Virus record (IMG/VR): IMGVR_UViG_3300011008_000022 | Length of the DNA: 64,000 nucleotides | From: a virus | Strand: one strand, 5' to 3' | Shown here: one piece after another, positions 1 through 64,000 of the stretch | Numbering within the stretch: the first letter of the stretch is position 1 | Layout: each line of letters opens with the position of its first letter | Program-made: the position numbers and the translations under genes | The notes under the pieces: model-generated | The model's database searches: none | Told to the model about the DNA's origin: nothing | What the model saw: only the letters and a program-made list of their open reading frames with translations

Positions 1-83
1 GCCGTTTCTGCCGTGATTGGTCTATTTGCCCAGATTTATGTAACCCAGTGCTCGGTGATTCCGTTGCCGAGACAAAAGATTAA
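1..83 (+). CDS. 3' end of an upstream ORF (partial, runs off window start)
   Basis: Frame 3 is open from the window edge to TAA at 81-83 (..CPDLCNPVLGDSVAETKD*). The tail is encoded by a copy of the VLGDSVAE hairpin element (51-71). Confidence 0.35.
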   Translation, partial: RFCRDWSICPDLCNPVLGDSVAETKD

Positions 84-130
84 CCACCGTGCCCAGCCGT
101 TCTCGGCTGGGTCTAATAACCCAAAGTAAT

Positions 131-592
131 ATGGAAAAAGAACAAATGAATTTTGATGTTCAGGCCGCTAAGTATCTCGGCCAGATTGAGAAAAAAGAAG
201 TGTATAACCAGGGCGATATGGAAACATGTTTCGTTACTGGTTGTATGGTTGCCTCTGAACTGCAGGAGGATTGTACGGGAACCTTTGGCCAGGCTATCGG
301 CTCTTTGCGCCATGGTAAGCTCGTGGCACGTAAAGGATGGAATGGTAAGGGCATGTTCCTCTTTATGCGTCCTTTTGATAGTCTGGATGATAAGTTTGTC
401 ATCGATACGATGAAGTCGGCACCATTCAATTATAAAGAATGGCTGAAAAACCACCCCTCTGAGGATGGACGTGTCCTCTTCCGTGAATATATCTGTATGA
501 AGGCTGCTGATGGTTCTGTAGTGAATGGTTGGCTCGCCTCTCAGACGGATATGCTTTCTGATGACTGGGAAATTGTTGATCCTAATAAGTAA
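131..592 (+). CDS. DUF2829-like phage protein
   Basis: The ORF track gives 89-592, but the first 14 codons are a GTG read-through of hairpin 92-111; the first ATG is at 131. The motif GKLVARKGWNGKGMFLF resembles the DUF2829 family, recognised from memory. Confidence 0.55.
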   Translation: MEKEQMNFDVQAAKYLGQIEKKEVYNQGDMETCFVTGCMVASELQEDCTGTFGQAIGSLRHGKLVARKGWNGKGMFLFMRPFDSLDDKFVIDTMKSAPFNYKEWLKNHPSEDGRVLFREYICMKAADGSVVNGWLASQTDMLSDDWEIVDPNK

Positions 593-597
593 TCGTT

Positions 598-1215
598 ATG
601 GGAGAAATCAAGGTTACTGTTCCTGATGGTAAGAAAGCCGAATGGAAAGAACTTAATGGCGTTACGGTTTTAACGCTCGTGGATGCTGATAATAACCAGC
701 AGTCAGAGTACGTCCCCGACCCTCGCCCCGTCACAGAACGCATCAAAACTTTCGAGGATGCTTGCGATGACCTCAATCGCCGTGCTCAGGCTGGCGACAA
801 ACTGGCTAACGATCTGATGACCGACCTCCAGTTTAACTCGCCACGTACACCCGACCTGCTTGCTTACATCCAACTGCGCATCATTACCTATGCCCTCAAT
901 GAAGGATGGGTGCCACAGTTTACTGAGGATGAATATCGCTACTATCCTTACTTCTACCTCTATACCCAGAAGGAGATAGACGAAATGAGTGAGGATGATA
1001 AGGCACAGCTGCTGCTCGTCGGGGGTGACGCGGCTTACGGTGCGCAATGCGGTCTCTCGTCTGCGTACTCGTCTCTCGGTTTCTCGGTCTCGCCCGCGAG
1101 CATCGGCGCTCGCCTGGCCTTCAAATCGAGCGAACTCGCGAAATACGCTGGTCGCCAATTCGCTGCGCTATGGTCGGCCCTGGTCTTCAAACCAATTCCT
1201 GAAGAGCAGAAGTAA
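598..1215 (+). CDS. DGR variable protein 2 (remote target, C-terminal C-type-lectin-like VR)
   Basis: The 205 aa ORF has codons 137-175 encoded by VR2 (1007-1122). VR2 matches TR 20052-20167 except at TR adenines. The motif QLLLVGG..G..CG......IGARLAF is shared with ORF 18497-19750. Confidence 0.85.
   Translation: MGEIKVTVPDGKKAEWKELNGVTVLTLVDADNNQQSEYVPDPRPVTERIKTFEDACDDLNRRAQAGDKLANDLMTDLQFNSPRTPDLLAYIQLRIITYALNEGWVPQFTEDEYRYYPYFYLYTQKEIDEMSEDDKAQLLLVGGDAAYGAQCGLSSAYSSLGFSVSPASIGARLAFKSSELAKYAGRQFAALWSALVFKPIPEEQK
1007..1122 (+). repeat. DGR variable region VR2
   Basis: Ungapped 116 nt alignment to TR. There are 19 mismatches, all at TR adenine positions, and all 89 non-A positions are identical. 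Confidence 0.9.
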
Positions 1216-1216
1216 T

Positions 1217-1984
1217 ATGATGAACATTGACACCATATATAACATGGATTGTCTCGAAGGTATGAGGCAGATGGAGGATAACAGCGTAGATGCTGTTATC
1301 ACTTCACCGCCTTATAACTTCGGCTTACGCATCCATTCTGGTAAATATACCAAATGGACGAAGGGTGAGACATTCGGTTATACCGGCCTCCCTGCTAATC
1401 GTTACGACAACCGTGTGAATGATGCGCTGTCAATGGATGACTATTTCAACTGGCAATGTCAGTGTATCGACGAAATGTTACGTGTCAGCAAAGGACCTGT
1501 CTTCTATAACATAATGATGATAACAGGTAATAAGGTGGCTCTGATGAAAATCTTTGGCCACTTCGCTGACCGCATCCGTGATATCCTTATCTGGGATAAG
1601 AAATCGTCTGAACCGGCCATGCACTCAGGAGTGCTCAACTGTGAGTATGAATTTATCATTGCTTTCGATAAGCACGATTGTAAAGGTCGCCAGTTTCCTC
1701 TGTTGAACGCTGAACGTGGTAAACTTTCCAATGTTTTGAGAATTGGAAAGAACCACAAAGGAGGTCATCGGGCAGCATTCCCTACCCTCTTACCTCAGAC
1801 GCTCATCCACTATTTCATGCCAATGGGGGGGGTAATTCTCGACCCTTTTCTTGGAAGCGGCACTACAGCAGTAGCAGCTATCAAAGAGAAAAGTCATTAT
1901 ATAGGCTTTGAACTTCATCCAGAGTATTTCGCAATGGCTGAGAAGAATCTCAAAATAGAATTATCACAACAAACATTATTTTAA
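1217..1984 (+). CDS. DNA methyltransferase, beta-class N4/N6 (SPPY motif)
   Basis: Starts MMNIDTIYNMDCLEGM. It has DAVITSPPYN (motif IV) upstream of ILDPFLGSGTTAVAA (motif I). The track ORF 989-1984 has an N-terminal extension that reads out of frame across VR2. Confidence 0.8.
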   Translation: MMNIDTIYNMDCLEGMRQMEDNSVDAVITSPPYNFGLRIHSGKYTKWTKGETFGYTGLPANRYDNRVNDALSMDDYFNWQCQCIDEMLRVSKGPVFYNIMMITGNKVALMKIFGHFADRIRDILIWDKKSSEPAMHSGVLNCEYEFIIAFDKHDCKGRQFPLLNAERGKLSNVLRIGKNHKGGHRAAFPTLLPQTLIHYFMPMGGVILDPFLGSGTTAVAAIKEKSHYIGFELHPEYFAMAEKNLKIELSQQTLF

Positions 1985-1985
1985 T

Positions 1986-2348
1986 ATGGAACCTATAACA
2001 GCAATTCGTAAAAAACTGCCAGATGCACTACTGGCAAAATTGGACTTTGATGTGGTTCTTTCTAAACGTCAGATCGTCGAAAAGGTAGAAGCACTTGAAC
2101 CAACCTTCGGTGGCATGGCAGTACACTATGATCATAGTGGTAAACGCCTCGAAGTTATTTGGAGTAAAACTCTCCAACAGCGATGGTTCGGCAAGTTAAG
2201 CAAAGGTCAAAAGGTCATGGTTGGCAAACAACGTGGCACTCTCGCCGATACAGGCGTTTTCTGGTGTGGTCCTGACCGTTGTGTCTCTGTTGATTTCGGC
2301 AAAGGTGGTGAAGCCTACGATATCACCAATGTAATTCCCGCCGAATAA
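1986..2348 (+). CDS. hypothetical protein
   Basis: 120 aa ORF starting 2 nt after the previous stop, in the same-strand operon. No motif recognised. Confidence 0.6.
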   Translation: MEPITAIRKKLPDALLAKLDFDVVLSKRQIVEKVEALEPTFGGMAVHYDHSGKRLEVIWSKTLQQRWFGKLSKGQKVMVGKQRGTLADTGVFWCGPDRCVSVDFGKGGEAYDITNVIPAE

Positions 2349-2403
2349 TGTCCCGTTTCTTGTATGTCGCGATTCTATTGCGACCTTTAAACCTCAAAAT
2401 CCC

Positions 2404-2649
2404 ATGAATATATTTCAAACATCCAAGCATCAGGGGGGGGCAAAATCACCCTTTGCAGGCAACGGTCTCAGCCGCACCGCCATGATCTTCAAAATTGCTA
2501 CGATTGCTGGTCACAAACTGACGGTGCCTGAAATGAATAAGTTTAAAGAGGTCAATCCTCGAAGTCTTGAACGAGTATATAACGAAGTAGTCCGTGTAGG
2601 CGATGCTGGTAACGCTCTTTTCGCCCTCCGGCTCATCTTAAAGAATTAA
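2404..2649 (+). CDS. hypothetical protein
   Basis: 81 aa ORF preceded by leader hairpin 2366-2384 with a 19 nt spacer. Confidence 0.5.
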   Translation: MNIFQTSKHQGGAKSPFAGNGLSRTAMIFKIATIAGHKLTVPEMNKFKEVNPRSLERVYNEVVRVGDAGNALFALRLILKN

Positions 2650-2651
2650 CA

Positions 2652-3215
2652 ATGGAGAAAAAGAAAAACTATCGCGTCTATATAGCGCTCGACCTCGTGA
2701 CAGAGGACGAAGGCAAAAGCCTTGCTATGGTCAACATCCGACGGATGTCTAACGAACCATGCCCCATGCCCGTAATGACCGCATTCATGCAGGGTATGAG
2801 CAAACTGGCTCCCAAGGTGATGATTACCCAGCAGCCATCTTACGGCAAAGACAACCAGCGGGTCCTGGCATCGCCTGCAGATGACTTCGATTGTGACGAT
2901 TACGAGAAGGGTACGCCAGAAGGCCGTTGTGATGGCATGGGCCATTACCTCTGCGATGAATGTAAGTGGCGTAACCCTGAGTCTATTCGTCAGAAGCACG
3001 AAGACTGGATGCGTCACATGGCACATAAAAAGGATTTGCCCAAGATCCGTGCCCGTGTCATCGACACCGACGAGGAAGTGCTGGTTGATGATCACCCCAT
3101 CGACTTCTTCCACACCACATACTATAACATGTGGCACAACACCGAGAATGGGATGACATACCATGATGATGACCTCGAATTTATCGACGAACGTTTGCAA
3201 AAGATAAAGCAATGA
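2652..3215 (+). CDS. hypothetical protein (Cys/His- and acid-rich)
   Basis: 187 aa ORF. Its stop overlaps the next start (ATGA at 3212-3215). Confidence 0.6.
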   Translation: MEKKKNYRVYIALDLVTEDEGKSLAMVNIRRMSNEPCPMPVMTAFMQGMSKLAPKVMITQQPSYGKDNQRVLASPADDFDCDDYEKGTPEGRCDGMGHYLCDECKWRNPESIRQKHEDWMRHMAHKKDLPKIRARVIDTDEEVLVDDHPIDFFHTTYYNMWHNTENGMTYHDDDLEFIDERLQKIKQ

Positions 3216-3823
3216 ATAAGTTACGCTCTATCCGTTTCCGTCAGGCTCTCACCCAACTTATCATCGAGGGACTGAAGGATAACACACGCCGACTGACTAC
3301 CGATCGCCAGTATGACGTGGGCGAAGTCCTGGCTATTTCCGAAGCCTACGGTTTCATCTATCGCGGTCTTCCTGATGTAGAGAAACAAGCCTACCTCAAT
3401 CGCCTAAAACGTGAACTCGATTGTGAAGACCCTACCCGTCATCCTGGCTGGGAAAACAAACTCTACGTGCGTCCAGAACTGATGCAGCATCGTATAGAAA
3501 TCATCGAGAAGCGCAACCAGCTCCTTCAGGATATATCTGATGCCGACATTATGCGTGAGGGTATCGTTCATGGTGACGTGCCCTGCCGGAACATTGAAAC
3601 AGGCGAAGAGGGTGACTATACCTGGATAGACATCAAACGTAAGCGTCTCGCTAACGGTAAGTACCACGTCCATATCTTTCACCACGTCCATTGCAACCCT
3701 CGCGAAGCATTCGCCGACATGTTCAACAGTATCTGTGGCAAAGGCACCTGGGAAAGCAACCCTCCCGTCGTGGCCTATACCTTCAAACTCCTAAGTAAAA
3801 ATGACAATCGATTTGAATTTTAA
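3212..3823 (+). CDS. hypothetical protein (possible ASCH/PUA-like N-terminus)
   Basis: 203 aa ORF. The N-terminal LIIEGLKDNTRR loosely resembles an ASCH-type motif; this assignment is weak. Confidence 0.5.
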   Translation: MNKLRSIRFRQALTQLIIEGLKDNTRRLTTDRQYDVGEVLAISEAYGFIYRGLPDVEKQAYLNRLKRELDCEDPTRHPGWENKLYVRPELMQHRIEIIEKRNQLLQDISDADIMREGIVHGDVPCRNIETGEEGDYTWIDIKRKRLANGKYHVHIFHHVHCNPREAFADMFNSICGKGTWESNPPVVAYTFKLLSKNDNRFEF

Positions 3824-3826
3824 GCA

Positions 3827-4645
3827 ATGAAACGAAATCATATTTCCCGTGCAAAGGCCATAGATGATGGCCGCTGGGTTCAAGGCGAACTGCATACCAT
3901 GACGCATCGCCCACACATCCATATAAACGCCTTGGAGAAAGCCGACATCGATCCCGATACCATTGGGGACTACACCGGCTGGCGTGATAAGAACGATAAG
4001 CCTATCTTTGAGGGCGATATTCTCTCACTGATTATTCCTGATGGAACGGCTCGCCTGTTTGTCGTCGAATGGAAAAACCAACTGCGTCACCTGAAACCGC
4101 TCAAAGGCTTTATCGATGATAATACCCCCGTCGAAATCTCCGGCTGGTGCTTCCGCTGGGGACAGCATCACCTCTTACCCTCTTACATCGGTCATCAGCC
4201 AGACTATAAGCGCATGGAGATTGTCGGTAACATCTACGACAATGCCAACCTCCTGACGGATGATGCAGAAGAGGAAATCGAGGGCAAACGTGAGCTGATA
4301 GGGAACACTTGCTGTATCTCTGACAAACCAGGCATTCAGGTATTCATGTATGATCTGAAAGATGAGCATGGTAGATGGCTCGCTCGTGTCATTCTCACCT
4401 CTGAAGGTCTCTTTATGTCTTACTCTGAATGGGGTAACTTCTTCCATTACTTCAATGCACCAGGCAAAGACGGCATCCGTAAGTTTATGCTGGGCATCTA
4501 TGAAGACTATTTCGCTGGCAAACTCTGTGAAGTGGAATGGAATACCTCTACCACCAAAGTACGAGCTGCTGCAAAGCGTTACGTGAAGCATGTCCTTCCC
4601 GTTCTCAAAGTGGCTATTGAAAATCAGTTAAAGCAGGAAGAATAA
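3827..4645 (+). CDS. YopX-like domain protein
   Basis: YTGWRDKNDKPIFEGDIL and MEIVGNIYDN resemble conserved YopX family blocks. Confidence 0.6.
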   Translation: MKRNHISRAKAIDDGRWVQGELHTMTHRPHIHINALEKADIDPDTIGDYTGWRDKNDKPIFEGDILSLIIPDGTARLFVVEWKNQLRHLKPLKGFIDDNTPVEISGWCFRWGQHHLLPSYIGHQPDYKRMEIVGNIYDNANLLTDDAEEEIEGKRELIGNTCCISDKPGIQVFMYDLKDEHGRWLARVILTSEGLFMSYSEWGNFFHYFNAPGKDGIRKFMLGIYEDYFAGKLCEVEWNTSTTKVRAAAKRYVKHVLPVLKVAIENQLKQEE

Positions 4646-5133
4646 TGAACCAGACACAGCGCAATCCCGTAGTAAGCTCCGATGAGTGGTACACACCCAA
4701 ATGGGTCATCGAGGAGTTAGGGCCATTTGACCTCGATCCGTGTGCCCCTATGTCGCCGCCCTATGAGATTGCGCCACTCTCTTACAACAAACAGCAGGAC
4801 GGTCTCAAACAGGAATGGCCCGACACAGCACTGGTCTTTATGAACCCGCCATATAGCCGTCCGCTGCTGCGTCCATTCGTTGAGAAGTTGGCAGAGCATA
4901 ACAATGGTATCGCCTTACTGAAGAACCAGGTCGATAACCTGCTCTTTCAGGAGGTCATCTTTCCAAAGGCGAAGTCCATGATCTTCATGCGCCATCGCAT
5001 CAAGTTCCTGCAACCTGATGGCACAACAGGCTCACCGTTTTTCGGTTCCGTCCTCGTTGCTTTTGGCTTTGAAGCAGATACTCGCCTGCGCCAATCCTCG
5101 ATACAAGGTAAATATCTAATTCTTAATCGATAA
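4645..5133 (+). CDS. phage Dam-type N6-adenine DNA methyltransferase
   Basis: Motifs SDEWYTPKWVIEELGPFDLDPCA and FMNPPYSR are typical of the small phage N-6-adenine methyltransferase family. Confidence 0.75.
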   Translation: MNQTQRNPVVSSDEWYTPKWVIEELGPFDLDPCAPMSPPYEIAPLSYNKQQDGLKQEWPDTALVFMNPPYSRPLLRPFVEKLAEHNNGIALLKNQVDNLLFQEVIFPKAKSMIFMRHRIKFLQPDGTTGSPFFGSVLVAFGFEADTRLRQSSIQGKYLILNR

Positions 5134-5136
5134 AAT

Positions 5137-5460
5137 ATGCCCTACGGAGTATGTAAAATATGCGGATGCACAGACACCGACCCCTGTCACAACCCGACAC
5201 ATGGTAATTGCTGGTGGGTCGATGATACGCACGAACTGTGTTCCCACTGTGCTGAAAAAGAAATCGCTGACGATCCCGCTACTCAGCATTGTATCAATAG
5301 CAAAGGTTTTGACCCTTATGCCGGCATTCAGCGCAAAGATCTCGCCTCTCTCGGCTGTCCGTTCCCAGACGATGACGGTGCCATGTGTTCCGAATGTTCG
5401 CACAACAGCGTCAACAGCATCTTTACAGGCCAATGTGATTTAGGTATTAAAATAGTGTGA
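5137..5460 (+). CDS. hypothetical Cys-rich protein
   Basis: 107 aa ORF with several CxxC-like pairs (CKICGC, CSHC, CSEC). Confidence 0.55.
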   Translation: MPYGVCKICGCTDTDPCHNPTHGNCWWVDDTHELCSHCAEKEIADDPATQHCINSKGFDPYAGIQRKDLASLGCPFPDDDGAMCSECSHNSVNSIFTGQCDLGIKIV

Positions 5461-5467
5461 TAAATAT

Positions 5468-6013
5468 ATGAAACGTCCCCGCATCTATCTCTCAGGCCCT
5501 ATCACTGGCACTACCGACTATAAAGAGCGCTTCGAGGAAGCAGCCTTTATTGTTCAGTGTATGGGCTTTAAGCCAGTCAATCCTACCACAATGTTTGGCT
5601 GGCTGCAACCGTTGTTTTCCATTTGCCCCTATCGCTTCCAGGTCTTCGTCGATTGCATGGTACTCGCTATCTTCTGCAAGGCCATCTATCTGATGAAAGA
5701 CCACGACGCATCCAGAGGCGCACGACTCGAAAAGGCCGTGGCCGACTTCCTGAAGATGCACACTGTGCTCGCTGGTTCTGACAGCGAGAAACCAATCACA
5801 GGGGCTATGAAGGCTGTCGCCGATTTGGGCAGGGCATTCGCCTCTTTGAATGAAACAATCATCAAAGGATGGTCCGAAGAAACTAACTGCACCACTTGTG
5901 CTAACAGTCAGCAGAAAACACCGCGTGGCTACTTCTGTCCCACAACGGGCGAAACAGTCAACCGCCGTATGTGGTGTGAGGCATTCTGTCATCGTGACCC
6001 GTCTAAACAGTAA
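5468..6013 (+). CDS. DUF4406 / nucleoside 2-deoxyribosyltransferase-like protein
   Basis: N-terminal IYLSGPITGTTDYKERFEEAA..GFKPVNP and the later ASRGARLE resemble DUF4406. Confidence 0.55.
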   Translation: MKRPRIYLSGPITGTTDYKERFEEAAFIVQCMGFKPVNPTTMFGWLQPLFSICPYRFQVFVDCMVLAIFCKAIYLMKDHDASRGARLEKAVADFLKMHTVLAGSDSEKPITGAMKAVADLGRAFASLNETIIKGWSEETNCTTCANSQQKTPRGYFCPTTGETVNRRMWCEAFCHRDPSKQ

Positions 6014-6054
6014 CCGTGCCCAGCGTTTTTCCGCTGGTCCTAAATAAAAAAGTT

Positions 6055-6891
6055 ATGCTCAGAAAAGACTACCTGAAAAAGACCGTCGCACCAAAGGACG
6101 GCATCGGCATGTTCCTCGCAGAACGTGTCTGTAAAAAATGGAATGAGGATTTTGTGGATGAAGATACGCAGGAAATCGTCAGTATCGAACGTAATCAGAT
6201 CCTCTTCGACCGTGACGAGGCAGTGGACTCTAAGATGGTTAAAGACATCGAGGAGTATGGTATCACGGAGATTGTTGTGACCAACACACCAGGACGTGCC
6301 GAGGAACTGCGCCAGTTCTACCGTCTCGTACATGTCAAAGTCACCATGAAGTCTTCCGGCTCTAAGATGGGCGTGGTCATCTGCCGTGCTGAGTCTATGC
6401 GCCAGGCTATCGACCTCGCCACCGACTATACCGAGGGTGCCACAGAAGAGGTTTTTGGTGAACATGCTTCCTCATTCCATATCCTTGACGTGGAAATGCT
6501 CGACAACCTCACCTTCATCGGACGCACAGCTGCTGACATCCAGGCTGAAAAGGAGGCGCTGGAAAAGGATAAGGATGCACCTGTCAAGATGCCGTTCAAG
6601 GTACAGGCCACCTATGCCCGTGCCGACATGTGGGTAGATGGTACCAACAACAAGGAAGCCTTGGTAAAGAAACGTAAGTTTGTCTGCTGGGCACACGACA
6701 TCAAGGATGCCCGTTCCATCGTCACCGCATGGATCAAGAAAGATACTGAGACAGAAGTAGGCAGCAACAACCGTGAGACTCTGGTTATCGTGGCTGCTAA
6801 CCCTTTCACCGTGCATACCTACCTCCCTGCTGCTGTCTGCAACGAATATATCACTAACGAAGAACTGAAATTGAAAACCGAAGATGAATAG
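6055..6891 (+). CDS. hypothetical protein
   Basis: Track ORF 6016-6891. The first ATG after hairpin 6019-6037 is at 6055 (MLRKDYLKK). Confidence 0.65.
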   Translation: MLRKDYLKKTVAPKDGIGMFLAERVCKKWNEDFVDEDTQEIVSIERNQILFDRDEAVDSKMVKDIEEYGITEIVVTNTPGRAEELRQFYRLVHVKVTMKSSGSKMGVVICRAESMRQAIDLATDYTEGATEEVFGEHASSFHILDVEMLDNLTFIGRTAADIQAEKEALEKDKDAPVKMPFKVQATYARADMWVDGTNNKEALVKKRKFVCWAHDIKDARSIVTAWIKKDTETEVGSNNRETLVIVAANPFTVHTYLPAAVCNEYITNEELKLKTEDE

Positions 6892-6919
6892 GGTGCCCGC
6901 TGGTTCGTCCAGCGGGTAT

Positions 6920-6927
6920 TACCTTTG
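6920..6927 (+). promoter_or_regulatory. Bacteroidota-type -7 promoter box (TACCTTTG)
   Basis: Matches TAnnTTTG and lies 18 nt upstream of ATG 6945, just after hairpin 6896-6916. Confidence 0.45.
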
Positions 6928-6944
6928 CATTAAGAATATTGATT

Positions 6945-7685
6945 ATGGCTAACATCTATCTGCGTACTTCCAAATATGTGGCTGCTTTCATGCGAGCCAT
7001 CGGCGATGGTCAGTCGCTGCCAATGACTACACCTATCGAGTTCTCACAATATACAGAGGAATATGTGGTGTTCACCAATGGACTGCGTATTGTGCCTGAA
7101 GCACAACAGCATCGTGCCTCATGCTACTCACAGTCTTCATGGCAGAACATGCTCCGTGGCCGACTGCCTAACGGTGGCAAACCAATCATCAATCGCAATC
7201 CTGATGACTATCTCACCTATGCTGAGATATGTACGCTGGAACGATTGCCCAACAAAACAAAGACGGAGGCTTACGAGTTCCTGTGTATAGCCGTGCCTCG
7301 TGAGGTCTTCATCGACGGACGGGTACAGCGCATCAGCAAGTCATATACGCTCGATACTCGTGCGGCCAACCAACTGCGCCAGATACTACGCAATAACTTC
7401 ATTCGTCGTTATATGGATTTCGTGGAGAAAAACGAGATCTTTGCAAAGGCTAATCATATCGAACGCTCTAACGTGGAAATACTGGAGCGCTTCCTCATGG
7501 AATACGACATACCTGTGTCGCACAATCAGAACGAACGAGAGGGATTGCGTCGCCTCTCCTATCGATGGAAACAGGAGGCTCGCCAACTGGTCAAAGATCC
7601 TACCATTATCGGCAACGATTTGATTACGCGCATCGATAAACATGAGCGCTATGGTGGCCTACCTAAATATGATGATGAGAAATAA
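6945..7685 (+). CDS. hypothetical protein
   Basis: The track starts at TTG 6939; the first ATG is at 6945 (MANIYLRTSKY). No motif recognised. Confidence 0.65.
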   Translation: MANIYLRTSKYVAAFMRAIGDGQSLPMTTPIEFSQYTEEYVVFTNGLRIVPEAQQHRASCYSQSSWQNMLRGRLPNGGKPIINRNPDDYLTYAEICTLERLPNKTKTEAYEFLCIAVPREVFIDGRVQRISKSYTLDTRAANQLRQILRNNFIRRYMDFVEKNEIFAKANHIERSNVEILERFLMEYDIPVSHNQNEREGLRRLSYRWKQEARQLVKDPTIIGNDLITRIDKHERYGGLPKYDDEK

Positions 7686-7820
7686 GAATTTTCAATGTAA
7701 AAAAGTTCAAAATCAAACAACAAAAAAGATTAAAAACAACTGTATTTTCGTGTTTTTTATGTTGACAGTGTGTCACGTTCTATTGCAGAATTTAAATAAC
7801 CCCATAAAAAAAGTACAATT

Positions 7821-8312
7821 ATGAACGATTTGAATTGCCGTGAGTCCCGTTTGGATGATATCGTTCGCATCGATATCTATCCGGCTTCCCAATGCTCCAT
7901 CCCTGTGCCGCCAACCATCAGCATTCAGTCTTTGGTGGAAAACAACTTTTTCTCTGGTACACCGGCTTTGTCGGTGGCGCTCTCTGTGTCGGAAGAGACT
8001 GAGGGCGAAATGACGGACGCTCCTACACTGAAGGTTTCAACAGGTCGCCAACAGGCAGGAACAGTCTATAAGCATGATTTGCAAATCCCGCTGAAAAACG
8101 ACAAAACCCTTGCAGAAAGGGCTGTTGACGCATTGCAGGGGCACGATTTCCATTGTGTCTATACACATGCTGACGGTGCCAGGGATATGTCCTACGCACT
8201 TCCTAATGCCAGCACCATAGACATCGACGAACAGCTGTCATCCAATTCGTCTGTCATCGTCAAAGTGAAGGTGGCTTCCATGTCGCATCCAGTCATACTC
8301 TCCGCCTCCTAA
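7821..8312 (+). CDS. hypothetical protein
   Basis: 163 aa ORF preceded by an AT-rich 135 nt gap that holds inverted repeat TGACA-GTG-TGTCA at 7763-7775. Confidence 0.6.
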   Translation: MNDLNCRESRLDDIVRIDIYPASQCSIPVPPTISIQSLVENNFFSGTPALSVALSVSEETEGEMTDAPTLKVSTGRQQAGTVYKHDLQIPLKNDKTLAERAVDALQGHDFHCVYTHADGARDMSYALPNASTIDIDEQLSSNSSVIVKVKVASMSHPVILSAS

Positions 8313-8378
8313 TATATATATAATGTATAGGGTGCCCAGCGATTCAGTCGCTGGTGTCTCTCCGCTCCTACCACCCAG

Positions 8379-8405
8379 CCCAGCCGTTCTCGGTTGGGCT
8401 TTTTT
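8379..8405 (+). terminator. hairpin plus T-tract (rho-independent terminator candidate)
   Basis: CCCAGCCG-TTCT-CGGTTGGG followed by CTTTTTT. Confidence 0.6.
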
Positions 8406-8498
8406 GTGTTGTATGCTGCTATGTTTTAGCAGCCATCCCTCCCCCTAAACGCTCATTTCACATCGAAAAACACCCCCAATCTCATCACACGCATTCAA

Positions 8499-8506
8499 TA
8501 CCTTTG
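8499..8506 (+). promoter_or_regulatory. -7 promoter box (TACCTTTG), candidate late-operon promoter
   Basis: TAnnTTTG match 26 nt upstream of ATG 8532, downstream of two terminator-like hairpins. Confidence 0.5.
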
Positions 8507-8531
8507 CCGTAGAATTAAAATTCGCAAAAGT

Positions 8532-10169
8532 ATGAATGGACTACTCGAAATTCTGTCAACGAAGAAGTGGATGATCATGCCGGAGTACGTGCATGGCTCT
8601 CGCACCATGTGGGAACAGAACCTCAATGGTCATATCGCTTTGGAGTTTGACAAAAAGAAAAAGCCATACGCCATGCAGCTCACCAAGGCTTCTGAGGATG
8701 CTGCTCCCGAAATCAAGGAGTATCAGGTAACAGAGCAAGGTAAGGTGGAAAGCCGCTGGTGGATGGAAGACATGGATGCGCCTTTCGTAAACGTCATGCC
8801 GGTGGCAGGTCCTATCACCCGTGAAGGTGGTGCTTGCTCCTATGGCTCGATGGATCTCCGCGACTGGCTCATGGAGGCTGCAAATAACGAGTTCTGTAAG
8901 GCGCATGTATTCGTTATCAACTCGCCTGGTGGTTCTGCTTGGGCTATCAACGACTTCAAACAGGCTATCGACTATGCACACGAACGCGGACAGAAGGTGT
9001 ATGCTTTCGTCGATGGTCTCTGTGCCTCTGCTGCCATGTACCTGGCTTCTCAGTGTGACGAGGTTTATTACATGCACCCTAAAGACATGTTTGGCTCTAT
9101 CGGTGTCATGGCTGTGTTCTACACCGAAAAGAACGGTACGACCAACAAGTACACCAACGAGACGTTCCACGAACTCTACGACCCAGAGTCCTACGATAAG
9201 AATAAGTGGTACCGCGACCTCGCCGATGACCCGAAGAATGATAAGGTGCTCATCGACGAACTGAAAGAGGATGGTATTCAGTTCCGTGCCGACATTCAAA
9301 AGGCTTTCCCTGCTGCTAAGGAAGAGCATATCCATGGAAAGGTCTTCGAGGCTGAAAAGGTCAAGGGCATCCTTTGTGATGGTCAGATGACGCTTGGTGA
9401 GGTCATCACCCGTGCTTTCGAGGTGGCCAACGGCACCGCTACGCCGATTGAGCGCGTCGCTCCTGTCGCTCCTGAAGATGATGTACCCGAACAGGACCCT
9501 GCACCAGCAGCCGAAGCTGCCACCGCTGCCACTCCTGCCACGGATGCCACTGTGCTTGGTGGTTCTGCCACCGAGGGAGAAAAGAATAACCCTTTAAACA
9601 ACGAGAATATGAAACAGTACGAAAAGATTGCCACCGCATGTGGCGTAGATGAGCTGGTAGTGAACGCCGAGGGTGCTCACTTCGTGCCCGACATGCTCGA
9701 AGCACTTAACCAGACACTTGAGACAAATGCCAAGGAAAAGGCTGATGCTCAGACGTTGATCCAGAGCCTGAAGACACAGGTCGGCCAGGTTGAGACTACT
9801 AAGAACGATGCCGTCTCTGCTCGTGAGAAGGAATTGAACGATGCACACGAGCAAGCCATCAACACGCTCAAAGAGGAGCACACCACTGCACTCAATGCAG
9901 AGATTGCTGCTCGCGAGAAGGCTGAGAAGGAACTGAAAGAGGTGAAAGACCAACTGGCTACTGCTAACCAGACCATCACCGACCAGAAGGGACAGATTGA
10001 GCAACTGACAACGGCTGCTGCCGCTGTACCTGCCGGCTCTCCCGCTAACAATGGTCAGGGTGCTCAGGAGCAGAAGGTAGAGGGTGGTATGCCTGCATAC
10101 GACCACACCAAGTCGCCTCTGGAGAACCAGCGCATCCGTAAGGAGTACATGGCTAAGATCAGCGGCTAA
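8532..10169 (+). CDS. S49 (SppA/ClpP-fold) prohead protease fused to a coiled-coil scaffolding domain
   Basis: VFVINSPGGSAWAINDF...GLCASAAMYLASQCD...GSIGVM match S49 peptidase blocks. The C-terminal 185 aa are E/K/Q/A-rich and coiled-coil-like. The gene lies immediately upstream of the capsid candidate. Confidence 0.8.
   Translation: MNGLLEILSTKKWMIMPEYVHGSRTMWEQNLNGHIALEFDKKKKPYAMQLTKASEDAAPEIKEYQVTEQGKVESRWWMEDMDAPFVNVMPVAGPITREGGACSYGSMDLRDWLMEAANNEFCKAHVFVINSPGGSAWAINDFKQAIDYAHERGQKVYAFVDGLCASAAMYLASQCDEVYYMHPKDMFGSIGVMAVFYTEKNGTTNKYTNETFHELYDPESYDKNKWYRDLADDPKNDKVLIDELKEDGIQFRADIQKAFPAAKEEHIHGKVFEAEKVKGILCDGQMTLGEVITRAFEVANGTATPIERVAPVAPEDDVPEQDPAPAAEAATAATPATDATVLGGSATEGEKNNPLNNENMKQYEKIATACGVDELVVNAEGAHFVPDMLEALNQTLETNAKEKADAQTLIQSLKTQVGQVETTKNDAVSAREKELNDAHEQAINTLKEEHTTALNAEIAAREKAEKELKEVKDQLATANQTITDQKGQIEQLTTAAAAVPAGSPANNGQGAQEQKVEGGMPAYDHTKSPLENQRIRKEYMAKISG
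9609..10169 (+). CDS. candidate nested in-frame scaffolding protein (internal start)
   Basis: ATG 9609 is in frame with 8532. It is preceded by hairpin 9555-9575 and TAACCCTTTAAA (9587-9598), which together look like an intergenic junction. Confidence 0.35.
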   Translation: MKQYEKIATACGVDELVVNAEGAHFVPDMLEALNQTLETNAKEKADAQTLIQSLKTQVGQVETTKNDAVSAREKELNDAHEQAINTLKEEHTTALNAEIAAREKAEKELKEVKDQLATANQTITDQKGQIEQLTTAAAAVPAGSPANNGQGAQEQKVEGGMPAYDHTKSPLENQRIRKEYMAKISG

Positions 10170-10210
10170 AAATGAATTTCAAGTTATTAACCCTTTAAAA
10201 AATCAAAGTT

Positions 10211-11488
10211 ATGCCTAACAACAACAACGCACCTGAGTTCATCGGACGTGAGGCACTGACTCACGTAGCCGAGCAAGTAGGTAAGCAGATCGTTATGGGT
10301 CCTGCCTACGAAGATCCTGAGTTGCTCGACCGCCTCGGCATTCAGGTAATTTCTGGCGTTCAGTACAAGAAAACTGACCATCTGCTCGTCCGCAAGGGTG
10401 GCACTACCCGTCGTAAGAAGGTAGGTACACCTGTGGAGAACAAGATTGGTTTCTTGAAGGAGCGCACCCTGGTCGCAAAGCTGACCTGGAACCGTTACCG
10501 CGACAACATCGACAACTATGTTGAGACTGTCTTTGGTACCGACGGTAAGGCCGGTGGCGACTATCCTCTCTCTACGGTCGCATGTGAGGCCATCCTGAAG
10601 TCGTATGCCGAGGATTTGAAGTCTAACCTCTTCTTCGGTAACATGGAGTATGAGGAAGAGAATGACGAAGCCAAGCAGAAGCTCTCTCTCTACGATGGTT
10701 TCCACACCGACATTGCTCACGACATCGCAGATGGTATCATCAGCGAGACCAACGGCAACCTCATTCCTTGTGATGCTATCGGAGTTCCTGAAGACGCTCA
10801 TGACTCGACTCCTTTCGACACCGTTCTGGAGTGGTACACCAAGTGGGATGCTCGTCTGCGCTCTCAGAAGGTAATCAAGCTCCATTGTGACATTCTGCGC
10901 GGTATCTATATCGCCCAGGGTTACACTAACAAGTATCACGGCAATGCTAAGGTGAATTATTTGCCTAACGGCAACTTCACCGTGCCTGAGATGCCTCGTG
11001 TTGAGTTCTGTCCTTCTGACGCTTGGGGTGTTGGTACTCGTCTCATGGCGACTATTCCTAACAACCTCCAGTATGGCGTGGATTCTGAGAACAACCAGAC
11101 CTTCGTAAAGGTACAGTTCGGTTCTGACGACGATGCTCAGGATGTAATCTTCCAGATTCAGTCTATCCAGGGTACTCGTATCTTCAACCCATTGGCTTCT
11201 GCATTCGTTATCAGCGATGGTTCGATTGCCGAGAACGTCATCAATGGTGACTACGAGAACTCTAAGCTCGTCGTGAATATCGACGGTACTGGTACCGTTA
11301 AGGTGAATAACGAGGCTTATAACACGCCGCTGGAGTTCGCTCCTAACGCTATCGTAACGCTGAAGGCTATTCCTGGTAACAACCAGAAGTTTGTCTCTTG
11401 GAGCAACGGCAAGACCGACACTGAGATTTCTATCACAGCAACAGGTATGCCGATGGCTATCACCGCATTCTTCGCTCCTGACGAGTAA
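10211..11488 (+). CDS. major capsid protein candidate
   Basis: 425 aa ORF directly after the protease/scaffold gene, preceded by the TAACCCTTTAAA motif. Assignment rests on synteny and size only. Confidence 0.5.
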   Translation: MPNNNNAPEFIGREALTHVAEQVGKQIVMGPAYEDPELLDRLGIQVISGVQYKKTDHLLVRKGGTTRRKKVGTPVENKIGFLKERTLVAKLTWNRYRDNIDNYVETVFGTDGKAGGDYPLSTVACEAILKSYAEDLKSNLFFGNMEYEEENDEAKQKLSLYDGFHTDIAHDIADGIISETNGNLIPCDAIGVPEDAHDSTPFDTVLEWYTKWDARLRSQKVIKLHCDILRGIYIAQGYTNKYHGNAKVNYLPNGNFTVPEMPRVEFCPSDAWGVGTRLMATIPNNLQYGVDSENNQTFVKVQFGSDDDAQDVIFQIQSIQGTRIFNPLASAFVISDGSIAENVINGDYENSKLVVNIDGTGTVKVNNEAYNTPLEFAPNAIVTLKAIPGNNQKFVSWSNGKTDTEISITATGMPMAITAFFAPDE

Positions 11489-11567
11489 TCTCCTCTCTCA
11501 TAGTGCCCAGCCTCTCTCGGCTGGGTACTTATAAACACTAAACGTCAAATATTAAAATTTCAAGATT

Positions 11568-12137
11568 ATGGCTGATACAGTAACATGCCCTAACCTCGAC
11601 AACTACCTGAACGAGGAAAATTGCCTGGAGAATATCGGTGGTACCTCTGCGGTGGCTTACTACTTCGTGAAGTCTGACCTCCTCACACCACTCAAATTGA
11701 CGGGTAATACTTACTCTGTGCCTACGTTCAAGTCAGGTAAGGGTCTCTATAAGTTCGACCTGAAGGATGAGAGCCAGCAGATCCAAGGTGAGAGCCAGGG
11801 TCCCAACGGTGGCTATAACCTCACCTACAATGCTATCATCGAGGCGGTCAATAAGAAGACCTCTGAGCTGTCTCGTGCATTGAACAATCTGAATATCGGT
11901 ATCATCGTTCCTGATGGCAACACCGGCGACACGCAGATTATGTACGATCCTAACCGCCGCGTAAAGGCTGAACAGGGTGGTATTAAGTCCGACACGGGCG
12001 CTGCTACTTCTGATGACCGTCAGACTACACTGGAGTTCCACCTCAATGGTGTATTGTATGACAACCTCTATGTCACTGCTCCTGAAGATGGTTGGGATTC
12101 ACTCCTGGCTTCTGCTACTCCTGCAAATCCAGGATAA
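11568..12137 (+). CDS. hypothetical virion-module protein
   Basis: 189 aa ORF after the capsid candidate, followed by a terminator-like hairpin. Confidence 0.6.
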   Translation: MADTVTCPNLDNYLNEENCLENIGGTSAVAYYFVKSDLLTPLKLTGNTYSVPTFKSGKGLYKFDLKDESQQIQGESQGPNGGYNLTYNAIIEAVNKKTSELSRALNNLNIGIIVPDGNTGDTQIMYDPNRRVKAEQGGIKSDTGAATSDDRQTTLEFHLNGVLYDNLYVTAPEDGWDSLLASATPANPG

Positions 12138-12162
12138 TCTAAGGATTTCCCCTCATAAAAAG

Positions 12163-12192
12163 GTCCTGCCTCAATCGGTAGGGCTTTTTTTT
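12163..12192 (+). terminator. rho-independent terminator candidate
   Basis: GTCCTGCC-TCAATC-GGTAGGGC (stem includes G-U pairs) followed by T8. Confidence 0.55.
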
Positions 12193-12218
12193 GTCCCCAC
12201 CTCCAAAAAATTTTCCCC

Positions 12219-12226
12219 TATTTTTG
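12219..12226 (+). promoter_or_regulatory. -7 promoter box (TATTTTTG) inside the AATTTTCCCCTATTTTTG motif
   Basis: TAnnTTTG match. The same 18 nt motif recurs at 44282-44301. Confidence 0.45.
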
Positions 12227-12282
12227 CATCAACTTAATTCCGTATGCAGTGGATGTGCCGCTGTCTTAAAAACAAAAGTATT

Positions 12283-13485
12283 ATGATAACAAAAAATTTC
12301 ACTCAGATGTCAGCAGAGGAACGCAAAGCGTGGCTCGCTGATTACCAGAACTGGTATGCCGAAGATCTGCCTGCCATCGAAAAGGCGGGGGTTATCACGT
12401 CAGGCATACGTGAGAAAATTGAGAAGGGATTGAACCTTATTGCGGCTTTTCCTTTGTTCCGCTCTTTCGTCAACGAGGCCCTGCGCTTCAAAGACTATGC
12501 TGGTCGTAGAAAACTCATCCGTCGCTATGCGGATAAGATTACCGCTGACTTGAAGACATCGGTGCCTGCCGTGGATCTCACCGACCCTGCTCTTCTCGTT
12601 CCGCATGTAGGCCGTCCTACTAAGGAGGAAGCTGCTGCTCGTGCCGTCGCTGCAGAGAAAGAACGTCAGGAGAAAGAAGCGGCTGAAGAAACGCTATTCG
12701 GCAAAAAGGCCGACATCCCCACTATCGACGCTGCCGCTCCTGAGACGGTGGCTGGTTCTATGGGTGGTGGTACCATGTTGCACCTCGATCAGTTGAAGTG
12801 GCTCATGTCACCTGATTTGGCACAGGCCATCGAGACTATACGTGACCTGCGTACTCGACAGGAGAATGCGAATGCTACGGCTAAGGCTTTGGCTGTCGCT
12901 GGCAAACCTGAACAGGAGGTGGCACCGTATTCTGAGGAAGCAATACGTCTCACCAAACAGGTAGAGGGTATCTACGAACGGGTAGATGACGAAATGGCCA
13001 CGGTATATGTACGTCTCAAAGAGGACACGGCTTTCCGTGCGTCTATCGAGGCTCAGAAGGTCGATCCAAAGGCGCTCCGCACTACGCTTCGCCCCTATTG
13101 GGATAAGGTGGAGAACCAGGAGGCTTTCAAGGCTAAGGTTATCGAAATGATTAAGGAGTCCGACCCCGTACAAAAGGAGGCTCGCGAAAAGGCAGAAGCC
13201 AAGAAAAAGGCGGTCGATGATATCGTCAAGTACCTCCAGCGTAAGGATAAGGATAATACACCTAAGCGCATCGAGACCATGACTGCTCGTTATAACGAAC
13301 TGGTGGAACTTATCGGAGAAGAGGAAGCAAAGGCTTACCTCCCCGTGCTCGAAGCGGCCAAGGAGGATTGCGAAAAGAACATCAAACCGAAATTGGAGGC
13401 TGAACGTCTGGCTCGCGAGGCTAAGAAAGCCGAAAAGGAAGCGGCAAAAAAGGCTGCCAAAAAGGATGCCTCAAAAAAGGCTTAG
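12283..13485 (+). CDS. hypothetical K/E/A-rich coiled-coil protein
   Basis: Track ORF 12244-13485. ATG 12283 has the same hairpin-CTTAAAA-A-rich leader as other genes here, so it is preferred. Confidence 0.6.
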   Translation: MITKNFTQMSAEERKAWLADYQNWYAEDLPAIEKAGVITSGIREKIEKGLNLIAAFPLFRSFVNEALRFKDYAGRRKLIRRYADKITADLKTSVPAVDLTDPALLVPHVGRPTKEEAAARAVAAEKERQEKEAAEETLFGKKADIPTIDAAAPETVAGSMGGGTMLHLDQLKWLMSPDLAQAIETIRDLRTRQENANATAKALAVAGKPEQEVAPYSEEAIRLTKQVEGIYERVDDEMATVYVRLKEDTAFRASIEAQKVDPKALRTTLRPYWDKVENQEAFKAKVIEMIKESDPVQKEAREKAEAKKKAVDDIVKYLQRKDKDNTPKRIETMTARYNELVELIGEEEAKAYLPVLEAAKEDCEKNIKPKLEAERLAREAKKAEKEAAKKAAKKDASKKA

Positions 13486-13585
13486 TCCTCTGCTTCGTTA
13501 ATTGTTAGGCGATTGCATCGCCGTCATAAATAACCACCGTGCCCAACCGTTCTCGGCTGGGTCTTCTTACTTCTCACTTCTCATC

Positions 13586-14308
13586 ATGTCAAAACCATCG
13601 GAAAAATACTTTGATAAAGTGGAACGCTGGCTGTTAGGTGGCATCACCATCGAAAAGATGATAATGTCACCCGATCAGCGTTTTCGTGCGCTCCTCGCCT
13701 ATGAAGCGTACAAAATATGGCTGCAAGACAAACAGATACGGGCCACTGACATCATGCGACGTATCGCTGCCCGTGAATACCCTCTCCTGCTCAAAAAGGC
13801 TGCAGATGGCGATGCCAGGGCAATAGAGTATGTCGAAGCCATGAATATCCGGCCTGGTGTGCCTCGTACTCCTACTGAGACATCCAATGATGTGGCGCTC
13901 TTTAACCATATCATCGGACGCTTTGACGTGCCTACGGAGAATATCGAGAAGGCTAAGGTACAGGATGCGTCCGACTGGCTCATACGTGAGGGAATGAAGA
14001 TGGGCGACCCGCGTTCTGTCAAGTCTGGTGCCGACCTGAAGATGCAACTCAACAACAACTTCCAGGAGAAAGAGAACGCTGCCGAACAGATGCCGGAGGC
14101 TGAAATCAATATCACAGGCGATGTATCGGTTGTGAAGCGCGACCGTGTAAACTATACCGACGAGGAGAAAAAGAAGTTTGCCCGTCGCTATGGTCTCACG
14201 GACAAACAGGTGGTCAACATGATACAAAACTCTGACGGCACATGGCAGATGCCGGATGAGGAACCTGAACCAGAACCTGAAAAGGATATCTTTGACGAGA
14301 ACTTATAA
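13586..14308 (+). CDS. hypothetical protein (small terminase candidate by position only)
   Basis: The first ATG after hairpin 13542-13561 is at 13586. The gene lies immediately upstream of the large terminase. Confidence 0.3.
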   Translation: MSKPSEKYFDKVERWLLGGITIEKMIMSPDQRFRALLAYEAYKIWLQDKQIRATDIMRRIAAREYPLLLKKAADGDARAIEYVEAMNIRPGVPRTPTETSNDVALFNHIIGRFDVPTENIEKAKVQDASDWLIREGMKMGDPRSVKSGADLKMQLNNNFQEKENAAEQMPEAEINITGDVSVVKRDRVNYTDEEKKKFARRYGLTDKQVVNMIQNSDGTWQMPDEEPEPEPEKDIFDENL

Positions 14309-14310
14309 GG

Positions 14311-16305
14311 ATGGCCACAGAAAGACGTGATGTATATATGAACGCAATGCAGCAGCGCATCTACTACTCGAATGCGAGGGATGTGCGCCTGCTGGCTGCT
14401 CGACGATTCGGTAAGACGGACGGCTCCATAGGACCTCGTATCTATCGTGTCAGTCAGTCTATGCCTCGTGCTACTAACCTGTGGCTGGGTAACTCTCGTA
14501 AACAGCTCTATACACGTACTGTCCCTGGAACCATTGCGGCCATTGAGCGTTTTTTCAATATTCAGGAGGGACGGCACTTTGGATGGGGTAAACCGCCACG
14601 ATGGGTACAGAAACCTGTCATCACTCCTAAGACTTGGGATAACGTCATCTGGTTTGCTAATGGCACTATCTGGCAACTAATCTCACTCGCAGTCACAGGT
14701 TCGGCCAACTCTATCACGGCCAACAGTATCGTGGCGGATGAGTGTAAGTTTATGTCTAAGGCGAAAATCGACGGAGAAATCATGCCGGCACTGTCTGGTA
14801 TCGTACATCCGTTGGGCGACCCGTCTTTCTCGGATTCTAACCCGCTCTTTAAATCTACTTTCTTCGCTTCTGATGCTTCGCTCACGGCTAAGGGTAACTG
14901 GCTGGAGAAAGAAGAGGACAAACTGGATATGCACCCTGAAACGGGTCCCTATGCGAATAAGACGTATCGTGAGATACAAGCCATGCTCACTGACTATGCC
15001 GAACGTGTCATGTGGGCAAACGAACTGCTCCGTAATGCGAAGCGTGACGGCTGTGTGCCTATCCTCCTGCCGGCTGAACAGATAGCTGCTATCCAGGCGA
15101 AGGCTAAGATGATGATCAACCATGAGGGACCGTTTAAAATCTTGCCAAACTACGGCAAGCGCATCAATAAGGCCATGCTTGAAATGGCCGTCAACTATAA
15201 ACTGATTTCTCCTGATGAAGCGGAATTGCTTTTCTGCCATAAGTATCTCATTACTCCTGAACAGGATTTCGACATGATGATGATATCGGAGTCGAAACCC
15301 TACCAGCGTAAGATACGGGAATTGCAGTGTAATGCGTTCTGCTTTTGGAGGGCATCAAGTCTCGATAATATAGACATCCTTGGTGATTCCTATATAGCGA
15401 GAATGGCGCGTGACCTTCCGCCGGTCGTGTTCGCCATCAGTATTCTTAATAAGAAGATACAGAAGTCTAACGATGGCTTCTACTCCAATCTCGACATCGA
15501 GAATGTTCATGGCTATATTCCCGACGATTGCCCTGCCATCGATAAGAGCATCACCAAGAAAAAGGCTACGAGTGTGCTCAACGGTTCTGCCGTTGAAGAG
15601 GAATACGAGACACCTGACTTCTACGGATTGGGCAACCTGAAGGATTGCACACTCGATGGTGACGTGATGGATGCGCTGCCGTTGTATATCGCACTCGACT
15701 ACAATGCTAACATCAACTGGGTAGTCACGGGCCAACTGTATAAACGCGACAATCAGGAGTGCCTTAATGTCCTGTCTTCTATGTACGTGAAGTACGAACG
15801 TAAGTTGCGTGAACTGATGGCCGACTGGCATCATTACTATAAACCTCACCAGAAGAAAAATACTGAGGTAGTATTTTTCTATGATGCAACGGCTAAGTTT
15901 CGTGGCTATGCCTTGGAGGGTGCCGAGGACTTTAAGGATGTTGTAATATCTGAACTGACGAACTACGGCTGGAACGTCCGTGCTATCGATATGGGTGCGC
16001 CGGTAGAACATCAGCAGAAGTATAAGGATATCAACGAGTCTTTGGCTGGGGCTATCTATCCGGCTATCCGCATCAACCGTGAAAATAACGAGGCGCTGAT
16101 TGTGGCACTCACCACTGCCGAGGTGCAGATGTCCTATCGTGGCTTCCGCAAATGGAAAGCGGGTGAAAAGCTCTCTGAAAGCGAGGATGATTCTGTACGT
16201 CTCGAATACCGTACAGACGGCACGGATGCTTTCGACTCGCTATACATCGGATGCCGCTACCACCTCGCCAACATGTCCGGCATGTGTCTTCCCCTTGGAG
16301 ATTAG
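14311..16305 (+). CDS. terL: terminase large subunit
   Basis: Walker A-like LLAARRFGKTDG near the N-terminus and Walker B-like NSIVADECKF. The 664 aa size fits. Confidence 0.7.
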   Translation: MATERRDVYMNAMQQRIYYSNARDVRLLAARRFGKTDGSIGPRIYRVSQSMPRATNLWLGNSRKQLYTRTVPGTIAAIERFFNIQEGRHFGWGKPPRWVQKPVITPKTWDNVIWFANGTIWQLISLAVTGSANSITANSIVADECKFMSKAKIDGEIMPALSGIVHPLGDPSFSDSNPLFKSTFFASDASLTAKGNWLEKEEDKLDMHPETGPYANKTYREIQAMLTDYAERVMWANELLRNAKRDGCVPILLPAEQIAAIQAKAKMMINHEGPFKILPNYGKRINKAMLEMAVNYKLISPDEAELLFCHKYLITPEQDFDMMMISESKPYQRKIRELQCNAFCFWRASSLDNIDILGDSYIARMARDLPPVVFAISILNKKIQKSNDGFYSNLDIENVHGYIPDDCPAIDKSITKKKATSVLNGSAVEEEYETPDFYGLGNLKDCTLDGDVMDALPLYIALDYNANINWVVTGQLYKRDNQECLNVLSSMYVKYERKLRELMADWHHYYKPHQKKNTEVVFFYDATAKFRGYALEGAEDFKDVVISELTNYGWNVRAIDMGAPVEHQQKYKDINESLAGAIYPAIRINRENNEALIVALTTAEVQMSYRGFRKWKAGEKLSESEDDSVRLEYRTDGTDAFDSLYIGCRYHLANMSGMCLPLGD

Positions 16306-16344
16306 TCATTGTGCCCAGCCGTTTTCGGCTGGGCTTCCACCACT

Positions 16345-16371
16345 CCCAGCGCCTCTCCGCTGGGATTTTTT
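16345..16371 (+). terminator. hairpin plus T-tract
   Basis: CCCAGCG-CCTCTC-CGCTGGG followed by ATTTTTT. It is the second of two tandem hairpins after terL. Confidence 0.55.
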
Positions 16372-16397
16372 GTCCCACCCTCGTTACCCCTTCTTCG

Positions 16398-16405
16398 TAT
16401 CTTTG
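16398..16405 (+). promoter_or_regulatory. -7 promoter box (TATCTTTG)
   Basis: Part of the recurring cassette TTTTGTCCCACCCTCGT.AC...CTTCGTATCTTTG; also seen at 29598-29633, 38186-38222 and 63713-63749. Confidence 0.5.
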
Positions 16406-16428
16406 CCTAAAAATAAAACTTTCCGTAT

Positions 16429-17241
16429 ATGACTGAACTGCAATTTTCCTACGTCCACCCGAAATTCGTCTCAGACCAGTTTACGGGTAACAACACCATC
16501 GCTGTCTCCTATAGCAAGGAAGGCTACTACGTGGTGTCTATTGATGAGCTGCAAGAAAACAACTCCTGGATCCGTAAAGATTCGTTCTTTACTTACAAAG
16601 AAATCAGCTACGACTTTACCAAGGCTGAAGAGGGCAAACAGTATCGTTTGTCGGTATTCAAGAAACCTGCATCGGCTACGGTAACGGCTATCGAAGGCGG
16701 TGGTGGCGAAGTCGATGAAGAAAAGGTACGCGAAATCATTGATGAGACGGTTTCTGATGCTGGTAAGTCGGGACAGGCGGCTGACGTGAACCTGACGGCT
16801 ATCGTCGGACTGGTGGCAACTCAGGTGCAGGCGGCTATCGCAGAGCTGCTGGCTAAGATTATCGCCCTGGGTGCTGCTATCTCTTACGAGGGACAGGTGG
16901 AGGACTTTGCTCATCTGCCTGCATCGGGCATGAAGAAGGGTCACATGTATAACGTGGTGGATGCGAATGGTGACATTCCCGCTGGCACGAACTACGTGTG
17001 GAACGGTACACTATGGGACCCCATGGTGGGACAGATCGACCTATCTCCATTCTTGAAGTCTGCCGATGCTGCTACTACTTATGTGCCACTATCGGCTACT
17101 GCTACCAACAGTGGCGCTGACGTAACGCGTCTGCTGGCTATCAATGCCCAGGGAAAGGCTATATCTATCAATCCGTCGGTCATCGTCGATTACGTCATCA
17201 AGTCGCTGGCTGAATACGACGTGCTCGCTCTTCCTAAGTAA
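16429..17241 (+). CDS. hypothetical virion-module protein
   Basis: 270 aa ORF. No motif recognised. Confidence 0.65.
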   Translation: MTELQFSYVHPKFVSDQFTGNNTIAVSYSKEGYYVVSIDELQENNSWIRKDSFFTYKEISYDFTKAEEGKQYRLSVFKKPASATVTAIEGGGGEVDEEKVREIIDETVSDAGKSGQAADVNLTAIVGLVATQVQAAIAELLAKIIALGAAISYEGQVEDFAHLPASGMKKGHMYNVVDANGDIPAGTNYVWNGTLWDPMVGQIDLSPFLKSADAATTYVPLSATATNSGADVTRLLAINAQGKAISINPSVIVDYVIKSLAEYDVLALPK

Positions 17242-17288
17242 TGGCCACTGTGCCCAGCCGCTCTCGGCTGGGTCTTAAAAGCAAAAGT

Positions 17289-18473
17289 ATGAAACAACTC
17301 CAAAACTCACAACCGTTTGCTGTCTCTACGACTTTCCGACCGCTAAACACGGCCATGAAAATTGTGATACTGGGGGGCATGTCGTCGCTCCAGTTCTATA
17401 GACAGACTACCCAGGAGTGGCTGCCGGACCATACTGTTGCGCCGGTCATCGATGCACATGGGCAACAGACGGATGGCACACTCCGACTGAAAGCGGAATA
17501 TACCATCTATGATGTGGATGAGAACCTGGATGTGCAGAGCATCGTGCCTCAGATATACTGGTATATCAATGATACGCAGGTAACGACAACTGACACAACG
17601 GCTGACTATTACCTGGTGGGTGATCTGCTCTATGTCCGAAAGAACTTCACACATCAGAATGGTGTCAAGGTCTATTGTGAATGCCGCTTCGTAGATACGC
17701 GTACTTCTGCGCCTCAGATCATGTCTGATACGCTTTCGCTGTCAGCAGTCTTGCAGGCTGACGAACAGTGGAGTATCAACATCCTCTGTGACCGTACCCG
17801 TAAGCACTTCCCGCTGTCTGCTGCTTCCACCATCTATACTTTCGAGGCTGAAGCACGACTGGGTGGTGTGGATAAGACGGCTCAGGTGGCATGGTTCTGG
17901 GACTACTCGCTGAATAATGGTTCTACATGGCTGACTATCGGGGATGATTGCCTCTGGTATGTCAACGGTAAGAACAGTGCAACACTGGCGGTCGATATGG
18001 ACTTCATAGAGGATCTTTTGGTCCGCTGCCGTATCGGTGTCACCAACGGCACTTCAACGGCTGCTCCTGACATCCACAACGAGGCTACGGCTTCTATCGC
18101 ATGGCGCTTTCCAAAGATACTGCCTACGGTATTCTCCTATGGTGGCAATCGTGTGTTCCCTGAGACGGCATGGATGACATTCGGCATGATGGTGCATGTG
18201 GCTAAACATAACGACATGACTCCTGAACAGAAGCGTCATTGGCTCATGCCTAACTGGGGCATACGTCAGCAAGGGTCAACAGATAATCCTGAAATGCTCG
18301 GAGAATATGGATTGGAGGTTACGGTGCCTGGTTATCGCTTGTTCAACACACTCGGCGTTAAATATCTCGTTGACCCCTATGTATCTCTACGCACGGTATA
18401 TGATGTGCTTGCTGATGAAGACGGAGAACTGATACAGCTGTCAGACGGCAATACCATCGCCATTCGTACATAA
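17289..18473 (+). CDS. hypothetical virion-module protein
   Basis: Track ORF 17241-18473. The first 16 codons read through hairpin 17253-17272; ATG 17289 follows a 16 nt spacer. Confidence 0.65.
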   Translation: MKQLQNSQPFAVSTTFRPLNTAMKIVILGGMSSLQFYRQTTQEWLPDHTVAPVIDAHGQQTDGTLRLKAEYTIYDVDENLDVQSIVPQIYWYINDTQVTTTDTTADYYLVGDLLYVRKNFTHQNGVKVYCECRFVDTRTSAPQIMSDTLSLSAVLQADEQWSINILCDRTRKHFPLSAASTIYTFEAEARLGGVDKTAQVAWFWDYSLNNGSTWLTIGDDCLWYVNGKNSATLAVDMDFIEDLLVRCRIGVTNGTSTAAPDIHNEATASIAWRFPKILPTVFSYGGNRVFPETAWMTFGMMVHVAKHNDMTPEQKRHWLMPNWGIRQQGSTDNPEMLGEYGLEVTVPGYRLFNTLGVKYLVDPYVSLRTVYDVLADEDGELIQLSDGNTIAIRT

Positions 18474-18496
18474 TAACCCTTTAAATAAAAACAACA

Positions 18497-19750
18497 ATGA
18501 AGAAAGCAAAGACATTCCTCAACCCTGGTGAAGGCATCGCTCGCGTGTTGTGTGTCACCAGTGCCAGCAACTTCTACGAGGCGCTGCCATCTGAGGTTGC
18601 AAATGCGGCCATCCCCTCTACGGTGGTCGGTGCGCTCGCTTCCAAACACACGTTGGAAGAAAACTCTAACCCTGCATTCACGGTCAATAATCGTGGTGCT
18701 GCAGAACTCTATCAGACTCAGATGGGTGGCTATATGTTCTTCCGTAAAGACGGAAAAGTGTATGCTGCCAAACTGAATGGTTCTACATGGGATAAGTTCG
18801 CAGATGCGACTCCTGTCACAGCTGCTATCGAAGCAGCCTGTGAAACGATGATCCATGTGCCTGACTGTAACTATCTCGGAGAGAACAAAACTCTGAACTT
18901 TGGCGGTCTCGTGCCTATCGATGGTGGCCATATCTTTGGCTCACCTCATTGGGTAGGTGCTTACCTGATGTCTGTCGATGGTGGCGGTGCCGGACACTCA
19001 CGCCCGAACGTGGCTCCTGGTCATTCTAAGACGATGAGTGCATTCTGGAACTGCGCACAGCAGCTCGGCACACAATGGGGATTGGCCAACTATGGTTTCT
19101 TCTGTCTCATCAATGCGCTTTTCCAGGCTCGCTATGGCTCTCTGAACTCGCAGGAGGTCATTGGTGCCGGATTCCAGACAAGTTCATGGGAGGCGGCTCG
19201 TAACGTGCCTATGGGCCTCTGTAAGTCGCTGGGTGATGGCTCTGGTAAGGTGTTCTACACCGATGCTACCATTGGCGACCAATATCCTGTAAAACTCTTC
19301 GGTTTCGAGGATCTATGGGGTAAGCTGTGGGAGTCCCGTCCTGGCATCCGCTTTGAAATGCGCGATAACGTGCGCTATGCTATCGTCTATGATGGCAACG
19401 TCGTCAGCAATACTGCTACTGGACGTGAATTTATCTGTGCTCTCTCTTCTCAGAGTGGCAGTGGTACTTATGCTAAGAGCATGGAACTGGGCGAATACTG
19501 GGATATGATATGCCAGGCTGTTGGTGCCGGTTCTAATACATACTACTGCGACGGGTATTGGTTCGCTACGGGTGGTCAGCTGCTGCTCGTCGGGGGTGTC
19601 GCGTCTTACGGTGCGCTATGCGGTCTGTCGTGTGCGAGCTCGATTTACGGTTTCTCGGTCTCGCACACGATCATCGGCGCTCGCCTGGCCTTCTACGGAG
19701 AGCCGGAAATCGTGAGCGGTGCGGAGCTGGTGGCCATGATTAACGCGTAA
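18497..19750 (+). CDS. DGR variable protein 1 (likely receptor-binding/tail protein with C-terminal C-type-lectin-like VR)
   Basis: 417 aa ORF whose C-terminal region ..QLLLVGGVASYGALCGLSCASSIYGFSVSHTIIGARLAFY.. is encoded by VR1. It is preceded by TAACCCTTTAAA. Confidence 0.85.
   Translation: MKKAKTFLNPGEGIARVLCVTSASNFYEALPSEVANAAIPSTVVGALASKHTLEENSNPAFTVNNRGAAELYQTQMGGYMFFRKDGKVYAAKLNGSTWDKFADATPVTAAIEAACETMIHVPDCNYLGENKTLNFGGLVPIDGGHIFGSPHWVGAYLMSVDGGGAGHSRPNVAPGHSKTMSAFWNCAQQLGTQWGLANYGFFCLINALFQARYGSLNSQEVIGAGFQTSSWEAARNVPMGLCKSLGDGSGKVFYTDATIGDQYPVKLFGFEDLWGKLWESRPGIRFEMRDNVRYAIVYDGNVVSNTATGREFICALSSQSGSGTYAKSMELGEYWDMICQAVGAGSNTYYCDGYWFATGGQLLLVGGVASYGALCGLSCASSIYGFSVSHTIIGARLAFYGEPEIVSGAELVAMINA
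19578..19696 (+). repeat. DGR variable region VR1
   Basis: Ungapped 119 nt alignment to TR 20052-20170. There are 17 mismatches, all at TR adenines, and all 91 non-A positions are identical. Confidence 0.92.
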
Positions 19751-20051
19751 GCGTTACATCATAGGCCAGCCGGCCTCTGGCTCGCGACCTCTTTGTAAAG
19801 TGCTCGGCGGTTCCGCCGCCGAGAATGAAATAATAAAATAGTATTAACAATAAAAAAAGTCACATCAAGAGGTGAAGTCACAAGAGCGTGACCATCCATA
19901 AAAAATTGACTTACTGAGACACTTGATGTCAGGGATTGACTTCCTGAACATACAAACTGATAGACTCCTTCCCCAAAGAGAATAGCAACATAGGTTGTTC
20001 GAGCCTTCTACAGCTCAACGGGGAAACGGAGCAAACGGCAACATATCGTGG

Positions 20052-20170
20052 AGCTGCTGCTCGTCGGGGGTGACGCGAATAACGGTGCGCAATGCGGTCT
20101 ATCGTATGCGAACTCGAATAACGGTTTCTCGAACTCGAACACGAACATCGGCGCTCGCCTGAACATCTAC
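20052..20170 (+). repeat. DGR template region (TR)
   Basis: Non-coding copy of VR1/VR2. In the VR frame it reads ELLLVGGDANNGAQCGLSYANSNNGFSNSNTNIGARLNIY, with nine AAC/AAT codons. Confidence 0.92.
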
Positions 20171-20502
20171 ATTGAACAAAAAAGAGTTATCTGATATGTT
20201 TCCACTGTTTGTCCTCACTGACTTCGCGAAAGCCAAAGAGGATGAGCACACGATTGAGCCGGTCTCGATGGAGGGTTAGCGAGTGCAAAGCGGTTTCCCC
20301 GCTTTGTCCTCTCTACCCGACAGAGCAAAGATAAAAGGCGTTGGGTATGAGCCTGACATATAGATGCACTATCACATCGTCGGGCAACAGAGTCCCCTCG
20401 CGCAAGTAAGCAAGACAGTTGTACGTCTATACCGAACACCCGTGAGCCGAGAAATGTAGAAGGCCCTCCCTGAAATATCATGTGTCACAATGAAGAGAAA
20501 CA
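20171..20502 (+). ncRNA. TR-to-RT spacer, probable 3' part of the DGR RNA
   Basis: 332 nt with no plus-strand ORF longer than 27 codons. It contains hairpin CAAAGCGG-TTTCC-CCGCTTTG near 20287-20307. The function is inferred by analogy to the Bordetella phage BPP-1 TR-Sp RNA. Confidence 0.3.
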
Positions 20503-21849
20503 ATGGCAGAATTAGCTTATCAGCGAAAGAAACGCCTGCGCGGAAAGAACCGCAAACTACGCATCAGCATGGTCTATGACCCGCTGAACCTACGTCAAGC
20601 CGACATCGAGGCACGACGTGGTAAGGATGCTCATAAAGGGGTACGTCTCTTCGACAAAGACCCGCAAGGCAATCTCTCTTTACTGCATGATTGGCTGAAG
20701 ACTGAGACCTATCATACTTCTCCTGGGCATGAGTGTGTCAGACACTGCCCATGCGGAAAGGATCGAGTGCTTCACAAGCTGCCATACTTTCCTGACCACA
20801 TCGAGAACCATGCACTGATGCAGGTCATCATGCCTACCATGATGCGGGCGTATTACTACGACTCCTCGGCATCTATCAAAGGTAAGGGTATGCACTTTGC
20901 GGAACGACGTACCAAACGATACATCGATATCCACCGCAAGCATAATGACCGCATCTATTTCGTCAAACTGGATTTCGTGAAGTTCTACCATAACATCGAC
21001 CAGGAAAAGATTTACAAGCACCTGGCAAAGAAGTTTGGCGATCGGGGTGTACGCTATCTCATCCGTGAGATAGTAACGGCATGTGAAAAGGGACTGGGCA
21101 TCGGATTGTTCCCAATACAGCCTATCGCCAACTACTACACATGTCCGCTATGCCGACTGGTGATGATGCTCTTTGACGTGTGGATGGAGATATACTGCGA
21201 TGATATGGTCATCATTGGTACCGATAAGAAAGAGGTATGGAAAGCGGTAAATTTCATCCAGCAGTATGCGGAGGATGTTATGGAACAGCCACTGCATGAG
21301 AATATCGGAATGCAGATCATCGACGAACGCCACCGCCTCGATTTCGTGGGTTACATGTTTTTCTTCAAACACACGCTGCTGCGCAAGCGGATGAAAAAGA
21401 AGTTTAAGCGGAAGATGCACCGCATCAAAGACCCGCTGAAACGCTATCGCGCCGCTGCAAGTTACAAAGGATGGCTCATGCACTGCAATGGTTTTAGTCT
21501 CTGGTGTGCTGTAATGAATATGAAATCTTACAAGGAACTAAATGTACCTACATTCGAGAAAAAGAACGCAGAGGGCAAACGCATACTCGAAGGAACAAAG
21601 GTATCGGCATCGATGCTTTGTGGACGCGAGTTGGTGTTTACTGACGTGGAGTTTGACGTGAAATCGAAGTACAACAAGCCGGCAACAGTGATTCAGGTGG
21701 AGGAGAACGGACAAAAATATAAGTTCTTCACCAACAACCAGAAACTCACACAGGCGCTGTCCTACATCAATGCTCACGATGGCTTCCCGTTCAAGGGCAC
21801 AATCGTTCGCACAAACTCCTCTGGCCTACCCGACTACGCCATACAGTAG
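20503..21849 (+). CDS. DGR reverse transcriptase with about 108 aa C-terminal extension
   Basis: IGLFPIQ resembles the DGR-type [I/L]GxxxSQ motif. The catalytic YCDD is at 21193-21204. SYKGWLMHCNGFSLW resembles the usual DGR RT C-terminus at aa 320-335, but the ORF continues to aa 448. Confidence 0.88.
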   Translation: MAELAYQRKKRLRGKNRKLRISMVYDPLNLRQADIEARRGKDAHKGVRLFDKDPQGNLSLLHDWLKTETYHTSPGHECVRHCPCGKDRVLHKLPYFPDHIENHALMQVIMPTMMRAYYYDSSASIKGKGMHFAERRTKRYIDIHRKHNDRIYFVKLDFVKFYHNIDQEKIYKHLAKKFGDRGVRYLIREIVTACEKGLGIGLFPIQPIANYYTCPLCRLVMMLFDVWMEIYCDDMVIIGTDKKEVWKAVNFIQQYAEDVMEQPLHENIGMQIIDERHRLDFVGYMFFFKHTLLRKRMKKKFKRKMHRIKDPLKRYRAAASYKGWLMHCNGFSLWCAVMNMKSYKELNVPTFEKKNAEGKRILEGTKVSASMLCGRELVFTDVEFDVKSKYNKPATVIQVEENGQKYKFFTNNQKLTQALSYINAHDGFPFKGTIVRTNSSGLPDYAIQ

Positions 21850-21914
21850 TTCTCAGCCGTTTTCGGCTGGCTCATCGAAATAAAGAAATAATAACCCTTT
21901 AAAAATTGAGAATT

Positions 21915-22604
21915 ATGAAAAAGTCAGAATTTTTTGAGCGTCCCGACCTCGCCACCATCGAAGGCGATGTCCTGCGTATCTCTTTCGGCGTGACTGAGGA
22001 ACAGGTGCCTGTCAATCCACAAGAGGAAACCCCTGCTGGTCAGGAGCCGGAAACTCGTACTCTCTACCGTGCTTATGTGGTACGTCTGAAGAACCCGTTT
22101 ACCATTGAGCGTATCAAAGCTGCATTGCTCACACATGAGTATGACGGCGAAGTGCTGCCTGACACGGTGGCTGAAGCCATTGCTGCAGAGGCATTGCTGA
22201 TGCTCGTGGATGCAGGCATCCTCACAGGCGACCGCCTCGCTATCGCTAAGACGATGAAACTGGCACAGCTGGCAACCTACGACAACTCGGATGCGGTCAA
22301 CCTCTTCACCTACAAGGGTGTCAATATGTGGCTCGACAAAGACACGCGCAATGGTCTCATCGCACGTCTCAATGCTGAGAAGGCCATGGGTAAGACCACT
22401 TCGACGCTTTGGTACGAAAACCAGTCTTTCACGCTCGACATCGACGATGGTCTGCAGATGCTCGCTGCCCTCGAAGTGTATGCTTCTGAGTGCTACGACT
22501 GCACAGCGTCTCACCATGCTTCCATCATTGCTATGGAGGTGTCTGATGCGGTCATTGCCTACGACTTCACCGTTGGCTATCCTTCCAAGTTGGTCTTTAA
22601 CTAA
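21915..22604 (+). CDS. hypothetical protein
   Basis: The track starts at TTG 21906; the first ATG is at 21915. It is preceded by TAACCCTTTAAA at 21892-21903. Confidence 0.65.
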   Translation: MKKSEFFERPDLATIEGDVLRISFGVTEEQVPVNPQEETPAGQEPETRTLYRAYVVRLKNPFTIERIKAALLTHEYDGEVLPDTVAEAIAAEALLMLVDAGILTGDRLAIAKTMKLAQLATYDNSDAVNLFTYKGVNMWLDKDTRNGLIARLNAEKAMGKTTSTLWYENQSFTLDIDDGLQMLAALEVYASECYDCTASHHASIIAMEVSDAVIAYDFTVGYPSKLVFN

Positions 22605-22617
22605 TTGTATCACCGTG

Positions 22618-22637
22618 CCCAGCCGTTCTCGGCTGGG
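22618..22637 (+). repeat. intercistronic hairpin, family H1 (representative copy)
   Basis: CACCGTG-CCCAGCCG-TTCT-CGGCTGGG-TCCTAA lies between stop 22602-22604 and ATG 22655. Confidence 0.85.
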
Positions 22638-22654
22638 TCCTAATTCCCAATAGT

Positions 22655-23140
22655 ATGACAACATTGCTTCTTATCTCGGTTTTGATAACAGTCCTCTATG
22701 TGGGCACGACGATCTACATCCATAAGGAACTGCCGGCATCGGTGTCGCACATGGTGTTCAACCTGCCGCGTAACTATCAGTTCCTATGGACGCTGTTCAT
22801 CTGGTCTGTAGCCTTTGGCAACGTACCGGCTCTGCTCGACGCAATGGAAGGCTCAATATTCCAGTTTGTCGGTTTCCTGTTCATCGCGTCACTGGCTTTC
22901 ATCGGTGCCATGCCGCTCATCAGGAACAATCCGAACACCGCCCACTCGGTACTGGCTATCGTCGCTGGAGTGCTCTCTCAGCTCTGTGTGCTAATCATCA
23001 GCCCTTACTGGATGTTGCTCTGGTTCTCGCTCATATACTTCCTGTTTGCACCGCTTCCTAAGTGGCTCAACGGCAAAGGTATCTTTGTCCTCGAAGTGTA
23101 TTGCTACACCACTCTCATTGCGGCCATACTCTGTCATTAG
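22655..23140 (+). CDS. polytopic small membrane protein
   Basis: 161 aa with 4-5 hydrophobic segments, for example LLLISVLITVLYVGTTIYI and VLAIVAGVLSQLCVLIISPYWMLLWFSLIYFLF. Confidence 0.65.
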   Translation: MTTLLLISVLITVLYVGTTIYIHKELPASVSHMVFNLPRNYQFLWTLFIWSVAFGNVPALLDAMEGSIFQFVGFLFIASLAFIGAMPLIRNNPNTAHSVLAIVAGVLSQLCVLIISPYWMLLWFSLIYFLFAPLPKWLNGKGIFVLEVYCYTTLIAAILCH

Positions 23141-23191
23141 TTCTAACCACCGTGCCCAGCCGCTCTCGGCTGGGTCCTAAACAGATAAGAT

Positions 23192-24277
23192 ATGAATAAT
23201 ATTTCCAACCACTTCGCACTGACGGCTCTCCAGGAGGGTGTCACCGTGCAAGGTTCTCTTCGCATCAGTGGTACGCTGTCACAGAACTACAATCCTGGCA
23301 CACAGCGCTGCATTCCTGACTGGAAAACGGACACGTCCACTCGACCCATGATATACCCTGTCATCCGTAAGGGAGTACAGTATATCTCGGCATCGGGCAT
23401 CGTCAATGGTAAATGGCTCTACAATGACGTGCAAATCGTATTCGGACAGGACAATAAATCTACCAACTTCCTCGACGGTGCCGGAGATCCGCTGTTCCAG
23501 GTGGGCACCACAACGGCATCACTGGGTGGTAACTCCTATCAGCTGCCATGTCTTACCATCATCAGCAACCTCGCAAGCCCAACGAATATCGACCTCGATG
23601 TGATTGGCTACGAAGGCTCAGTAGAGGTGGCTGGAAAACAGATGGGCTTCCAGTGTGCTGTCGATGTGAAGATTGCTCAGATGACCACACAGGGCTTCCT
23701 GGGATTGCTCTCGCCTGAGTCGGCTATCATCACTGATAAGGGACAGACTGTAACCATCGCTGCCTCTCTCTATGGCGACGACGGACAATCGCCTGCCACC
23801 TGGTACACAAAATGGTTTAACGCCGGTACTGGCACTGAGTTCGTGGCGGCACGTAACGCCCGCTCGCTGTCTATCAACGAGGCTGACGTGACGGATAACA
23901 TCATCATCCGTTGTGACTTCTTCTCGGATAGCGGATTTACCAACCGCGTGGCCACGGCATTCGCTTCTATCGATGACACGCAGGATCCTGAGTTCCTGTA
24001 TATCTCGCTCAATGGCACTAATTCGGATTTCAGCGGCCAACTGGCTCCTGGTGAACAGTGTACCGTTACAATGTGGGTGGCTACCATGGAGGACCCAACG
24101 GCCATCAATACGCAGTACACCACATTCAATGTCGTACTCTACGACGGACAGCAGAACGAGATCACGGGTAACGTGCCTGAAGTGACCATCGCTAACAACC
24201 GTGCCACCATGATTGTGCCCTACGACTTCATAGCTGCTAACGGCTATAAGATTAACGGCATCGTCACAGCTTCCTAA
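23192..24277 (+). CDS. hypothetical tail/fibre-module protein
   Basis: 361 aa beta-rich, S/T/G/N-rich ORF upstream of the giant fibre gene. Confidence 0.6.
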   Translation: MNNISNHFALTALQEGVTVQGSLRISGTLSQNYNPGTQRCIPDWKTDTSTRPMIYPVIRKGVQYISASGIVNGKWLYNDVQIVFGQDNKSTNFLDGAGDPLFQVGTTTASLGGNSYQLPCLTIISNLASPTNIDLDVIGYEGSVEVAGKQMGFQCAVDVKIAQMTTQGFLGLLSPESAIITDKGQTVTIAASLYGDDGQSPATWYTKWFNAGTGTEFVAARNARSLSINEADVTDNIIIRCDFFSDSGFTNRVATAFASIDDTQDPEFLYISLNGTNSDFSGQLAPGEQCTVTMWVATMEDPTAINTQYTTFNVVLYDGQQNEITGNVPEVTIANNRATMIVPYDFIAANGYKINGIVTAS

Positions 24278-24295
24278 TGTCCTAAAAGAAATAGT

Positions 24296-27200
24296 ATGAA
24301 ACCAGTCATATCGCAGACATTCGCCATTACAGCACAGAAACCAACGGTCTCTGTGGACCATATCGATAATTACTATATCACCGAGGCTTCGGGCATACAG
24401 CCTGCCGCTAACGACTCCCGCTGGCAGTTTGTGCCGGAGGGTCAGCAGGCTCCTGTGCCTACGTCCGCCGCTCCGTATCTATGGCATAAGAGCATCACGT
24501 ATCTCACGGATGGCTCGCACCTCGATCCTGTCATAGAGTTTGGCGGTTCTCTCGGACAGAATGGCTATGACTACGACTTGGTGCCGTCTCATTCGGCTAT
24601 CATCAAGGCTCAGGATGATACGGTAACACCGGCTAACGTTTCATGCTCGCTTATCAAGCGTAATGCGGATGGCTCTGCCGAACGTCAGACTACACCGCCT
24701 GCTGGCTACAGCATCCAGGTATATCGTGACACCACGGCATCTGCTTATACGCTCGGCACCAATGTCTCTACGGCAAACGTGTCGGTTATCACCTTTGTAT
24801 TGCTCTATGGCGCTATTGAGGTGGAAAGACACGACATCCGTGTGATTGCAGAGGGTGCCGAAGGACTGACGGGACGTGGCATACAGAGCCAGTCAACACG
24901 CTTCAAGGCGAACACCACTGGCTCTGTACCCGCTACACCTACCAATGATAACGAATGGAACACCTGGGCTGCTCTCTCGCAGTCTGGGTATTCTGAGACG
25001 AACCGTTACCTCTTCCAGTGTGTGCGCACCGTCTATGTAGATGGTAATAACAACACCACAACGGAATACATGGTGTCTGGTCCTACCGTCTGGGGACGCG
25101 ATGGTGACGATGCTATCGTGCTCGACCTCGACAACGAAATGGATAGCCTGCCATGTGACAGCACGGGAAAGGTGACAACGGCTACTACCATCGTCGTCAA
25201 TGCAAAACTCTACAAGGGTGCTACGCAGATCACATCGGGCATCACAGCACCAACAGCTGCATCCGTCAAACTGGCGGGTGTCACGCCTACCGTGTCGCAG
25301 TCATCGGGCACGGTGTCTCTCTCGTGGCAGTTTGCAGCCAACACCAGTCTCGCTGATGAGCGTTACATCATTACGATTCCTGTCACCTACAATCAGAAGA
25401 CATACCAGGTGGCATTCACGCTCAATGCACTGCGTTCTGGTGCGCCTGGTGTTTCACCAACCATCTATAAGGTATTGCCGTCTCAGCACTTGCTGGCATT
25501 CTCACGAAACAGCAGCGATGTACTGACTCCTTCGACTCATTCGTTGTATTGTGGCTATTCTAAGAACTACAATGGCACCATATCGACGGAGGCTAACCAG
25601 ACAACTGCATTTGATACGACTTACCGTATCTTCTACCGCTATCTCAATAATGGCTCATGGAGTGCATGGAACGCATACGTGGCAATACTCTCTATTGCTT
25701 CGTCAACAACGACAACAGCGTATGAGTTCTGTATCGCTAAGACCACTAACTCTAACAATGTCACGGATGCGCTCATCCTCGACCGTGAGACTATCCCTGT
25801 CATCAAGAGCGGACAGAAGGGTAACACGGGTACCAATGCGTTCTCTATCGACATCGACAATGAAATGGCTGCCATACCCGTCAATCAACAGGGTAAGGTG
25901 GAAACGCTGAAGACGCTGACTTTCGGATTGCAGGCATACTATGGCATAACACCCGTTGGCTCGTCATGCACCATCACGGCTGAAAACATCCCGACGGGGT
26001 TCACGGTCAACCTCGACGACCCGCTGAACCCTGTCATCACGATTGCTGCTGATACGACACCTGCTGAAATCTCTGAGATAACCTTTAAGGCTGTTCATGC
26101 TACCTATGGCACCCGTGAGGCTGTCTTCACGGTCTGCGCGGTTAAGAGTGGTGGCAAGGGAGAGGATGCAGAACTGTATCAACTGCTGCCCTCTCAGACT
26201 ACCCTACCCTTTGACCGTAACGCTAATGGCAACATCAACACACGTTCTTACACGCTCACAAGCCAAATACAGCTGATTAAGGGTAACGTCACCACGAACT
26301 ACTCTTCTCTCTCTGGCTATTATATCTATTATGGCTGGAACGGGGCTGCATCGCCATCGTCTATCCTCTCTACGTCTGGTATTACGGTGTCTCAGTGGTA
26401 CCCGAACAATGGCTATACGTCAGTGGTACTTGAACTATGGCGTGGCGCACGTAGCGTCTCTGGCTCTGTACGCCTCGATCGTGAGACAATACCTATCATC
26501 ACCGATGGTGCGCGTGGTCCTGAAGGAGAAGGTGATCCTGGCAATGGCATCAGCGTCGATGACTTCTACTACTGCCTGACTGGTACGCCTACCCCACCGA
26601 CAACACCGCTCACAACGGCTAACGGATGGTATAAGCAGGGCACTACGGGATGTCCTACTGCTCCCACCAATGCTAAACCTTACCTCTGGCAGTGCGAACA
26701 TATCGAATACACCGAGGACACGTCGATGAATAAGAACATCATCAAACTGGTACAGGTGTATAACATGGGCATCCAGCCTAATCTGCTCGAACAGACGGCA
26801 TTCGACTCTGAGGATGTAATGAATAAGTGGATGACGGCCAACGGACAGGTGGTGCCACAGGCGCGAGGACAGCATAACGCATGGGGGGCTTTCCCTGGCA
26901 CTAACACATACTCCGAAATGCTCCAGCAGCTCGTGTATCGTCCTGGCTCTGTCGGTAAGATACGCCCTGCTAACTATTACACGCTGTCATTCTACAGCCG
27001 CACACGCCGCTATGTCAATGTCACGGGCGACACCTACGGCTTCTATTTCGGAAACATCTACCTGAAGGCTGGCTCTTATAAGTTCCAGTTCAACGGACAC
27101 TGTTCTCAGGCTGCTAAGGATGCAGGGGTGAACCTGAGTGGCTATCTATGGTATTCTGGCGACTACGGACAGACGGAGGACTGGAGCCGCTCTGTGTCAA

Positions 27201-28783
27201 CGTCCATCGATACCACATCTGATGGTACAGTGACTACGAGTGTTCTCACCGTCTCACAGGCTGGCTATTATAAGTTAGGCTTCTACGCATACAAAACGCA
27301 AGGTCATGCTGGCGACCCAGGACAGTCGGTAACAGTCAACTGGTGGCGTGTCCTCTGTACCTCCAACAACAGCCGTCTCGATACCTACTGCTATCCGTCT
27401 GCAGTGGCTGGTGGCACTACCTACTTCGTCGATGGCGTGGTAAAGACTAACCTCCCTGGTGATACCGGCATACCGTGGTATCTCGACAATGACGATGATC
27501 TGGCAGACAACCTCGGTTGGACGCACCACTCTGTCACGTTCCTTACTAAGTCTGAGATAACGGCTGCCGACCAAAAAATCCTCTTCCGCATATTCAATAC
27601 CTACGTGGAGATATACAACCCCAAACTGGAAGAGTGTATCATGGCTACGCCCTGGTGCGAACATGAGGGCGACAATGACATGCACTGCGACCATAACCCA
27701 TGTGGCTCGTGGCGCTCAGGAGAGCGTTACTTCTACTGCAATGGTCAACGTGATGTCATCCAGGCTGCCATCAGTGCCTCTAACACCAACAAGACGTGGT
27801 ACCGCATGAAGAAGCGCACCACCTCGCAAGGCTACCTCTCCACCACACAGCCCTATCTCGACACCGAACACTGGGAAAAGGCTTCTAACCTTAAATTCGC
27901 CATCGTTGATGCCATGTTTGCCGAGGAGATCTTCACCGACAAACTCACTGTCTCGAAAATTCGTGGCGCTAACGGCAAATTCACGCTCGACGAAAATGGC
28001 AACGTCACGGCTAATGGTGGAACGTACAATAACATCAGTGCTCGTGGTGGTACGTTCTATAATGTGGCTGTGCGTGGCTCGCTTCGCAATGCTTTCTCTG
28101 TAGTGAATGGTTCGTTTGATGCGGATTTCAACGACAACATTGCCGTCATTTCGAGTGGTGGCGGTTGGATTGACGCTTACTCTGTACCTTGGGACGCTTC
28201 GCAGAGTGGCCGTGTCATTCATATCGTCAACTATAAGTGGGGCAGTTTGACCGCTGAAGGCCGTGCTGAATTTGGCGCACCATCAGGTAAGTATTTCTTT
28301 GAGGATGGTTTGTTGAAAACGGCTCTTACGGTGTCTCGTGAGTTGATAACACTGCTCGGCTATGGTGACAGTAGTACGTTCTATGGTTGGATTGTCGTTG
28401 ATCGTATCGACCTGGCATCTTCTCGTCGTTATGGTCACAACCTGAAAGCATTGGGCTATGGCACTATATCTGGTAGTCCTTATGGCGCATCATTGAGCAA
28501 TTATAGAACGTTCGATGGTTCTACACTATCGGTTTCTCGTCAGGGAGAGGGCTGGTATCGCCTGACTTTCCCGAATAACTGGTTTAATTCGCCGTCAACA
28601 GACCTCGGCATTATTCTTACAGGACGTGGTTTCGCATATAATGCAGAGTCACCACTGAAAGGCTCTATTCGTACTATCTCTTCAACTTATGTCGATATAG
28701 ATGTGTCCGACGATTCCTCACGAAATGATGGCTCAGTGGATTTCATAATCTATAACAAGTTCGACTTTGAGATTCTGACATAA
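24296..28783 (+). CDS. large tail fibre / receptor-binding protein candidate
   Basis: 1495 aa S/T/G/N-rich ORF with repeated motifs (LDLDNEMDSLPCD / FSIDIDNEMAAIPVN; LDRETIPVI / LDRETIPII). Function is inferred from size and composition only. Confidence 0.6.
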   Translation: MKPVISQTFAITAQKPTVSVDHIDNYYITEASGIQPAANDSRWQFVPEGQQAPVPTSAAPYLWHKSITYLTDGSHLDPVIEFGGSLGQNGYDYDLVPSHSAIIKAQDDTVTPANVSCSLIKRNADGSAERQTTPPAGYSIQVYRDTTASAYTLGTNVSTANVSVITFVLLYGAIEVERHDIRVIAEGAEGLTGRGIQSQSTRFKANTTGSVPATPTNDNEWNTWAALSQSGYSETNRYLFQCVRTVYVDGNNNTTTEYMVSGPTVWGRDGDDAIVLDLDNEMDSLPCDSTGKVTTATTIVVNAKLYKGATQITSGITAPTAASVKLAGVTPTVSQSSGTVSLSWQFAANTSLADERYIITIPVTYNQKTYQVAFTLNALRSGAPGVSPTIYKVLPSQHLLAFSRNSSDVLTPSTHSLYCGYSKNYNGTISTEANQTTAFDTTYRIFYRYLNNGSWSAWNAYVAILSIASSTTTTAYEFCIAKTTNSNNVTDALILDRETIPVIKSGQKGNTGTNAFSIDIDNEMAAIPVNQQGKVETLKTLTFGLQAYYGITPVGSSCTITAENIPTGFTVNLDDPLNPVITIAADTTPAEISEITFKAVHATYGTREAVFTVCAVKSGGKGEDAELYQLLPSQTTLPFDRNANGNINTRSYTLTSQIQLIKGNVTTNYSSLSGYYIYYGWNGAASPSSILSTSGITVSQWYPNNGYTSVVLELWRGARSVSGSVRLDRETIPIITDGARGPEGEGDPGNGISVDDFYYCLTGTPTPPTTPLTTANGWYKQGTTGCPTAPTNAKPYLWQCEHIEYTEDTSMNKNIIKLVQVYNMGIQPNLLEQTAFDSEDVMNKWMTANGQVVPQARGQHNAWGAFPGTNTYSEMLQQLVYRPGSVGKIRPANYYTLSFYSRTRRYVNVTGDTYGFYFGNIYLKAGSYKFQFNGHCSQAAKDAGVNLSGYLWYSGDYGQTEDWSRSVSTSIDTTSDGTVTTSVLTVSQAGYYKLGFYAYKTQGHAGDPGQSVTVNWWRVLCTSNNSRLDTYCYPSAVAGGTTYFVDGVVKTNLPGDTGIPWYLDNDDDLADNLGWTHHSVTFLTKSEITAADQKILFRIFNTYVEIYNPKLEECIMATPWCEHEGDNDMHCDHNPCGSWRSGERYFYCNGQRDVIQAAISASNTNKTWYRMKKRTTSQGYLSTTQPYLDTEHWEKASNLKFAIVDAMFAEEIFTDKLTVSKIRGANGKFTLDENGNVTANGGTYNNISARGGTFYNVAVRGSLRNAFSVVNGSFDADFNDNIAVISSGGGWIDAYSVPWDASQSGRVIHIVNYKWGSLTAEGRAEFGAPSGKYFFEDGLLKTALTVSRELITLLGYGDSSTFYGWIVVDRIDLASSRRYGHNLKALGYGTISGSPYGASLSNYRTFDGSTLSVSRQGEGWYRLTFPNNWFNSPSTDLGIILTGRGFAYNAESPLKGSIRTISSTYVDIDVSDDSSRNDGSVDFIIYNKFDFEILT

Positions 28784-28811
28784 CTTCATAAATTCATAAA
28801 TTCATAAAATA

Positions 28812-29522
28812 ATGAAAAGAATTATCATCTTTGGTACAGCTCACCTCGATAGCACACCAGGCAAATGTTCGCCTGATGGTGCTTTCCGTGAGGCTGTTTA
28901 TTCACGCGAGATTATCGCTGACCTTAAAGCCATCATGGAAAAGACTTATGGCTACACTTGTTTCGTGGACTATGAGTCTATGCAACCGCTACCAGCATGG
29001 ACGGAGGCCCGCAAACGTAAGGGGTATAGTGCTGAACAGTCAGCAGAACTGGTGTACCGTACTCAGCAGGTCAACAAAATCTGCCAGAAGTATGGTGTCG
29101 AAAACTGTCTCTACGTCTCTATCCACGTCAACGGTGCTGGCGATGACGGCAAATGGCATGGCGCTGGCGGATGGGGCTGTTACACGTCTCGTGGTAAGAC
29201 AAAGGCTGACCTGCTGGCGGAATGCTTCTATGATGCAGCCATCACCAACCTGCGCTCGTATGTTAGCATCATCGACGATGGAAAACGACGTGGCGACTAT
29301 ACAGAGAAGCAGGTGCCGTTCCGTATGGATAAGACGGATGGCGACCGCGACCTGGAGGCCGACCTCTATGTGCTCCGACATTCTGCCTGTCCTGCCGTCC
29401 TCACGGAAAATCTCTTCCAGGACAATCGGCGCGACGTGGCCTTCCTCCTCTCCGACGAAGGCCGTCAGGCTATCACACGCTTGCATGTCGAAGCGCTCCT
29501 ATCATACTGCCAGAAATATTAA
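28812..29522 (+). CDS. N-acetylmuramoyl-L-alanine amidase (Amidase_3-type endolysin)
   Basis: IIIFGTAHLDSTPG, YVSIHVNGAG and VLRHSACPAVLTENLFQDN match amidase_3 blocks. Confidence 0.72.
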   Translation: MKRIIIFGTAHLDSTPGKCSPDGAFREAVYSREIIADLKAIMEKTYGYTCFVDYESMQPLPAWTEARKRKGYSAEQSAELVYRTQQVNKICQKYGVENCLYVSIHVNGAGDDGKWHGAGGWGCYTSRGKTKADLLAECFYDAAITNLRSYVSIIDDGKRRGDYTEKQVPFRMDKTDGDRDLEADLYVLRHSACPAVLTENLFQDNRRDVAFLLSDEGRQAITRLHVEALLSYCQKY

Positions 29523-29530
29523 CCACCGTG

Positions 29531-29556
29531 CCCAGCCGTTCTCGGCTGGGTTTTTT
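29531..29556 (+). terminator. H1 hairpin plus T6
   Basis: CCCAGCCG-TTCT-CGGCTGGG followed by TTTTTT, directly after the amidase stop. Confidence 0.6.
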
Positions 29557-29625
29557 ATGTCCCGTCTCTTGTGTGGCGATTGCATCGCCGTCACGCTTTG
29601 TCCCACCCTCGTCACCTCTTCTTCG

Positions 29626-29633
29626 TATCTTTG
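29626..29633 (+). promoter_or_regulatory. -7 promoter box (TATCTTTG)
   Basis: TAnnTTTG match in the conserved cassette, followed by leader hairpin 29658-29676. Confidence 0.5.
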
Positions 29634-29693
29634 TGTCATAAAAAGTATGTTCCGTATGCTGCGATAGTATCGCAGCCCTAAAAGAAAAGAATT

Positions 29694-30923
29694 ATGCTGA
29701 TATCAACAACTGAAGAGCTGCGTCTCTACTCACCGGCTAACGCCATCGACCACATCGACTCCATTCAGGGCTACATCACAAGCTCTGAAAAAGACACCTT
29801 GCTCGAAAAACTGGGCACACCACTCTACGAGGCTTTGGTAAAATACTACCGTGACCTACGTGCCTCTGAGGATGGTATCTCTACGTTCATCAAGTCTGTA
29901 ACCGATGGCGAAGATATGCCGCCATACGCACAGCTGCTCACCGTATGTCAGCGTATCATCACGTTCGATGCACTCGGACGTGCCATCGACATCCAGGCCG
30001 TGAGTGTCAATGGCTCTGGCGTGAATATCTCCACTGCCGACGATTACGGCAAAGCGGATGATAAGGCTATCCAGGCGTATAAGTCCACCTGCATCAAAGA
30101 GACTCATGCTGCCATCAATGCACTGCTCGTCATGCTCGAACAGTGGTACAAAGAAGCAACCCCTACCAACCCTGAAAACCCACTCGTTCCCGCTCCATCC
30201 TCTCCTGTGCTCGGTGATTCGGTCGCCGAGAATGAAGCCACCGTGCCCGATGATTCTCCATCGGGTGACACCCCCGCTCCCGACGCTCCTGCGTCCGGCG
30301 ATTCGGTTGCCGAGGAAGACCCCGACCCCTCCACCGAGAAAGCAGAGATAGCATCCTTGTGGGGCCATTCCCGCTACTTCTACCTGGCTGCTTCTCTCGC
30401 TATCCCCTCTGCAACCGTCCTGCAGGAATATCTGAACATCTACGACTCTCGCGAGAAGTTCATCACCATGCTTCCTGACCTCCGCTATATCCAGGAGGAC
30501 ATCATAGCACCTATCATCGGAGAAGATTTCCTCGACTACCTCATTGAGCGCTCGCGTGTACTTGACCGTAGTGCGCTCGCTGGTTCTGCCAGCGAGGGTG
30601 ACGAAAAACTCCTCACTCGCATCATCCACAAACTCCGTAAGGCGGTTGCTCACCACCTCGAAGCGCGTACCATGCAGCTGAAGACTACGGACCCTCGACG
30701 TGAGGCTGCTCGCAACGAGGCGGTACGTCTTACCACCGACCTCTCAGAGTATATCCAGACACATCAGCAATCCTTACCAGAGGCAGCTATCGAAGCATTG
30801 AAAACGTCACCGCTCTGTGTCGCCGCTACTTCCGATGCTTCTCCCTCTGGCGGTTATACGCCTAACTTCCAAAACAATAGCGATGATGCCGTAATGTTTG
30901 TAACACCCGCTCTCCCACTCTAA
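29694..30923 (+). CDS. hypothetical virion-module protein with hairpin-element insert
   Basis: 409 aa ORF. The low-complexity centre PVLGDSVAENEATVPDDSPSGDTPAPDAPASGDSVAEE is encoded by hairpin elements at 30210-30311. Confidence 0.65.
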   Translation: MLISTTEELRLYSPANAIDHIDSIQGYITSSEKDTLLEKLGTPLYEALVKYYRDLRASEDGISTFIKSVTDGEDMPPYAQLLTVCQRIITFDALGRAIDIQAVSVNGSGVNISTADDYGKADDKAIQAYKSTCIKETHAAINALLVMLEQWYKEATPTNPENPLVPAPSSPVLGDSVAENEATVPDDSPSGDTPAPDAPASGDSVAEEDPDPSTEKAEIASLWGHSRYFYLAASLAIPSATVLQEYLNIYDSREKFITMLPDLRYIQEDIIAPIIGEDFLDYLIERSRVLDRSALAGSASEGDEKLLTRIIHKLRKAVAHHLEARTMQLKTTDPRREAARNEAVRLTTDLSEYIQTHQQSLPEAAIEALKTSPLCVAATSDASPSGGYTPNFQNNSDDAVMFVTPALPL

Positions 30924-30926
30924 GAT

Positions 30927-33452
30927 ATGACCCAAGCTCGTCCATCTGATTATTGGTTCTCTACCAGCGCGATATTTATCCAACTGAACGCTGCTGGCGA
31001 CCGTAACTTCATCCATGCAAACTGCGCGGATGGATCTATGATCATGTGCTACATGAAGGGCATCAACGGACTGGGGTACGACAACGGACACAACTACCGC
31101 CGATGGACGCTGGTTTCATCACCAACGGTATTCCACGATGATGACCCTCGCTGGGTGTATATCGCTATACCAAAGTCCGATGCTGTTGACGTTCGCGCAC
31201 AACTGGTGTTCCCGTCCGAAGAACTGGATATCTACGGATGTAATGCTCAGGGGCAACAGATTGGCCCTACCGACTATTACTACATCTTTACGCAGGGTAT
31301 CATCAGTGCCTCGCGTGTAGGTGGTGTCACACAGGACCGCACATGGACGCAAACGATTGATTGTGGTAAACTGGCTTCCGACGAAGCCATTGCTGCTGGT
31401 GGTGAAGGCTCGTGGTGGGAATACAATGCCACCAACGACATGGTGAAGTTCCTGAAGACCATCAGTGAGGCTATCTTCGAGAAACTGACGGCTTCATGGG
31501 CTAACATCACACAGTTGGTGTTGCATGGCCACATCATCAATGGCGTGGCAGGCGAAAACACGTTAGAGAGTTCCAACGACACGCTGGTAACACCAAAATA
31601 TGCGGATGACCACTGGCTGTCTTCTACGCATGATGATGTAGCGCATGGCGACATCACTTTCAATAACTCTATTCAGGTCAAAGGGGAAACGGTACTGAAA
31701 CGTACCGTCACCATAGGCGACTATGAAAAGGATATACAGGTGGGCATCGGCTCGCGCCAGGGTGTTCGCGTTCTGCCGGACGGCACTATCATAGCTCGCT
31801 CGCTGGAACTGTCGCAGGAACTCTCGGTACCAACGTTCAAATACAACAGTATCGAGGTATTGGCGGGTACTCGCTGGGACTCTGCCGGTAAAGGCCGTGT
31901 TAAGGAGATTATCGATAACGACGAAACAAATCATACCTGCCAGTTCGTGCTCGATCTGAACGATGGAGAACCTGGAGAGTTCATCGTCAACGACATCCTG
32001 CGTGGCTTCTGGCATAATATGGATGGTACCAAGAATGCGGTTGCTAACAGCGACGACCGCCGAGGTAACATCAACCGTGCGGGATTCCAGTCTATTTATG
32101 CCCGTGCCATTGCCGTGGCCAACGTCATTGAACGTGTGGTGGATGATGTAACCTACTATATCGCTCAGGATAGCGAATATGTGCCACAACAGGGCGACCG
32201 CATACTGGAGAATGGTCTTGTTACCGTACAGATGCGTCAGTTCAATACTTCGCCGGCTACTTATTCGCCTGCTCCTGAGAAATGGTCGGTACTCTCTGTA
32301 TCTGGTTACTTTGGTACGGATCATCCAGAACGTCAGAAGTTCTTTGTATATACCACGTCCTACATGGCTCGTTTCGAGGGTGTCAATACATGGGAATGGG
32401 GCGAACATACCTTTATGGGTGGCTGGGGCGACCTCACGGGCTTCACGATGCTGGAAGACCACGACGGCCAAATCACTCGCAAGGAGTTTACGGGCGAAGG
32501 CTTCGTAACCAAGGATGCACACATCTATGGTGTCGTCGATATGTTTACGCGCTTCTCCGACCGTATCGACATCCAACTGTCTCGACCTGATGGCACCATT
32601 GCCGATGGTGAACAGCAACGGGCGGACTTCATCTTACGTGACGTGGAGGGTAGCATTATCTCCGGCAACTACACCTTGCAGATCACCCGTCAGTCGGGTA
32701 ACGCTGCAGCAGATACAGCATGGAATGCGGCTATCGCTCAGAGATACCCTTCCGGCATACCGTCAGCGTTATATTTCCAGTTCTCTGATGTGCCGGAGAA
32801 AGGGGCCGTATTCGTAGTGGCTGCTTCACGTCAGGTGACAACAGACACTACCACTGACACCTATACGACATCGGCATCATTCGTGCTCTCTCGTGCTTAT
32901 CCACAAGAAACATTCCTCGGCCCTTGGGACTCTACAACGGAATATGAGCGCACACCACGTCAGTACCCCACCGTCACGCATGGTGGCTGTAAGTGGTATC
33001 TGAAGGTGGCTACAAGCCTGGGCGAAGAGCCACATCCTCTCAGTACATCATGGGGCATGGTATATGGTGCTAACGACCTATCCATTGCTTTCTACAATGA
33101 GAGCGGACAGCGCATCACATCGGCTGTGCAATATCCTGGCAGCGTCAACCTCTTCCTCGATCCGCATCTGCTGTGTGGCAACTTCGATATTACTAACGAA
33201 CTATCGGCTTCTGATTGGGTATGGTCACGCTATACGGGCAACTATGGCGAAGAGATTGATACTCGTACTCCTGCTGACCGTCAGGCTGACCAGGGATGGC
33301 CTAACGCTCACTGGCCGTCAACACCACAGACGCGCACCATCCGCATCAACAACGACGACATGCCGCCGTCATGGGGTAACGGTCCTATCGTCAACTTCAT
33401 CATCACGGCATCCTATAATGGTATCTCCATTCCAAATATAGTCCAGATGTAA
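30927..33452 (+). CDS. hypothetical large virion-module protein
   Basis: 841 aa ORF. No motif recognised. Confidence 0.65.
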   Translation: MTQARPSDYWFSTSAIFIQLNAAGDRNFIHANCADGSMIMCYMKGINGLGYDNGHNYRRWTLVSSPTVFHDDDPRWVYIAIPKSDAVDVRAQLVFPSEELDIYGCNAQGQQIGPTDYYYIFTQGIISASRVGGVTQDRTWTQTIDCGKLASDEAIAAGGEGSWWEYNATNDMVKFLKTISEAIFEKLTASWANITQLVLHGHIINGVAGENTLESSNDTLVTPKYADDHWLSSTHDDVAHGDITFNNSIQVKGETVLKRTVTIGDYEKDIQVGIGSRQGVRVLPDGTIIARSLELSQELSVPTFKYNSIEVLAGTRWDSAGKGRVKEIIDNDETNHTCQFVLDLNDGEPGEFIVNDILRGFWHNMDGTKNAVANSDDRRGNINRAGFQSIYARAIAVANVIERVVDDVTYYIAQDSEYVPQQGDRILENGLVTVQMRQFNTSPATYSPAPEKWSVLSVSGYFGTDHPERQKFFVYTTSYMARFEGVNTWEWGEHTFMGGWGDLTGFTMLEDHDGQITRKEFTGEGFVTKDAHIYGVVDMFTRFSDRIDIQLSRPDGTIADGEQQRADFILRDVEGSIISGNYTLQITRQSGNAAADTAWNAAIAQRYPSGIPSALYFQFSDVPEKGAVFVVAASRQVTTDTTTDTYTTSASFVLSRAYPQETFLGPWDSTTEYERTPRQYPTVTHGGCKWYLKVATSLGEEPHPLSTSWGMVYGANDLSIAFYNESGQRITSAVQYPGSVNLFLDPHLLCGNFDITNELSASDWVWSRYTGNYGEEIDTRTPADRQADQGWPNAHWPSTPQTRTIRINNDDMPPSWGNGPIVNFIITASYNGISIPNIVQM

Positions 33453-33496
33453 CCACCGTGCCCAGCCGTTCTCGGCTGGGTCCTAAACAAAAGAAT

Positions 33497-34267
33497 ATGA
33501 AACAAGACAAATATTTCTTACGCTTTCAGCAGCTCTGCATTGGCATCCTGGCTCAGTCTGACAACTGCATGGAGTCACAACAGCAGTTCAAGTCTGCTCG
33601 CTCCGTTCCTGAACTGGTGACGGCATGGCAGCGATTTTGGGCGGGTGTCCTACACGAAGTACCTGAACAGGTCATCAAGGCTTTTGCTGACCTCTACCCC
33701 GTCTATCGTGATGACATTATTCGTGCCGGTGTCTATTATAACGAGGCTCCGCCTGTCGGCATCTATCCTGAAAACCCTATATCTCCCGTCTCACCCTCCG
33801 ATGCAGCCACCGTGCCCAGCGCTTCTCCGTTGGGTCCTACCACCAACGCCATGATACTCATCGGCGATGCTCCCGCCACCGTTCCCGATGATTCTCCATC
33901 GGGTGAAACAGCTTCTCCATCGGATCTCGTAATTCATGGCCGTAATCGTGTCTATGTCCTCGGCAACCTCCCCGTGACTGTCACCGACAATTCCAGCGTC
34001 CATGTCAACAGCGACCGTGCCGTAGTGACCGTATGTGGTTCTGCTCGTGCTAACATCGAACGGGGAACACTCATCGCTCGTGACCGTGCCGTAGTCAATG
34101 GCAAGGGTCTCATAACCTGCTACGACTCTACGACGATATATGTCTCTGGTGGTGTCCTGCACGATAAAGGACACCTCGATATCATCGCCTATAACGATGC
34201 GGTCATCAACAGCTTCACCAACCGTCGCATCAAACTCAACGACCAGGCAATCCTGAACATCGAATAA
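33497..34267 (+). CDS. hypothetical protein, C-terminal beta-helix-like repeats
   Basis: The first ATG after hairpin 33461-33480 is at 33497. It has repetitive V.V..(N/D) segments. In-frame hairpin elements lie at 33815-33834 and 33884-33903. Confidence 0.6.
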   Translation: MKQDKYFLRFQQLCIGILAQSDNCMESQQQFKSARSVPELVTAWQRFWAGVLHEVPEQVIKAFADLYPVYRDDIIRAGVYYNEAPPVGIYPENPISPVSPSDAATVPSASPLGPTTNAMILIGDAPATVPDDSPSGETASPSDLVIHGRNRVYVLGNLPVTVTDNSSVHVNSDRAVVTVCGSARANIERGTLIARDRAVVNGKGLITCYDSTTIYVSGGVLHDKGHLDIIAYNDAVINSFTNRRIKLNDQAILNIE

Positions 34268-34319
34268 TAGTCTCTCCACCGTGCCCAGTCGTTCTCGGCT
34301 GGGTCCTAAAAGTAAAAGT

Positions 34320-36941
34320 ATGAATAGCCACATTGCCATAACAGCTCAGAAGAACGGCAAGCAGATTCCACTCAATCTGCCGGATGATTTTAGCATCGAC
34401 ATCGACGATCAAAATCCGCTCTTCAACGATAACGAAATGTTCTCATACCCCTGTAGGATGCCTATGGAGGGTAATCGTTTCTTGCTGGGCAATATCGATG
34501 ACCCGCTGAACATCGATCGCCCAGTAGGTCTCGAACATACGAAAATGCGTATCGTGGTGGATAACCAGCCGTTCCGTTCTGGTACGCTCGTCACCGCAGA
34601 GGATGAGGAGATAGACGGTGCGCTGACTATGAATATTTCGGCTTCTGACCATTCTATCGACGATCTGATTGGCGACTTGAAATGTCAGGACATCCCTCTG
34701 AAAGATAAAATCCTGATTGGCGAAAAGATTGGTGCTGTCACAGCTGCTATCAATTACCAGTATCACGTACATATCACATGGGATGGTAAGAAAGCGGACA
34801 CGGACACATGGCCGTCAGCAACGGATTCGTCTGAGGTGGTCTTCACACCACAGGCTTTGGGTTTCTCCTGCCCTGCAGAGTGTAACACCACAGGAAGTAA
34901 GGAGGAAGCGATTGTGGCTTCTGTCATCAACTATGACGATGGCAAGAAACGTAATAAGCCGTCCATCCGTCAGAGCTTTATCAATGTTAGCGAACCGTAC
35001 CCCAACGCGAAGTATTGCAATGCGCGAGTGGCTTACTATCACTATGGACTGGATGAGGAGGGCAAGAAGACCTCTAACAAAATCAATCCGCTCACGAAAA
35101 GGGGTGGACCAGAGAATAAATGGCCATACTGGGTGCTGGATGCTGACCGTCAGCAGTCGGGCATCTGCTTCTATGTCCTGTACTTCCTCGATTGTCTTTT
35201 CTCTTATCTGGGCGTGTCTTTCGATAACAGCGAACTGCTCCAGGTGGAGGATATGCGTCACCTGTGCTTCTTCACAACACACTGCAAGTACGATGAGGAA
35301 TATAAGTACCCGAACCAGGTGCCTTATTTTACCACCATCGAACAGATCAACGCCTGGCTGACATCGCGTGGCACAGGTGCTCACTTCGAGTTCCATGACG
35401 GTGGCAACCGCATGGTCAACAACGTGGACTATATCGACTCTAACGGTACTCGCCACCATGCAGAGGTGGGTAAGGATGGTGTCAACACGATTATGGTGGA
35501 GTCTATCGTCAACAGCCGCTCTGTATCGGGTAATATCATGCGCATGTATGCCAACAGCGAGAACTTCCCTGAAGAGTCGGTAAAAACGGTGCTGGATAGC
35601 CTATGGGCTTCTTTCGGTATTCGTTTTGAATATGACTACGAGAAAAAGCATGTACGTGCTTACTACGTCCGCGAGGTGTTCCGTGATACACAGGATCCTA
35701 TCGACTTCCCTGGACGGGTAATCTCCATGCACAAGATTGCTGAGAAGATTACGGGTGTACGCATGTGCTACTCGGCTGAAAGCAGCAGCAAGGAACAACA
35801 GGGTAATGTGCGCTCCGGCAAAAAGGACTATGATACGTCCTACGATTATATCGACTACCCCCAGAATGCTACCATCACGGATAAGCATTATGAAGAGATA
35901 TTCCGTACTCCTCAGCAGAATAATGCCAGTGGTAACACGAATGTCTATGTGGATAGGGCAACGGGTAACAAGTACCGTATCAAGGTGAATAGCGATGCGG
36001 AAACGGCTATGGACTTGAAGCCGGTGCTCTTTGAGGTAGGACAGTATAAGGGCGTGGAACTGGGCGACTGCTCAGAACTTAACGAGGACTTCATAGAGGA
36101 GATAAAATCGGACTTCGTGCCGATGGTCTTCAATGATGTAAACTATCAGAATGAGGTCAATTCTGCTGCTGGCTCCATGAAGTCGGATGGCTATCAGATC
36201 ATCCTGAATGCTGACCAGGAACAGCCTATCCTTGCGGCTTTCGTCGATGAGGAAATGGAACATGAGTTCCTGGAGCAACGCATCCGTCAGACATTGGCAT
36301 CTAATGTGGCTGAGTTCTATTTCGACGAGGTACTGGATGGCATGATAGAGAACTATGACCCGTCATCCTCTGATGATGGTAATAGTCCGCTGCAGACGGT
36401 CGATTGGGGACTGGCTATCGCTATCATGCGTGGTGGTGGTACGGATGCAACCATACAGACGTATGATCACAACTACGATGGCTTTGGTAACTCGAAATGG
36501 CGCACAGTGGCTGGTCTCTATGCGCTTACGTCTGACAGCCTCGATATGTGGGGCAATGAATACGACTATAACGGTGTATCTCCTGGCATCGGTGGTGGCG
36601 AACGCTTCTCATTGAAGATTCGCTCATGGGTACAGCCGGAATGGGCCAATGCTCCGCTGGTGGATGCTGACGTGGTGGATAGTCAGGGAAACATCGAGAA
36701 GAAAATCAAATCGCGTGGCCTCTTTGACACCTTCATGTCGGAATATGCGAACTTTATCCTAAAACGTCGTAAATACCGCGTCCGCATAGAGTGCTCTGCT
36801 GCTCAGGTGGCAGACGTGCCAAACCATTGGACGCGTCGATTCCGCATCAACGGCATGGTGGGCTTCATTAACAAATTGTCTTATAACGTCTCTGCAAAAG
36901 ATGGTCTTAACGGCCTCGAAGTGGAGTTCTATGTTCTATAA
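34320..36941 (+). CDS. hypothetical large virion-module protein
   Basis: The first ATG after hairpin 34284-34303 is at 34320. 873 aa. Confidence 0.65.
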   Translation: MNSHIAITAQKNGKQIPLNLPDDFSIDIDDQNPLFNDNEMFSYPCRMPMEGNRFLLGNIDDPLNIDRPVGLEHTKMRIVVDNQPFRSGTLVTAEDEEIDGALTMNISASDHSIDDLIGDLKCQDIPLKDKILIGEKIGAVTAAINYQYHVHITWDGKKADTDTWPSATDSSEVVFTPQALGFSCPAECNTTGSKEEAIVASVINYDDGKKRNKPSIRQSFINVSEPYPNAKYCNARVAYYHYGLDEEGKKTSNKINPLTKRGGPENKWPYWVLDADRQQSGICFYVLYFLDCLFSYLGVSFDNSELLQVEDMRHLCFFTTHCKYDEEYKYPNQVPYFTTIEQINAWLTSRGTGAHFEFHDGGNRMVNNVDYIDSNGTRHHAEVGKDGVNTIMVESIVNSRSVSGNIMRMYANSENFPEESVKTVLDSLWASFGIRFEYDYEKKHVRAYYVREVFRDTQDPIDFPGRVISMHKIAEKITGVRMCYSAESSSKEQQGNVRSGKKDYDTSYDYIDYPQNATITDKHYEEIFRTPQQNNASGNTNVYVDRATGNKYRIKVNSDAETAMDLKPVLFEVGQYKGVELGDCSELNEDFIEEIKSDFVPMVFNDVNYQNEVNSAAGSMKSDGYQIILNADQEQPILAAFVDEEMEHEFLEQRIRQTLASNVAEFYFDEVLDGMIENYDPSSSDDGNSPLQTVDWGLAIAIMRGGGTDATIQTYDHNYDGFGNSKWRTVAGLYALTSDSLDMWGNEYDYNGVSPGIGGGERFSLKIRSWVQPEWANAPLVDADVVDSQGNIEKKIKSRGLFDTFMSEYANFILKRRKYRVRIECSAAQVADVPNHWTRRFRINGMVGFINKLSYNVSAKDGLNGLEVEFYVL

Positions 36942-36989
36942 TCACAGTGCCCGCTGATTCCGTCAGCGGGTCTCTAAAACGTATAAAAA

Positions 36990-38108
36990 ATGCCTAAAAT
37001 TGAATTGTCCCTTCCCCGCTCCTGGAACCAGTGTACGCTACCTGCGCTCCGTGCTATTGCTGCCGTGCTGACTGACTGCTCGGCACGTATCGATCGCTTC
37101 CATCCTTTTGACATGATGGAGGTAAAGGTGGGGGTATTACTACGTTTAACGAATATCGAAGTGCTGGAACCAATCAACCCGCGAGTAGCGGTCGAAGAGC
37201 AATACTATACCTGCCGCCTACGTCCCTGGACTATCGATGAAGAATATAGTCGTTGGTTCCGTATGCTGCGATACTATCGCAGCTTCTGTGCTTGGTTCCG
37301 TCGCTCTGTCCTCGGACATGATGACACTTTCTCGCTATACGTGTGGCAAATCAATTACTGGCTCACTCCTCACAAAGATCAGGCAACAGGACGCATGGTG
37401 CCTGGTATGCTCGACTGGATGAATAGCGATAGTAAGAGCTTCCTTCAGCGCTTCCCGTTCCCGTCTGTCCGTCGTCGCTCTGGTAAGTGCTCTCGTAAGG
37501 TGACATTCAAGGGACCTAACACGTTTATGGATGGCTTCTCATGGCGACGCTACCGATTCGCTCAGGACTATATGCAGATGTATATCGAACAGCAAAACCA
37601 TTTGCTCGAACTGCAACAGTCTGGCAAGGTGTCGGCAAAGGACTTGCTGAAAGCAACAAAGGCCATGGATCTGTCTAAGGCGCTTTTCCTGGCTACTGTC
37701 TTCAATCGTAAGATAACATTTGTCAACGAGGAAACAGGACAGACTATCACCGATTATCATTACCAGTTTAATCAGCATTCAGATAACAGTCCTTTCTTCC
37801 GTAATTTCGACGATAAGGATTGGCAACTGGTGTGCCTATGGTGGGCGGGCATGATGCACTATTTGCATCAGACTTATCCCAAGGTGTTCAAGGTACAGAA
37901 GGTGAAAGGTAACAAGAAACCTGTCAACCCGCTCATGTTATATGCGCGTACAACGGCAACACTGGAGAAGTACCTCCACTCTACTGCAACGGACATAGAA
38001 AGGGAACCTTACTCCACCATCCTTCAGCAACTCGAAGACATCACACGTCGTAACGAGGAGATAGAAGCTGCAAACCGCAAAATGAGGGCACAATCCCGCC
38101 GTAAGTAG
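36990..38108 (+). CDS. hypothetical protein
   Basis: 372 aa ORF. It contains an in-frame copy (37256-37283) of the 28 nt leader element found intergenically at 29649-29676. Confidence 0.6.
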   Translation: MPKIELSLPRSWNQCTLPALRAIAAVLTDCSARIDRFHPFDMMEVKVGVLLRLTNIEVLEPINPRVAVEEQYYTCRLRPWTIDEEYSRWFRMLRYYRSFCAWFRRSVLGHDDTFSLYVWQINYWLTPHKDQATGRMVPGMLDWMNSDSKSFLQRFPFPSVRRRSGKCSRKVTFKGPNTFMDGFSWRRYRFAQDYMQMYIEQQNHLLELQQSGKVSAKDLLKATKAMDLSKALFLATVFNRKITFVNEETGQTITDYHYQFNQHSDNSPFFRNFDDKDWQLVCLWWAGMMHYLHQTYPKVFKVQKVKGNKKPVNPLMLYARTTATLEKYLHSTATDIEREPYSTILQQLEDITRRNEEIEAANRKMRAQSRRK

Positions 38109-38214
38109 CCACCGTGCCCAGCGCTTTTTCGCTGGGTTTTCTTCGTCACCGTGCCCAGCCGTTCTCGGCTGGGTCTTCAAATCACTTTGTCCCGTCCTCG
38201 TCACTCGCATTCTG

Positions 38215-38222
38215 TATCTTTG
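38215..38222 (+). promoter_or_regulatory. -7 promoter box (TATCTTTG)
   Basis: TAnnTTTG match after two tandem H1 hairpins (38117-38136, 38154-38173), followed by leader hairpin 38245-38263. Confidence 0.5.
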
Positions 38223-38283
38223 CAATATAAAAATAGTTCTGTATGTCGCTATGTCTTAGCGACTTTAAAAAGGAAATAAGATT

Positions 38284-40119
38284 ATGGCAAAAAAGACTTC
38301 TGCTCCCGTCACCCGCGTAAAGGCCAGCAACTTCATAAAAAAGGCTGCTGACCTGCATCGCCGTAACTACTCGGTACTCCTGCCAGGCGACCGCTCTTAC
38401 TATAATTTGGATGGCCCCAGCAGCGATATTTCTTGGGGCGACTTCATCGGCTCACAGCTTCGTGCCGGTGCAACCGAAAATGGTAAGTCTCAGCGTAAGT
38501 CTATACCTACGCTCTATTTCTCGTCAGGAAACGAAAGCCAACAGGGAGCTGAGAAGATTGGTACGCCTAACTTGGGATGGATAGAATGGGGCTATGGCAA
38601 CAACCTGCCTAACATCGTGGCATTGCTCACACACATGCTGCCATATACGGCTGCCGGTCTTAAATTCAACACGGATCTCTGTGCTGGACTCGGACCTCAG
38701 CCGATGTACGACTGTACGCAGTATGTGGGTGGTAACATCACACAGAAACTCATCCGCTATAAGGATGCAGGACAATGGCTGCGCGGACGTATCATCGACC
38801 TGCAGACACAGCTGCTGAACCTCGAACAGAAAAACACCACTCCCGATGATTCATCATCGGGCGAAGGCATGGGTGCTGCTGTTGGCTCTGTAACAGGACG
38901 TGGCGCGAAAAAGTCTGAGGTGTACGATGCACTTGTGGATTCTATCAACGAACAGATAAAGGAATTACAAGAGGCACATAAGGTATGGAAGACTACAGAT
39001 GAGGAGGTACAGAAGTTCCTCGATAATAATAATATCGCTCAGACATGGCTTTCGCTGGTGCTCGATCAGGAACTGTTTGGTATCTCGTTCCCAGAACTGT
39101 TGCTGAACCAGCAAGACCTCGACGAGAATGGAAACCCTGTCAAAACGAAGACTTGGACTCCTCGCGTGACGGGTATCGCCCACCGTTCATGCCATACGAC
39201 CCGCATGGAGCGTATGGATGAAATGGGTAAGATTAACTTCGTGTACTGCTCTACAAGATGGCTTGATAAATACTTCATCGAACAGGGTGGAGAGAATAAC
39301 GCGCCTATCAATGCTATACCTGCCCTCCATGTGCCCTCTCCTCTTGCTTCACTGGAGGAGAAGGTACGTGAGGCTCGCCAGAAAAATGTATCTGTCAACA
39401 ACAGACCGACGCACTTTGTTTTGCCGACGGTCTATCCTACCGCTGGTCGCCCATATTACCCGACTCCTGCCTGGTACTCTATCTTTGGTGGTGATATCTA
39501 CGAATACATCACAACGATATTCTCAGACCGCCTCTCTCGTAAGCGTAACAGCAATGTCATCGGACGTGTCATCTATCTGCATAACGATTACATGCAGCAG
39601 TTGTTTGTGGCCAAAAAAGCACAGGCTGATGCTAACAAACAGGCTGAGATACGCGACAAACTCTATACGCAGATCAACCAGTGGCTCGCCAATCGCAACA
39701 ATGCCGGACAGTCATTGCTGGCTTTCACATTCATGGGCACGGATGGTAAGGAGCATAAGAGCTTCGAGATTGTAGAGATCGAAAGCAACAATAAGGATGT
39801 GGTGGCAGCCAACGAGAAAGAGACGGCTGAACTGTCATCAGTGGTATTCATGGCTCTGGGTCTTGATGGTCGTCTGCTGGGTTCTTCGCCGCTGTCTCTC
39901 GTAGGTAGCAACGGTGGTACTGACATCCGCGAACGCTTCCTGCTTCGCTTGATCCTGAAATCACCGCAAATCAACATCATGCTTAAACCGCTGGAAGTGC
40001 TCTCTCGCTTCAACAAGTGGGACCGCCACCTGGTATGGCAGGTGCAAAAGCAGGCAATGACAACACTTGACCGCTCTAAATCGGGCGTGACAACACAATC
40101 TGACGACGAAGGTAAATAG
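38284..40119 (+). CDS. hypothetical large protein (portal candidate by size only)
   Basis: 611 aa ORF flanked by 33 nt direct repeats (38231-38263 and 40114-40146). An in-frame hairpin lies at 38842-38861. Confidence 0.55.
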   Translation: MAKKTSAPVTRVKASNFIKKAADLHRRNYSVLLPGDRSYYNLDGPSSDISWGDFIGSQLRAGATENGKSQRKSIPTLYFSSGNESQQGAEKIGTPNLGWIEWGYGNNLPNIVALLTHMLPYTAAGLKFNTDLCAGLGPQPMYDCTQYVGGNITQKLIRYKDAGQWLRGRIIDLQTQLLNLEQKNTTPDDSSSGEGMGAAVGSVTGRGAKKSEVYDALVDSINEQIKELQEAHKVWKTTDEEVQKFLDNNNIAQTWLSLVLDQELFGISFPELLLNQQDLDENGNPVKTKTWTPRVTGIAHRSCHTTRMERMDEMGKINFVYCSTRWLDKYFIEQGGENNAPINAIPALHVPSPLASLEEKVREARQKNVSVNNRPTHFVLPTVYPTAGRPYYPTPAWYSIFGGDIYEYITTIFSDRLSRKRNSNVIGRVIYLHNDYMQQLFVAKKAQADANKQAEIRDKLYTQINQWLANRNNAGQSLLAFTFMGTDGKEHKSFEIVEIESNNKDVVAANEKETAELSSVVFMALGLDGRLLGSSPLSLVGSNGGTDIRERFLLRLILKSPQINIMLKPLEVLSRFNKWDRHLVWQVQKQAMTTLDRSKSGVTTQSDDEGK

Positions 40120-40166
40120 TTCTGTATGTCGCTATGTCATAGCGACCTCAAAATAAAAGAAAAGAT

Positions 40167-41204
40167 ATGGCACAAGGATTACTCATACAAGGTGCATCAC
40201 CACTCGTAGGCAGCCCTATCACTTATCAGGTGACAGCAGCGGTCATCAGTGGCGATTGCGCTTTTCATCGTGTCAAACTGACGGTATCGGCATTCCTCGA
40301 AGGTGTCGATATCAACTTTGCCGACCTCACGCTGTCCTCTCCGGCTGAGTCGGGAGAAATCCTGAAGTTCGACATCAGCAGCGCACTACGTGCTGTCGCA
40401 GATAAGTATGAGTACACTGTCAACCCGCCTGCCAACTATCCGCGTATCGGATATAGACTGTCTGCCTGCGATGAGTACATGCAGAACGGAGAGGTACACG
40501 ATAACGTGGGCGTGGTGACGATTGACACCATTCAGTATTGCATCATGGGTGCCTACTCGGATATGGAACGTCTGCTATCTGCTGGCAGCAAGTCGGCACA
40601 GCACTTTACACGCAAGCCGAACACGATGCCGGAGGTGGTGGCCGTAGGAGAGAGCATGGTATGCCCTCAGTCCTATGCTCAACCCGTCAGCAGTGGAAAT
40701 ATTACCGTAGGACCTACATCATCGGTGGTAAACATCGTCAACGAGGGATTGCAGACGGTCAATGGCCGTCAGGTGTATGCACTGCCTGCAGGACAGAAAG
40801 ACCGTTACGAGTTCCGCTTTGTCAATGGCCTGGGATGCCTCGAAAGCATCAGCGTAAAGGCTTTGCGTACCTCTGAAACGAACGTTACCCAGGAGTCTTT
40901 CATTCGCTCGGTGCAAGAGACGTTCAACTCATTCTCGCGAGGACTCGTGACTAAGAAAAACGATTACGAGACTTGGAAGATGTGTAGTGGACCGCTCGAC
41001 GAAGCATGGCATTCGTGGTTCATGCACGAGTTCATCATGGCTAAGTTCGCCTGGATAAAAATCAACGGACATTGGATAGGGTGCCACATCGTTCCTGAAG
41101 AAACAGTAGATGGCATCGATCGTACCAGCGGCAACTTCATGCAGGTGGAGTTCTCAGTACAACTTGACATCAATGGCAGCCCACTCGCTGCTTTGGCCAT
41201 ATAG
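40167..41204 (+). CDS. hypothetical protein
   Basis: 345 aa ORF with a 20 nt spacer after leader hairpin 40128-40146. Confidence 0.65.
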   Translation: MAQGLLIQGASPLVGSPITYQVTAAVISGDCAFHRVKLTVSAFLEGVDINFADLTLSSPAESGEILKFDISSALRAVADKYEYTVNPPANYPRIGYRLSACDEYMQNGEVHDNVGVVTIDTIQYCIMGAYSDMERLLSAGSKSAQHFTRKPNTMPEVVAVGESMVCPQSYAQPVSSGNITVGPTSSVVNIVNEGLQTVNGRQVYALPAGQKDRYEFRFVNGLGCLESISVKALRTSETNVTQESFIRSVQETFNSFSRGLVTKKNDYETWKMCSGPLDEAWHSWFMHEFIMAKFAWIKINGHWIGCHIVPEETVDGIDRTSGNFMQVEFSVQLDINGSPLAALAI

Positions 41205-41266
41205 CCACCAATCCCAGCCGTTCTCGGCTGGACCTCGAAAAGAAACAACATAATAATAAAATAAAA

Positions 41267-41776
41267 ATGAATAGTATCGTATCATTCTTCCAGAGCTTCT
41301 TCAGCTCAGTACCGCGACAGATTGCTGTCGGACTGGGAATTGTTTGGGCATGGCTGGAGCCAACACTCCCCTATGCCGCTATGTGTTTGTTTGCTGTTGT
41401 CATCGATTGCCTCACGGCATGGCGATTAAATCGGCGTGTGAAGGCTAAATATCCGAACGCAGGAGCCGATGGCAAACTGAAATCCTCACACATGTCGAAG
41501 ATGATATCAGACCTGGCTATCGTTTGGCTCTGCATCCTACTGGCAGACGGTGTGGATGATAATTTGCTCGAACACCTTGGAGGTCTCCACCTCGGCCAGT
41601 ATGTAGCAGCTATCTTTGTCCTCTGCACGGCTGTCTCGATACTCGAAAATGAGTCTTCATGCAATGGCGCTGCATGGGCAAGAGCCGTCCAGAAGATTGT
41701 CACCTCGAAAGTCGCTCGCCATATCGACATCGACGAGAAAGAATTGGAGGAGATCATACACGAGAAAAAAGAATAG
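41267..41776 (+). CDS. holin candidate (phage_holin_4-like membrane protein)
   Basis: 169 aa with 3-4 hydrophobic helices. VVIDCLTAW and SILENESSCNG resemble holin family 4 blocks. Confidence 0.45.
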   Translation: MNSIVSFFQSFFSSVPRQIAVGLGIVWAWLEPTLPYAAMCLFAVVIDCLTAWRLNRRVKAKYPNAGADGKLKSSHMSKMISDLAIVWLCILLADGVDDNLLEHLGGLHLGQYVAAIFVLCTAVSILENESSCNGAAWARAVQKIVTSKVARHIDIDEKELEEIIHEKKE

Positions 41777-41820
41777 TCACCGTGCCCAGCCGCTCTCGGC
41801 TGGGTCTCAATCTATAAGGT

Positions 41821-42384
41821 ATGAAAGCAAATATCAGCAAAATCCTCGAAAAATGGGCGGAATTGTACGAGCCTATCAGCCATGACCCCAAGAAAGGGTC
41901 TAAGGATAAGGCATACTATGAGATTCGTACCATCAATGACAATTCTGGCTTCATGCGCAATCAGAATGCGGCTAAGTCACCGTGTATGGCATATTCTATC
42001 CTGATTGATGCTCAGGGCACGAATAACCACGTCGTCAACTATGCTCATGCCATCTACTTCCTCGTCAGGGCTAAATCCTACTCGCTGGCGAAAAATGCAC
42101 GTCAGGATGACGAACTGGGTGCCGACATTCAGATGACGATGGATGATTACGTCCAGGATCTGCTGGCATACCTGCGTGAACTGAAACGGACAGGGATATG
42201 TCCTATCACGGGTGCTACCTACGACCGTCCTACAATGGATGCACTAAGAGGAATGCAACTGGAGAGCGCTGAATGGGCTTCTGCGCCTGTCAAGTACGCT
42301 GAATGGCATGTAATGGGATTGAACATCGAACAAAACGCACCGCGACAACTGTGCGTGAATAAAGAACTCTATAAAAACGAATAG
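41821..42384 (+). CDS. hypothetical protein
   Basis: 187 aa ORF with a 16 nt spacer after hairpin 41785-41804. Confidence 0.65.
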   Translation: MKANISKILEKWAELYEPISHDPKKGSKDKAYYEIRTINDNSGFMRNQNAAKSPCMAYSILIDAQGTNNHVVNYAHAIYFLVRAKSYSLAKNARQDDELGADIQMTMDDYVQDLLAYLRELKRTGICPITGATYDRPTMDALRGMQLESAEWASAPVKYAEWHVMGLNIEQNAPRQLCVNKELYKNE

Positions 42385-42388
42385 CATT

Positions 42389-43066
42389 ATGGAAAAATTT
42401 AACTATCAACAACCGTGCTGCATCGAGAGCACACTGCCACAGCTGCTGAAGAAATACGACTGGCTGCCATTCCAGACAAGTGGCGATGTGACAGTAGAGA
42501 AAATCCTGAAGGCTGTAAGCTACCTCGCTGGCAACAACCTCGACATCACTATCTGCCTGCCGGCTATCGACGTAACAATCCTGCGCCTATTCGCTTGGTA
42601 CCATAGACGTGGATGGCTGAAAGCGTTTACCGTCTTAACGGCAACAGACCAAAGCGAACTGATCCGTAACGAATTGCCAAAGGAACTGCCACTAACCATC
42701 GTGGATAGTGCCGACATCCCCGAAAACTATGGTATGTTGGTCATCAAAGGTGAACTGAGCAATGTCATCGTCAATGGTCCGATCTTCTCAGTCGTCACAC
42801 CAGGCATCTGTTCCTATACGGCATACTATGGCAAAGACCCAGAGCGTATCGCTCAACTGACCGACACCATCAATGCCCGCATCCGCGTCGCTGATGCCAA
42901 AAAGAAAAGGGCTGCAAGGAAAACAACCCCAAAGAAAAAAGGCACCACCACTCCCGCCTCCGAAGCTCCTGCTCCCGCTGATGGTTCCACTGTGCTCGGC
43001 GATTCTGTCGTCGAGGAAAAAGACTCCACCTCTCCCGCTGCTTCTCCAGCGGGCACTGATGAATAA
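42389..43066 (+). CDS. hypothetical protein with hairpin-element C-terminal tail
   Basis: 225 aa ORF. The tail GSTVLGDSVVEEKDSTSPAASPAGTDE is encoded by hairpins 42995-43015 and 43034-43053. Confidence 0.6.
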   Translation: MEKFNYQQPCCIESTLPQLLKKYDWLPFQTSGDVTVEKILKAVSYLAGNNLDITICLPAIDVTILRLFAWYHRRGWLKAFTVLTATDQSELIRNELPKELPLTIVDSADIPENYGMLVIKGELSNVIVNGPIFSVVTPGICSYTAYYGKDPERIAQLTDTINARIRVADAKKKRAARKTTPKKKGTTTPASEAPAPADGSTVLGDSVVEEKDSTSPAASPAGTDE

Positions 43067-43164
43067 CCATACCGCTGCACCGCAACGGTAAATTCGCGTT
43101 ACTCCTGCACCCAGCCGCCCGTTATCGGCTGGGTGTTTTCTTTTCCAGCGCTTCCGCCACTGTG

Positions 43165-43188
43165 CCCAGCCGTTCTCGGCTGGGTTTT
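43165..43188. terminator. hairpin plus T-tract in a convergent gene gap (possible bidirectional terminator)
   Basis: CCCAGCCG-TTCT-CGGCTGGG-TTTT lies between the end of the plus operon (43066) and the end of the minus-strand ORF (43187). A second hairpin is at 43110-43133. Confidence 0.5.
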
Positions 43189-43753
43189 ATCCTTCTTTCT
43201 GCTGAATGTTGGCCACGGCATCCTTAACCTCCTCCCATGCCACCATTTCCAATTTGCGAGTATCAGGATCATACTCACCAACAAAGGCAATGGCCTCATG
43301 CAAGGCATCATCGGTGCGGTCGGCAATCACAAAGAACTCGAACGGCTCAATAGGAGGCACCTGAACGGAACCAGGCACAAGACCGGCACGGACAGCACGA
43401 CGGATGCGGTCGGCTTCTGCCTTCGGCAATACAACCACCTGAGCCTTGCGCTCACGGATGGCTGCCTGCTCCAACTCACGGGCATGTTCCTCCCACTTCT
43501 CATTCTGCAACTTCCACACCATATAAAGATAGGCGTTATTCAGGAAATTACGCCAGCGCTCCCACCCTTGACCAATAAACACAACTGCCAAAGGCTCGGC
43601 AATATACAAACGACGCTCACGGGCATTCCACATCAGCATGTTCGACTCAAACAGCTGCTCTAAGTAACCAAACACGCGACTGGTTTTCACCATTTCCTTA
43701 CGCTTCTTCTTTGCGGCTCTCTTCTTACGCCACTCCTTAAAAAATCCAAACAT
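43187..43753 (-). CDS. hypothetical protein (minus strand)
   Basis: 188 aa ORF with a basic N-terminus KEWRKKRAAKKKRKE. It is one of only two convincing minus-strand genes. Confidence 0.6.
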   Translation of the reverse strand: MFGFFKEWRKKRAAKKKRKEMVKTSRVFGYLEQLFESNMLMWNARERRLYIAEPLAVVFIGQGWERWRNFLNNAYLYMVWKLQNEKWEEHARELEQAAIRERKAQVVVLPKAEADRIRRAVRAGLVPGSVQVPPIEPFEFFVIADRTDDALHEAIAFVGEYDPDTRKLEMVAWEEVKDAVANIQQKEG

Positions 43754-43905
43754 ATTCTAAAAGTATTAAGTGAAAAATGTTTCGTCTATTGTTCGGCGAT
43801 TGCATCGCCGCTTTTCGTTCTGTGCCCAGCGCTTTTCCGCTGGTCCTGTATGTCGCTATGTCATAGCGACCTTAGCCATCGTGCCCAGCCGTTCTCGGCT
43901 GGGTC

Positions 43906-44220
43906 TTATCCATAGATCTTCGTCCCGTCTATATCCACAATCAGGAAGTCCCACACATACCTGATAGCCCCAGAGTCCACAAACTGCACCCTGCGCAAAT
44001 GCTTACGACGGTCAACATCCAACGAAATCACCATGCCGCTCTCCAGTCGCCCGCTCTTCGTCACAAAACGGACGAAAAACGGCACTCTGGCCAACTTCTG
44101 TACGCCAGGAGGGGGATTGTACCCTACAGTCATCAGTCCCGTGCGTTTATCCTGCCACGTCCACTTCTCTGCGAACATGCGCACCTTCTGCCAGTGCTCA
44201 CTTGGTTGTCTTTTTGGCAT
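43906..44220 (-). CDS. hypothetical protein (minus strand)
   Basis: The track ORF starts at a TTG that lies inside the promoter box. The first ATG gives MPKRQPSEHW, downstream of minus-strand TATCTTTG. Confidence 0.55.
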   Translation of the reverse strand: MPKRQPSEHWQKVRMFAEKWTWQDKRTGLMTVGYNPPPGVQKLARVPFFVRFVTKSGRLESGMVISLDVDRRKHLRRVQFVDSGAIRYVWDFLIVDIDGTKIYG

Positions 44221-44247
44221 AATGCTCCTTTTTTGATGATTACTTCG

Positions 44248-44255
44248 CAAAGATA
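44248..44255 (-). promoter_or_regulatory. -7 promoter box (TATCTTTG) on the minus strand
   Basis: The plus strand reads CAAAGATA. It lies 27 nt upstream of the minus-strand ATG at 44220. Confidence 0.5.
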
Positions 44256-44364
44256 GTTATTCTCCCCTACTCCACCGTGACAAATTTTTCCCCTATTTTT
44301 GAACCAATTTTAGTCAGAATGAAAAATTTTCCCCCTATTTCTTGTAAATATCAAAATATATTCG

Positions 44365-44372
44365 TATCTTTG
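44365..44372 (+). promoter_or_regulatory. -7 promoter box (TATCTTTG) within the shared TATCAAAATATATTCGTATCTTTGCACC cassette
   Basis: Divergent from the 44248-44255 box. The same cassette occurs at 51881-51908, with variants at 55221-55248 (2 differences) and 56854-56879 (last 2 bases differ). Confidence 0.55.
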
Positions 44373-44401
44373 CACCAAAAATAACAAAATAAAATAAGAT
44401 T

Positions 44402-44728
44402 ATGACCTCAAAATTAGACCTTAATCGTGCTTTTAGTGAGCACGGAGTTACTTCTAAGACCGTTGCAGAGCGCATCGGACTGACACCACAGACCATCAGC
44501 GCTTATGTCAACGGCAACCCCACCGTCAAGAGCCTCTATCAGATAGCAGATGCACTTGAATGTGATGTGCGCGACCTGTTCTATCCCGTCGAGGATGCCA
44601 CAGAGGAAACCACCACTCCCGATGCCTCTCCATCGGGCACAAACGGCCCTCGTGCCTCTGCTCTGATTACATGTCCGCATTGCGGCACAGTCCTCTCAGC
44701 ATCCCTTTCGGTCTTCAACAAATCATAA
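44402..44728 (+). CDS. XRE/Cro-CI-type helix-turn-helix transcriptional regulator
   Basis: SKTVAERIGLTPQTISAYVNGNPTVKSLYQIADALECDVRDLF is a typical HTH_3 pattern. It is divergently arranged to the minus-strand genes. An in-frame hairpin lies at 44618-44637. Confidence 0.7.
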   Translation: MTSKLDLNRAFSEHGVTSKTVAERIGLTPQTISAYVNGNPTVKSLYQIADALECDVRDLFYPVEDATEETTTPDASPSGTNGPRASALITCPHCGTVLSASLSVFNKS

Positions 44729-44748
44729 ATTCATAAATTCATCAAACA

Positions 44749-45276
44749 ATGAAAAAGCAATTATTTTCTTCCCTCCTGTTTTGTTTGGTGTGTTGCTGTG
44801 TTGCAGCAACTTTCCCCCAGTCTGCTAACGCTCAGGTGGAGTTCTCGAAGTTCAAACTCAGTAAGGATGAGCCTTTCGGTGCTTTCCCTGGACGTAAGAT
44901 GCTCAATACCAAATTCAAGGTGACTGCCGACCGCGACCTGAAATATATCCTCGTGGACTATTACATCGTCAATGCCGTTGGCGATGTTATCTCCGGCTAC
45001 ACACAGGCCATCAAGAATGATACCCTGGAGTTCATCAAACCCAAACGCATGGAATGTACTGGTCCATACAACGCAGGCAAGTCCTACTCCCCTTGGGTCA
45101 GCGGTGTAATCACCTACCCTAACAAAGACATCACCGCCTTCCCGTTCCAAATACAAGTCATGTATATGGGCACCGATGATTGGGTCACAATCCCTATCAC
45201 CAAAGATAACCTCACCACCTATTTTCCCTCCCTCAAATGGATTGAATATAGTCGAAAGAATAAGAAAATCCTATAA
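44749..45276 (+). CDS. secreted protein (signal peptide)
   Basis: The N-terminus MKKQLFSSLLFCLVCCCVAATFPQSANA looks like a signal peptide. Confidence 0.6.
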   Translation: MKKQLFSSLLFCLVCCCVAATFPQSANAQVEFSKFKLSKDEPFGAFPGRKMLNTKFKVTADRDLKYILVDYYIVNAVGDVISGYTQAIKNDTLEFIKPKRMECTGPYNAGKSYSPWVSGVITYPNKDITAFPFQIQVMYMGTDDWVTIPITKDNLTTYFPSLKWIEYSRKNKKIL

Positions 45277-45284
45277 TTATTACT

Positions 45285-45313
45285 CCCCGCCGATTTCGGT
45301 GGGGTTTCTTTTT
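45285..45313 (+). terminator. hairpin plus T-rich tract
   Basis: CCCCGCCG-ATTT-CGGTGGGG followed by TTTCTTTTT. Confidence 0.5.
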
Positions 45314-45341
45314 GCGATGGCATCGCTACAACAATAACAAC

Positions 45342-46475
45342 ATGAATTACAAATCATATCTACCATTGAGCATGGCACTCGCCATGCTTTTCTCTTGCGA
45401 GAAACCTATATTGAATGAAGAGGATGCCAACGACACCCCCAAAACCATCACCTTTCAACTATTCTCCCCTGCACAGACACGTTCCACGAGATCAGCAGCA
45501 GCTATCACCGACTTCAAGAAAATCTATATCTATGACAGTAAAGGTGGCTATCAAGAGCAGCTGCTGGAGCAGTCTGCAGATGACCCCGATTTCGGCTCAC
45601 CAACCATCACCCTCACGGGTGGCCATCACCAACTGACCTTCGCCGCCATCGATAATGCGGATGCCTACCTCGATGGTAGCGTACTCAGACAGGAAACTAT
45701 GGGCGACACGTTCCTGAAAACCATCGACATCAACACTCAGAATGCACCCGCCAACCAGCGCATCGTGCTCAAACGTGTGGTAGCCGGCATCCTCTATAAG
45801 GGAGAGGGCACCGTGACACTCAGCGGACTGCGCAACGGTCTCTCGCTGTCCTCCGCGAAACCCGCTAAGGCAACAACCACAAAGACACTCTCAACGGGAC
45901 AACAGCTCTATACCCTTGTGCCCGATGACGAGACGGTGGTCATGGATGGTAAACGTAACATCCATATCCTCCAGAATGCCTTTACCGTCATCTACGACAA
46001 CGACGGCACACATACCGACCCAGAAGACCCTACCAACGGCGAATATCTCCTGACAGAAAATGATACCGCACAGATCTATGTCGCACGGATGGAACTTACC
46101 GACATCACACTGGAGAATACACCCGACCCGCAAGCCGCCTATGCAGCACAGATGTACCCCAATCGTATGCCTACCCGACGCGAAGCATACGGCTTCGTCA
46201 AAAAGGAACTGCCGGAAGACTTCTGGACGGGTGCCCGATGCCTCGCCTACGACCGACCCGAAGACAAAGGCTTCCTCGGTGCTACTGGTTGGGGCAGTGG
46301 CGACTACTACACCTTCACATGGGGACCTAACGGCACCTCCAACAAAGCAGGCACCAAAACCGCCTACTCTATCAAACCTATCCGCGTAGTCCCCATAGTC
46401 CCAATCTCCCAGTCCTTCACCCTCGACGGCGACTTCACCTGGTCCACTGACACCACCACCGTCGTCAAATTCTGA
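45342..46475 (+). CDS. lipoprotein, possibly fimbrillin-like with DUF1566-like C-terminus
   Basis: MNYKSYLPLSMALAMLFSCEKP has a lipobox (LFSC). The C-terminal ..FWTGARCLAYD...YSIKPIRVV loosely resembles DUF1566-type ends; this assignment is weak. Confidence 0.5.
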   Translation: MNYKSYLPLSMALAMLFSCEKPILNEEDANDTPKTITFQLFSPAQTRSTRSAAAITDFKKIYIYDSKGGYQEQLLEQSADDPDFGSPTITLTGGHHQLTFAAIDNADAYLDGSVLRQETMGDTFLKTIDINTQNAPANQRIVLKRVVAGILYKGEGTVTLSGLRNGLSLSSAKPAKATTTKTLSTGQQLYTLVPDDETVVMDGKRNIHILQNAFTVIYDNDGTHTDPEDPTNGEYLLTENDTAQIYVARMELTDITLENTPDPQAAYAAQMYPNRMPTRREAYGFVKKELPEDFWTGARCLAYDRPEDKGFLGATGWGSGDYYTFTWGPNGTSNKAGTKTAYSIKPIRVVPIVPISQSFTLDGDFTWSTDTTTVVKF

Positions 46476-46496
46476 CTCCGAGATCTACGACACTCA

Positions 46497-46609
46497 CTAC
46501 AACGTAGTCCCAGCGCTCCAAGTAGCATCTGACCTCTACAACGTAGTATCAGTGCTTCAAAGAGTAATCTGAACTCCTACAACGTAGTAAATAGCGTCGT
46601 AACGTAGTA
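46497..46609 (+). repeat. four direct copies of CTACAACGTAGT-like 12-mer
   Basis: Copies at 46497-46508, 46536-46547 and 46577-46588, plus a variant CGTAACGTAGTAA at 46597-46609. Confidence 0.8.
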
Positions 46610-46685
46610 AAATCAAATTTTAATCTAAAATTTTTAGAAACATTTAGTAAACAACATTAAGTTTAACCCAGCGATGCCACCGCAG

Positions 46686-46713
46686 CCCCACCGAACTCAT
46701 CGGTGGGGTTTTT
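46686..46713 (+). terminator. hairpin plus T5
   Basis: CCCCACCG-AACTCAT-CGGTGGGG followed by TTTTT. Confidence 0.5.
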
Positions 46714-46759
46714 GTTTCGTCATTTGCAAGGCGATTGTATCGCCCTAATCTCCGCCCTG

Positions 46760-46906
46760 CCGCACAAAACATCCGCCATGTCGCACAAAACACCCGCCAT
46801 GTCGCACAAAACACCCGCTCAGTCGAACGAAGTACCCGCTCCATCGAACGAAGTACCCGCTCCATCGAACGAAGTACCCGCCATGTCGAACGAAATCACC
46901 GATCTA
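46760..46906 (+). repeat. seven tandem 21 bp repeats in exact phase
   Basis: Unit starts fall at 46760, 46781, 46802, 46823, 46844, 46865 and 46886. There are two subfamilies: TCGCACAAAACACCCGCC (first 3 copies) and TCGAACGAAGTACCCGC (next 3 copies, followed by a degenerate last copy). Confidence 0.9.
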
Positions 46907-47118
46907 TACCTTTCTACACCGCATTTCTACACCTTTCTATACCTCTCTATACCATTTTCCTCTAACTACATACAACACTTTTCTCTAACTCCATCATTTT
47001 TCCTCTAACTGTTCGCCCAGGTTGGTACAAACCTTAGTACAACACAGTACAAACCTCTGATTAGGTTAGTACAAACCTTAGTATAACAAAATACTAACCC
47101 CGCTCAGGTTAGTATTTT
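46907..47118 (+). repeat. cluster of short direct and inverted repeats
   Basis: CTATACC x4 and TTTCTACACC x2. T(T)C(C)TCTAACT x3 at 46967, 46981 and 47000. (A/G)GTACAAACC x3 at 47024, 47046 and 47068 (22 bp spacing). GGTTAGTA at 47064 and 47107, with its inverse TACTAACC at 47092. Confidence 0.85.
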
Positions 47119-47227
47119 CTATTCATAAATCCATTATTTCATCAATTCATAATTCAATGGGATATACAAAATAATTCTTTTATCTTCTAAAAATGAATTA
47201 TTTTGCACACCCCAAAGTTAGTGTGCA

Positions 47228-47650
47228 GTGCGTGTCAAAAATTGCCACCGATTTGAGGGGTGCGGTGGTAGAGTGCTGCCCAAAATCGCTTGTAACTTAT
47301 TGAAAATCAGAGTAACCACCTCGAAAAAACAGTCCCATTCTCGCCCTCGACCGCCGCCTCACTGGATGGGCACCCCCTCCCCCTTCCCCCTGAATTGCTG
47401 CAAATATGCCGCCGGCCCTCCTGGATGGGTGCCTGATGCCCTCGAAGAGGTGCCGAGGGTGTCCGGCTGGCTCAGATCATCACCCAGAACGCCGCCCAGG
47501 GTGCCTCTCTGCTGCCCGTCATCGGTGGCCGGTGGTGGTGCTCTGCTGACATCCTGAAGAGGTGCCCGCGCTGCTGGTGGTGCTCTGCCGGTGCTCATGG
47601 ATGCCAGAACCGCCGCCCAGGGTGCCGAGGTGGTGCCGGTGGTGGTGTGT
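47228..47650. other. GC-rich non-coding island with internal direct repeats (candidate structured RNA or recombination remnant)
   Basis: There is a sharp GC rise flanked by AT-rich DNA. Repeats include CAGAAC(C)GCCGCCCAGGGTGCC x2, GAAGAGGTGCC x2, GGTGGTGCTCTGC x2 and CTGGATGGG x2. Only low-complexity P/G/A ORFs occur, on both strands. Confidence 0.4.
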
Positions 47651-47763
47651 GCTTTTATATATATAATAAGGTAAAACAAAGTATAATTTGTTTATAAGTG
47701 TTAAAAATTCGATTAAATACGAATTTATTTTGTTTTTTGTTTGGTGGTATCAAATTTTATTTT

Positions 47764-47771
47764 TACCTTTG
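47764..47771 (+). promoter_or_regulatory. -7 promoter box (TACCTTTG)
   Basis: TAnnTTTG match 55 nt upstream of ATG 47826, at the start of the right-hand gene module. Confidence 0.45.
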
Positions 47772-47825
47772 CAGCAGATTTAAAAAGTTATTCACCGCGC
47801 CACCGGCGCACAAAATTAAAAAATT

Positions 47826-48176
47826 ATGAAAAATTCCGCTTTTGTTCTCGCTTTGATGCAGATTGCAACCGCTAACCCTGAAGGATTCACCGTTAACGCT
47901 CAGACCTTGCAACCAATTACAAAAGGCTACGCCGTAGCCCTGGCAGATACTCAGAACAGCCACGACACCGCCGGCCTTCTCTCTGTTATAGACTACGCCC
48001 AGAACCACGCCGACACCGTGAACGCGATCGGCGGATGGCTCGACACTGAAAGTAACAAATTTTATTTTGATGCTACAGTAATTTGTGACGATCTCGAAGC
48101 CGCGTTAATACTGGGCCGCCGTAATAATCAGATCGCAATTTTTGACCTGGAGAAAATGGAAGAAATCAGGCTTTAA
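47826..48176 (+). CDS. hypothetical protein
   Basis: 116 aa ORF, first gene after the non-coding block. Confidence 0.6.
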   Translation: MKNSAFVLALMQIATANPEGFTVNAQTLQPITKGYAVALADTQNSHDTAGLLSVIDYAQNHADTVNAIGGWLDTESNKFYFDATVICDDLEAALILGRRNNQIAIFDLEKMEEIRL

Positions 48177-48223
48177 AGCCTGGTTTCTCTCCTCATGTTA
48201 TAACCGTTTAATATTATTATATT

Positions 48224-48430
48224 ATGACTAATTATGCCCGCATCTATCGCGCCGAACTTCAGGAACTGAAGCCCGCACCCGCTTTTTATCGTTTCGCGCT
48301 GCGTCTCGTCATCGCTGCCGCCCGTATCGCTGACCGCTACCCGCGCACCGTTTCCGCTATCCTCTGGGCCGGCTCTCTCTGGGCTGTCGTTTATATCTTT
48401 TTAAATTATCGTTTTACTACTTATTTATAA
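48224..48430 (+). CDS. hypothetical small membrane protein
   Basis: 68 aa with a C-terminal hydrophobic segment SAILWAGSLWAVVYIFL. Confidence 0.45.
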   Translation: MTNYARIYRAELQELKPAPAFYRFALRLVIAAARIADRYPRTVSAILWAGSLWAVVYIFLNYRFTTYL

Positions 48431-48434
48431 AACT

Positions 48435-48770
48435 ATGAACACCACAAAGAACACCACCACCGCCGCCCCTGTTGCTGATTCTGAGGGCCGCCGCTGTTAT
48501 ACTTATATTATCGCCGTTTCTGGCCGTCTCTGGAGCCTGTGCGCTTCTGAATGGTGGGGAACCCCTGACGAAATGAGAACGAACGCCGCGAGCATGGCAA
48601 CCGCCGCCCGCATTTTCCGACACTCTGCCGCCGTTGCTGTCTATGAGCTGCGAAACGATGACTATTTATATTTTGTGCATGGTTGCGAGCTGCCAGGAAC
48701 CAACGACGCACCGGCCACCTTCCACCGCTACGCCCCGCCAGTGATCCGCCGCCAGTGTGCCAACAAATAA
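48435..48770 (+). CDS. hypothetical protein
   Basis: 111 aa ORF in the same-strand operon. Confidence 0.55.
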   Translation: MNTTKNTTTAAPVADSEGRRCYTYIIAVSGRLWSLCASEWWGTPDEMRTNAASMATAARIFRHSAAVAVYELRNDDYLYFVHGCELPGTNDAPATFHRYAPPVIRRQCANK

Positions 48771-48822
48771 CCCCTATTTATAGTCCGTTTTATTATTCAC
48801 AGATTTTTAAAATTTTCCGATT

Positions 48823-51129
48823 ATGAAATACTTTGTAAATTTCCCCTATACTGCCGAGAGTTTAAAAAATGAGTTCCGCACCCTGTCTTTGAAGTTGCAC
48901 CCAGACACGGGAGGCGATGCCGAGGAGTTCGCCGCCATGATGAACGAATACGAGCAGATCGCCCGCAACCTGTCAGGAACTAAACAACACGCCCAGAGCG
49001 AAGCAGAACGCCAGGCAGAAGAAGCCCGCCGCCGTGAGGAGGAGGAAGAGCGCCGAGAGTGGGAAGCCTACCAGGAGCGCCAGCGCCAGGAACGGGAAGC
49101 AGAGCGCAAAGCAGAGGAAGAGCGCAAAGCTAAGGCCCGCCCCATCTACGAAAAGCGCTGCAAGAAATGGGCGCACCTCATGGAAGATTTAACCCCATTT
49201 ATAGAGGCTGAAAATAATGCCTATAAAAACGAGCGCCAGGCTGCCGAGACTTTCGGCTATCGTTCTGCAGAATATAAGGAGGCAGGCAAAGCCACGAAAG
49301 CCGCCAGAACTGCCACACATGCAGCCCGCCGCCGTAATCTCTTGAAGATGGCGCAAACAGCTTTCAAGGGTGTTAAATTCTCCCTTCGTTACGATAACGG
49401 CTGGGGCGGTGGTTTTATTATCGCATGGACTGACGGCCCAAGCCTGGAAGAGTTCAAGGCTGCAACCGATTACGATCTGTTTGTTTCAGTCTGGGACACC
49501 TTCGACGGTATGACAGACTGTGCCGACTATGAGCGGGCAGATTTTACAGACTTTGCCGATAAGTACAGCGGCCATCATGGAGAGGTGGAATTTGACCGTA
49601 CAATTAGCGACGAGAACAGGCAGAAAATGGCCGACGTTTTAAAGCGTCTTAATCCTGACTTTACAGACCCAGAGGCCCGCGAGCGTTACGACTGCAACAG
49701 CTGGGAAGATATCGCCGTCTTTATAGACGAGGAAAAAATCAGAGAATTTTTCCGTATCTTTGGCGCTGACTTTGACAGCGTGACCGATGAGCAGAAGAGA
49801 GCACAGCGCACAAGCCGCCACAACTTCCGCGACTATATGGACAGCCGCAAGACCTTAGCCGGTTGGATCAACGCCCTGGCCGACTTCATCACATTTAAAA
49901 CGGATGACGAGAAGAAGGCCGAGAAGCCCGCAGAGTTTGCCCCCCGTTATGGTGCCACCCTTCGCGCACTGTTTAAGCTCGTAGGCGGTCAGTCTGCCGC
50001 ATTCTGGCAGCGCGACCCCAAAACCCGCAAGAGTTCCCCGCTGTCATTGTCTGAACTCATCGAGGCCCTGGAACGTGGCGAGGCCGTAGCCTATGGAAAA
50101 AAACATGAGTACACCGACGCAGAAGGTAATATCGAGTCCGTAATTTATTGGGGTGTAAATAATGGCGGATATAAGGTACAAAAAGCCCGTGCCGAGAAGT
50201 TCGCCGCCGCTGGTTATACTCTCAGCAGTTCCGGCCATTCTTCCACCTATGCCGACGTAGAAATTACCGGCATAACTCCAGAGACTGCCGCCGCTCTTCG
50301 TGCTGAACTCGCAGACATCGAGAGACAGCGCCAGCAGTGGGAGACCAAACAGACCGCACAGAAGCCCCAGAACAGCGCCGAGACTGCCGAGCAGTCCAAC
50401 ACACAGCCCACCGACTCCGAGGCCGTCAGCGCTCCGCAAACAGTCGTAGCAGATGCCCCCGCCGATGGCTTGCAGCTCATCGACACCGCCGAGGGTGTGG
50501 CCGTCGTCTCTGAGGACTGGAAAACGACGTATTTTAATAAAAAGCACATCAAGGCCCACGGCTGCCACTGGAACAAGGAGGCGAAACGATGGGAAGCCAC
50601 CGACCCCGACGACGTGGCAAAGGTTCGCGCATGGTTTGCTCTTCGCACAGAAGAGCAGACCACCCCAGAGGCCGACACGTTAGAGGATGCCCAGAATATC
50701 ACAGAAAACGCCCAGGACAGCGCCGAGACTGTCGAGCAGTCCAACACACAGCCCACAGACTCCGAGGCCGTCAGCGAGGACGCACAGCAGCCCGCCAGCG
50801 TTTCCCCACTCTTCGAGGCAGTGGCCGACCTCTTCCGCACCTTTGCCGACATCATCCAGCAGGCCAAACGGTGGGAGGGCGTGACCATTCCAGCCGCCAC
50901 CCTCGAACGATGCGCACAGAACACCGCCGCCCGCCTCTCTGAGGTGTGCGCCTGTCTGGGCAGTCTCACGCCTGACAGCCGCGAACAGTTCGACGCGCTG
51001 GGTGTCATCTTCTGGACGCTCTCCGACAAGATCAAGACTGGCACCGACCCCGACACCCTCCAGAGTGCCACCGACTACGCCCGCGCCCAGCTCTTCGACC
51101 TCATCGAGCGCACACAAACAGAGAACTAG
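48823..51129 (+). CDS. J-domain (DnaJ-like) N-terminus fused to a large multi-domain protein
   Basis: LKNEFRTLSLKLHPDTGGDAEEFAAMMNEYEQI contains the HPD motif and is followed by an R/E-rich helix. A KHIKAHGCHWNKEAKRWEA motif resembles small DUF5710-type modules. An internal 60 nt direct repeat is present. Confidence 0.6.
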   Translation: MKYFVNFPYTAESLKNEFRTLSLKLHPDTGGDAEEFAAMMNEYEQIARNLSGTKQHAQSEAERQAEEARRREEEEERREWEAYQERQRQEREAERKAEEERKAKARPIYEKRCKKWAHLMEDLTPFIEAENNAYKNERQAAETFGYRSAEYKEAGKATKAARTATHAARRRNLLKMAQTAFKGVKFSLRYDNGWGGGFIIAWTDGPSLEEFKAATDYDLFVSVWDTFDGMTDCADYERADFTDFADKYSGHHGEVEFDRTISDENRQKMADVLKRLNPDFTDPEARERYDCNSWEDIAVFIDEEKIREFFRIFGADFDSVTDEQKRAQRTSRHNFRDYMDSRKTLAGWINALADFITFKTDDEKKAEKPAEFAPRYGATLRALFKLVGGQSAAFWQRDPKTRKSSPLSLSELIEALERGEAVAYGKKHEYTDAEGNIESVIYWGVNNGGYKVQKARAEKFAAAGYTLSSSGHSSTYADVEITGITPETAAALRAELADIERQRQQWETKQTAQKPQNSAETAEQSNTQPTDSEAVSAPQTVVADAPADGLQLIDTAEGVAVVSEDWKTTYFNKKHIKAHGCHWNKEAKRWEATDPDDVAKVRAWFALRTEEQTTPEADTLEDAQNITENAQDSAETVEQSNTQPTDSEAVSEDAQQPASVSPLFEAVADLFRTFADIIQQAKRWEGVTIPAATLERCAQNTAARLSEVCACLGSLTPDSREQFDALGVIFWTLSDKIKTGTDPDTLQSATDYARAQLFDLIERTQTEN

Positions 51130-51270
51130 GCGCGAGCAGTCCGCGAGGCTGTCAGCTCTGACGACTCCGACCCACTGGAGAAGGCCGCTTGATATAGCGG
51201 CCTCCCCTTCCCCTCTCTTAATGTTATAGCACATCCCAAAAATCAGAAAATTTTAAAAATCTACAAAATC

Positions 51271-51522
51271 ATGGTTACAATTTCACAGAATGCCATCGCC
51301 ACCGTTAAACAGCTTAACGACCAACTTTTTGAAGCTGAGTGTGAACTGGAAGCCCAGCAGCGGGCAGTCTCTAAGTATCGCTATTATCTGGCAGCAGAAG
51401 CCAATCAGGAAACAGTCATGGATCTACGTGGTGCCATAAAGAACCTGCAGGGCTGTCAGCAGCGCGTCGATCATCTGCGCCAGCGTCTCACCGACACCCT
51501 CGAAAATATCTGGTCATTATAG
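51271..51522 (+). CDS. hypothetical protein
   Basis: 83 aa helical-looking ORF. Confidence 0.5.
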   Translation: MVTISQNAIATVKQLNDQLFEAECELEAQQRAVSKYRYYLAAEANQETVMDLRGAIKNLQGCQQRVDHLRQRLTDTLENIWSL

Positions 51523-51578
51523 ACCATCTCAAAAATCCCCGTTTTCATCATTTCATCGTTTCATCAATTCATTAAATT

Positions 51579-51827
51579 ATGGTCATCATCAACGGTCACA
51601 AGTTCTACGAGGTCCCTACCTCTTGCGGCACCTGTCCTTTCCTCCTCACTGGTAACACCTCCACCCCTGGCGTATCTACCGGCTACAGCAAAGGTCTGTG
51701 CGTCCAGTGGAACGAAACCCACCACACCTGGGCCAACATTCCCCGCCGCTGTTCTAAGCTCTTCCGCCGTGCTTTTGACCTCTACAATGACACCGGCGAG
51801 AATTTAGTTATCACTAAAAAAGAGTAA
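51579..51827 (+). CDS. hypothetical protein
   Basis: 82 aa ORF preceded by a TTCATCA-type spacer. Confidence 0.5.
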   Translation: MVIINGHKFYEVPTSCGTCPFLLTGNTSTPGVSTGYSKGLCVQWNETHHTWANIPRRCSKLFRRAFDLYNDTGENLVITKKE

Positions 51828-51896
51828 AAAACCAACAAATTTCGATTTTATTTTAATTTTCCTGCAAAATTATTTGGCAGTATCAAAATATATTCG

Positions 51897-51904
51897 TATC
51901 TTTG
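51897..51904 (+). promoter_or_regulatory. -7 promoter box (TATCTTTG) plus leader hairpin 51928-51941
   Basis: Cassette ATTTGGCAGTATCAAAATATATTCGTATCTTTGCACCGACAAATAAAAGTTTAACCGAG-hairpin-CTCACAAAAAA. Confidence 0.55.
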
Positions 51905-51959
51905 CACCGACAAATAAAAGTTTAACCGAGCCACGAGGCTCACAAAAAAGTATTTCATC

Positions 51960-52790
51960 ATGTTACAGACAGCAACAACTCAGGCACCATTTGCCGCAAT
52001 CAACATTCAGAACATCGCTAAACAGCGAGAGAACAAACAGGCTACCTTCTCTGCTATCATTCAGAACAACTGGGAAGCATGTAAGAACCGCTTTCGTGTT
52101 ACGTTCACCAATGGCACCACCGAGATCAAGCGCCTCTTTACTAACAGCGGAATGGTCTGCGAGTATGGCAAAGGCCGCCGTACCTATGGCCATTATGCCT
52201 ATATCGACAACTGGCAGAAGGTAGAACCTGTGAAGCCAGCCCCCAAATATAGTTATAGCATGTTCCACCGCAATACCACCAAGGCCGCCGCTCTCCTGGC
52301 TGCCTCTGGCTTGTGGCCCGAAATGCAGAAGCGCATGGCTGTTATGTCCCAGTTCTCCCAGTCTGAATATAACGAGATTATGGATATCTATCAGAAGAGC
52401 TGGGACTGCGACTATCGCGACACAGAGAAGCGTCAGGAACTGGAAAAGTCCTTCAACGACTTCTTCACCTCTCGTGGCACTACTCCCGACTACTACCACT
52501 TCAAGCAACTCAGCGAGAAGTCACAGATCATCAGCATCCCCTTCGGCAAAGATGGGAGTTATGAGCGCCGCATGGTTGCCAACCATTTAGAGCAGGCCCA
52601 GCAGTCCGCTGCCGACTATGACGATGGCTTTGGCGTTCGTTGGTATGGCAGCTATGATTACAGCGTCTCTGTCAGCAAGAAAGATGGTGTACTTCGTGGC
52701 TGGTACTCTGCCGAGTACAAAGGTTGTGGCAATGGCCATTATTACCTCCTACTCGATGCTACTCATGCCATCTATTGCGAAGACGATTGA
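51960..52790 (+). CDS. hypothetical protein
   Basis: 276 aa ORF. The competing track ORF 51874-52224 overlaps the promoter cassette and is rejected. Confidence 0.65.
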   Translation: MLQTATTQAPFAAINIQNIAKQRENKQATFSAIIQNNWEACKNRFRVTFTNGTTEIKRLFTNSGMVCEYGKGRRTYGHYAYIDNWQKVEPVKPAPKYSYSMFHRNTTKAAALLAASGLWPEMQKRMAVMSQFSQSEYNEIMDIYQKSWDCDYRDTEKRQELEKSFNDFFTSRGTTPDYYHFKQLSEKSQIISIPFGKDGSYERRMVANHLEQAQQSAADYDDGFGVRWYGSYDYSVSVSKKDGVLRGWYSAEYKGCGNGHYYLLLDATHAIYCEDD

Positions 52791-52893
52791 CCCACCGTGC
52801 CCAGCCTTTCTCGGCTGGGTCCCTCTTTTCATTCATTCATCAATTCATCAAATCATTAACCGAGCTTTCAGGCTCACGAAAAAAATCAAACTT

Positions 52894-53139
52894 ATGGATA
52901 TCAAAATCAAGAAAATTGTTTCCTGGATTTTCCCTTATTTCGGGAACGACCACATCATGCCCTATGGCTCTCTTCTCGTTACTGACGGAAAGACTGAGCG
53001 CGTATGCCATACCAAGGGCGACCGCTATCACGATAACGATGGCTATCAGTACATCACCTTCAATCGTCGCCGTTATGAAGTTCTCGCCTCTGGCAATCCA
53101 GCACGAGGCATGAAAATCTCTCTGCGCCCTGTTGCTTAA
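52894..53139 (+). CDS. hypothetical protein
   Basis: The first ATG (MDIKIKK) lies 18 nt after leader hairpin 52862-52875. The longer track ORF 52618-53139 overlaps the previous gene. Confidence 0.5.
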   Translation: MDIKIKKIVSWIFPYFGNDHIMPYGSLLVTDGKTERVCHTKGDRYHDNDGYQYITFNRRRYEVLASGNPARGMKISLRPVA

Positions 53140-53174
53140 TTCATCATTTCATCAATTCATCAATTCATCATATT

Positions 53175-53291
53175 ATGGCAAAGAATTATAAAGTCGAGAA
53201 TGGCAAGCATTTGAAAGCCATTAGAAGCCCTTATGATGGCCGTGTAGTCGGCTGGATAGATATAACTGAAAGTTCAACGAAAAACTCATAA
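53175..53291 (+). CDS. possible 38 aa small ORF
   Basis: ATG 53175 to TAA 53289-53291 (MAKNYKVENGKHLKAIRSPYDGRVVGWIDITESSTKNS), flanked by TTCATCA spacers. It is below the ORF-track cutoff. Confidence 0.25.
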   Translation: MAKNYKVENGKHLKAIRSPYDGRVVGWIDITESSTKNS

Positions 53292-53303
53292 ATTCGTCAA
53301 GTT

Positions 53304-53570
53304 ATGAAAGCAATGGAATCCTATCATTCTGGTACTGTCGGCTTCGATATTCTACACACAGATGTTGTCGAGGTAGAACGTCGTACAATTACGATTAAAA
53401 CCTATAATGGTAATATCACCAGACCAGGCAACAGAGTCATGCGCTGCCGTCACTGTGGAAATGAATGGGTGGAGTCTATCACAAGCCCCCAGGTTCTTTC
53501 TCAGGATGTGCTAAACGAACTCCATGAGTATTTCAGCGATTATACAGAATGTAAACAGAAAAAAGCATAA
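53304..53570 (+). CDS. hypothetical protein
   Basis: 88 aa ORF containing CRHCGNEW. Confidence 0.5.
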   Translation: MKAMESYHSGTVGFDILHTDVVEVERRTITIKTYNGNITRPGNRVMRCRHCGNEWVESITSPQVLSQDVLNELHEYFSDYTECKQKKA

Positions 53571-53587
53571 GTAAACCCGCCACAACT

Positions 53588-55096
53588 ATGAACATGTTTT
53601 CTTATAACTCCGATTTCTACCCCACCCCGAAAGAAGTTATTGCCCAGATGATGATGGGCGAAGATATAGTAGGCAAAACCATTCTCGAACCCTCTGCCGG
53701 TTCTGGCAATATCGTTGACTGGCTCAAAGAGAATGGAGTCAAGGAGGTCATCGCCTGCGAGAATGACCCTACCCTACTCCGCATTCTACGCGGAAAGTGT
53801 GACATCCTGGCTGAAGACTTCCTGACAGTCACCTCCGAACAGGTCAGCCACTGCGACTATATCGTAATGAACCCGCCCTTCTCTCATGGTGCCGAGCACA
53901 TTCTTCACGCCTTCGATATTGCCCCCGCTGGCTGCACCGTCGTGGCCCTCTGTAATAGCAGCAACTTTGACTCTTTCTACCGCAACAAGACCAAACAGCG
54001 CCTCGCCGAGACTATCGACCTCTACGGACAGCGCGAGTCGCTGGGTAATGTCTTCCACACTGCCGACCGTCAGACAGATGTCAACATCGAACTTATCAAG
54101 CTATACAAGGAGGGTGCCGGTGCCAGTGAGTTCGACGGTTATATCTTTGAGCAGTACGACTCAGACACTGCTGGCACTCAGGAAGGACTCATGCAATACA
54201 ACTTCGTGCGCGATATTGTGAACCGTTACGTCTCTGCTGTTCGCATGTTCGATGAAGTTATGGCTATGTCAAAGCGCATCAATGAGGTGGCCGACTTCTA
54301 CGACTTCCGCACCGTCACCGACCCTAAGACCGGCGAAACTCGCCAGGAGCCACAATACTATGGCGGACTGCCTATCACCTTTGGCGCTCAGACCAAGGGC
54401 GAACACCCCACCGCTATCAGTCACCAGCGCTATAAGCGAGAACTGCAGAAGCACTACTGGCACATCATTTTCCAGAAGCTCAACATGGAGAAGTATGCCA
54501 CCCGCGAACTCCGTGAGCAGATCAACCGCTTCATCGAGTCCCAGAAGTGCGCACCATTCACCATGAAGAATGTCTATCGCGTCATCGATATGGTCATCCA
54601 GACTAACGGACAGCGAATGCTTACCGCCCTGGAAGAAGCCTTCGACCTCATTTGCTCACTATCTGCCGAGAACTCCACCGCTGGCGAGAAATGGAAGACC
54701 AACGCTAACTATATGGTCAATCGCCGCTTCATCGTTGACTACATCACAGAGGGTTATTTCTATGGCTCCACCCGTCCAACTGTTGACTTCCCTTGTGGTG
54801 GCCGTACCGACCGCATGGAGGATGTCTGCAAGGCACTGTGCTACCTCACTGGACGCAATTACGACGAGATAGGCCGCCTAACTCAGGTAGGCCGTGGCCA
54901 ACAGTGGGGACAGTGGTTTGAGTGGGGCTTCTTCCGCTGCCGTGGCTATAAAAAGGGCACCATGCACTTTGAGTTCCTGGACGAAGACGTGTGGGCACGT
55001 TTCAATTACGAGGTAGCCGTCCAGAAGTCCAAGACAAAAGGCTGGGACCTCCCAAAGGTCACACCTAAAAAGTCGAAAAAAACAAAAGCCGCCTAA
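53588..55096 (+). CDS. N6-adenine DNA methyltransferase (gamma-class) with large C-terminal domain
   Basis: FYPTPKEVIAQM, ILEPSAGSGNIVDWL (motif I) and VMNPPFSHG (motif IV, NPPF). Confidence 0.7.
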   Translation: MNMFSYNSDFYPTPKEVIAQMMMGEDIVGKTILEPSAGSGNIVDWLKENGVKEVIACENDPTLLRILRGKCDILAEDFLTVTSEQVSHCDYIVMNPPFSHGAEHILHAFDIAPAGCTVVALCNSSNFDSFYRNKTKQRLAETIDLYGQRESLGNVFHTADRQTDVNIELIKLYKEGAGASEFDGYIFEQYDSDTAGTQEGLMQYNFVRDIVNRYVSAVRMFDEVMAMSKRINEVADFYDFRTVTDPKTGETRQEPQYYGGLPITFGAQTKGEHPTAISHQRYKRELQKHYWHIIFQKLNMEKYATRELREQINRFIESQKCAPFTMKNVYRVIDMVIQTNGQRMLTALEEAFDLICSLSAENSTAGEKWKTNANYMVNRRFIVDYITEGYFYGSTRPTVDFPCGGRTDRMEDVCKALCYLTGRNYDEIGRLTQVGRGQQWGQWFEWGFFRCRGYKKGTMHFEFLDEDVWARFNYEVAVQKSKTKGWDLPKVTPKKSKKTKAA

Positions 55097-55236
55097 CCCC
55101 TACCCGCCCCCACTGGTTCCCCCAGTGGGGTGCTCTGTTTCGTTTATTGTCAGGCGATTTTATCGCCAAAACAAAAAAAAATCACTAAAAATCAAAATTT
55201 TATCGAAAAATATTTGGTAATATCAAATTATATTCG

Positions 55237-55244
55237 TATCTTTG
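55237..55244 (+). promoter_or_regulatory. -7 promoter box (TATCTTTG) plus leader hairpin 55268-55280
   Basis: It lies within the ~94 bp cassette 55153-55246, which is repeated at 56787-56879. Confidence 0.55.
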
Positions 55245-55300
55245 CACCGACAAATAAAAGTTTAACCGAGGGAATCCCTCACAAAAAACATTTTCAGCGT

Positions 55301-55735
55301 ATGACAATCCAAGAATTTAAGAACGAAGCCGCCCGCCGAGGTCACACCTTCGACAATAGCGACAATGCCTCTCGTGCATGGTCTCGCTCATGGGGCCTTA
55401 CCTGGTGGCGCAATGTATGGTTCTATCGTGAGTACCGTCTGGGTGCTTTCACCTATCGTACTGGTCGCGTCCGCCATCGCCATCACTCTTACACTAACAC
55501 CGAGTATCGTATTAACGACTCTGAGGTTTCACAACGTGAGTTCCTAAAGGCTCTCGACACCTTTCAGGCTCCCGCCCTCTCTGCCGATGAGCAGTCCTAC
55601 ATCCAGCAGCAAGAGCAGCTTGCGCGTCAGGCTGCAGCCCGTCGTGCTGCATGGCACCGCTCCCACCCTTCACGCTCTCGCCGTCAGACCTCTTCCGATC
55701 ATGCCGTGCAACTCACATTCAATTTCGCTGCATGA
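55301..55735 (+). CDS. hypothetical basic protein
   Basis: The first ATG after the promoter/leader hairpin is at 55301 (MTIQEFKNEAARRGH). The track ORF 55130-55735 reads through the promoter cassette. Confidence 0.55.
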   Translation: MTIQEFKNEAARRGHTFDNSDNASRAWSRSWGLTWWRNVWFYREYRLGAFTYRTGRVRHRHHSYTNTEYRINDSEVSQREFLKALDTFQAPALSADEQSYIQQQEQLARQAAARRAAWHRSHPSRSRRQTSSDHAVQLTFNFAA

Positions 55736-55792
55736 TTTCATCAATTCATAAATTCATCTATTCACCGTTTCACTAAAAAACACTAAACAATT

Positions 55793-56359
55793 ATGGATAA
55801 ATTTAATTTTGGAGTTATCAGACCATATATGGTCGAAGAACAGCGCATGATAAATCGTTATGCTAACGAGAATGAGGGCACTCTGCCCATGCTGCATTCA
55901 CCTCATATCAAGTTGGGTCACTATGACACTCAGACTATCGCCTCTGTTGCTATGCGTGGTCTTACCCTGAATGGCTGGACGTGTAAGCAAACCTATAAGT
56001 GGTGGCAGGACTATCGCCGCCACCATTCTGCCCTCTATCCTGGCTCATGCTCTTCTGAGGTCTCTTGTGGTCCTAAGATTTTCGAGCGCGTATGGAACAC
56101 GCTGGCTGAATGGCTGCCATATCATCTGCCTAAGATTACCAACAGCCGGTGGTACTATATGAACATCACCGACTGGGACGGACGCAGACGCAAGTGGTAT
56201 TTCGACCGCCCAGACGATGCCACCGCCGTGCATTATTTCTTGCACCATAAAAAATCAGATCACGATATCAACGAATATCATTCCCTTTATTCTGTCACCT
56301 GGGACGGTCAGAATTTCGTCAACCCGAAACGCCTTTCAGTCTCACACAAAGCTGCATAA
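55793..56359 (+). CDS. hypothetical protein
   Basis: 188 aa ORF. It shares the 35 nt leader TTCACCGTTTCACTAAAAAACA with the ligase gene. Confidence 0.6.
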   Translation: MDKFNFGVIRPYMVEEQRMINRYANENEGTLPMLHSPHIKLGHYDTQTIASVAMRGLTLNGWTCKQTYKWWQDYRRHHSALYPGSCSSEVSCGPKIFERVWNTLAEWLPYHLPKITNSRWYYMNITDWDGRRRKWYFDRPDDATAVHYFLHHKKSDHDINEYHSLYSVTWDGQNFVNPKRLSVSHKAA

Positions 56360-56395
56360 ATTCATTCATTCATTATTTCATCAATTCATCAATTC

Positions 56396-56740
56396 ATGTC
56401 ACACTATCTCTACACATTCACCCTCTCCACAGCCACCGGCGACCATGGCCACCAGTACCCGCTACTCACCGCCAACGAATACCCCTGGATGAACGTCCAG
56501 ATTATCCCCACACCCGACTCTCAGCGCTCCCTCATTCTCGAAGCGCTCAACAAGCGGGGTGGGGGAGTGGCCACCGTCTCAGGGCGCACCGACTTCGTGG
56601 CTATCCAGGCCGGTGGCGGTTCCGAAGAGCACCCCACCATCCCTATCACCCGCCAGAACTACCAACATGTCGCCGCCATTCTCCGCGACTGCCTCCAAGC
56701 AGCTGCCGACCACTGGGCCGCTACTCACCCCGTCGAGTAG
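56396..56740 (+). CDS. hypothetical protein
   Basis: 114 aa ORF. Confidence 0.5.
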   Translation: MSHYLYTFTLSTATGDHGHQYPLLTANEYPWMNVQIIPTPDSQRSLILEALNKRGGGVATVSGRTDFVAIQAGGGSEEHPTIPITRQNYQHVAAILRDCLQAAADHWAATHPVE

Positions 56741-56869
56741 AGCGCCCAGCGGTTCCCTTGCTGGTCCTCTGTCCCGTCTCTTTTAGGGCGATTTTATCGC
56801 CAAAACAAAAAAATTAGCCAAAAATCAAATTTTTCTCGAAAAATATTTGGCAGTATCAAAATATATTCG

Positions 56870-56877
56870 TATCTTTG
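56870..56877 (+). promoter_or_regulatory. -7 promoter box (TATCTTTG) plus leader hairpin 56909-56922
   Basis: Second copy of the ~94 bp promoter cassette. Confidence 0.55.
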
Positions 56878-56939
56878 CAGCGTAAAACAATAAATAATAT
56901 GTTTCACCGAGGGTCAGCCCTCACAAATAAACAAAGAAT

Positions 56940-57356
56940 ATGAAAGTAACAATCGACAATTTCAACAACCAACTGGAAGTCACCGTTCAGGGCGACACCA
57001 TGACCGTAGCGTTAGAACGTGGCCACTTCGTGCTATCTGATGCAGTCAATACTGAGTGCTCTTTTGAGACAGAAGAAGACTACGCCAGACTGTTGCACGA
57101 TGCAGCTCTGTCGTTAGTAACGCTGGGTACAGACGTTACCAGTTTCGATGAGTGGGAGAACCTGTTTAGCTCATGGGCCGACGATGAGCCTGGCGACGAT
57201 GCAGATCCCGAAGACCTCGAAGCCTATCACAAGTGCCTGGCGAATGACCGTGCCGACTTTGAGCGCGAACAGGATGCCGCCCGCAACTGGCAGTCACTGA
57301 CTGACCTCGATGCAAAAGCCATCTGGGACTACCTCGAAAACCGCTGGCAAATCTAA
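56940..57356 (+). CDS. hypothetical strongly acidic protein
   Basis: 138 aa, D/E-rich (for example WADDEPGDDADPEDLEAY). An anti-restriction or DNA-mimic role is only speculation. Confidence 0.55.
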   Translation: MKVTIDNFNNQLEVTVQGDTMTVALERGHFVLSDAVNTECSFETEEDYARLLHDAALSLVTLGTDVTSFDEWENLFSSWADDEPGDDADPEDLEAYHKCLANDRADFEREQDAARNWQSLTDLDAKAIWDYLENRWQI

Positions 57357-57417
57357 TCATTCATCAATTCATACATTCATAAAATCATCAATTCATTAAA
57401 TATAGGAGAAACAAATT

Positions 57418-57750
57418 ATGAATAAAGAGATTACAATGGAGTTCGTTGCCGGCACCGTTGCCGACTTCCTGAACGCAGTCAATGAGGGTGAACAGTTCGC
57501 CTACGAGAATGCCGTACATACTTTCAAGAATAGCACAGAGCTGAACGATGAGCAGGAAGCTATGTTGAGAAATTCCCTGTACCATTTGGAAATTATGGAA
57601 AACAATATCCCTGATGTTGAAACTATGAAGCCAATCGTAGCATGTGAGTGTCACATCATCTTCTGGACGCTTGCTGCAGACTGGCATTGCATCAATACTC
57701 GCACCCTGGGAGATAGTGACGAGTATATATCACAGAACCCGAAGAACTAA
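57418..57750 (+). CDS. hypothetical protein
   Basis: 110 aa ORF. Confidence 0.5.
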   Translation: MNKEITMEFVAGTVADFLNAVNEGEQFAYENAVHTFKNSTELNDEQEAMLRNSLYHLEIMENNIPDVETMKPIVACECHIIFWTLAADWHCINTRTLGDSDEYISQNPKN

Positions 57751-57807
57751 CCTCCCGTTATAGCACCCCCAGTTATTCACCGTTTCACTAAAAAACAGAA
57801 AACAATT

Positions 57808-59442
57808 ATGACACATTCAGATTATATCAACGCCGTTGGCCGCGCCAACTACTACTCCCACATGTACTATGTCGCATCCGCTCCCGTTGTGAGCGATGCC
57901 GAGTTTGATGCCCTCGTCGCTCAGATCGAGCAGTACGAACGCCTCAATCCCTCACACATTCTCCCAGACAGTCCCACCCAGCAGGTAGGCTCCGACCTCA
58001 ATGGCAATGGCCGTATCGTCCACCGCACCCCTATGCTCTCCTGTCAGAAGGCTCAGGACATCCAGAAGGTTGCTTCGTGGATCAACAAGACCAACCAGCG
58101 CATGAACGCCCTCACCGGCGACAACCACACTGGCGGTTACAAGCTCGTAGCCATGTGGAAGTACGACGGCATTTCTTGCTCTCTCGTCTATCAGGATGGC
58201 CAACTCATCAGCGCTGCCACTCGTGGCGATGGTAGGGTAGGGCAGGACATCACCGCCCACGCCCTCTGCATCCCCTCCATCCCTCAGCAGCTCCGCGAGA
58301 CGGGTGCCACCTACTCCCTCGCCGGTCGTATTGAGGTCCGTGGCGAAATCGTCTGCAGCAAGCGCAACCTCCACCTACTTTCCACTCGTTACACCGATTG
58401 CCGCACAGCAGCTTCCGCTCTCTGCAACCAGTCAGTGCCCGACGCTATCGATCTCGCCATGCTCGACTTCATCCCCTGGGATGCCTATATCGACGACGCT
58501 ATCAGCAGTCAGATTCAGTTCTCTTGCACCCCGCTCGGCTACCCCTGGCATAAGTTCGACTTCCTCCATCGCCTTTGCTTCATCCACCGTCCTGACGTAT
58601 GGACCGCCCACACTCTCGACGATGTTCAGCAGCTGCTGGCGAAGCGTGAGGCAGAACGTGCCGCTTTCGACTTCCCCGTTGATGGTATCGTCCTCCGCAT
58701 CATGCACGATGACTATTTCCGCGCCCTGGGTGCCACCGCACACCATCCTCATGGCTCTATCGCCTACAAGTTCGCACCCGCTAAGGCCATCACCACATGC
58801 CGCCGTATAGAGGTGACTGTAGGTAAGACTGGCAAGCGCACCCCCGTCGCTTACTTCGACTTTGTGACCCTCCTCGACCGCGAAGTACATTCCGCCTCCC
58901 TCTATTCAGAGAAGACAGCCAACGACCTCGGCATCTATCCAGGTGCCACCATCGAGGTAGGTCTGTCAAACGACATCACCCCAAAGGTCTTTCGCGTTAT
59001 AGCCACTGCCGGCGCTTCTGTTTCCTCCGTAGGCGATGGCTCTGCCGTCGCTCCTTCCCAGCCGCTCTCGGCTGGGGTAGGGGACAATGTTACGGAAAAT
59101 AACCCCTTATCTCCCGCCTCTGACGAAGCTCCCGCCGATTGTCCCGTATGTGGCGACACTATTGCCACCGATGACGAAGAGGAAGAAGTCTGGCTCGCCC
59201 CCTCTCTCTTCTCCGACGAAGCTCCCGCCACCGCTGCCCCTGTCGCCTCTGACAAAGAAGCCGCTCCTACCACAGCGCTCGGTGGTTCTCCCACCGATGA
59301 ACCCGCCACCCCTCACCATAGCACCACCGCCGCAGTTCTCGCCACTGTCGCCTGTGCTGCAGTCCTCTGTTGCTTTGGTGCAGTAGTCCTGGGTGCTGCC
59401 GTCTTCTGTCTGCCCCTCATAGCCGGCACCCTCCGCGTATAG
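57808..59442 (+). CDS. ligA: NAD-dependent DNA ligase (LigA) core: Ia + adenylation + OB domains, with a non-canonical tail
   Basis: YYSHMYYVASAPVVSDAEFDAL...DSPTQQVG matches domain Ia. MWKYDGISCSLVY..ATRGDGRVGQDIT carries the KxDG adenylation motif. After about aa 400 the HhH/BRCT regions are absent and are replaced by low-complexity sequence and a hydrophobic C-terminus. Confidence 0.72.
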   Translation: MTHSDYINAVGRANYYSHMYYVASAPVVSDAEFDALVAQIEQYERLNPSHILPDSPTQQVGSDLNGNGRIVHRTPMLSCQKAQDIQKVASWINKTNQRMNALTGDNHTGGYKLVAMWKYDGISCSLVYQDGQLISAATRGDGRVGQDITAHALCIPSIPQQLRETGATYSLAGRIEVRGEIVCSKRNLHLLSTRYTDCRTAASALCNQSVPDAIDLAMLDFIPWDAYIDDAISSQIQFSCTPLGYPWHKFDFLHRLCFIHRPDVWTAHTLDDVQQLLAKREAERAAFDFPVDGIVLRIMHDDYFRALGATAHHPHGSIAYKFAPAKAITTCRRIEVTVGKTGKRTPVAYFDFVTLLDREVHSASLYSEKTANDLGIYPGATIEVGLSNDITPKVFRVIATAGASVSSVGDGSAVAPSQPLSAGVGDNVTENNPLSPASDEAPADCPVCGDTIATDDEEEEVWLAPSLFSDEAPATAAPVASDKEAAPTTALGGSPTDEPATPHHSTTAAVLATVACAAVLCCFGAVVLGAAVFCLPLIAGTLRV

Positions 59443-59540
59443 CGGATCTCCCGCTGGTCATCCGGCTCGTTCCGCATGTGGCTATGTTATAGCCATCCTC
59501 CCAAATCACAAATTTCATCAATTCATCAAATCATCATTCA

Positions 59541-60359
59541 ATGGAAAATCAATTCAACACCGTTCAGCCCAACCCCATCTGGGATGGCGAACTTTCACAG
59601 TATAGTCAGCACTTCATGTCGGGTATGCAGTTCCACGCACCCTTCATCGTCACCAAGTATCAGCAGCGTTCCGACCTCGGCGACTGCATCATCAGCACCC
59701 GTCCGCCTTATCTCGTTTGCAAGATCCACGGCTTCAAGACAGCAGCTGCTGCCGGACGCACCGACAATCCCAAGCTGGTGGCCATGGCCGAACGTGAGGA
59801 ACAGGCTCGTGTCGAATACCTCCAGCAGCGCCAGCAGGCGTTCCGCAATCGTATTGAAGCCGACCGTCATGGCATCACCATCCGCCAGCTCATTGAACAG
59901 CAGGGACGTGTCTATGACGAAGAACTCGATGAGCCGCGCATCGTCTGCAAGGTGCCTGGTCTTAATGTCTATCTCGAACTCGTAGGCTGCCTCCAGCCGC
60001 TTTCTGATGAAGACCCCGAATGGCTCGGCGACAATGGCATCCTCGCCACGCTCGACTCCATGATGCAGTGGGCACCAAACATCTACGACCGCGCCGATCG
60101 CCGTGCTCGTGCCTCTCAGTTCTCCGACATTCAGCCCCTCGACTCCTGGATTGACCCCTACAATCCTGACCTCCGCCCCTGGATGCCTCGCAAACGTGGC
60201 CTCGGTCATACTTTCATCGACCCCAGCCGCCGCCCTGATCTGCTTTACTCCAAGGCACCGCAAGGCGCTGCCGACTATGGCATGATACGCACCATCAAGG
60301 AGGCCACCGCCCACAATGCCGCCCAGGGCATAGCCCCCGAAGACTATGGCCACCGTTAG
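59541..60359 (+). CDS. hypothetical protein
   Basis: 272 aa ORF. Confidence 0.6.
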   Translation: MENQFNTVQPNPIWDGELSQYSQHFMSGMQFHAPFIVTKYQQRSDLGDCIISTRPPYLVCKIHGFKTAAAAGRTDNPKLVAMAEREEQARVEYLQQRQQAFRNRIEADRHGITIRQLIEQQGRVYDEELDEPRIVCKVPGLNVYLELVGCLQPLSDEDPEWLGDNGILATLDSMMQWAPNIYDRADRRARASQFSDIQPLDSWIDPYNPDLRPWMPRKRGLGHTFIDPSRRPDLLYSKAPQGAADYGMIRTIKEATAHNAAQGIAPEDYGHR

Positions 60360-60487
60360 CCCCTATATGTCGTTATAGCGCACCTCAAAAATCACAAAAT
60401 TTCATCATTTCATCAATTCATACATTCATATATTCATAAATTCATAAAATAAACATCATTTTATTTTGTAAAATCAAAATTTATTTT

Positions 60488-60495
60488 TATCTTTG
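60488..60495 (+). promoter_or_regulatory. -7 promoter box (TATCTTTG)
   Basis: TAnnTTTG match 27 nt upstream of parA ATG 60522. Confidence 0.5.
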
Positions 60496-60521
60496 CACCA
60501 AAATTATCAAATTATATCATT

Positions 60522-61385
60522 ATGGCACGTATTAAAGAAATCCTGGCATTCGCCAACAATAAGGGTGGGGTAGCCAAAACCACCACCGTCCAGAACGTCG
60601 CTGCCGGTCTTCTCCGGCGCAACAGTCGTCTGCGCATCCTCTGCATCGATCTCGACCCGCAGGGCAATCTTTCTTCCCTCCTCGGCTGGCGCGATAAGAT
60701 GAAGGAGTACCACGCTAAGAACCTCGCCACTCTCACCGTGGCCGATGCCCTCCGCGATGGCGACAACAACCACCTGCCTGTCTATCAGTCTCGCAAGGGT
60801 CTCTACTATGTCCCCGCCTCTGCCGGACTGTCCGACATCGACCCTGACCTCCATCGTCAGATGCAGTCCAAGCTGGTGCTTTCGTCACTCTTTGGCAATG
60901 ACATCTTCGACATGGACCACCTCTACCTCGGTGCAAAGGCACTCGATGGCGAATACATTGAAGACACCTTCGACTATGTGCTCATCGACTGTGCTCCTGC
61001 CCTCTCCGAACTAACCTTCAACGCGCTCGCTGCCGCCTCTGGTGTCATCATCCCCGTGCAGCTCGGCTCGCTTTCAGTCGATGGCATTGGCCGCATGGTC
61101 GAAGCCTACAAGAATGTCAAGCGCAAACTCAATGCCGACCTCGACATGCGGGGCTTGCTCATTGTCATGGCCGACGAGCGCACCCGACTGGCTCGTGAGA
61201 CTACCGACTACCTCCGCGACCAGTACGACACCACTATCTTTAAGACGCGCATCCGCCAGTGTGTTAAGGTGGGCGAAAGCCAGTTCCAGCATGAGGACAT
61301 CTTCACCTATGCCCCCGAATGCACCGCCTCTCACGACTACCGCGACTTCGTTTCCGAACTCATCAAAACCCAAAATCCTGAATAA
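60522..61385 (+). CDS. parA: ParA/Soj-family partition ATPase
   Basis: Deviant Walker A ANNKGGVAKTTT and Walker A' LCIDLDPQGN. The 287 aa size is typical. Confidence 0.8.
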   Translation: MARIKEILAFANNKGGVAKTTTVQNVAAGLLRRNSRLRILCIDLDPQGNLSSLLGWRDKMKEYHAKNLATLTVADALRDGDNNHLPVYQSRKGLYYVPASAGLSDIDPDLHRQMQSKLVLSSLFGNDIFDMDHLYLGAKALDGEYIEDTFDYVLIDCAPALSELTFNALAAASGVIIPVQLGSLSVDGIGRMVEAYKNVKRKLNADLDMRGLLIVMADERTRLARETTDYLRDQYDTTIFKTRIRQCVKVGESQFQHEDIFTYAPECTASHDYRDFVSELIKTQNPE

Positions 61386-61387
61386 TT

Positions 61388-61732
61388 ATGGCTGTCAAAT
61401 CATTCAAAAAGACTTCCAAAAAGTCCATCGTTGCCGGTTCCCCCGCTATTGAGGAACACGAGCAGATCATGTCCTCCGTCCGTGCTGAGTCTGCCGAACC
61501 TGCTCCAAGCGGTTCTCCCGCTGCCCCCGCTTCCGCTGCGTCAGCATCAGGCACCACCATCGGTGTCTTCTCCACGCTCAACACCGAACCGCTGAAGAAC
61601 GTCCAGACGCGCGTACCGCTCTCTATCTATGAGAAACTGAACCGCATGAAGTATTTTGCCGGACAGCGCACCTCTATCGGCGACATTGTGGCACAGGCCA
61701 TTCAGGAGTATTGCGACCGGCATCCCGTCTGA
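61388..61732 (+). CDS. small partition partner candidate (ribbon-helix-helix-like C-terminus)
   Basis: 114 aa ORF immediately after parA. The C-terminal VQTRVPLSIYEKLNRMKYFAGQRTSIGDIVAQAIQEY looks RHH/ParG-like. Confidence 0.45.
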   Translation: MAVKSFKKTSKKSIVAGSPAIEEHEQIMSSVRAESAEPAPSGSPAAPASAASASGTTIGVFSTLNTEPLKNVQTRVPLSIYEKLNRMKYFAGQRTSIGDIVAQAIQEYCDRHPV

Positions 61733-61747
61733 TTGGGGTGGGGTATA

Positions 61748-61814
61748 GGTTACGCTTTTTTACCCCTAAATTACGTTCCTTATCCCCATAGGGTTACGCT
61801 TTTTACCCCCTAAA
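61748..61814 (+). repeat. two copies of GGTTACGCTTTTT(T)ACCCC(C)TAAA (third copy at 63662-63684)
   Basis: Copies at 61748-61770 and 61792-61814, directly after the par genes. A third copy lies directly after the rep stop codon. Confidence 0.8.
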
Positions 61815-61944
61815 CATGATATATATCTTTATTTATTATATAGTATTGATAAATTTTCTTTTATATGATTATAAGAATATATAATTACCTGCGCCCTCCA
61901 TTGGCTCACAACCCCCGTAAATACTGGCTTTCTGCCGTTTCGGT

Positions 61945-62192
61945 GGGGTATTTCTCCGTAGCCTTCGGTGGCATTCTCCGTAACCTTTGGGCTGTTCTTG
62001 GTAACGGTGGGGTGCATTTCCGGCCACTCTCTTCGTTAGGGGTCATTTTCCGTAACTCTCTCCCCGTTGTTCTCTATGTTGCTATACCATCGCAACTCTT
62101 CTATAAGGGGTCATTTTCCGTAACTCTCCCCCGTCCGTGCATGTGGCTATGCCATAGCCACCAGTCATTTAAGGGGTAAATCTTCGTAACTA
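61945..62192 (+). repeat. iteron-like array GGGGT.ATTT(T)CCGTAAC upstream of rep
   Basis: Copies near 61945, 61967, 62008, 62038, 62106 and 62172. Two are perfect 23-mers, AGGGGTCATTTTCCGTAACTCTC, at 62038-62060 and 62106-62128. Confidence 0.7.
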
Positions 62193-63661
62193 TGGCAAAG
62201 AAAACTGATAAGATGCAGCAGCTCATCAAGTCTGACAATAGCATCATCCGCGAACTCCGCGACCAGAAGTGGATCTACAATCCAAAAGTCTATGCTCAGG
62301 TGGCAGGCGACTTCTCCCTCATGCACCAGCGCGTCCTCATGGGTGTACTCGAAAAGTTGCAGGACCGCATCGCCTATTCTGCTTCCGAACATCAAAAGAA
62401 CCAGCAACTCTGGCTGCCGCTTTTCGCACCAGAGGAAATGAATACCTCCGTTGACTTCGAGATCGAGGCTCGTGACCTGGGTGTCACTCCTGGCCACTAT
62501 CCCGAACTGGCTCAGGCACTCGGCGACCTCGTAAGCATGAAGATAGGCTATCCGAAGAAAAAGGGCAATAAGACCGTCTATGTCTTCGCCTCGCTCTTCT
62601 CTCGCATTGAAATGCCTACCTCCGATAATGGCTGGCGCACCGGCAAAATCCGTGTCAAGATGGATAAGGAGAATGTCAACGACTTCCTCTCTATGGATCG
62701 TGGTTATACCGACCATATCGCCCGCATAGCCCAGTTCTCAAAGAAACAGCGCACACCGCGCATCTATATCTATCTCTCCACCTTCAAGTACAAAGGACGT
62801 AACGAGGTGGAGTACCCCGAACTCTGCGAATTTCTCGGCATCGACGATGCTACCTACGTCGCTACTCATAAGGCCGAGAAACCCGATGTCAAACCTACCG
62901 ACAATCCCTTCCACAAGTTCTCAAAGGTCAAGAAACTCATCCTCGACCCCTCTAAGGCCGAAATGGATGCTTTCTCTGCTGACCGCAAAATCGACTTCTC
63001 TTTCACCTACGAACCGCTCTATAAGGATGGACGCAAAAAGGGCAATCCTACCCATATCGAGTTTGTCATTGTCCCTGGTGCCCTCGGCATCGAACGCGAA
63101 CAGGAACGCAAGCGCCACAACCAGATACAGGCGCTCATCAATGCCCTCACCCGTCAGTGGTCCGACCTCCATGCCTACGACCTCCTCGAAGTCGCTAAGG
63201 ATGTTGCTGATGATTGGCTCGACGACTTCTGCAACTATGCCTATGATGATGTGCGCCGCCAGGTGGAGAAAACACAGCCCGACCATGTAGCCGAATACGT
63301 CCTCACCCTCCTGCAGACGTGGGTCAAGAATAAGACCAACGAGGCTCGCCGTTTGGAGGTAGAGCGCAAACGTCAGTACGACATCTTCGTCCAGCAGCAG
63401 GCAGAAAGCCGGTGGCGTTCGCTGATGCAGGAACTCGGCGCACAGACCCCTCTCCGTGCCCGTCAGATCAACATCGAGCGCTATGACGAAGAAACTCACA
63501 CCCTCACCATCGCCCTCGCCGGCAAGGATATCTACGACCAGATAGAACCTATCACCGACGACCAGGGCAACACCATCACCAAAGGCATCTATCAGGATAT
63601 CTGGTTTTCTCTTGTGCGCAAATACTTTCCCCGCTCCATAGTCCAGTACCGCATGTCCTGA
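62192..63661 (+). CDS. replication initiator candidate (Rep_3/RepB-like N-terminus)
   Basis: SNSIIRELRDQ...FSLMHQRVLMGVLEKLQ resembles iteron-plasmid initiator N-termini. The ORF is flanked by direct repeats. 489 aa. Confidence 0.5.
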   Translation: MAKKTDKMQQLIKSDNSIIRELRDQKWIYNPKVYAQVAGDFSLMHQRVLMGVLEKLQDRIAYSASEHQKNQQLWLPLFAPEEMNTSVDFEIEARDLGVTPGHYPELAQALGDLVSMKIGYPKKKGNKTVYVFASLFSRIEMPTSDNGWRTGKIRVKMDKENVNDFLSMDRGYTDHIARIAQFSKKQRTPRIYIYLSTFKYKGRNEVEYPELCEFLGIDDATYVATHKAEKPDVKPTDNPFHKFSKVKKLILDPSKAEMDAFSADRKIDFSFTYEPLYKDGRKKGNPTHIEFVIVPGALGIEREQERKRHNQIQALINALTRQWSDLHAYDLLEVAKDVADDWLDDFCNYAYDDVRRQVEKTQPDHVAEYVLTLLQTWVKNKTNEARRLEVERKRQYDIFVQQQAESRWRSLMQELGAQTPLRARQINIERYDEETHTLTIALAGKDIYDQIEPITDDQGNTITKGIYQDIWFSLVRKYFPRSIVQYRMS

Positions 63662-63688
63662 AGTTACGCTTTTTTACCCCTAACCGTT

Positions 63689-63715
63689 CCCAGCCTTTCT
63701 CGGCTGGGCTTTTTT
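63689..63715 (+). terminator. H1 hairpin plus T6
   Basis: CCCAGCC-TTTCT-CGGCTGGG followed by CTTTTTT. Confidence 0.6.
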
Positions 63716-63741
63716 GTCCCTTTCCTCTCGCTGGTTCTTCA

Positions 63742-63749
63742 TATCTTTG
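63742..63749 (+). promoter_or_regulatory. -7 promoter box (TATCTTTG)
   Basis: TAnnTTTG match 27 nt upstream of ATG 63776. Confidence 0.5.
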
Positions 63750-63775
63750 CCATTGTAATCAAAGATATTATAGCC

Positions 63776-64000
63776 ATGCAGAAAAAATCACTTATTCCCC
63801 GTTCCGTGTGCTGCTATCTCGTAGCAGCCTTATGTGCTTTCTCTGTGCTCTCTTGCACCACGTCTCGTACCGCCACCTCCACTGTCACCCATAGTGAGGG
63901 CGATAGCCTCCGTGCGCTCTCAGCTCAGTATGCTGCCGTCTCACAGCAGCTGTCTCGTTACGACTCCCTCTTTGCCCAGATGCAGGCTCGCATCACTGCC
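63776..64000 (+). CDS. lipoprotein (partial, runs off window end)
   Basis: MQKKSLIPRSVCCYLVAALCAFSVLSCTTS has a lipobox (VLSC). The frame stays open to the window edge. Confidence 0.5.
   Translation, partial: MQKKSLIPRSVCCYLVAALCAFSVLSCTTSRTATSTVTHSEGDSLRALSAQYAAVSQQLSRYDSLFAQMQARITA

Follow-up and report, generated by a model that had tools for sequence, protein, structure and literature searches.

An Avd-less DGR of a probable Prevotella phage with a conserved structured RNA, an extended reverse transcriptase and an acidic neighbor gene

INTRODUCTION

How does a DGR work when the gene for its accessory protein is missing? Avd, the accessory variability determinant (Pfam PF05635), is a basic four-helix-bundle protein of about 110-130 aa. 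To our knowledge, it is essential in the only DGR that has been studied biochemically, and we know of no account of how DGRs that lack it synthesize cDNA. About a quarter of DGRs are Avd-less, including very abundant ones from gut phages. The question is raised here by a locus in IMG/VR virus record IMGVR_UViG_3300011008_000022, from which we analyzed a stretch of 64,000 nucleotides (hereafter the window) out of a genome of about 100 kb. A sequence-only reading of this locus had found no avd gene beside the repeats and the reverse transcriptase (RT), and had proposed that a C-terminal extension of the RT, or the RNA itself, takes the place of Avd. We examined the cassette, its RNA and its neighbor genes together with those of related loci, and compared them with the DGRs of Bordetella phage BPP-1, Hankyphage (Bacteroides phage p00) and crAss-like phages.

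RESULTS

The DGR, its target gene and its reverse transcriptase

The region is a complete, recently active Avd-less DGR of a class known from Bacteroidota phages. The nearest genome matches are Prevotella, which is probably the host. Its target gene (18497..19750; all features described here lie on the plus strand) encodes a 417-aa tail or receptor-binding protein, residues 170-399 of which match the phrog_5302 'tail protein' family (E 1e-36). The variable repeat (VR, 19578..19696) lies at the C-terminus, within the last 60 codons and 54 nt before the stop, and is paired with a template repeat (TR, 20052..20170); the two are 119-nt repeats, 474 nt apart. All 17 of their 17 mismatches are changes from A in TR to N in VR, and all fall in 19599-19691. 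Each of 11 related loci has 15-21 TR/VR mismatches, with at most one that is not at A.

VR ends in an IMH-like block made of ATCGGCGCTCGCCTG (19673-19687) and GCCTTCTAC (19688-19696), and TR in the IMH*-like ATCGGCGCTCGCCTG plus AACATCTAC; the final 9 nt of VR carry the same fixed difference from TR in every lineage. By sequence, the GC-rich block ATCGGCGCTCGCCTG and this fixed end difference are IMH/IMH*-like, and would be expected to act as such. The BPP-1 DGR (mtd-avd-TR-brt) likewise has a GC-rich IMH-like block at its repeat ends and an adenine-specific flow from TR to VR into the 3' end of a tail-fiber gene.

The window and two IMG/VR relatives are ~1% divergent over 9.3 kb, and because their VRs differ densely at TR-A positions, the DGR has been active recently. 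IMG/VR contig 3300026549_000055 is not identical to the window (1.3% mismatches, with indels further on). No GenBank phage matched the cassette in a megablast search, and PADLOC returned generic RT models and nothing further.

The DGR RT (20503..21849, 448 aa) was identified by Pfam RVT_1, phrog_1423 (matching residues 21-436) and PDB entry 8ub7. It consists of a basic N-terminal tail (residues 1-16), a bRT-like core (residues 17-340) and an extra C-terminal domain. The YCDD motif at residues 231-234 is invariant among relatives, the motif-4 region reads IGLFPIQ as against IGSLTSQ in bRT, and the protein is matched over its full length, at 53% identity or above, by more than 120 clusters of proteins. 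By sequence, its best PDB match was bRT (8ub7, 328 aa; E 7e-19), over residues 17-340 only; 8ub7 was also the best match by fold (E 1e-17, target-normalized TM-score 0.88, 335 columns), indicating the same RT core fold as in BPP-1. bRT has been described as lacking a C-terminal subdomain of this kind (bioRxiv 10.1101/2023.10.23.563531), whereas the window RT adds both the basic tail and a C-terminal domain of ~100 aa.

Absence of Avd and relation to known Avd-less classes

Where BPP-1 has avd, the window has 301 nt of non-coding DNA. The sequence-only reading had allowed no plus-strand ORF longer than 27 codons in the stretch from the stop of the target gene to the start of the RT gene. None of Avd size is present, although the longest ATG-started ORF beginning in 19751-20502 has 31 codons (20364-20459), and with GTG or TTG starts the longest has 55 codons (19995-20162) and overlaps TR. 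The order target-TR-RT without an intervening Avd-sized ORF recurs in the 11 related loci and in Hankyphage.

The proposed comparison of small ORFs with Avd models was run as a profile scan of window ORFs of 70-200 aa on both strands (84 plus, 83 minus) and of 23 ORFs from the flanks of close relatives, together covering 64 kb of the ~100-kb genome and ~18 kb of flanking DNA (10 kb and 7.9 kb). Among the Pfam and NCBIfam matches listed, there was no Avd or four-helix-bundle family for the window ORFs or for those of the flanks, and neither HRDC nor MutS-like (MSL) families were listed for the small ORFs. The C-terminal domain is also present on the RTs of three loci that are more distant, and there no Avd family is recorded on any neighbor gene. 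Next to the RT, the one small ORF that is conserved encodes an acidic protein (pI 4.6), whereas Avd is basic. The lack of an avd gene thus holds for the cassette and for all DNA scanned.

The architecture had been thought undescribed, but Avd-less TR-RT cassettes were catalogued by Wu et al. in 2018, who counted them as 29% of DGRs and assigned 75 of 372 DGRs to Architecture A (TR-RT, no accessory gene) (PMC5758913). The window resembles their A1 (TR-RT) and E1 (with CH1) in having a TR-RT core without an avd, HRDC or MSL gene. RT Lineage 3 is avd-less, with branch 3A restricted to Bacteroides and relatives, and about 20% of DGR RTs carry C-terminal extensions, which reach about 150 aa (PMC5758913). 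The window, with its nearest genome matches in Prevotella, is like Lineage 3/3A in host group, and this likeness and the relatedness of its RT to that of Hankyphage lend indirect support to a possible placement in Lineage 3. Like the Avd-less classes, it has an RT with a C-terminal extension followed by a small acidic ORF.

Hankyphage, whose DGR is active (PMC12135933), shares this layout: target-VR, short spacer, TR, spacer, RT, small acidic ORF. The two RTs align through the C-terminal domain at 30% identity. The phages themselves differ, Hankyphage being a 43-kb Mu-like temperate phage and the window's phage about 100 kb, and the Hankyphage spacers are shorter (190 and 196 nt). What is new at the present locus is the anatomy, that is, the RNA core, the box pairing, the OB-like RT domain and the acidic-ORF family, described below.

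The acidic gene behind the RT

A conserved acidic protein of 229 aa from its ATG (21915..22604, pI 4.62) is encoded just past the RT. An acidic ORF (pI 4.5-5.5) stands directly 3' of the RT in all related loci examined, and the N-terminal module of the protein, conserved among relatives, belongs to the phrog_11557 family. A profile of the protein searched by sequence against the PDB matched no solved protein, and there was a weak match to DUF4376 (E 1e-4).

The family reaches crAss-like phages. The RTs of Suoliviridae cr50_1 and cr55_1 are 32-34% identical to the window RT over the core, neither phage has an annotated avd, and their post-RT ORFs are homologous to the acidic protein (hhalign probability 97%, E 1e-10). 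These ORFs overlap the RT stop by 17-26 nt, and that of cr55_1 adjoins the RT rather than the target; in cr50_1, the DGR genes and the tail protein gene stand in another order than in the window. Most DGRs of zeta crAss-like phages lack AVD genes (PMC12386605).

Wu et al. put forward the acidic protein CH1 as the product of an accessory gene confined to avd-less DGRs; CH1 flanks the RT, has 160-169 aa, a pI of about 4.7 and no motifs (PMC5758913). The window ORF occupies the same position and is longer, and the Hankyphage ORF fits CH1 in size and charge (161 aa, pI 4.69). The original Hankyphage paper called it no more than a small ORF near the RT that resembles Avd in pI and size, and one record labels it 'Avd'. 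We rejected that label as a statement of homology, since the ORF is acidic and matches DUF4376, not the Avd family. Profile comparison detected no homology between the window's acidic protein and the Hankyphage 161-aa ORF or Hankyphage-type ORFs.

These data make the acidic protein a candidate for a non-Avd accessory factor or a tail-fiber helper. On one reading it is the true accessory of these DGRs, CH1-like, with the C-terminal domain of the RT handling, for example, cDNA or target DNA during integration. Its constant place behind the RT, the overlapping genes of crAss-like phages and the precedent of CH1 speak for this. Its charge does not, Avd being a basic, RNA-binding protein, and neither do the lack of a solved homologue and the lack of detectable homology to the Hankyphage CH1. 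The gene in the window, moreover, is set apart from the RT by a hairpin just past the RT stop (CAGCCGTTTTCGGCTG, 21854..21869), one copy of a repeat spread across the phage genome, and it has its own upstream box: ATAATAACCCTTTAAA, of which there are only 3 copies in the 64 kb, precedes the target gene as well as the acidic ORF. With its DUF4376 match, the shared box and the intervening hairpin, the ORF may serve the tail fiber instead. Overall, we consider it rather unlikely that the acidic protein is the true accessory.

The C-terminal domain of the RT

The RT extension of ~108 aa that had been read from the sequence is real, 8ub7 aligning by sequence only up to residue 340, and its description as beta-rich agrees with an AlphaFold2 model of residues 340-448, which has five strands and one main helix. 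The domain proper (residues about 350-448; 21550..21846) matches phrog_19665. It is predicted to fold in the order beta1-beta2-beta3-helix-beta4-beta5, an OB-like topology, with a pLDDT of 91 when modeled by itself and about 90 as part of the whole RT, and has a pI of 9.2. No Avd-like all-helical bundle was found in the model of residues 340-448.

Comparison of the domain with the PDB by fold gave no significant match (best E 0.19, TM at most 0.42). Against BFVD, other viral RTs came first, followed by weak matches to phage ssDNA-binding proteins (E 4e-3 to 5e-2, TM about 0.5). Together with the modeled topology, these matches suggest nucleic-acid binding.

Within one sub-clade (L193, L194 and L197), the domain is a separate, translationally coupled ORF that follows the RT gene with an ATGA overlap or a 1-nt gap. 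The charge of these stand-alone versions varies (pI 5.3 and 8.5). Other apparently stand-alone domain proteins (P0131, P0155, P0138, P0146, L198, L192 and L203) proved to be contig-end fragments or frameshifted RTs and were set aside, and a word-indexed search of proteins for just the domain found no more than two fragments. Locus L201 has the C-terminal domain without an RT. Since the domain is kept down to about 30% RT identity and also as a split gene, it appears to be under selection.

Could the domain alone be the functional replacement of Avd? It is found in every RT of the clade and in Hankyphage-type RTs, its carriers lack Avd at all loci examined, it can occur as a small separate protein right past the RT in the manner of an accessory gene, it is basic in the window, and its predicted OB-like topology and weak similarity to ssDNA-binding proteins would suit such a role. 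Its beta-rich fold, however, bears no resemblance to the helical Avd barrel, and the charge of the stand-alone versions is not constant. The domain also cannot be a general substitute for Avd, because the RT of cr50_1 (346 aa) is Avd-less, does without it and nevertheless has the acidic partner; neither this RT nor that of cr55_1 matches the domain profile. We therefore regard replacement of Avd by this domain alone as distinctly unlikely.

A conserved structured RNA

The two spacers, of 301 nt between the target stop and TR (19751-20051) and 332 nt between TR and the RT (20171-20502), had been described as long and structured, and they do contain a conserved structured RNA, although the elements first singled out are not the conserved ones. 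The two 8-nt complementary segments upstream of TR exist, one base away from their reported positions (ACATCAAG at 19862-19869 and CTTGATGT at 19922-19929), but pairing between them is at chance level and was rejected: there are 2 such inverted repeats where 0.57 are expected, 15% of shuffles reach 2, the minimum-energy fold leaves the pairing unused, and it is conserved only in near-identical relatives. The strong hairpin reported between TR and the RT (CAAAGCGG-TTTCC-CCGCTTTG) is likewise real and one base off, at 20286-20306; the stem that holds it is conserved, but the hairpin itself is an insert that varies in length and that many relatives lack.

Folding of the spacers and a search for covariation revealed a conserved structured core (20246..20464; 150-219 nt in relatives) and a long-range helix. 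The core is conserved above the proteins, being nearly invariant among loci whose RTs are only 53% identical. Its helices are paired in 97.7% of cells across 43 unique sequences, compared to 26-46% in slid controls, and compensatory change was observed in 43 cells versus 17.6 in shuffles, none of 500 of which reached 43. The hairpin at 20413-20428 covaries, whereas those at 20274-20318 (the reported hairpin) and 20351-20385 are variable inserts. A 22-nt motif of the core matches 83 IMG/VR stretches, and an nhmmer profile of the core finds it in 13 genome contigs and 3 split-RT loci, in each case a short way 5' of the RT. This profile gives no match in Hankyphage, and an Rfam search of the spacers found no family, the sole match being FsrA at E 0.97.

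The long-range helix is formed by a 5' box (GCCTTCTACA, 20003..20012), a near-copy of the VR end, and a complementary 3' box (TGTAGAAGGC, 20455..20464) at the end of the core, and thereby encloses TR together with the core. The minimum-energy fold contains this helix, and the boxes can pair in 43 of 43 unique related loci, with 7-10 of 11 positions paired. One of the pairs is C-G in 15 loci and U-A in 26, and rarer double changes also occur. The 3' box has two complements besides the 5' box, namely TCTACATT at the 3' end of TR (8 bp) and GCCTTCTAC at the end of VR. On the linker between TR and the core, a small hairpin with a CGNGA loop (20219..20235) recurs ~50 nt past TR in most relatives, is missing in five (L009, L013, L014, L019 and L033), and by inspection of the alignments keeps its pairing through sequence changes in the stem.

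Further hairpins surround the end of the target gene. One, TAACGC-GTAA-GCGTTA, spans the target stop codon (19741..19756), and inspection of the alignment of relatives showed the stem to be maintained despite sequence change; in lying 3' of the IMH, it is reminiscent of an inverted repeat, likewise rich in GC, at the target site of BPP-1 (PMC5758913), and by analogy may have a similar function. Two GC-rich hairpins just past the gene (19764..19823; GGCCAGCCGGCC, and CTCGGCGG-TTC-CGCCGCCGAG) are present in the minimum-energy structure computed for 19751-20000 (z = -3.1) and are possibly terminators. Scans for sigma-70 promoters and T-run terminators, whose models do not cover Bacteroidota signals, gave nothing useful and called no terminator.

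In BPP-1, the RNA serves as a scaffold with an upstream/downstream duplex and an Sp RNA that envelops the RT (bioRxiv 10.1101/2023.10.23.563531). The 5'/3' box helix would, by analogy only, be the equivalent of that duplex. The TR-RT spacer is 332 nt here and 140 nt in BPP-1, the core has no evident sequence relation to Sp, and no clear conserved counterpart of the Avd-binding stem-loop is seen directly 3' of TR, the CGNGA hairpin of most relatives being an uncertain candidate.

Such an RNA invites the view that RT and enlarged RNA suffice, the acidic ORF being a tail-fiber assembly or chaperone-type gene that only accompanies the target gene, and the C-terminal domain a dispensable decoration. 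The greater conservation of the core relative to the proteins fits this view, as do the box shared by target gene and acidic ORF and the weak similarity to DUF4376 that the window ORF has in common with the Hankyphage ORF and L219. The position of the cr55_1 ORF, beside and overlapping the end of the RT instead of next to the target, argues against a tail-fiber role, and the persistence of the domain across divergent and split RTs argues against dispensability. The chance that RT and RNA suffice is lower still than that of the domain acting alone. An Avd homologue acting in trans from elsewhere in the phage or host genome is very improbable, for although about a third of the ~100-kb genome lies beyond the window and profile searches can miss an Avd because Avd sequences are poorly conserved (PMC5758913), none matched on either window strand or in the relatives' flanks, the entire lineage lacks avd beside the cassette, and Wu et al. 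found none in profile searches of the genomes of avd-less DGRs (PMC5758913).

DISCUSSION

The best explanation of these observations, and one we hold to be fairly probable, is a complete Avd-less DGR of Bacteroidota phages in which the RNA and the C-terminal domain, possibly along with the acidic protein, share the scaffold role of Avd. The DGR diversifies the receptor-binding C-terminal end of the tail protein. Both spacers and TR would belong to one DGR RNA, in which the 5' box is followed by TR, then by a short linker and finally by a folded core of 150-220 nt, the 3' end of which pairs back to the 5' box by the same logic as the Bordetella upstream/downstream duplex and Sp RNA. The RT unites a bRT-like catalytic body with a lineage-specific OB-like domain, a separable module that is mostly fused and in one sub-clade split, and the conserved acidic protein encoded just past the RT is the third recurrent component. 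These features are observed, as is the lack of any Avd in the DNA scanned, whereas a part of any of them in the work of the pentameric Avd of BPP-1 is our inference. That work would be divided between the larger RNA and the C-terminal domain, possibly with help from the acidic protein, none of which stands out as the single substitute.

The earlier proposal that the extension or the RNA replaces Avd is weakened in its simple form, because the acidic ORF, which lies beyond the interval considered in that reading, also follows the Avd-less RTs of crAss-like phages, one of which, that of cr50_1, has no such extension. A further reading, which is possible but doubtful, is that the DGRs of Bacteroidota phages run on a ribonucleoprotein unlike that of Bordetella, in which the OB-like domain (fused or split), the acidic protein and the larger RNA together replace the Avd pentamer, and that the 3' box is a switch. 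It would pair in turn with the 5' box (closed), with the TR end (priming), and with the IMH at the VR end of the target. If this were true, the RNA segment of the 3' box could help to choose the target site.

As a discovery in itself, the locus is modest, the architecture having been catalogued and an active relative, Hankyphage, being known. Together with its relatives, it constitutes a test set that offers a compact covarying RNA, an RT domain that nature has both fused and split, and one conserved neighbor gene. This set of loci makes Avd-independent mutagenic retrohoming directly testable, and could also provide targeted-mutagenesis tools that are smaller or can be programmed in other ways.

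Organization of the DGR cassette

The long ORFs of the window are all plus-strand; they make up a tailed-phage gene set, including tail proteins, a holin, Dam, and a Tad2-like protein. The target gene of the diversity-generating retroelement (DGR; 417 aa, 18497-19750, plus strand) is covered in its C-terminal half by a PHROG tail-protein family and holds the 119-nt VR (19578-19696) in the last part of its ORF. The second repeat copy, the 119-nt TR (20052-20170), follows 474 nt downstream of the VR on the same strand. Within 19599-19691, 17 of 17 differences between the copies replaced a TR adenine with any base in the VR; such adenine-only differences are the signature of a DGR. The plus-strand RT (448 aa, 20503-21849) matched Pfam RVT_1 and PHROG 1423. 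Its closest solved relative by sequence and by fold was bRT, the RT of Bordetella phage BPP-1 (PDB 8ub7; sequence match E 7e-19, residues 17-340); an AlphaFold2 model (pLDDT 86) aligned to it at a target-normalised TM-score of 0.88. The ORF at 89-592, where the window starts, strongly matched a Tad2-like (Thoeris anti-defence 2) domain (E 3e-22) and has homologues in several hundred IMG/VR contigs.

No Avd found in the window or in the flanks of its relatives

The sequence-only reading had described long spacers and no gene for the accessory protein Avd between the target and the RT. By measurement the spacers are 301 nt (target to TR) and 332 nt (TR to RT). Nothing Avd-sized lies between the target stop and the RT, as claimed, but the longest ATG plus-strand ORF there has 31 codons rather than the reported maximum of 27, and a 55-codon ORF overlapping the TR appears if GTG/TTG starts are allowed. 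The quoted spacer motifs are present, each one base away from where it had been placed.

All ORFs of 70-200 aa from either strand of the window, which spans about two-thirds of a roughly 100 kb genome, were checked against Pfam and NCBIfam. The nearest IMG/VR contig differs from the window by 1.3%, so close relatives supplied the flanks that were scanned (10 kb on the upstream side, 7.9 kb on the downstream side). Among these window and flank ORFs there was no Pfam match to Avd (PF05635), and no four-helix-bundle or Avd model was among the NCBIfam matches listed. Three further loci, more distant but with the C-terminal domain on their RT, had no neighboring gene recorded as Avd family. Avd is poorly conserved in sequence (PMC5758913). 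The observation of an apparently Avd-less cassette is confirmed, and its interpretation is partly supported.

Relatives share the layout

An RT search recovered 16 IMG/VR loci at 53-100% identity, and over 120 protein clusters (440-465 aa) aligned along the entire RT query. All 11 complete cassettes had one order (target-VR, 240-342 nt, TR, 154-373 nt, RT) with A-specific TR/VR mismatches, and none had an Avd-sized ORF between target and RT. The VRs of the window and two ~1% divergent relatives differed densely at TR-adenine positions, which argues that the DGR was recently working. The Avd-less layout is a trait of the lineage, and an active one. The nearest genome matches were contigs of 93-108 kb from Prevotella/Prevotellaceae genome bins of rumen and gut, together with the isolate Prevotella sp. 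tc2-28; among GenBank phages, the best matches (<60% identity) were crAss-like phages and Hankyphage.

The window is not identical even to its closest public contig, IMGVR_UViG_3300026549_000055 (loci L001 and L186): over the 9.3 kb surrounding the DGR there are 121 mismatches, and a ~1.1 kb indel lies towards the window's end. For other window genes the closest contig varied from gene to gene, which suggests a mosaic phage population. Four positions in the 5' part of the TR (20060-20106) differed from the ~1% divergent relatives L001 and L010 (CT, G, A in the window versus AA, A, T). At three of these (CT and G) the window TR equals its own VR, a hint that the template is now and then converted by the VR or mutated.

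Structured, conserved RNA in the spacers

The core of the TR-to-RT spacer (20246-20464) was near-invariant even at 53% RT identity. Its 22-nt motif AAGTAAGNNNNNCAGTTGTACG occurred in 83 IMG/VR stretches, on contigs of 4-107 kb, from which 43 unique cores of 150-219 nt were drawn for covariation analysis. RNAalifold and pair counting found 97.7% of cells paired, and only 26-46% when partners were slid by 1-3 columns as a control. Both sides had changed in 43 cells versus 17.6 in shuffles, a count that 0 of 500 shuffles reached. The best-supported helices are a long stem, CUGUCUCGAUGGAGGG...CCCGACAGAGC, and a hairpin at 20413-20428 with switches between A-U and G-C in three of four pairs. The hairpin noted earlier in this spacer (20286-20306) is real, but it is the form that the variable-length insert at the apex of the long stem takes in this phage, and it is missing in many relatives.

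At its 3' end the core carries TGTAGAAGGC (20455-20464), which complements GCCTTCTACA (20003-20012), ~40 nt upstream of the TR. These 3' and 5' boxes paired at 7-10 of 11 positions in the 43 unique loci; one position was C-G in 15 loci and U-A in 26, and rarer double changes were also seen. Their helix is the closing stem in the minimum-energy fold for 19998-20470 (z = -3.05). What lies in the spacers is DGR RNA that is both structured and conserved. An 8-nt long-range pairing proposed upstream of the TR fared differently: it was at chance level (2 observed versus 0.57 expected, equalled by 15% of shuffles), absent from the minimum-energy fold, and not conserved beyond near-identical relatives.

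A core sequence profile matched directly 5' of the RT in 13 genome contigs and three split-RT loci, with no match in Hankyphage or more distant loci, and Rfam held no family for this RNA. In the Bordetella element, Sp RNA envelops bRT and duplexes with a segment upstream of the TR, "cPRT Stop" (bioRxiv 10.1101/2023.10.23.563531), an arrangement that the box helix mirrors. BPP-1 has an Avd-binding stem-loop directly 3' of the TR; the equivalent region here is poorly conserved, and a small CGNGA hairpin is found there in most relatives, not all.

The 3' box has complements at three sites: the 5' box (20003-20012; 10 bp), the end of the TR with the three bases beyond it (20162-20173; 8 bp), and the final 9-10 nt of the target gene's VR (19688-19696). 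In 19 of 19 lineages, the C/T state at the third position of a VR Ala codon agreed with that of the RNA box, a concordance that shared ancestry could explain.

A separable domain at the RT C terminus

The RT does extend past SYKGWLMHCNGFSLW, bRT ending near the position of residue 340, and the extension is conserved across the clade. Two PHROGs cover the extension, the RT family and a distinct one of 105 residues and unknown function. It had been called beta-rich, and AlphaFold2 indeed gave three strands, a helix, and two strands (pLDDT 91, domain alone), a predicted element order that is OB-like, not that of a helical bundle. Foldseek against solved structures returned nothing significant (best E 0.19); against predicted viral structures, RTs with the same domain came first, followed by weak matches to phage ssDNA-binding proteins.

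Exhaustive HMMER searching with the domain yielded 36 representatives, approximately nine of which were RTs (430-550 aa) carrying it C-terminally. The remainder were mostly shorter proteins (70-284 aa), many of them fragments or frameshifted RTs rather than stand-alone forms. Clean splits of RT and domain occurred in two diverged lineages: in L193 (518-2244) and L194, a 337-aa RT is followed after a 1-nt gap by a 114-aa domain ORF, and in L197 (332-1973), a 333-aa RT and a 117-aa domain ORF share an ATGA overlap. A small acidic gene comes next in both. Such clean splits in two diverged lineages argue that the domain is a separable module under selection. The L193 junction falls within an A-rich run. 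Loci L201 (1238-2107) and L202 have a 102-aa domain homologue beside an HNH gene, a 105-aa acidic ORF similar to the post-RT proteins, and a holin, with no RT nearby; the homologue could be left over from a DGR or reflect a separate use of the domain.

Elsewhere in the RT, the N-terminal tail ELAYKRKARLRGKNRK (aa 1-16, 20503-20550) is conserved and highly basic (pI 11 for aa 1-30), whereas bRT is without it. Residues 82-103 carry clade-invariant C82, C84, H99, and H103 (CPCGK...PDHIxxHA), a possible metal site; bRT has no cysteines in this region.

An acidic protein follows the RT

An acidic ORF (pI 4.5-5.5) immediately followed the RT in every related locus; that of the window encodes 229 aa (21915-22604, plus strand, pI 4.6). 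Its N-terminal module (~100 residues, phrog_11557) was conserved clade-wide, and profile comparison (probability 97%, E 1e-10) showed homology to the ORFs that overlap RT 3' ends in the crAss-like phages cr50_1 and cr55_1. Neither of those RTs matched the C-terminal domain profile, and that of cr50_1 has only 346 aa; the link of the acidic protein to Avd-less RTs is thus wider than that of the domain.

The box ATAATAACCCTTTAAA lies upstream of both the target gene (18471-18486) and the acidic ORF (21889-21904), with a third copy in the 64 kb at 9585. This placement suggests shared regulation, and the acidic protein may be a tail-fibre helper. A 20-nt perfect hairpin, CCCAGCCG-YTCT-CGGCTGGG, has at least 14 near-identical plus-strand copies, mostly at gene boundaries (positions 92, 16314, 17253, 21854, 22618, 23155, 29531, 33461, 34284, 38154, 41785, 43110, 43165, 43884, and 59057); a variant copy directly follows the RT stop (21854). 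The hairpin resembles a terminator, attenuator, or RNA-processing signal used across the phage genome.

Relation to known Avd-less DGRs

The suggestion of an undescribed architecture does not stand. Of 372 DGRs, 74% have avd, and Architecture A (TR-RT, accessory gene absent) makes up 29% (PMC5758913). In the same survey, branch 3A of the avd-less Lineage 3 is found only in Bacteroides and relatives, profile searches did not find avd elsewhere in avd-less DGR genomes, and ~20% of RTs have C-terminal extensions of up to ~150 aa without recognizable motifs (PMC5758913). Most DGRs of zeta crAss-like phages also lack AVD genes (PMC12386605). Taken together, the architecture has been described and the mechanism has not; a full-text literature search on "Avd-independent" DGRs found nothing beyond Wu et al. 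(PMC5758913). The window element belongs to this known Avd-less class.

Hankyphage, whose DGR is active in culture (PMC12135933), has the same part order, and its RT aligned through the C-terminal extension (30% identity, ending ...KFFTN...DGFPF). Its post-RT ORF (5086-5571 in L018, Bacteroides phage jmh72_hp, PV107408; BK010646) has been labeled "Avd"; it is acidic (pI 4.69), matched DUF4376 (E 1e-5) and no Avd family, and position alone seems to underlie the label. This 161-aa ORF fits the description of CH1, the acidic candidate accessory gene found only in avd-less DGRs (PMC5758913), which the window's post-RT protein resembles in being acidic. The two ORFs showed no homology beyond weak DUF4376 matches in both.

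Most likely, the work of Avd would be shared among the RNA, the C-terminal domain, and possibly the acidic protein. The value of the element lies in its anatomy, namely an RNA family with its closing helix, a separable RT domain, and a conserved acidic partner, and this mapped anatomy renders Avd-independent retrohoming testable.

Follow-up and report, generated by a model that had tools for sequence, protein, structure and literature searches.

Around positions 22605-23140 the stop codon of one gene is followed within a few nucleotides by a hairpin cassette of a family here called H1, then by a short unstructured spacer and by the ATG of a small gene, behind which a second H1 cassette is found (Table 1). 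The window, by which we mean the whole 64,000-nt stretch of DNA analysed (IMG/VR record IMGVR_UViG_3300011008_000022), is part of a phage or phage-plasmid of about 100 kb from rumen Bacteroidota, with Prevotella as its probable host. The genes of the window are all on the same strand. Those parts of the genome that were available seem to share this direction throughout, with no opposite-strand genes by which transcription-linked could be told from replication-linked orientation. No tRNAs were found, megablast of 24 kb against INPHARED gave no match to a known phage, and tblastn with a capsid-like protein returned a single weak match, which is unannotated. The same protein received no assignment from PDB sequence search, Pfam or PHROGs, and gene 10211-11488 is called a putative major capsid protein gene from its position. 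The promoters in the window are of the host type (TTTG/TAnnTTTG), and N4-type hairpin promoters read by a phage RNA polymerase were rejected as an identity for the hairpins, since no such polymerase was found. At the locus itself, the H1 stem is extended by an additional G.U pair (22617/22638), and the spacer has its first G at -2 and begins with TCCTAA, as it does family-wide.

Table 1. Hairpin cassettes and associated features of the window, with the distance from the last stem base to the next start codon
Feature	Position	Strand	Spacer (nt)	ATG	Remarks
Stop codon (TAA) of upstream gene 21915-22604	22602-22604	+			H1 cassette begins 5 nt later
Conserved single-stranded 5' flank of H1, here TCACCGTG	22610-22617	+
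H1 stem-loop at the locus, CCCAGCCG-TTCT-CGGCTGGG	22618-22637	+	17	22655	8 bp, about -18 kcal/mol
Unstructured spacer TCCTAATTCCCAATAGT	22638-22654	+	17	22655	Bacteroidia-type translation initiation region
Downstream gene, 161 aa	22655-23140	+		22655	H1 cassette on each side, second at 23155-23174
H1	92-111	+	19	131
H1 variant CCAGCG/CGCTGG	6020-6037	+	17	6055
H1	17253-17272	+	16	17289
H1	23155-23174	+	17	23192
H1	33461-33480	+	16	33497
H1 with U.G wobble	34284-34303	+	16	34320
H1-type variant, different stem CCCGCTGA/TCAGCGGG	36950-36970	+	19	36990
H1	41785-41804	+	16	41821
H1 as intrinsic-terminator stem GGGTTTTTTATG	29531-29550	+			9 nt past stop codon, then promoter
Other T-run H1-type copies	8379-8398, 16345-16364, 38117-38136, 43165-43184, 45285-45304, 63689-63708
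Hybrid H1	13542-13561	+			5' portion from one copy, 3' flank from the second
Full in-frame H1-type cassette ATVPSASPLGPTTNAM within gene 33497-34267	33815-33834	+			In-frame ATG 16 nt past stem
Further in-frame coding H1-type copies (among others)	30244-30267, 33884-33903, 38842-38861, 43034-43053, 44618-44637, 59056-59077
In-frame coding subfamily GTGCTCGG...CCGAG	5768, 9555, 15573, 30210, 30576, 42995, 59279
H2, 5' flank TTCTTGTATG	2366-2384	+	19	2404
H2 in 5' leader	29658-29676	+	17	29694	Promoter TATCTTTG at 29626
H2 in 5' leader	38245-38263	+	20	38284	Promoter TATCTTTG at 38215
H2	40128-40146	+	20	40167	Directly past stop TAG (40117-40119)
PL hairpin GCGCC-ACC-GGCGC	47797-47809	+	16	47826	Fifth PL hairpin, absent from the preliminary description
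PL in leader of early-type promoter	51927-51941	+	18	51960	Promoter TTTG-N20-TATCTTTG (51897)
PL	52861-52875	+	18	52894
PL	55267-55280	+	20	55301	Promoter at 55237
PL	56909-56922	+	17	56940	Promoter at 56870

Hairpin spacing and the initiation region

Three hairpin families without sequence relation, H1, H2 and the promoter-leader hairpins (PL), have one geometry in common. A preliminary description of this DNA had drawn this from 17 pairs of stem end and ATG with spacers of 16-20 nt, and all 17 coordinate pairs are correct; the stems are real by covariation in H1 and H2 and by compensatory differences in PL. The list held only copies that fit, however, with 9 of about 45 H1 copies, and one PL hairpin had been missed. 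The same description had called for a comparison of the spacing with chance, and the spacing is non-random. A generic hairpin scan of the window (dG <= -6) picked out 31 intergenic regions that contain one hairpin or more. In 15 of these the hairpin nearest the ATG stops 15-20 nt short of it, where uniform placement would give 3.7 (0 of 100,000 simulations reached 15). The last hairpin never comes closer to the ATG than 15 nt (0/31 regions against 9.2 expected; analytic P ~4e-6), although hairpin copies share descent and these P values overstate independence; H1 copies have flanks and parts of the spacer in common, so that they amount in effect to a handful of families rather than to 17 independent cases. 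Across 165 non-identical hairpin-to-ATG junctions from the window and related IMG/VR contigs, none has a distance of 0-10 nt; the count is 31 at 15-20 nt, with the mode at 17, and drops to 3 at 21-27 nt, with 24 distinct hairpin sequences represented in the range of 13-21 nt. Relatives about 85% identical keep the spacer length to within 1 nt though spacer sequence diverges; they carry 6-nt indels in the segment between stop codon and hairpin, and the adjacent spacers are less conserved than the hairpins. In crAss001, an outside control with only 8 strong hairpins, the strong intergenic hairpins are T-run terminators at least 17 nt from the ATG, giving an exclusion zone but no pile-up. The H2 and PL hairpins in long 5' leaders still lie 16-20 nt from the ATG although these intergenic regions are not short. 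A tight distribution with a mode of 17 nt and almost nothing at 21-27 nt is also what a positive spacing optimum would predict. The standby-site model of de Smit and van Duin supposes a start that is itself buried in a hairpin, with the flanking single strand as a waiting site for the 30S subunit; the present sites do not fit it, the ATG and the preceding 15-20 nt lying outside the helix at 18 of 18 sites.

The sequence between hairpin and ATG was compared with the published description of initiation in Bacteroidia, where there is no Shine-Dalgarno (SD) motif, adenines are enriched at -14 to -11, -6 and -3, and the start is weakly structured (Baez et al. 2019, PMC6847099; Jha et al. 2021, PMC7797042), with a contact of bS1 at -12 to -15 having been proposed (PMC6847099). 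The 63 starts of the window match this profile. An SD-like core (AGGA/GGAG/GAGG) at -18 to -3 is found in 3 of the 63, against 9.5% of background 16-mers, which confirms the absence of SD motifs claimed earlier. Adenine makes up 63/74/66/60% at -14 to -11 (26% genome-wide) and 58-68% at -6 to -3, with 60% at -6 and 68% at -3; G falls to 1-3% at -16 to -13, and predicted structure at the start is low, with a mean unpaired probability of about 0.61 over -18 to +10. The 45 genes without a nearby hairpin have an identical A-rich profile, in which G+C drops from 44% at -17 to 13% at -16. The spacer is the known Bacteroidia initiation region, and it is independent of the hairpin, both the profile and the -16 edge recurring in these hairpin-less genes. 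The A content of hairpin-adjacent initiation regions is not weaker than elsewhere, and no compensation is seen. For hairpin-less transcripts the promoter is at a distance of 17-29 nt to the ATG; in B. thetaiotaomicron, 5' UTRs have a modal length of 23 nt (PMC7366714). The published description of Bacteroidia is without an upstream hairpin boundary, whereas here a stable helix at -16 to -21 delimits a subset of initiation regions on their 5' side. The earlier suggestion that the hairpins insulate start sites from upstream structure finds no echo in partition-function folding, a weak test of insulation, in which the predicted accessibility of -18 to +10 is 0.612 for native sequences, 0.613 with the hairpin scrambled and 0.597 with it deleted (Wilcoxon P 0.85 and 0.46). 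The spacing suggests that about 15-16 nt of upstream single strand is enough for initiation.

Structure, placement and turnover of the hairpin families

The H1-type family comprises about 45 sense-strand copies, all in direct orientation, with 44 of 45 covariance-model matches on the + strand. Among 96 distinct copies, the 5' flank has the consensus CCACCGTG (A5 90%, C6 83%), T20 of the loop is invariant, and the CCC/GGG stem base is conserved as well, while the middle of the stem covaries. Stem cells are paired in 93% of cases, double-changed cells number 37 against 10 in shuffles, and G.U outnumbers A.C by 22 to 5 (P = 0.0015). The strand bias, the covariation and the excess of G.U over A.C identify the H1 hairpin as a sense-strand structure; covariation in the middle of the stem, together with the asymmetry between G.U and A.C, speaks against a double-stranded DNA operator or cruciform. 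A generic exonuclease barrier would not need the conserved loop, stem base and 5' flank, which hints at sequence-specific recognition. For H2, the paired fraction of stem cells is 99%, and double changes occur in 6 of 7 pairs; the copy before 38284 has compensatory stem changes in relative L001. PL stems differ from one another by compensatory changes, and the copy before 47826 has the compensatory stem GCCTC/GAGGC in L006.

The families differ in placement. H1 is found mainly in the structural region and is anchored to stop codons: of its 30 intergenic copies, 19 are no more than 18 nt away from a stop (mode 9 nt) and 9 no more than 20 nt away from an ATG, only 9 of the roughly 45 copies stand 16-20 nt before an ATG, and none was found in the 12 promoter-to-ATG leaders. 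Seven copies carry 6-7 T within the 9 nt that come next to the stem on its 3' side; these stand before promoters and are terminator stems. The nine start-adjacent copies carry 1-3 T in the same interval and so lack the U-tract of an intrinsic terminator. Thirteen copies lie in frame within genes, in P/S/T/A-rich linkers and with compensatory codon changes, and one of these is indel-polymorphic between relatives; a function at 3' ends leaves the thirteen unexplained. H2 occurs after stop codons and also in 5' leaders. PL hairpins are confined to the early-promoter region at 47-57 kb, where their cassettes form the 103-nt repeat D7. H1 is lineage-specific, with one match among 185,579 species genomes and none in INPHARED. 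Rfam returned no match at gathering thresholds, and two sub-threshold chance matches at E <= 1.

Comparison with related contigs shows that the hairpins are dispensable in orthologous contexts. In sister phages (L030, L038, L040, L043, L025-L028 and, for the last junction named here, L001), orthologous junctions lack a hairpin before 2404, 6055, 6945 and 17289, at 41204/41267 and at the position of the H1 pair after 38108: the H2 before 2404 is absent in L026 and L030, both H1 copies after 38108 are missing from L001, and relatives with 82% identity in the downstream gene have no hairpin at the junction before 6055. Some junctions exchange one family for another. H1 and H2 are swapped at four of them, before 17289 (H2 in L023, and no hairpin in most of the distant relatives), 34320 (H2 in L001 and in L018, which is 97.5% identical overall), 40167 (H1 in L001 where the window has H2) and 41821 (H2 in L004), and through these swaps the spacer stays at 14-21 nt. 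This replacement at the same junctions with the spacer kept argues that H1 and H2 do the same job. In some relatives arrays of G-free 8-mers are swapped in at the same junctions. Recombination between copies is seen where L015 and L017 (98.5% identical) have a 119-aa gene between two H1 copies and the window has a single hybrid H1, a 77-nt indel between relatives is bounded by H1, and homology breakpoints coincide with hairpin clusters. The expansion of H1 is lineage-specific: against the roughly 45 copies of the window, relatives with a capsid-like protein 70-84% identical have few copies or none.

Possible roles of the hairpins

On balance we favour, at slightly better than an even chance, the reading that the hairpins are interchangeable end-of-cistron RNA cassettes packed against an ordinary minimal A-rich initiation region without being part of it. 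H1 would then be an end-of-cistron element composed of a stop codon, an 8-nt flank, a GC-rich stem of 8-9 bp and a UUCU loop, which would serve with a T-run as an intrinsic terminator and without one inside operons. There it would most likely be a 3' barrier that guards the mRNA of the upstream cistron after cleavage in the A-rich spacer, by a REP-like segmental stabilisation, and perhaps a weak pause site or attenuator too. H2 may do the same job after stops and would also be used in 5' leaders, PL would be the leader hairpin of early transcripts, and intergenic regions would be assembled from a small set of such interchangeable cassettes. The initiation region of the next gene is of the ordinary Bacteroidia type, SD-less, A-rich and G-free, and is sharply delimited at -16 on its 5' side. 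Within it a stable helix would be expected to block binding of 30S and bS1, and the compact genome would push each hairpin up to the -16 edge; the hard lower bound at about 15 nt and the pile-up at 15-20 nt would arise because the helix is sterically excluded from the initiation region and the genome is compact. The cassettes turn over by homologous recombination between copies, which would yield gene deletions and insertions, H1/H2 swaps and in-frame coding copies.

Several known elements resemble these cassettes in part. REP/BIME elements, as in malEFG and similar operons of E. coli, are chromosomal, often occur as inverted pairs, are mobilised by RAYT and protect upstream mRNA from 3' exonucleases. 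H1 is like them in being a GC-rich imperfect palindrome just past stops, in high copy, with a conserved 5' flank and no U-tract, and differs in being phage-lineage-specific and always in one orientation; no transposase was found among the partial set of scanned proteins, and the single match in the species genomes led us to reject a host REP family. Rickettsia palindromic elements (RPE), chromosomal units of 100-150 bp inserted in frame in genes, likewise occur as palindromic repeats both between genes and at tolerated coding sites, whereas the unit here is about 35 nt long, belongs to a phage genome and is found exclusively on the sense strand. RNase III sites of T7-type phages are long irregular intergenic duplexes of about two helical turns, and this identity was rejected, the present stems being too short at 5-9 bp (11-13 bp at most with wobble extensions). 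Intrinsic terminators have a similar GC-rich stem of 7-9 bp, and the seven H1-type copies with a T-run before promoters fit them; the start-adjacent copies have TCCTAAA in place of a U-tract and should therefore not terminate bacterial RNA polymerase efficiently. No usable account of U-tract-less terminators in Bacteroidota came out of the literature searched.

Two further comparisons are with phage elements. The PeSL/PmSL of T4-like phages place a stem-loop before a sigma-70 promoter and an SD (Arbiol 2010, PMC2839356; Comeau 2014, PMC4122927). As with PeSL, the cassettes here are repeated between genes and have a lineage-specific consensus, and they stand at the boundaries of indels and replacements, where genes between two copies can be deleted (the 119-aa gene, the 77-nt indel and the H1/H2 swaps). 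A PeSL is a composite that joins a stem-loop to a promoter, a ribosome site and a start codon; the PL cassettes and H1 with T-run and promoter fit this composition, and the start-adjacent H1 cassettes have no promoter. Unlike PeSL, most H1 copies are promoterless and lie inside structural-region operons, the hairpin abuts an SD-less initiation region, and some copies occur in frame within genes. The SAS/ESAS of Cluster K mycobacteriophages are 13 bp long, contain an SD, and lie 3-7 bp from the start of non-structural genes only (Pope 2011, PMC3203893); about half of the SAS copies have inverted repeats just upstream, and a role in translation has been proposed (PMC3203893). H1 shares with SAS that it is an asymmetric, phage-specific repeat in one orientation, at a fixed short distance before the starts of a subset of genes and absent from the host; it differs in that the hairpin stands 15-20 nt upstream, is tied to the preceding stop and offers no motif for ribosome pairing, the conserved part of the spacer being only TCCTAA.

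The preliminary description had taken the hairpin together with the single-stranded A-rich window as a positive determinant of initiation, a 5' boundary or standby platform and insulator at which bS1 and 30S load on the first window of 16-20 nt and take the next AUG. We now think this unlikely as a whole. Its account of the spacer as an SD-independent A-rich region holds; the part it gives to the hairpin is not supported: the 45 hairpin-less genes have the same profile and -16 edge, orthologues use the junctions without hairpins, H1 is positioned by stops, absent from primary 5' leaders and present in terminators and coding sequence, the A content near hairpins shows no sign of compensation, no gain in accessibility is predicted, and the putative capsid gene 10211 has no upstream hairpin yet has one after its stop. 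Weighing for the model are the tight spacing around 17 nt with its gap at 21-27 nt, the survival of that spacing through H1-to-H2 swaps, the equal distance of H2 and PL in long leaders, where compaction pressure is less obvious, and the similar distance of hairpin-less 5' ends from the ATG, which together with the modal 5' UTR in B. thetaiotaomicron (PMC7366714) fits a 5'-boundary rule; the mode of action of A-12 and A-13 is itself structurally unsettled (PMC13000457). The hairpin may have a modest enhancing effect on translation. A bolder form, to which we give only a slim chance, is that SD-less Bacteroidota choose their starts by a 5' boundary, with 30S and bS1 loading where an RNA 5' end or a stable helix is followed by its first A-rich stretch of about 16 nt, so that H1, H2 and PL might have evolved as interchangeable boundaries making internal ribosome entry points in long polycistronic mRNAs, and might, when read in frame, mark domain linkers.

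It is rather improbable that the hairpins are operators for sequence-specific RNA-binding regulators of phage or host, with H1, H2 and PL as regulatory classes (e.g. late, middle and early) controlling the stability, read-through or translation of adjacent cistrons. A conserved loop, stem base and single-stranded 5' flank around a covarying mid-stem is the usual signature of a protein-bound hairpin, the sequences are lineage-specific, and the families are partitioned, PL occurring only in the early-promoter region and H1 mainly in the structural one. Recent recombinational spread could also explain the conservation, however, and replacement of H1 by H2 even at 97.5% genome identity would reassign genes between regulons; many relatives are without the hairpins, and the annotated parts hold no candidate RNA-binding protein. 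Spread is the core of a further reading, to which we likewise assign only a small probability, that they are selfish or neutral palindromic repeats (REP, MITE or RPE-like), dispersed and homogenised by recombination, without function at the RNA level, and kept where harmless, i.e., behind stop codons, no closer than 15 nt to a start, and as in-frame copies in disordered linkers. The lineage-specific expansion, the common presence/absence and swap polymorphisms, the deletion between copies, the indel-polymorphic in-frame copy and the P/S/T/A-rich setting of coding copies all agree with it, while selection on the transcript is indicated by the strict one-strand copies and the G.U over A.C bias; stems are maintained by compensatory changes, some copies are clearly terminator stems, hairpins are better conserved than adjacent spacers at about 85% identity, and no RAYT/TnpA-type transposase was seen among the annotated proteins, an annotation that is partial. 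Least probable, in our estimate, are nascent-RNA pause hairpins at which RNA polymerase would be halted some 10-12 nt further on, shortly ahead of the start codon, so as to coordinate transcription with ribosome loading or with an elongation factor. PL and H2 do occur in 5' leaders, and in Bacteroides the RNA polymerase makes hairpin-stabilised pauses in the leaders of capsule operons, one class of pause hairpin ending at -14 with the start codon at +9 from the pause, a comparable distance (PMC11685472). A polymerase 10-12 nt past the hairpin would still cover the initiation region, though, which would not help ribosome loading; H1 lies after stops inside operons and 13 times within genes, no pause consensus was noticed, and the annotated parts hold no specialised NusG-like factor.

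The geometry of the hairpins can be read as a natural deletion series, in which a stable helix is tolerated up to -16/-15 and never closer, in many independent contexts. This implies that an unstructured, G-free leader of about 15-16 nt is sufficient for SD-less initiation, which bears on the roles of A-12/A-13 and bS1 in Bacteroidia, and the same figure can guide, as an easy rule, the design of constructs for expression in Bacteroides and Prevotella. The turnover among relatives indicates that intergenic punctuation can be modular, with unrelated hairpins swapped at the same junctions and mediating gene gain and loss, and extends the PeSL idea from T4-like phages to phages of Bacteroidota. 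Should the hairpins stabilise upstream cistrons, they would provide such phages with a compact means of setting the stoichiometry of their structural proteins.

Hairpin structure and distance from the start codon

The intergenic hairpins of the three families, H1, H2 and promoter-leader (PL), are real sense-strand structures. The H1 core matched 23 times against 0.21 expected, and a covariance model based on 33 copies found 45 matches in the window (44 on the + strand), as well as 42 further matches elsewhere in related genomes, on the gene strand every time. Paired cells made up 93% of the H1 stem, with 37 double-changed cells vs 10 in shuffles, and 99% of the H2 stem, with double changes at six of seven pairs; PL stems carry GAGCC, GAGGG or GCGCC, each with a matching 3' arm. 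Across 96 distinct H1-type copies, G.U pairs outnumbered A.C pairs (22 vs 5, P = 0.0015), so the H1 fold has been selected on the transcribed strand, and conservation was strong in the loop (T20 invariant), the stem base (CCC/GGG) and the 5' flank (CCAC). No Rfam family matched the window's hairpins. In ~85%-identical relatives, stems are kept or show compensatory change (A-U to C-G in the H1 copy at 22618, before gene 22655), the spacer between the last stem base and the ATG differs in sequence and varies by no more than 1 nt in length, and 6-nt indels occur between stop codon and hairpin.

All 17 pairs of stem-end and ATG coordinates in the preliminary description were correct, with spacers of 16-20 nt; a fifth PL hairpin, absent from that list, is included in the table. 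In 31 intergenic regions with hairpins, an unbiased scan for the hairpin nearest upstream of the ATG, set against uniform placement, revealed an excess at 15-20 nt (15/31 regions; 3.7 expected) and a void below 15 nt (0/31; 9.2 expected, P about 4e-6). Among 165 non-identical junctions pooled from the window and its relatives, none had a hairpin at 0-10 nt, 31 had one at 15-20 nt (mode 17) and three at 21-27 nt, with a wide scatter of distances beyond 27 nt. Chance does not account for this pattern, although common flanks limit the independence of copies within a family. Strong intergenic hairpins in the first 50 kb of the Bacteroides phage crAss001 are T-run terminators 17-120 nt from the ATG, with none closer than 17 nt and no pile-up; because this phage shows the zone without the pile-up, the exclusion zone looks general and the pile-up a property of the window family's U-tract-less cassettes. 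A 15-nt exclusion matches the extent of the 30S mRNA channel, which Yusupova et al. reportedly placed in 2001 at roughly -15 to +16.

The initiation region with and without hairpins

The spacer is an ordinary Bacteroidia initiation region, whether a hairpin is present or absent. Upstream of 63 starts, A is frequent at -14 to -11 (63/74/66/60%) and at -6 to -3 (58-68%), T occupies -1 in 69%, G is limited to 1-3% at -16 to -13, with SD-like cores under-represented. The same profile has been described for Flavobacterium johnsoniae, in which translation is raised by A-12/-13, A-6 and A-3, there is no structure between -20 and +20, and bS1 domain 4 is positioned close to -12 to -15 (PMC6847099); the structural mechanism of A-rich initiation in Bacteroidia is still unresolved (PMC13000457). 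The 45 genes that lack a hairpin within 25 nt share this base profile and have an equally sharp 5' edge, with G+C at 44% in position -17 and 13% in position -16, and initiation regions beside hairpins are at least as rich in A as the remaining ones. In hairpin-less leaders other short motifs occupy the same place (AACCCTTTAAA before genes 10211, 18497 and 21915, and TCCTAAAAG before 24296), and the promoter-to-ATG distance without a hairpin, 17-29 nt, is comparable with the modal 5' UTR of 23 nt in B. thetaiotaomicron (PMC7366714).

The earlier suggestion that hairpins insulate the start site found no backing when the segments from -120 to +40 at the 17 starts were folded by partition function: mean unpaired probability at -18 to +10 was 0.612 for native sequences, 0.613 with the hairpin scrambled (P = 0.85) and 0.597 with it deleted (P = 0.46), i.e. 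predicted accessibility was unchanged. At six of the nine start-adjacent H1 sites (spacers 16 or 19 nt), a GTG in the H1 flank (89, 6016, 17250, 33458, 34281, 41782) shares the reading frame of the downstream ATG without an intervening stop, so ORF finders extend these genes through the hairpin; the ATG starts are supported by N-termini conserved among relatives.

Placement and turnover of the cassettes

The hairpins behave as separate, interchangeable end-of-cistron cassettes. Among 30 intergenic H1-type copies, 19 begin within 18 nt after the upstream stop (mode 9 nt, the stop codon being followed directly by the 8-nt flank) and only nine are 20 nt or less from an ATG. Seven H1-type copies, followed by a T-run and then a promoter, are intrinsic terminators, and in the promoters after them a TTTGTCCC element is conserved 25 nt before TATCTTTG. 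Promoter-to-ATG leaders in the window hold no H1 copy, their hairpins being H2 or PL. Window promoters are of Bacteroidota type (TTTG...TAnnTTTG), with canonical TTTG at 19-20 nt in the early region (47.7-60.5 kb) and TTTG overlapped by the T-run of the preceding terminator; the structural-region promoters may form a separate late class. A fourth repeat family, TGTYYCGTYTMTTGT..GGCGATTGYATCGCC (D14, D17), comprises a conserved 5' flank followed by a short hairpin, between terminators and promoters.

Related contigs (L030, L038, L040, L043, L025-L028) have hairpin-less orthologous junctions before genes 2404, 6055, 6945 and 17289. Both H1 copies after 38108 are missing from L001, so that its stop codon abuts the promoter, and L004 has no H1 copy at the 41204/41267 junction. 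H1 and H2 are swapped between genomes at four junctions (before 17289, 34320, 40167 and 41821), even at 97.5% genome identity, with a spacer of 14-21 nt retained. Contigs of 98.5% identity hold a 119-aa gene between two H1 copies at a site where just one, hybrid copy (13542) is left in the window, a product of recombination between H1 copies. G-free tandem 8-mers, (A/T)TTCAT(C/A)A in 3-7 units, span the gap from a stop to the ATG that follows, for the most part in the early region, and ATTCTCAA arrays in L040 and ATTCATAA arrays in L043 stand at junctions holding hairpins in the window; such arrays appear to be a further kind of interchangeable intergenic cassette and may act as unstructured translation leaders.

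Thirteen in-frame H1-type hairpins lie within genes, in P/S/T/A-rich linkers, where they encode tV-LxGSxxE or tV-PxxSPxG and their variable codons change pairwise with the stem kept (e.g. GGT/ACC, GCT/AGC, AAC/GTT). The copy at 42995 is an in-frame indel, missing from a 92-95%-identical relative, and that at 33815 is a full cassette with an in-frame ATG 16 nt after it, which suggests a possible old gene fusion through the cassette or an internal start. The window also contains a diversity-generating retroelement (DGR), in which mismatches of the variable repeats (VRs) are nearly confined to template adenines (17/18 for VR 19577, 19/22 for VR 1006); a GTGCTCGGCGGTTCCGCCGCCGAG hairpin just 3' of the first VR gene, which shares its subfamily with the in-gene copies, may be the target-recognition hairpin of the DGR.

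A search of GenBank phages returned no close match for the window, whose family consists of uncultivated IMG/VR viral contigs of ~100 kb, including IMGVR_UViG_3300026549_000055 (101,861 bp; 97-99% identity), with capsid-like protein identity as low as 69% in others; the sole bacterial genome match for the H1 motif was a Prevotella MAG from roe-deer rumen. Window genes lie on the + strand throughout, and those recognised encode a head-maturation protease, tail proteins, reverse transcriptase, NAD-ligase, methyltransferases, ParA and a Rep-like protein; the rest of the genome (contigs L003, L007, L016) encodes primase, DNA polymerase III beta clamp, C5 methylase and beta-ketoacyl synthase, and no RNA polymerase gene was found among annotated genes. 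The ParA-type ATPase and weak Rep3-like initiator suggest plasmid-like maintenance, i.e. a phage-plasmid. Tandem 21-nt repeats CCGCCATGTCGCACAAAACAC (family D18, five to seven units), in a 1.3-kb stretch between 46475 and 47826 that has no convincing gene, resemble iterons.

Coordinates of hairpins, repeats, promoters and selected genes in the window
Feature	Coordinates	Details
In-gene H1-type hairpins	5768-5788, 9555-9575, 15573-15602, 30210-30267, 30576-30596, 33814-33903, 38842-38861, 42995-43053, 44618-44637, 59056-59077, 59279-59297	
Fifth PL hairpin	47797-47809	
DGR	19577-21849, 1006-1122	
DGR reverse transcriptase gene	20503-21849	PHROG 1423, E = 1.8e-63
DGR template repeat	20051-20167	
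DGR VR	19577-19693	C-terminus of tail-protein gene 18497-19750
DGR VR	1006-1122	C-terminal part of ORF 598-1215
GTGCTCGGCGGTTCCGCCGCCGAG hairpin	19799-19823	
8-mer arrays	28783-28811, 44728-44748, 51540-51578, 53139-53175, 55735-55770, 56359-56395, 57356-57400, 59510-59540, 60395-60455	
TGTYYCGTYTMTTGT..GGCGATTGYATCGCC family	13491-13523, 29558-29590, 43778-43810, 46713-46745, 55136-55168, 56770-56800	
Structural-region promoters	12190-12226, 16365-16405, 29600-29633, 38186-38222, 63708-63749	TTTGTCCC 25 nt before TATCTTTG
D18 repeats	46752-46898	
ParA-type and Rep3-like genes	60522-61385, 62192-63661	One a ParA-type ATPase (AAA_31, E = 1.5e-36), one a weak match to a Rep3-like initiator

Interpretation of the hairpin geometry

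The best-supported reading of the geometry combines a fixed-size, hairpin-independent initiation region with compact end-of-cistron hairpin cassettes. The region has its 5' edge at -16, and the hairpin, carried in a compact intergenic cassette, would be packed against that edge; followed by a T-run it serves as a terminator, and without a U-tract it would shield the 3' end of the upstream cistron once the A-rich spacer has been cleaved. Such 3'-end protection, known from REP-type and other intercistronic stabilisers, would by analogy be the most likely role of the U-tract-less hairpins, and a Rv2179c-like 3'-5' exoribonuclease domain predicted outside the window would bear on these protected ends if its true substrate is RNA. 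Modular exchange may be promoted as a side effect, as in the PeSL cassettes of T4-like phages (PMC4122927). The nearest precedent for start-codon-tied repeats is SAS/ESAS of Cluster K mycobacteriophages, which, unlike the window hairpins, contain the SD and lie 3-7 bp from the start (PMC3203893).

Other readings are still alive, in which the hairpin is a true boundary or enhancer in initiation, a target bound by sequence-specific RNA-binding regulators, a pause hairpin as in Bacteroides capsule-operon leaders (PMC11685472), or a selfish palindromic repeat; they owe this to the tightness of the distance peak, to loop and flank conservation in H1 and to the copies in frame within genes. The preliminary description had suggested hairpin and A-rich single-stranded spacer together as the determinant of SD-independent initiation, a reading supported in part. 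Convergent geometry stands, with 24 distinct hairpin sequences in the 13-21 nt range, as do the functional equivalence of the families, borne out by the H1/H2 swaps, and SD-independent initiation, given the SD depletion and A-rich profile. A role of the hairpin as required determinant or as insulator does not hold up, since the hairpin-less genes have the same profile and edge and some orthologous junctions lack it.

Phage intergenic cassettes and the Bacteroidia initiation region are both known, and what is new is a variant cassette adjoining such a region. The arrangement provides a natural gauge of how short the upstream leader can be in Bacteroidota, and an example of intergenic punctuation that is modular and swappable.

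Follow-up and report, generated by a model that had tools for sequence, protein, structure and literature searches.

Tagged REP elements of bacterial chromosomes fall into a GTAG and a CGTC superfamily; association with a RAYT transposase is confined to GTAG-type REPs, and the CGTC superfamily includes the Rickettsia palindromic elements RPE-4 and RPE-6 (Di Nocera et al. 2013, PMC3733652). Here, we describe H1, a co-oriented stem-loop repeat of a phage in IMG/VR, from a stretch of 64 kb (the window, i.e., the whole DNA that was analysed) of a genome of roughly 100 kb. The three hairpins at 30210-30315, inside ORF 29694-30923, are in-frame copies of this repeat. In build, H1 matches tagged REPs (PMC3733652): the terminal tag is unpaired, the stem measures 8-9 bp and the loop 4-5 nt, and there is a short tail. 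Further common features are a short palindromic unit (20-40 bp in REPs) that is present in tens of copies (about 44 of a 36-nt unit in the 64 kb in the case of H1), a position mostly <=20 bp downstream of ORF ends, where the repeat may supply the stop codon, G·T pairs that suggest a transcribed RNA hairpin, and a minority of in-frame ORF copies, often as grouped units in linkers. CGTC-type REPs have no dedicated transposase, and none was found for H1 among the window ORFs scanned with Pfam. However, H1 is phage-borne, whereas tagged REPs reside in bacterial chromosomes. Its tag C(C/T)GTG is one base off CGTC/TGTC and does not match the REP consensus (GTAG or CGTC, with TGTC and CCTC variants allowed), its stems start with CCC or CTC and not with A/T pairs, and all copies are head-to-tail and co-oriented, whereas REPs mostly form head-to-head dimers or occur in both orientations. 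Its density of about one copy per 1.4 kb also looks far above that of bacterial REP families.

The preliminary description of this DNA had likened the repeat to Rickettsia palindromic elements, which is apt as an analogy, although tagged REPs are the nearer structural match; H1 may thus be viewed, by analogy, as a phage version of both. Like H1, Rickettsia palindromic elements are palindromes found between genes and in frame in many unrelated genes; their in-frame copies are translated, and they are tolerated where they fall in a linker or at the protein surface. In-frame insertion at gaps in homologues, by which these elements are recognised, also applies to H1, with ten ORFs and gaps in the proteins designated D, E and F below and in a FabB-like enzyme. 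RPE-1 is reportedly 100-150 bp long and said to encode about 45 aa. Rickettsia palindromic elements reside in a reduced bacterial genome and have no fixed orientation, and H1 is unrelated to them in sequence as judged by its lineage restriction and by Rfam, of which no family was matched by H1 at gathering thresholds (nor were tRNAs found in the window).

Among phages, Cluster O mycobacteriophages carry more than 30 copies of 17-bp dyad repeats, about one-third of them inside coding regions; recombination between copies makes deletions, yet the repeats were not found to be involved in most indels, and their half-sites are invariant, without orientation bias or covariation, which suggests a protein site on duplex DNA (PMC4351075). 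Cluster K start-associated sequences and Cluster A stoperators are mentioned as further phage repeats (PMC4351075). H1 resembles the Cluster O repeats as a set of many short symmetric phage repeats, partly intergenic and partly coding, but its stems covary, it is strictly oriented, and it is the main site of indels. Promoter-early stem-loops (PeSLs) of T4-type phages are said to be repeated at gene boundaries as cassettes with a regulatory role and to favour modular recombination; unlike H1, they include a promoter and are untranslated. Mycobacterial MIRUs are reportedly intercistronic repeats that share one orientation, overlap with stop and start codons and differ in the number of tandem units; unlike H1, they are bacterial and not defined by a hairpin. 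The intergenic RNase III hairpins of phage T7 and REP-type stabilisers, which lie between cistrons of long phage or operon transcripts, set RNA ends and protect upstream mRNA, the T7 sites being irregular duplexes of about 20 bp that a known host enzyme cuts, and they provide the functional model that we infer for intergenic H1. To our knowledge, which rests on a limited literature search, REP-like in-frame decoration is known from bacterial chromosomes and no phage case has been described.

The H1 family and its place at gene junctions

A covariance model of the family (R1), trained on hairpins picked for being hairpins and thus with a slight preference for G·U, gave about 44 matches in the window at E<=0.02, all on the + strand, with no more than weak palindromic echoes on the minus strand, and 120 matches in the window and its relatives combined. 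Each copy consists of a 5' tag CCACYGTG, a GC-rich 8-bp stem and a TTCT-type loop. Two alignments (A1 and A2) agree on the 8-bp stem, with loops that are mostly TTCT, CTCT or TTCTG and a T(CC) tail. The tag takes the forms CCACCGTG, CCACTGTG or CCACCACT, with CGTG or TGTG at its 3' end, and is followed by at least 36 distinct stems. The motif CACYGTG is found 29 times on the + strand of the window, and in 17 of these cases a hairpin of at least 7 bp comes directly after it; the - strand has 4 occurrences of the motif. Tandem copies also stand head to tail on one strand. The proposal that one unit exists both between and within genes, at linker or terminal positions, is borne out by a split of about 29 intergenic and at least 15 in-ORF copies, the latter across 10 unrelated ORFs, in which they encode short, flexible linker peptides. 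A second hairpin family, H2, is also present in the phage.

The pattern far exceeds chance. As the preliminary description had stated, the stems are compensated: 95-96% of stem cells in the H1 alignments are paired, as against about 45% or fewer with slid partners, and double changes occur at 6-8 of the 8 stem pairs (8/8 in one alignment). On the sense strand, G·T outnumbers A·C in the stems (18 vs 4, p=0.002), a bias which indicates that a single strand folds, namely the sense strand. When the codons of all genes were shuffled synonymously, a check on the stems that had been proposed earlier, 100 shuffles contained 1.48 +/- 1.02 family hairpins and never more than 5, vs 12 observed. For single in-ORF copies, the probability that codon choice alone forms the stem is 0.002-0.11, with a summed log10 P of -21. 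The hairpins that had been listed before have stems of 7-9 bp and a predicted RNA dG of -8.8 to -16.3 kcal/mol, and the mean over in-ORF hairpins is -12.2 kcal/mol.

At a typical junction, the stop codon is followed by 8 nt, the hairpin, 16-19 nt and an ATG. The spacer between stop and stem is exactly 8 nt in nine junctions and 9 nt in one, and the distance of 16-19 nt to the ATG, in an A-rich leader, recurs in many copies. Of 27 intergenic copies, 25 are open in frame 0, vs 11 and 14 in the two remaining frames. The copy at 17253 counts as intergenic because the gene that follows it in fact begins with the ATG at 17289. A hairpin with an adjoining T-run is seen in a minority of H1, which does not include most intercistronic copies or any in-ORF copy; the T-run copies (29530, 38116, 43107 and 43164, which scored as terminator-like, and 8379, 16345 and 63689) are followed by TTTG...TAnnTTTG promoters at operon ends. 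One of them, the cassette 29519-29554, lies 3' of an amidase gene at an operon end that is followed by a Bacteroidetes-type promoter. As most intergenic copies have no T-run, they are not canonical terminators.

The exact element was found only in 8 IMG/VR contigs, all of them related, and in a single contig of a Prevotella MAG; among 185,579 species genomes, it occurred in no more than one contig, which is probably of phage origin. H1 is therefore confined to the lineage of this uncultured gut or rumen Bacteroidota phage, whose host is probably Prevotella. A near-identity DNA search of a phage collection gave no match, and the sole match of a distant search was an endolysin fragment of Porphyromonas phages. 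Relatives without H1 have junctions of 3-15 nt and an unchanged gene order, which makes H1 dispensable for the expression plan.

H1 copies inside genes

All copies listed previously were recovered at their coordinates, the third one in ORF 29694-30923 being degenerate. The count of at least nine host ORFs stands and now reaches ten, whereas the list itself had missed three copies (5768-5788, 15577-15597 and 30576-30596) and two decayed relics (30831-30851 and 61505-61525). A scan for decayed copies with relaxed tag motifs returned noise only. Only about half of the in-ORF copies retain the supposedly common flank CCAC(C/T)GTG unchanged; CACCACT, CTCCTGTG or CCACCTCT take its place elsewhere, and there is no flank at 59057. 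That the copies lie in frame is correct insofar as they share one frame, read as T-V-(P/L)-x-x-S-x-x-(G/E), with the exception of the copy at 59057, which is read in a different frame. Coordinates, hairpins and peptides are compiled in the table.

Table. H1 copies and relics inside ORFs (upper part) and H1 copies between genes (lower part) in the window
Feature	Position	Strand	Hairpin	Peptide	Remarks
D1, ORF 29694-30923	30210-30230	+	CTCGGTGA-TTCGG-TCGCCGAG	LGDSVAE	CTC type; dG -13.3
D2	30246-30265	+	CCCGATG-ATTCTC-CATCGGG	PDDSPSG	Tag CCACCGTG intact; 39.2 bits
D3, degenerate	30294-30315	+	TCCGGCGATTCGGTTGCCGAGG	SGDSVAEE	6-7 bp stem; 10.2 bits, E=1.3; dG -8.8
D4	30576-30596	+	CTCGCTGG-TTCTG-CCAGCGAG	LAGSASE	28.5 bits
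Decayed relic, D C-terminus	30831-30851	+	TCCGATGCTTCTCCCTCTGGC	SDASPSG	Stem lost
E1, ORF 33497-34267	33815-33834	+	CCCAGCGC-TTCT-CCGTTGGG	PSASPLG	41.3 bits
E2, ORF 33497-34267	33884-33903	+	CCCGATG-ATTCTC-CATCGGG	PDDSPSG	36.6 bits
F, ORF 38284-40119	38842-38861	+	CCCGATGA-TTCA-TCATCGGG	PDDSSSG	
G1, C-terminal tail of ORF 42389-43066	42995-43015	+	CTCGGCGA-TTCTG-TCGTCGAG	LGDSVVE	36.9 bits
G2	43034-43053	+	CCCGCTG-CTTCTC-CAGCGGG	PAASPAG	31.8 bits
H, ORF 44402-44728	44618-44637	+	CCCGATG-CCTCTC-CATCGGG	PDASPSG	
I1, ligase tail	59057-59076	+	CCCAGCCG-CTCT-CGGCTGGG	SQPLSAG	Canonical stem; frame 1; 26.2 bits
I2, ligase tail	59278-59298	+	CTCGGTGG-TTCTC-CCACCGAT	LGGSPTD	35 bits
C-terminus of partial ORF ending at 83	51-71	+		LGDSVAE	25.5 bits
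ORF 5468-6013, right after DUF4406 domain	5768-5788	+	CTCGCTG-GTTCTGA-CAGCGAG	LAGSDSE	32.8 bits
ORF 8532-10169	9555-9575	+	CTTGGTGG-TTCTG-CCACCGAG	LGGSATE	36.4 bits
ORF 14311-16305	15577-15597	+	CTCAACGG-TTCTG-CCGTTGAA	LNGSAVE	29.6 bits
Decayed relic	61505-61525				
Canonical H1 cassette with T-run	29519-29554	+	TAA-CCACCGTG-CCCAGCCGTTCTCGGCTGGG-TTTTTTATG		47.8 bits
Canonical intercistronic cassette	33449-33484	+			47.2 bits; stop, 8 nt, hairpin, 16 nt, ATG
Intercistronic cassette	34272-34307	+			H2 hairpin at same junction in nine relatives
Intercistronic cassette	41201-41236	+			41-nt unit missing in L030
Tandem pair after ORF 14311-16305	16302-16368	+			One fused copy in L032 via 32-nt deletion
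Tandem pair after ORF 36990-38108	38105-38177	+			Promoter and H2 hairpin downstream
Canonical intercistronic cassette	80-115	+			
Further intergenic H1	6007-6042, 6884-6920, 8323-8359, 8367-8402, 11494-11529, 13530-13565, 17241-17276	+			
Further intergenic H1	22606-22641, 23143-23178, 36938-36974, 41773-41808, 43098-43137, 43153-43188	+			
Further intergenic H1	43813-43848, 43872-43907, 52788-52823, 55109-55129, 56733-56769, 63677-63712	+			
Non-coding twin	19803-19823	+	CTCGGCGG-TTCCG-CCGCCGAG		52 nt past stop of DGR target gene

Several copies lie at domain boundaries or in tails. The copy at 9555 lies in the linker that joins an S49-like protease region to a C-terminal half, which is scaffold-like by eye (charged heptad-like composition), and the copy in ORF 44402-44728 separates an HTH domain (HTH_3, residues 13-59) from a C-terminal CPHCG motif. 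In the ligase, LigA homology stops near residue 400. The partial ORF ending at 83 encodes, in the sister genome, a CxxxCxxC protein that is radical-SAM-like by eye. A PDB sequence search with ORF 14311-16305 gave no match, and ten structural ORFs received no useful annotation from PHROGs.

Insertion and turnover among relatives

Alignment to homologues, suggested in the preliminary description, showed that in-ORF copies coincide with gaps in distant orthologues of D, E and F (the products of ORFs 29694-30923, 33497-34267 and 38284-40119), which are single continuous ORFs with short linkers and no element. E1 lies in a 30-aa gap of the distant orthologues L010, L013 and L022, E2 lies in a 15-aa gap of distant orthologues, and the D4 site is a gap in several orthologues. 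The copy in F occupies a variable loop of the alignment, in which L014 has a CTC-type copy (VLGGSATE). A FabB-like enzyme of a sister genome shows a gap of 8-9 aa vs solved structures exactly at ATVPSGSPL. These gaps, together with the single-ORF state of the distant orthologues, support insertion and disfavour both gene fusion and a conserved peptide.

Among close relatives, whole units come and go through indels of 36, 81, 41, 32 and 43 nt. D1 sits in a 36-nt indel that is missing from the 80%-identical relatives L003-5, G1 lies within an 81-nt (27-codon) segment that L031 lacks and that has the H1 tag as a direct repeat on either side, and L031 has an additional 36-nt non-coding tandem unit at the cassette 41201-41236 (41210). 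The boundaries of the indels fall within repeats of the tag of H1 itself; target-site duplication, the mark of MITEs, was not found. Other changes concern the identity of the hairpin. Unrelated genes of one genome carry identical hairpins, E1 is swapped in L003 for that genome's own variant, and the 15577 copy differs in the L032 orthologue by three double changes that make it identical to the copy in the protease gene of L032. The identical 20-mer of G2 is present in L003 in another gene and another frame, G2 itself shows in one relative a double compensatory change to CCCGATG/CATCGGG, and at junction 34284 H1 is replaced by H2. Turnover of H1 thus looks like the outcome of recombination, with gene conversion, unequal crossing-over and the swapping of cassettes as its modes.

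Stem changes among orthologous in-ORF copies preserve the pair in 12 cases (8 single, 4 double) and disrupt it in 3. Pairing of D4 is kept in L003 by a G·T pair, and in the F copy of the same genome a C>T change gives a T·G pair. D2 forms a conserved island amid a diverged linker in L003-5, and its stem has uncompensated changes in L002 and L004. At the alignment position of the relic at 30831, L003, L006, L014 and L017 have intact hairpins with differing stems, and such C-terminal hairpins of D persist among orthologues of only 40-60% identity.

A proposed recombining hairpin cassette and its alternatives

We consider it somewhat probable that H1 is a REP-like, transcribed hairpin cassette that is spread by recombination and tolerated in frame in linkers. 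Its normal position is the gene junction, in the order stop codon, 8-nt single-stranded tag CCACCGTG, stem-loop, leader and ATG. There, H1 would be transcribed and folded in the sense-strand RNA and, at cistron ends, might act as terminator, attenuator, or stabiliser or processing hairpin of the mRNA 3' end. Because the copies are closely alike, they would recombine by gene conversion, unequal crossing-over or slippage at the CCACC/GTG tag, and units of about 36 nt would consequently be gained, lost, swapped and homogenised. An occasional unit would enter a gene and survive only in a flexible linker, loop or tail, almost only in one frame, and repeated rounds of insertion may have produced the linkers rich in P/S/A/T/D/E. 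As the core unit is open in three frames, the near-exclusive use of a single frame requires either peptide selection or descent by copying. We infer an RNA function for the intergenic copies and spread by recombination, and the in-ORF copies would mostly be tolerated passengers. However, the pair-preserving bias or the persistent C-terminal hairpins of D could also mean that in-ORF copies are functional and not passengers.

The latter alternative, which we regard as possible though doubtful, holds that in-ORF copies are functional RNA elements and that the linkers are dual-coded with the same hairpin signal as between genes. A trans-acting RNase, an RNA-binding protein or the ribosome might then, as a tentative proposal, act at domain boundaries. 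Possible roles would be to stabilise or process mRNA segments, to make ribosomes pause where domains meet, or to let a downstream domain be expressed separately, e.g., after 9555, where the boundary between the protease region and the C-terminal half has, past the hairpin, an A-rich stretch and an ATG in frame. In accordance with such roles, 12 stem changes keep or compensate the pair vs 3 that break it, the C-terminal site of D has different stems in four relatives, hairpin and tag are islands of conservation in diverged linkers, and in-ORF copies are still stable by predicted dG. Yet gene conversion from intact copies gives the same pattern, as seen from identical hairpins in unrelated genes of one genome, and the relics at 30831 and 61505, uncompensated stem changes in near-identical genomes, presence or absence of whole copies between close relatives and distant orthologues that work without in-ORF copies all argue against functional RNA. 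If this doubtful reading were true, RNA-structure and protein codes would overlap, with consequences for segmental mRNA stability, domain-wise expression or co-translational pausing, and the repeat would be an engine for new disordered linkers and tails.

Other explanations differ from the recombining cassette in how the units arrived or in what they are. The preliminary description had considered a selfish element, and H1 could be an active REP- or MITE-like miniature element that is moved by an HUH/Y1 transposase (RAYT or IS200/IS605 TnpA type) acting on single-stranded DNA. Tag plus hairpin is indeed the architecture that such enzymes recognise (PMC3733652), relatives show clean presence or absence of units, and strict single orientation is expected from strand-specific transposition of single-stranded DNA, but all genes are co-oriented and the orientation bias therefore cannot discriminate transposition from recombination. 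Among the window ORFs scanned with Pfam, there was no transposase and no Y1/HUH domain, and inspection by eye of the ORFs of L028 and L029, with some 13 kb of a sister genome, revealed none either. No target-site signature was found, and the indel ends in tag repeats point to recombination or slippage; active transposition is unlikely. Capture of intergenic junctions by fusion of neighbouring genes, the other origin suggested earlier, would account for E1, which retains both canonical flanks (GCCACCGTG ... TCCTA) and has an ATG about 17 nt downstream, and for copies that sit between domains. This reading is largely refuted, and we consider it highly improbable: distant orthologues of D, E and F without the element each occupy one ORF already, with short linkers, the Met that follows E1 is found in these orthologues too, and the FabB-like enzyme carries the element inside one catalytic domain.

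It is equally improbable that H1 is bound as duplex DNA by a dimeric regulator, in the manner of Cluster O repeats or Cluster A stoperators, or serves a phage RNA polymerase as promoter. Many near-identical, co-oriented copies lie just upstream of genes, an HTH regulator is encoded at 44402, and Cluster O repeats are likewise one-third intragenic (PMC4351075); the half-sites of H1, however, are not invariant but covary, with compensated variation at 8/8 stem pairs, T-run copies look terminator-like, and no phage RNA polymerase was found among the Pfam-scanned window ORFs. A hairpin promoter of the N4 type, which uses the template strand, was rejected on the basis of the G·T over A·C bias, which puts folding on the sense strand. 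Least credible, and refuted by covariation and non-coding copies, is likeness at the protein level only, i.e., a conserved linker, cleavage or glycosylation peptide (TVPxxSPxG / VLGDSVAE) with codons that are self-complementary by accident. One frame for all copies except one would fit such a peptide, as would DSV, which matches the Bacteroidetes O-glycosylation motif D-(S/T)-(A/I/L/V/M/T), and codon choice alone forms the stem with a chance of 0.2-11% per peptide. Nevertheless, pairing is kept though the peptides differ (PSGSPAG, PDASASG, PAESSAG, LGDSVAE), about 29 copies are non-coding, the excess over codon shuffles is roughly 12 to 1.5, and the relic at 30831 retains the peptide while its stem was lost via synonymous changes. 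The host proteins are also unrelated, and several look cytoplasmic by predicted function (ligase, HTH regulator). Against a mimic of CRISPR repeats (RNA anti-CRISPR) speak the copy number and the lack of likeness to any repeat we know of.

As a recombining cassette, H1 would provide a concrete path from a non-coding repeat to disordered linkers and tails in viral proteins, in a compact phage genome with strict orientation, in which units come and go between near-identical genomes and are homogenised across unrelated genes. The phage is a natural system for studying the roles of hairpins in polycistronic transcripts of Bacteroidota phages, whose ribosome-binding and terminator rules are poorly known. 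For annotation, it is a warning that, in this group of phages, a repeat shapes the starts of ORFs, linkers of 'low complexity' and the hot spots of indels.

Two further ideas about the junctions were rejected. Some ORF calls begin at the GTG of CCACCGTG, but with this GTG as start codon the hairpin is in frame with the downstream gene at about one-third of junctions, as expected by chance; stop readthrough or a -1 frameshift caused by the hairpin 8 nt past the stop likewise finds frame continuity with the downstream gene at chance level. The non-coding twin reported at 19800-19829 is 26/30 identical to 30207-30236, and L003 and L004 have a canonical H1 hairpin at this site instead. DGR target genes may carry a GC-rich hairpin a short way past their variable repeat, for which the twin would be a candidate; it lies 107 nt beyond the end of VR1 (19578-19696) of a DGR with its TR at 20052-20170, in which 17/17 mismatches fall at TR adenines.

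A strand-specific family of intercistronic hairpins

A hairpin scan recovered all hairpins of the preliminary description where they had been placed and showed them to be members of a far larger one, the H1 family, whose commonest form is (TAA)CCACCGTG-CCCAGCCG-TTCT-CGGCTGGG-T(CCTAAA). We aligned 38 copies (alignment A1) and built a covariance model (R1); run unfiltered over the window, it gave about 44 matches at E ≤ 0.02, all on the + strand, and only weak palindrome echoes on the - strand. The 7-mer CACYGTG occurs 29 times on the + strand versus four times on the - strand, and 17 of the 29 stand directly before a stem of 7 bp or more. No fewer than 36 different stems are combined with the common tag and loop. 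In A1, 95% of the stem cells are paired, with changes on both sides in six of eight pairs; in alignment A2, which takes in 111 distinct copies of the window and related genomes, the values are 96% and eight of eight, and pairing with the partners slid is at most 45%. At the seven outer pairs, G·T or T·G combinations outnumber A·C or C·A ones by 18 to 4 (binomial p = 0.002). Selection for the fold thus acts on the sense strand, a sign of RNA or possibly of single-stranded DNA of the + strand, and not on a cruciform or on the template strand. These figures carry the caveat that copies were initially picked as hairpins and that R1 slightly favours G·U.

Approximately 29 copies lie between genes, in 22 of the 65 gene junctions. 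The standard order is stop codon of the preceding gene, the tag as an 8-nt spacer, a hairpin of 20-21 nt, an A-rich leader of 16-19 nt (TCCTAAACAAAAGAAT) and ATG, with exactly 8 nt between stop codon and stem in nine junctions and 9 nt in one. The copy at 17253 is intergenic despite the ORF call; the real start of this gene is the ATG at 17289, 16 nt past the hairpin. In relatives without H1 the junctions measure 3-15 nt, and in the window lineage the corresponding ones about 45 nt, filled by the cassette. A T-run is present in a minority of copies, which are terminator-like by score; downstream of these come a Bacteroidetes-type promoter (TTTG ... TAnnTTTG) and, in the 5' leader, a hairpin of a second family, H2 (ccGTAT-GCTGCGAT-nnn-ATCGCAGC). 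The -7 boxes of these promoters (TATCTTTG or TACCTTTG, with TTTG upstream) appear to mark transcription-unit boundaries. H2 is laid out like H1, with an 8-nt tag (TTCYGTAT), an 8-bp stem (GYYGCKAT) and a 3-nt loop, and is likewise followed by an A-rich leader and ATG. Its copies lie just past TAnnTTTG promoters in 5' leaders or between cistrons, as at 40128 with a stop codon 8 nt upstream, and H2 extends to a wider set of relatives than H1 (L014, L017, L022).

In-frame copies within genes

Within genes we found at least 15 H1 copies in 10 ORFs, including three (5768, 15577, 30576) missed in the preliminary description. All lie within P/S/A/T/D/E-rich segments that are interdomain or C-terminal; for example, one sits straight after DUF4406, one between an S49-like protease region and a C-terminal half that looks scaffold-like by composition, one between an HTH domain and a CPHCG motif, and those in the ligase tail lie past the end of LigA homology at about residue 400. 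This NAD-dependent ligase lacks the Zn-finger, HhH and BRCT region normally present at the C-terminus and ends (59300-59442) in a low-complexity tail and a hydrophobic segment, AAVLATVACAAVLCCFGAVVLGAAVFCLPLIAG, that looks like a membrane anchor. The first stem base is codon position 1 in every in-ORF copy except 59057, and the encoded peptide is T-V-(P/L)-x-x-S-x-x-(G/E), with Ser coded by the loop. In-ORF hairpins are somewhat weaker than intergenic ones (mean dG -12.2 versus -15.4 kcal/mol). From positions -12 to +33, frame 0 is stop-free in 25 of 27 intergenic copies, the other two frames in 11 and 14; the cassette's own TAR stop is in frame 1 and the TCC-TAA tail in frame 2. The core unit has no stop in any of the three frames, and the alternative frames would give Cys-, Trp- and Phe-containing peptides (HRAQPFSAG, PPCPAVLGWV). 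We infer that the one-frame bias reflects survival of benign peptides and copying between ORFs.

Coordinates of hairpins, promoter boxes and retroelement parts in the window
Feature	Coordinates	Remarks
In-ORF H1 copies (starts)	51; 5768; 9555; 15577
In-ORF H1 copies (starts)	30210, 30246, 30294, 30576
In-ORF H1 copies (starts)	33815, 33884; 38842; 42995, 43034
In-ORF H1 copies (starts)	44618; 59057, 59278
H2 hairpins	2366-2384, 8415-8433, 29658-29676, 38245-38263, 40128-40146, 43852-43870
In-ORF H2 copy	37265-37283	ORF 36990-38108; peptide FRMLRYYRS
-7 boxes	29626-29633, 16398-16405, 38215-38222, 63742-63749, 8499-8506	Each downstream of a T-run H1 copy
DGR reverse transcriptase	20503-21849 (ORF)	Motif IYCDDMVIIG
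DGR template repeat	20052-20170
DGR variable repeat	19578-19696	ORF 18497-19750
DGR variable repeat	1007-1116	ORF 598-1215

Such hairpins could be a by-product of coding, either as chance complementarity in biased linkers or as a shadow of conserved peptides, and the preliminary description had named both as grounds for abandoning its claim. Neither held. Synonymous-codon shuffles of all 66 genes yielded 1.48 ± 1.02 family hairpins, with a maximum of five in 100 shuffles, versus 12 observed, and for each 7-residue peptide the observed stem arose in 0.2-11% of synonymous-codon draws (summed log10 P = -21). At a single site in the C-terminus of protein D (ORF 29694-30923), orthologues read PSGSPAG (CCCAGCGG/CCGCTGGG), PDASASG (CCCGATGC/GCGTCGGG) and PAESSAG (CCCGCTGA/TCAGCGGG), so that the peptides vary while pairing is kept; the window has SDASPSG here, its stem destroyed, partly via synonymous changes. 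The conserved unit at this site is the stem, not the peptide.

For the origin of the in-frame copies, insertion of a palindromic element and gene fusions that captured former junctions had both been proposed, with alignment of homologues as the check. In protein alignments the hairpin segments of D, E (ORF 33497-34267) and F (ORF 38284-40119) coincide with gaps or hypervariable stretches in distant orthologues, and these orthologues are already single continuous ORFs, which favours insertion into existing linkers and speaks against fusion capture of junctions. A FabB-like ketoacyl synthase encoded by a sister genome just upstream of the window also contains an H1 copy (AATVPSGSPLGPG), and its alignment with solved FabB structures has a gap of 8-9 residues exactly at ATVPSGSPL. 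H1 is at most a putative 'selfish' element.

The sister-genome region in question (L029 6602-8082; also L028) lies some 5-6 kb before the first position of the window, and the synthase of L029 matches PDB 4xox at E = 3e-64. By eye, a small adjoining ORF looks like an acyl-carrier protein, and other ORFs of the phage read as ThyX-like and radical-SAM-like. H1 copies also occur in frame close to the C-terminus of a sister-genome protein of 1933 aa that resembles a tape measure.

Turnover and lineage restriction

Indels of at least 9 nt between the window and its relatives are concentrated on hairpin units. The 36-nt segment with copy D1 (30210-30230) is missing in L003-5, and its layout (GTG, 21-nt hairpin, 7 nt, CCACC) equals that of an extra 36-nt tandem unit at 41210 in non-coding DNA of L031. 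The latter genome is without an 81-nt (27-codon) segment in the tail of G (ORF 42389-43066) that is flanked by direct tag repeats; in L032 the tandem pair 16314/16345 is fused via a 32-nt deletion, and L030 is without the 41-nt cassette at 41203. A 43-nt H2-like unit at 29554-29596 (GTCCCGTCTCTTGT plus hairpin GGCGATTGCATCGCC), which duplicates the promoter -33 region, is missing in the 98-99%-identical genomes L001 and L033, and this indel is therefore very recent. H1 copies are also homogenised within a genome: L003 has CCCAGCGGTTCGCCCGCTGG at the D C-terminus, in E1 (33815-33834) and at a site between genes, and L032 has CTCGGTGGTTCTGCCACCGAG in both its protease gene (8532 orthologue) and its orthologue of ORF 14311. 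The junction at 34284 (34272-34307) holds H1 in the window and H2 (GCTGCGATAATATCGCAGC) in nine relatives, so that one family can stand in for the other at a junction. At 19803 the window has a CTC-type hairpin and L003/L004 canonical H1, and in L003 the orthologue of ORF 36990 carries H1 in a different reading frame, inside a 27-nt insertion. Among orthologous in-ORF stems, eight single changes leave the bases paired (a Watson-Crick pair becoming G·U or the reverse), four pairs changed on both sides, one was gained and three were broken, a pattern that fits either selection for the fold or conversion repair from intact copies.

The window is phage-like, with about 50% G+C and genes almost all on the + strand; no close DNA relative was found among deposited phages, and the sole resemblance to a Porphyromonas phage is an endolysin fragment. 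A search with protein D gave 23 related loci, located on IMG/VR contigs 80-104 kb long. R1 matched the near-identical genomes L001, L002 and L007, the 80%-identity clade L003-5, L014 and, weakly, L017, and found no H1 in L006, L008-13, L015-16 and L018-23. The exact canonical 27-mer occurs in only eight IMG/VR contigs, all related, and among 185,579 species genomes in one 8-kb contig of a rumen Prevotella MAG; H1 is therefore a trait of the phage lineage and not a host REP. This contig (Prevotella sp., JAFUUL010000028.1), the only bacterial-genome record with canonical H1, has three copies on one strand (847-920 and 2049-2084) and does not match the window at the DNA level. It probably represents a piece of a related phage that was binned with Prevotella, and it hints at Prevotella as the phage host.

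Relation to known repeats and other features of the window

Tagged REP elements combine an unpaired tag and a short tail with a stem of 8-9 bp and a loop of 4-5 nt, lie within 20 bp of ORF 3' ends, where they sometimes supply the stop codon, have G·T pairs that suggest RNA, and include in-frame intragenic copies such as Rickettsia RPE-4 and RPE-6 (Di Nocera et al., PMC3733652). H1 matches them in build and placement. However, its tag is CGTG or TGTG instead of GTAG or CGTC, its stems begin with CCC or CTC, its copies are all co-oriented head-to-tail, and it is phage-borne; on these four points strict membership fails. The Pfam-scanned ORFs of the window include no recognisable HUH/Y1 transposase, and inspection by eye revealed none in some 13 kb of upstream sequence of a sister genome. 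The nearest phage precedent for partly intragenic repeats are the 17-bp repeats of Cluster O mycobacteriophages, whose half-sites are invariant and which have no orientation (PMC4351075), and which therefore look like protein-binding sites in duplex DNA. With moderate confidence, we favour reading H1 as a REP-like, transcribed intercistronic hairpin cassette that is both spread and homogenised by recombination and whose in-frame copies are tolerated in linkers that they help to build. A much less likely reading is that the hairpins within genes act as RNA signals in their own right.

The window also holds a complete diversity-generating retroelement (DGR; 18497-21849 and 598-1215), in which all mismatches fall at template adenines (17/17 for the repeat at 19578-19696 and 16/16 for that at 1007-1116). 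The hairpin at 19803-19823, previously described as a non-coding 'twin' of an in-ORF copy, lies 107 nt past the first variable repeat (VR1). A Tad2-like (Thoeris anti-defence) domain, two DNA methyltransferases (N6_N4_Mtase, Dam) and a ParA-type ATPase (131-592, 989-1984, 4645-5133, 60522-61385) suggest a role in anti-defence and perhaps a plasmid-like way of life. At about 46778-47008, a short ORF or region has tandem peptide repeats (MSHKTPA twice, SNEVPAP three to four times), a sign that the underlying DNA, which is mostly non-coding here, contains a 21-nt tandem repeat.
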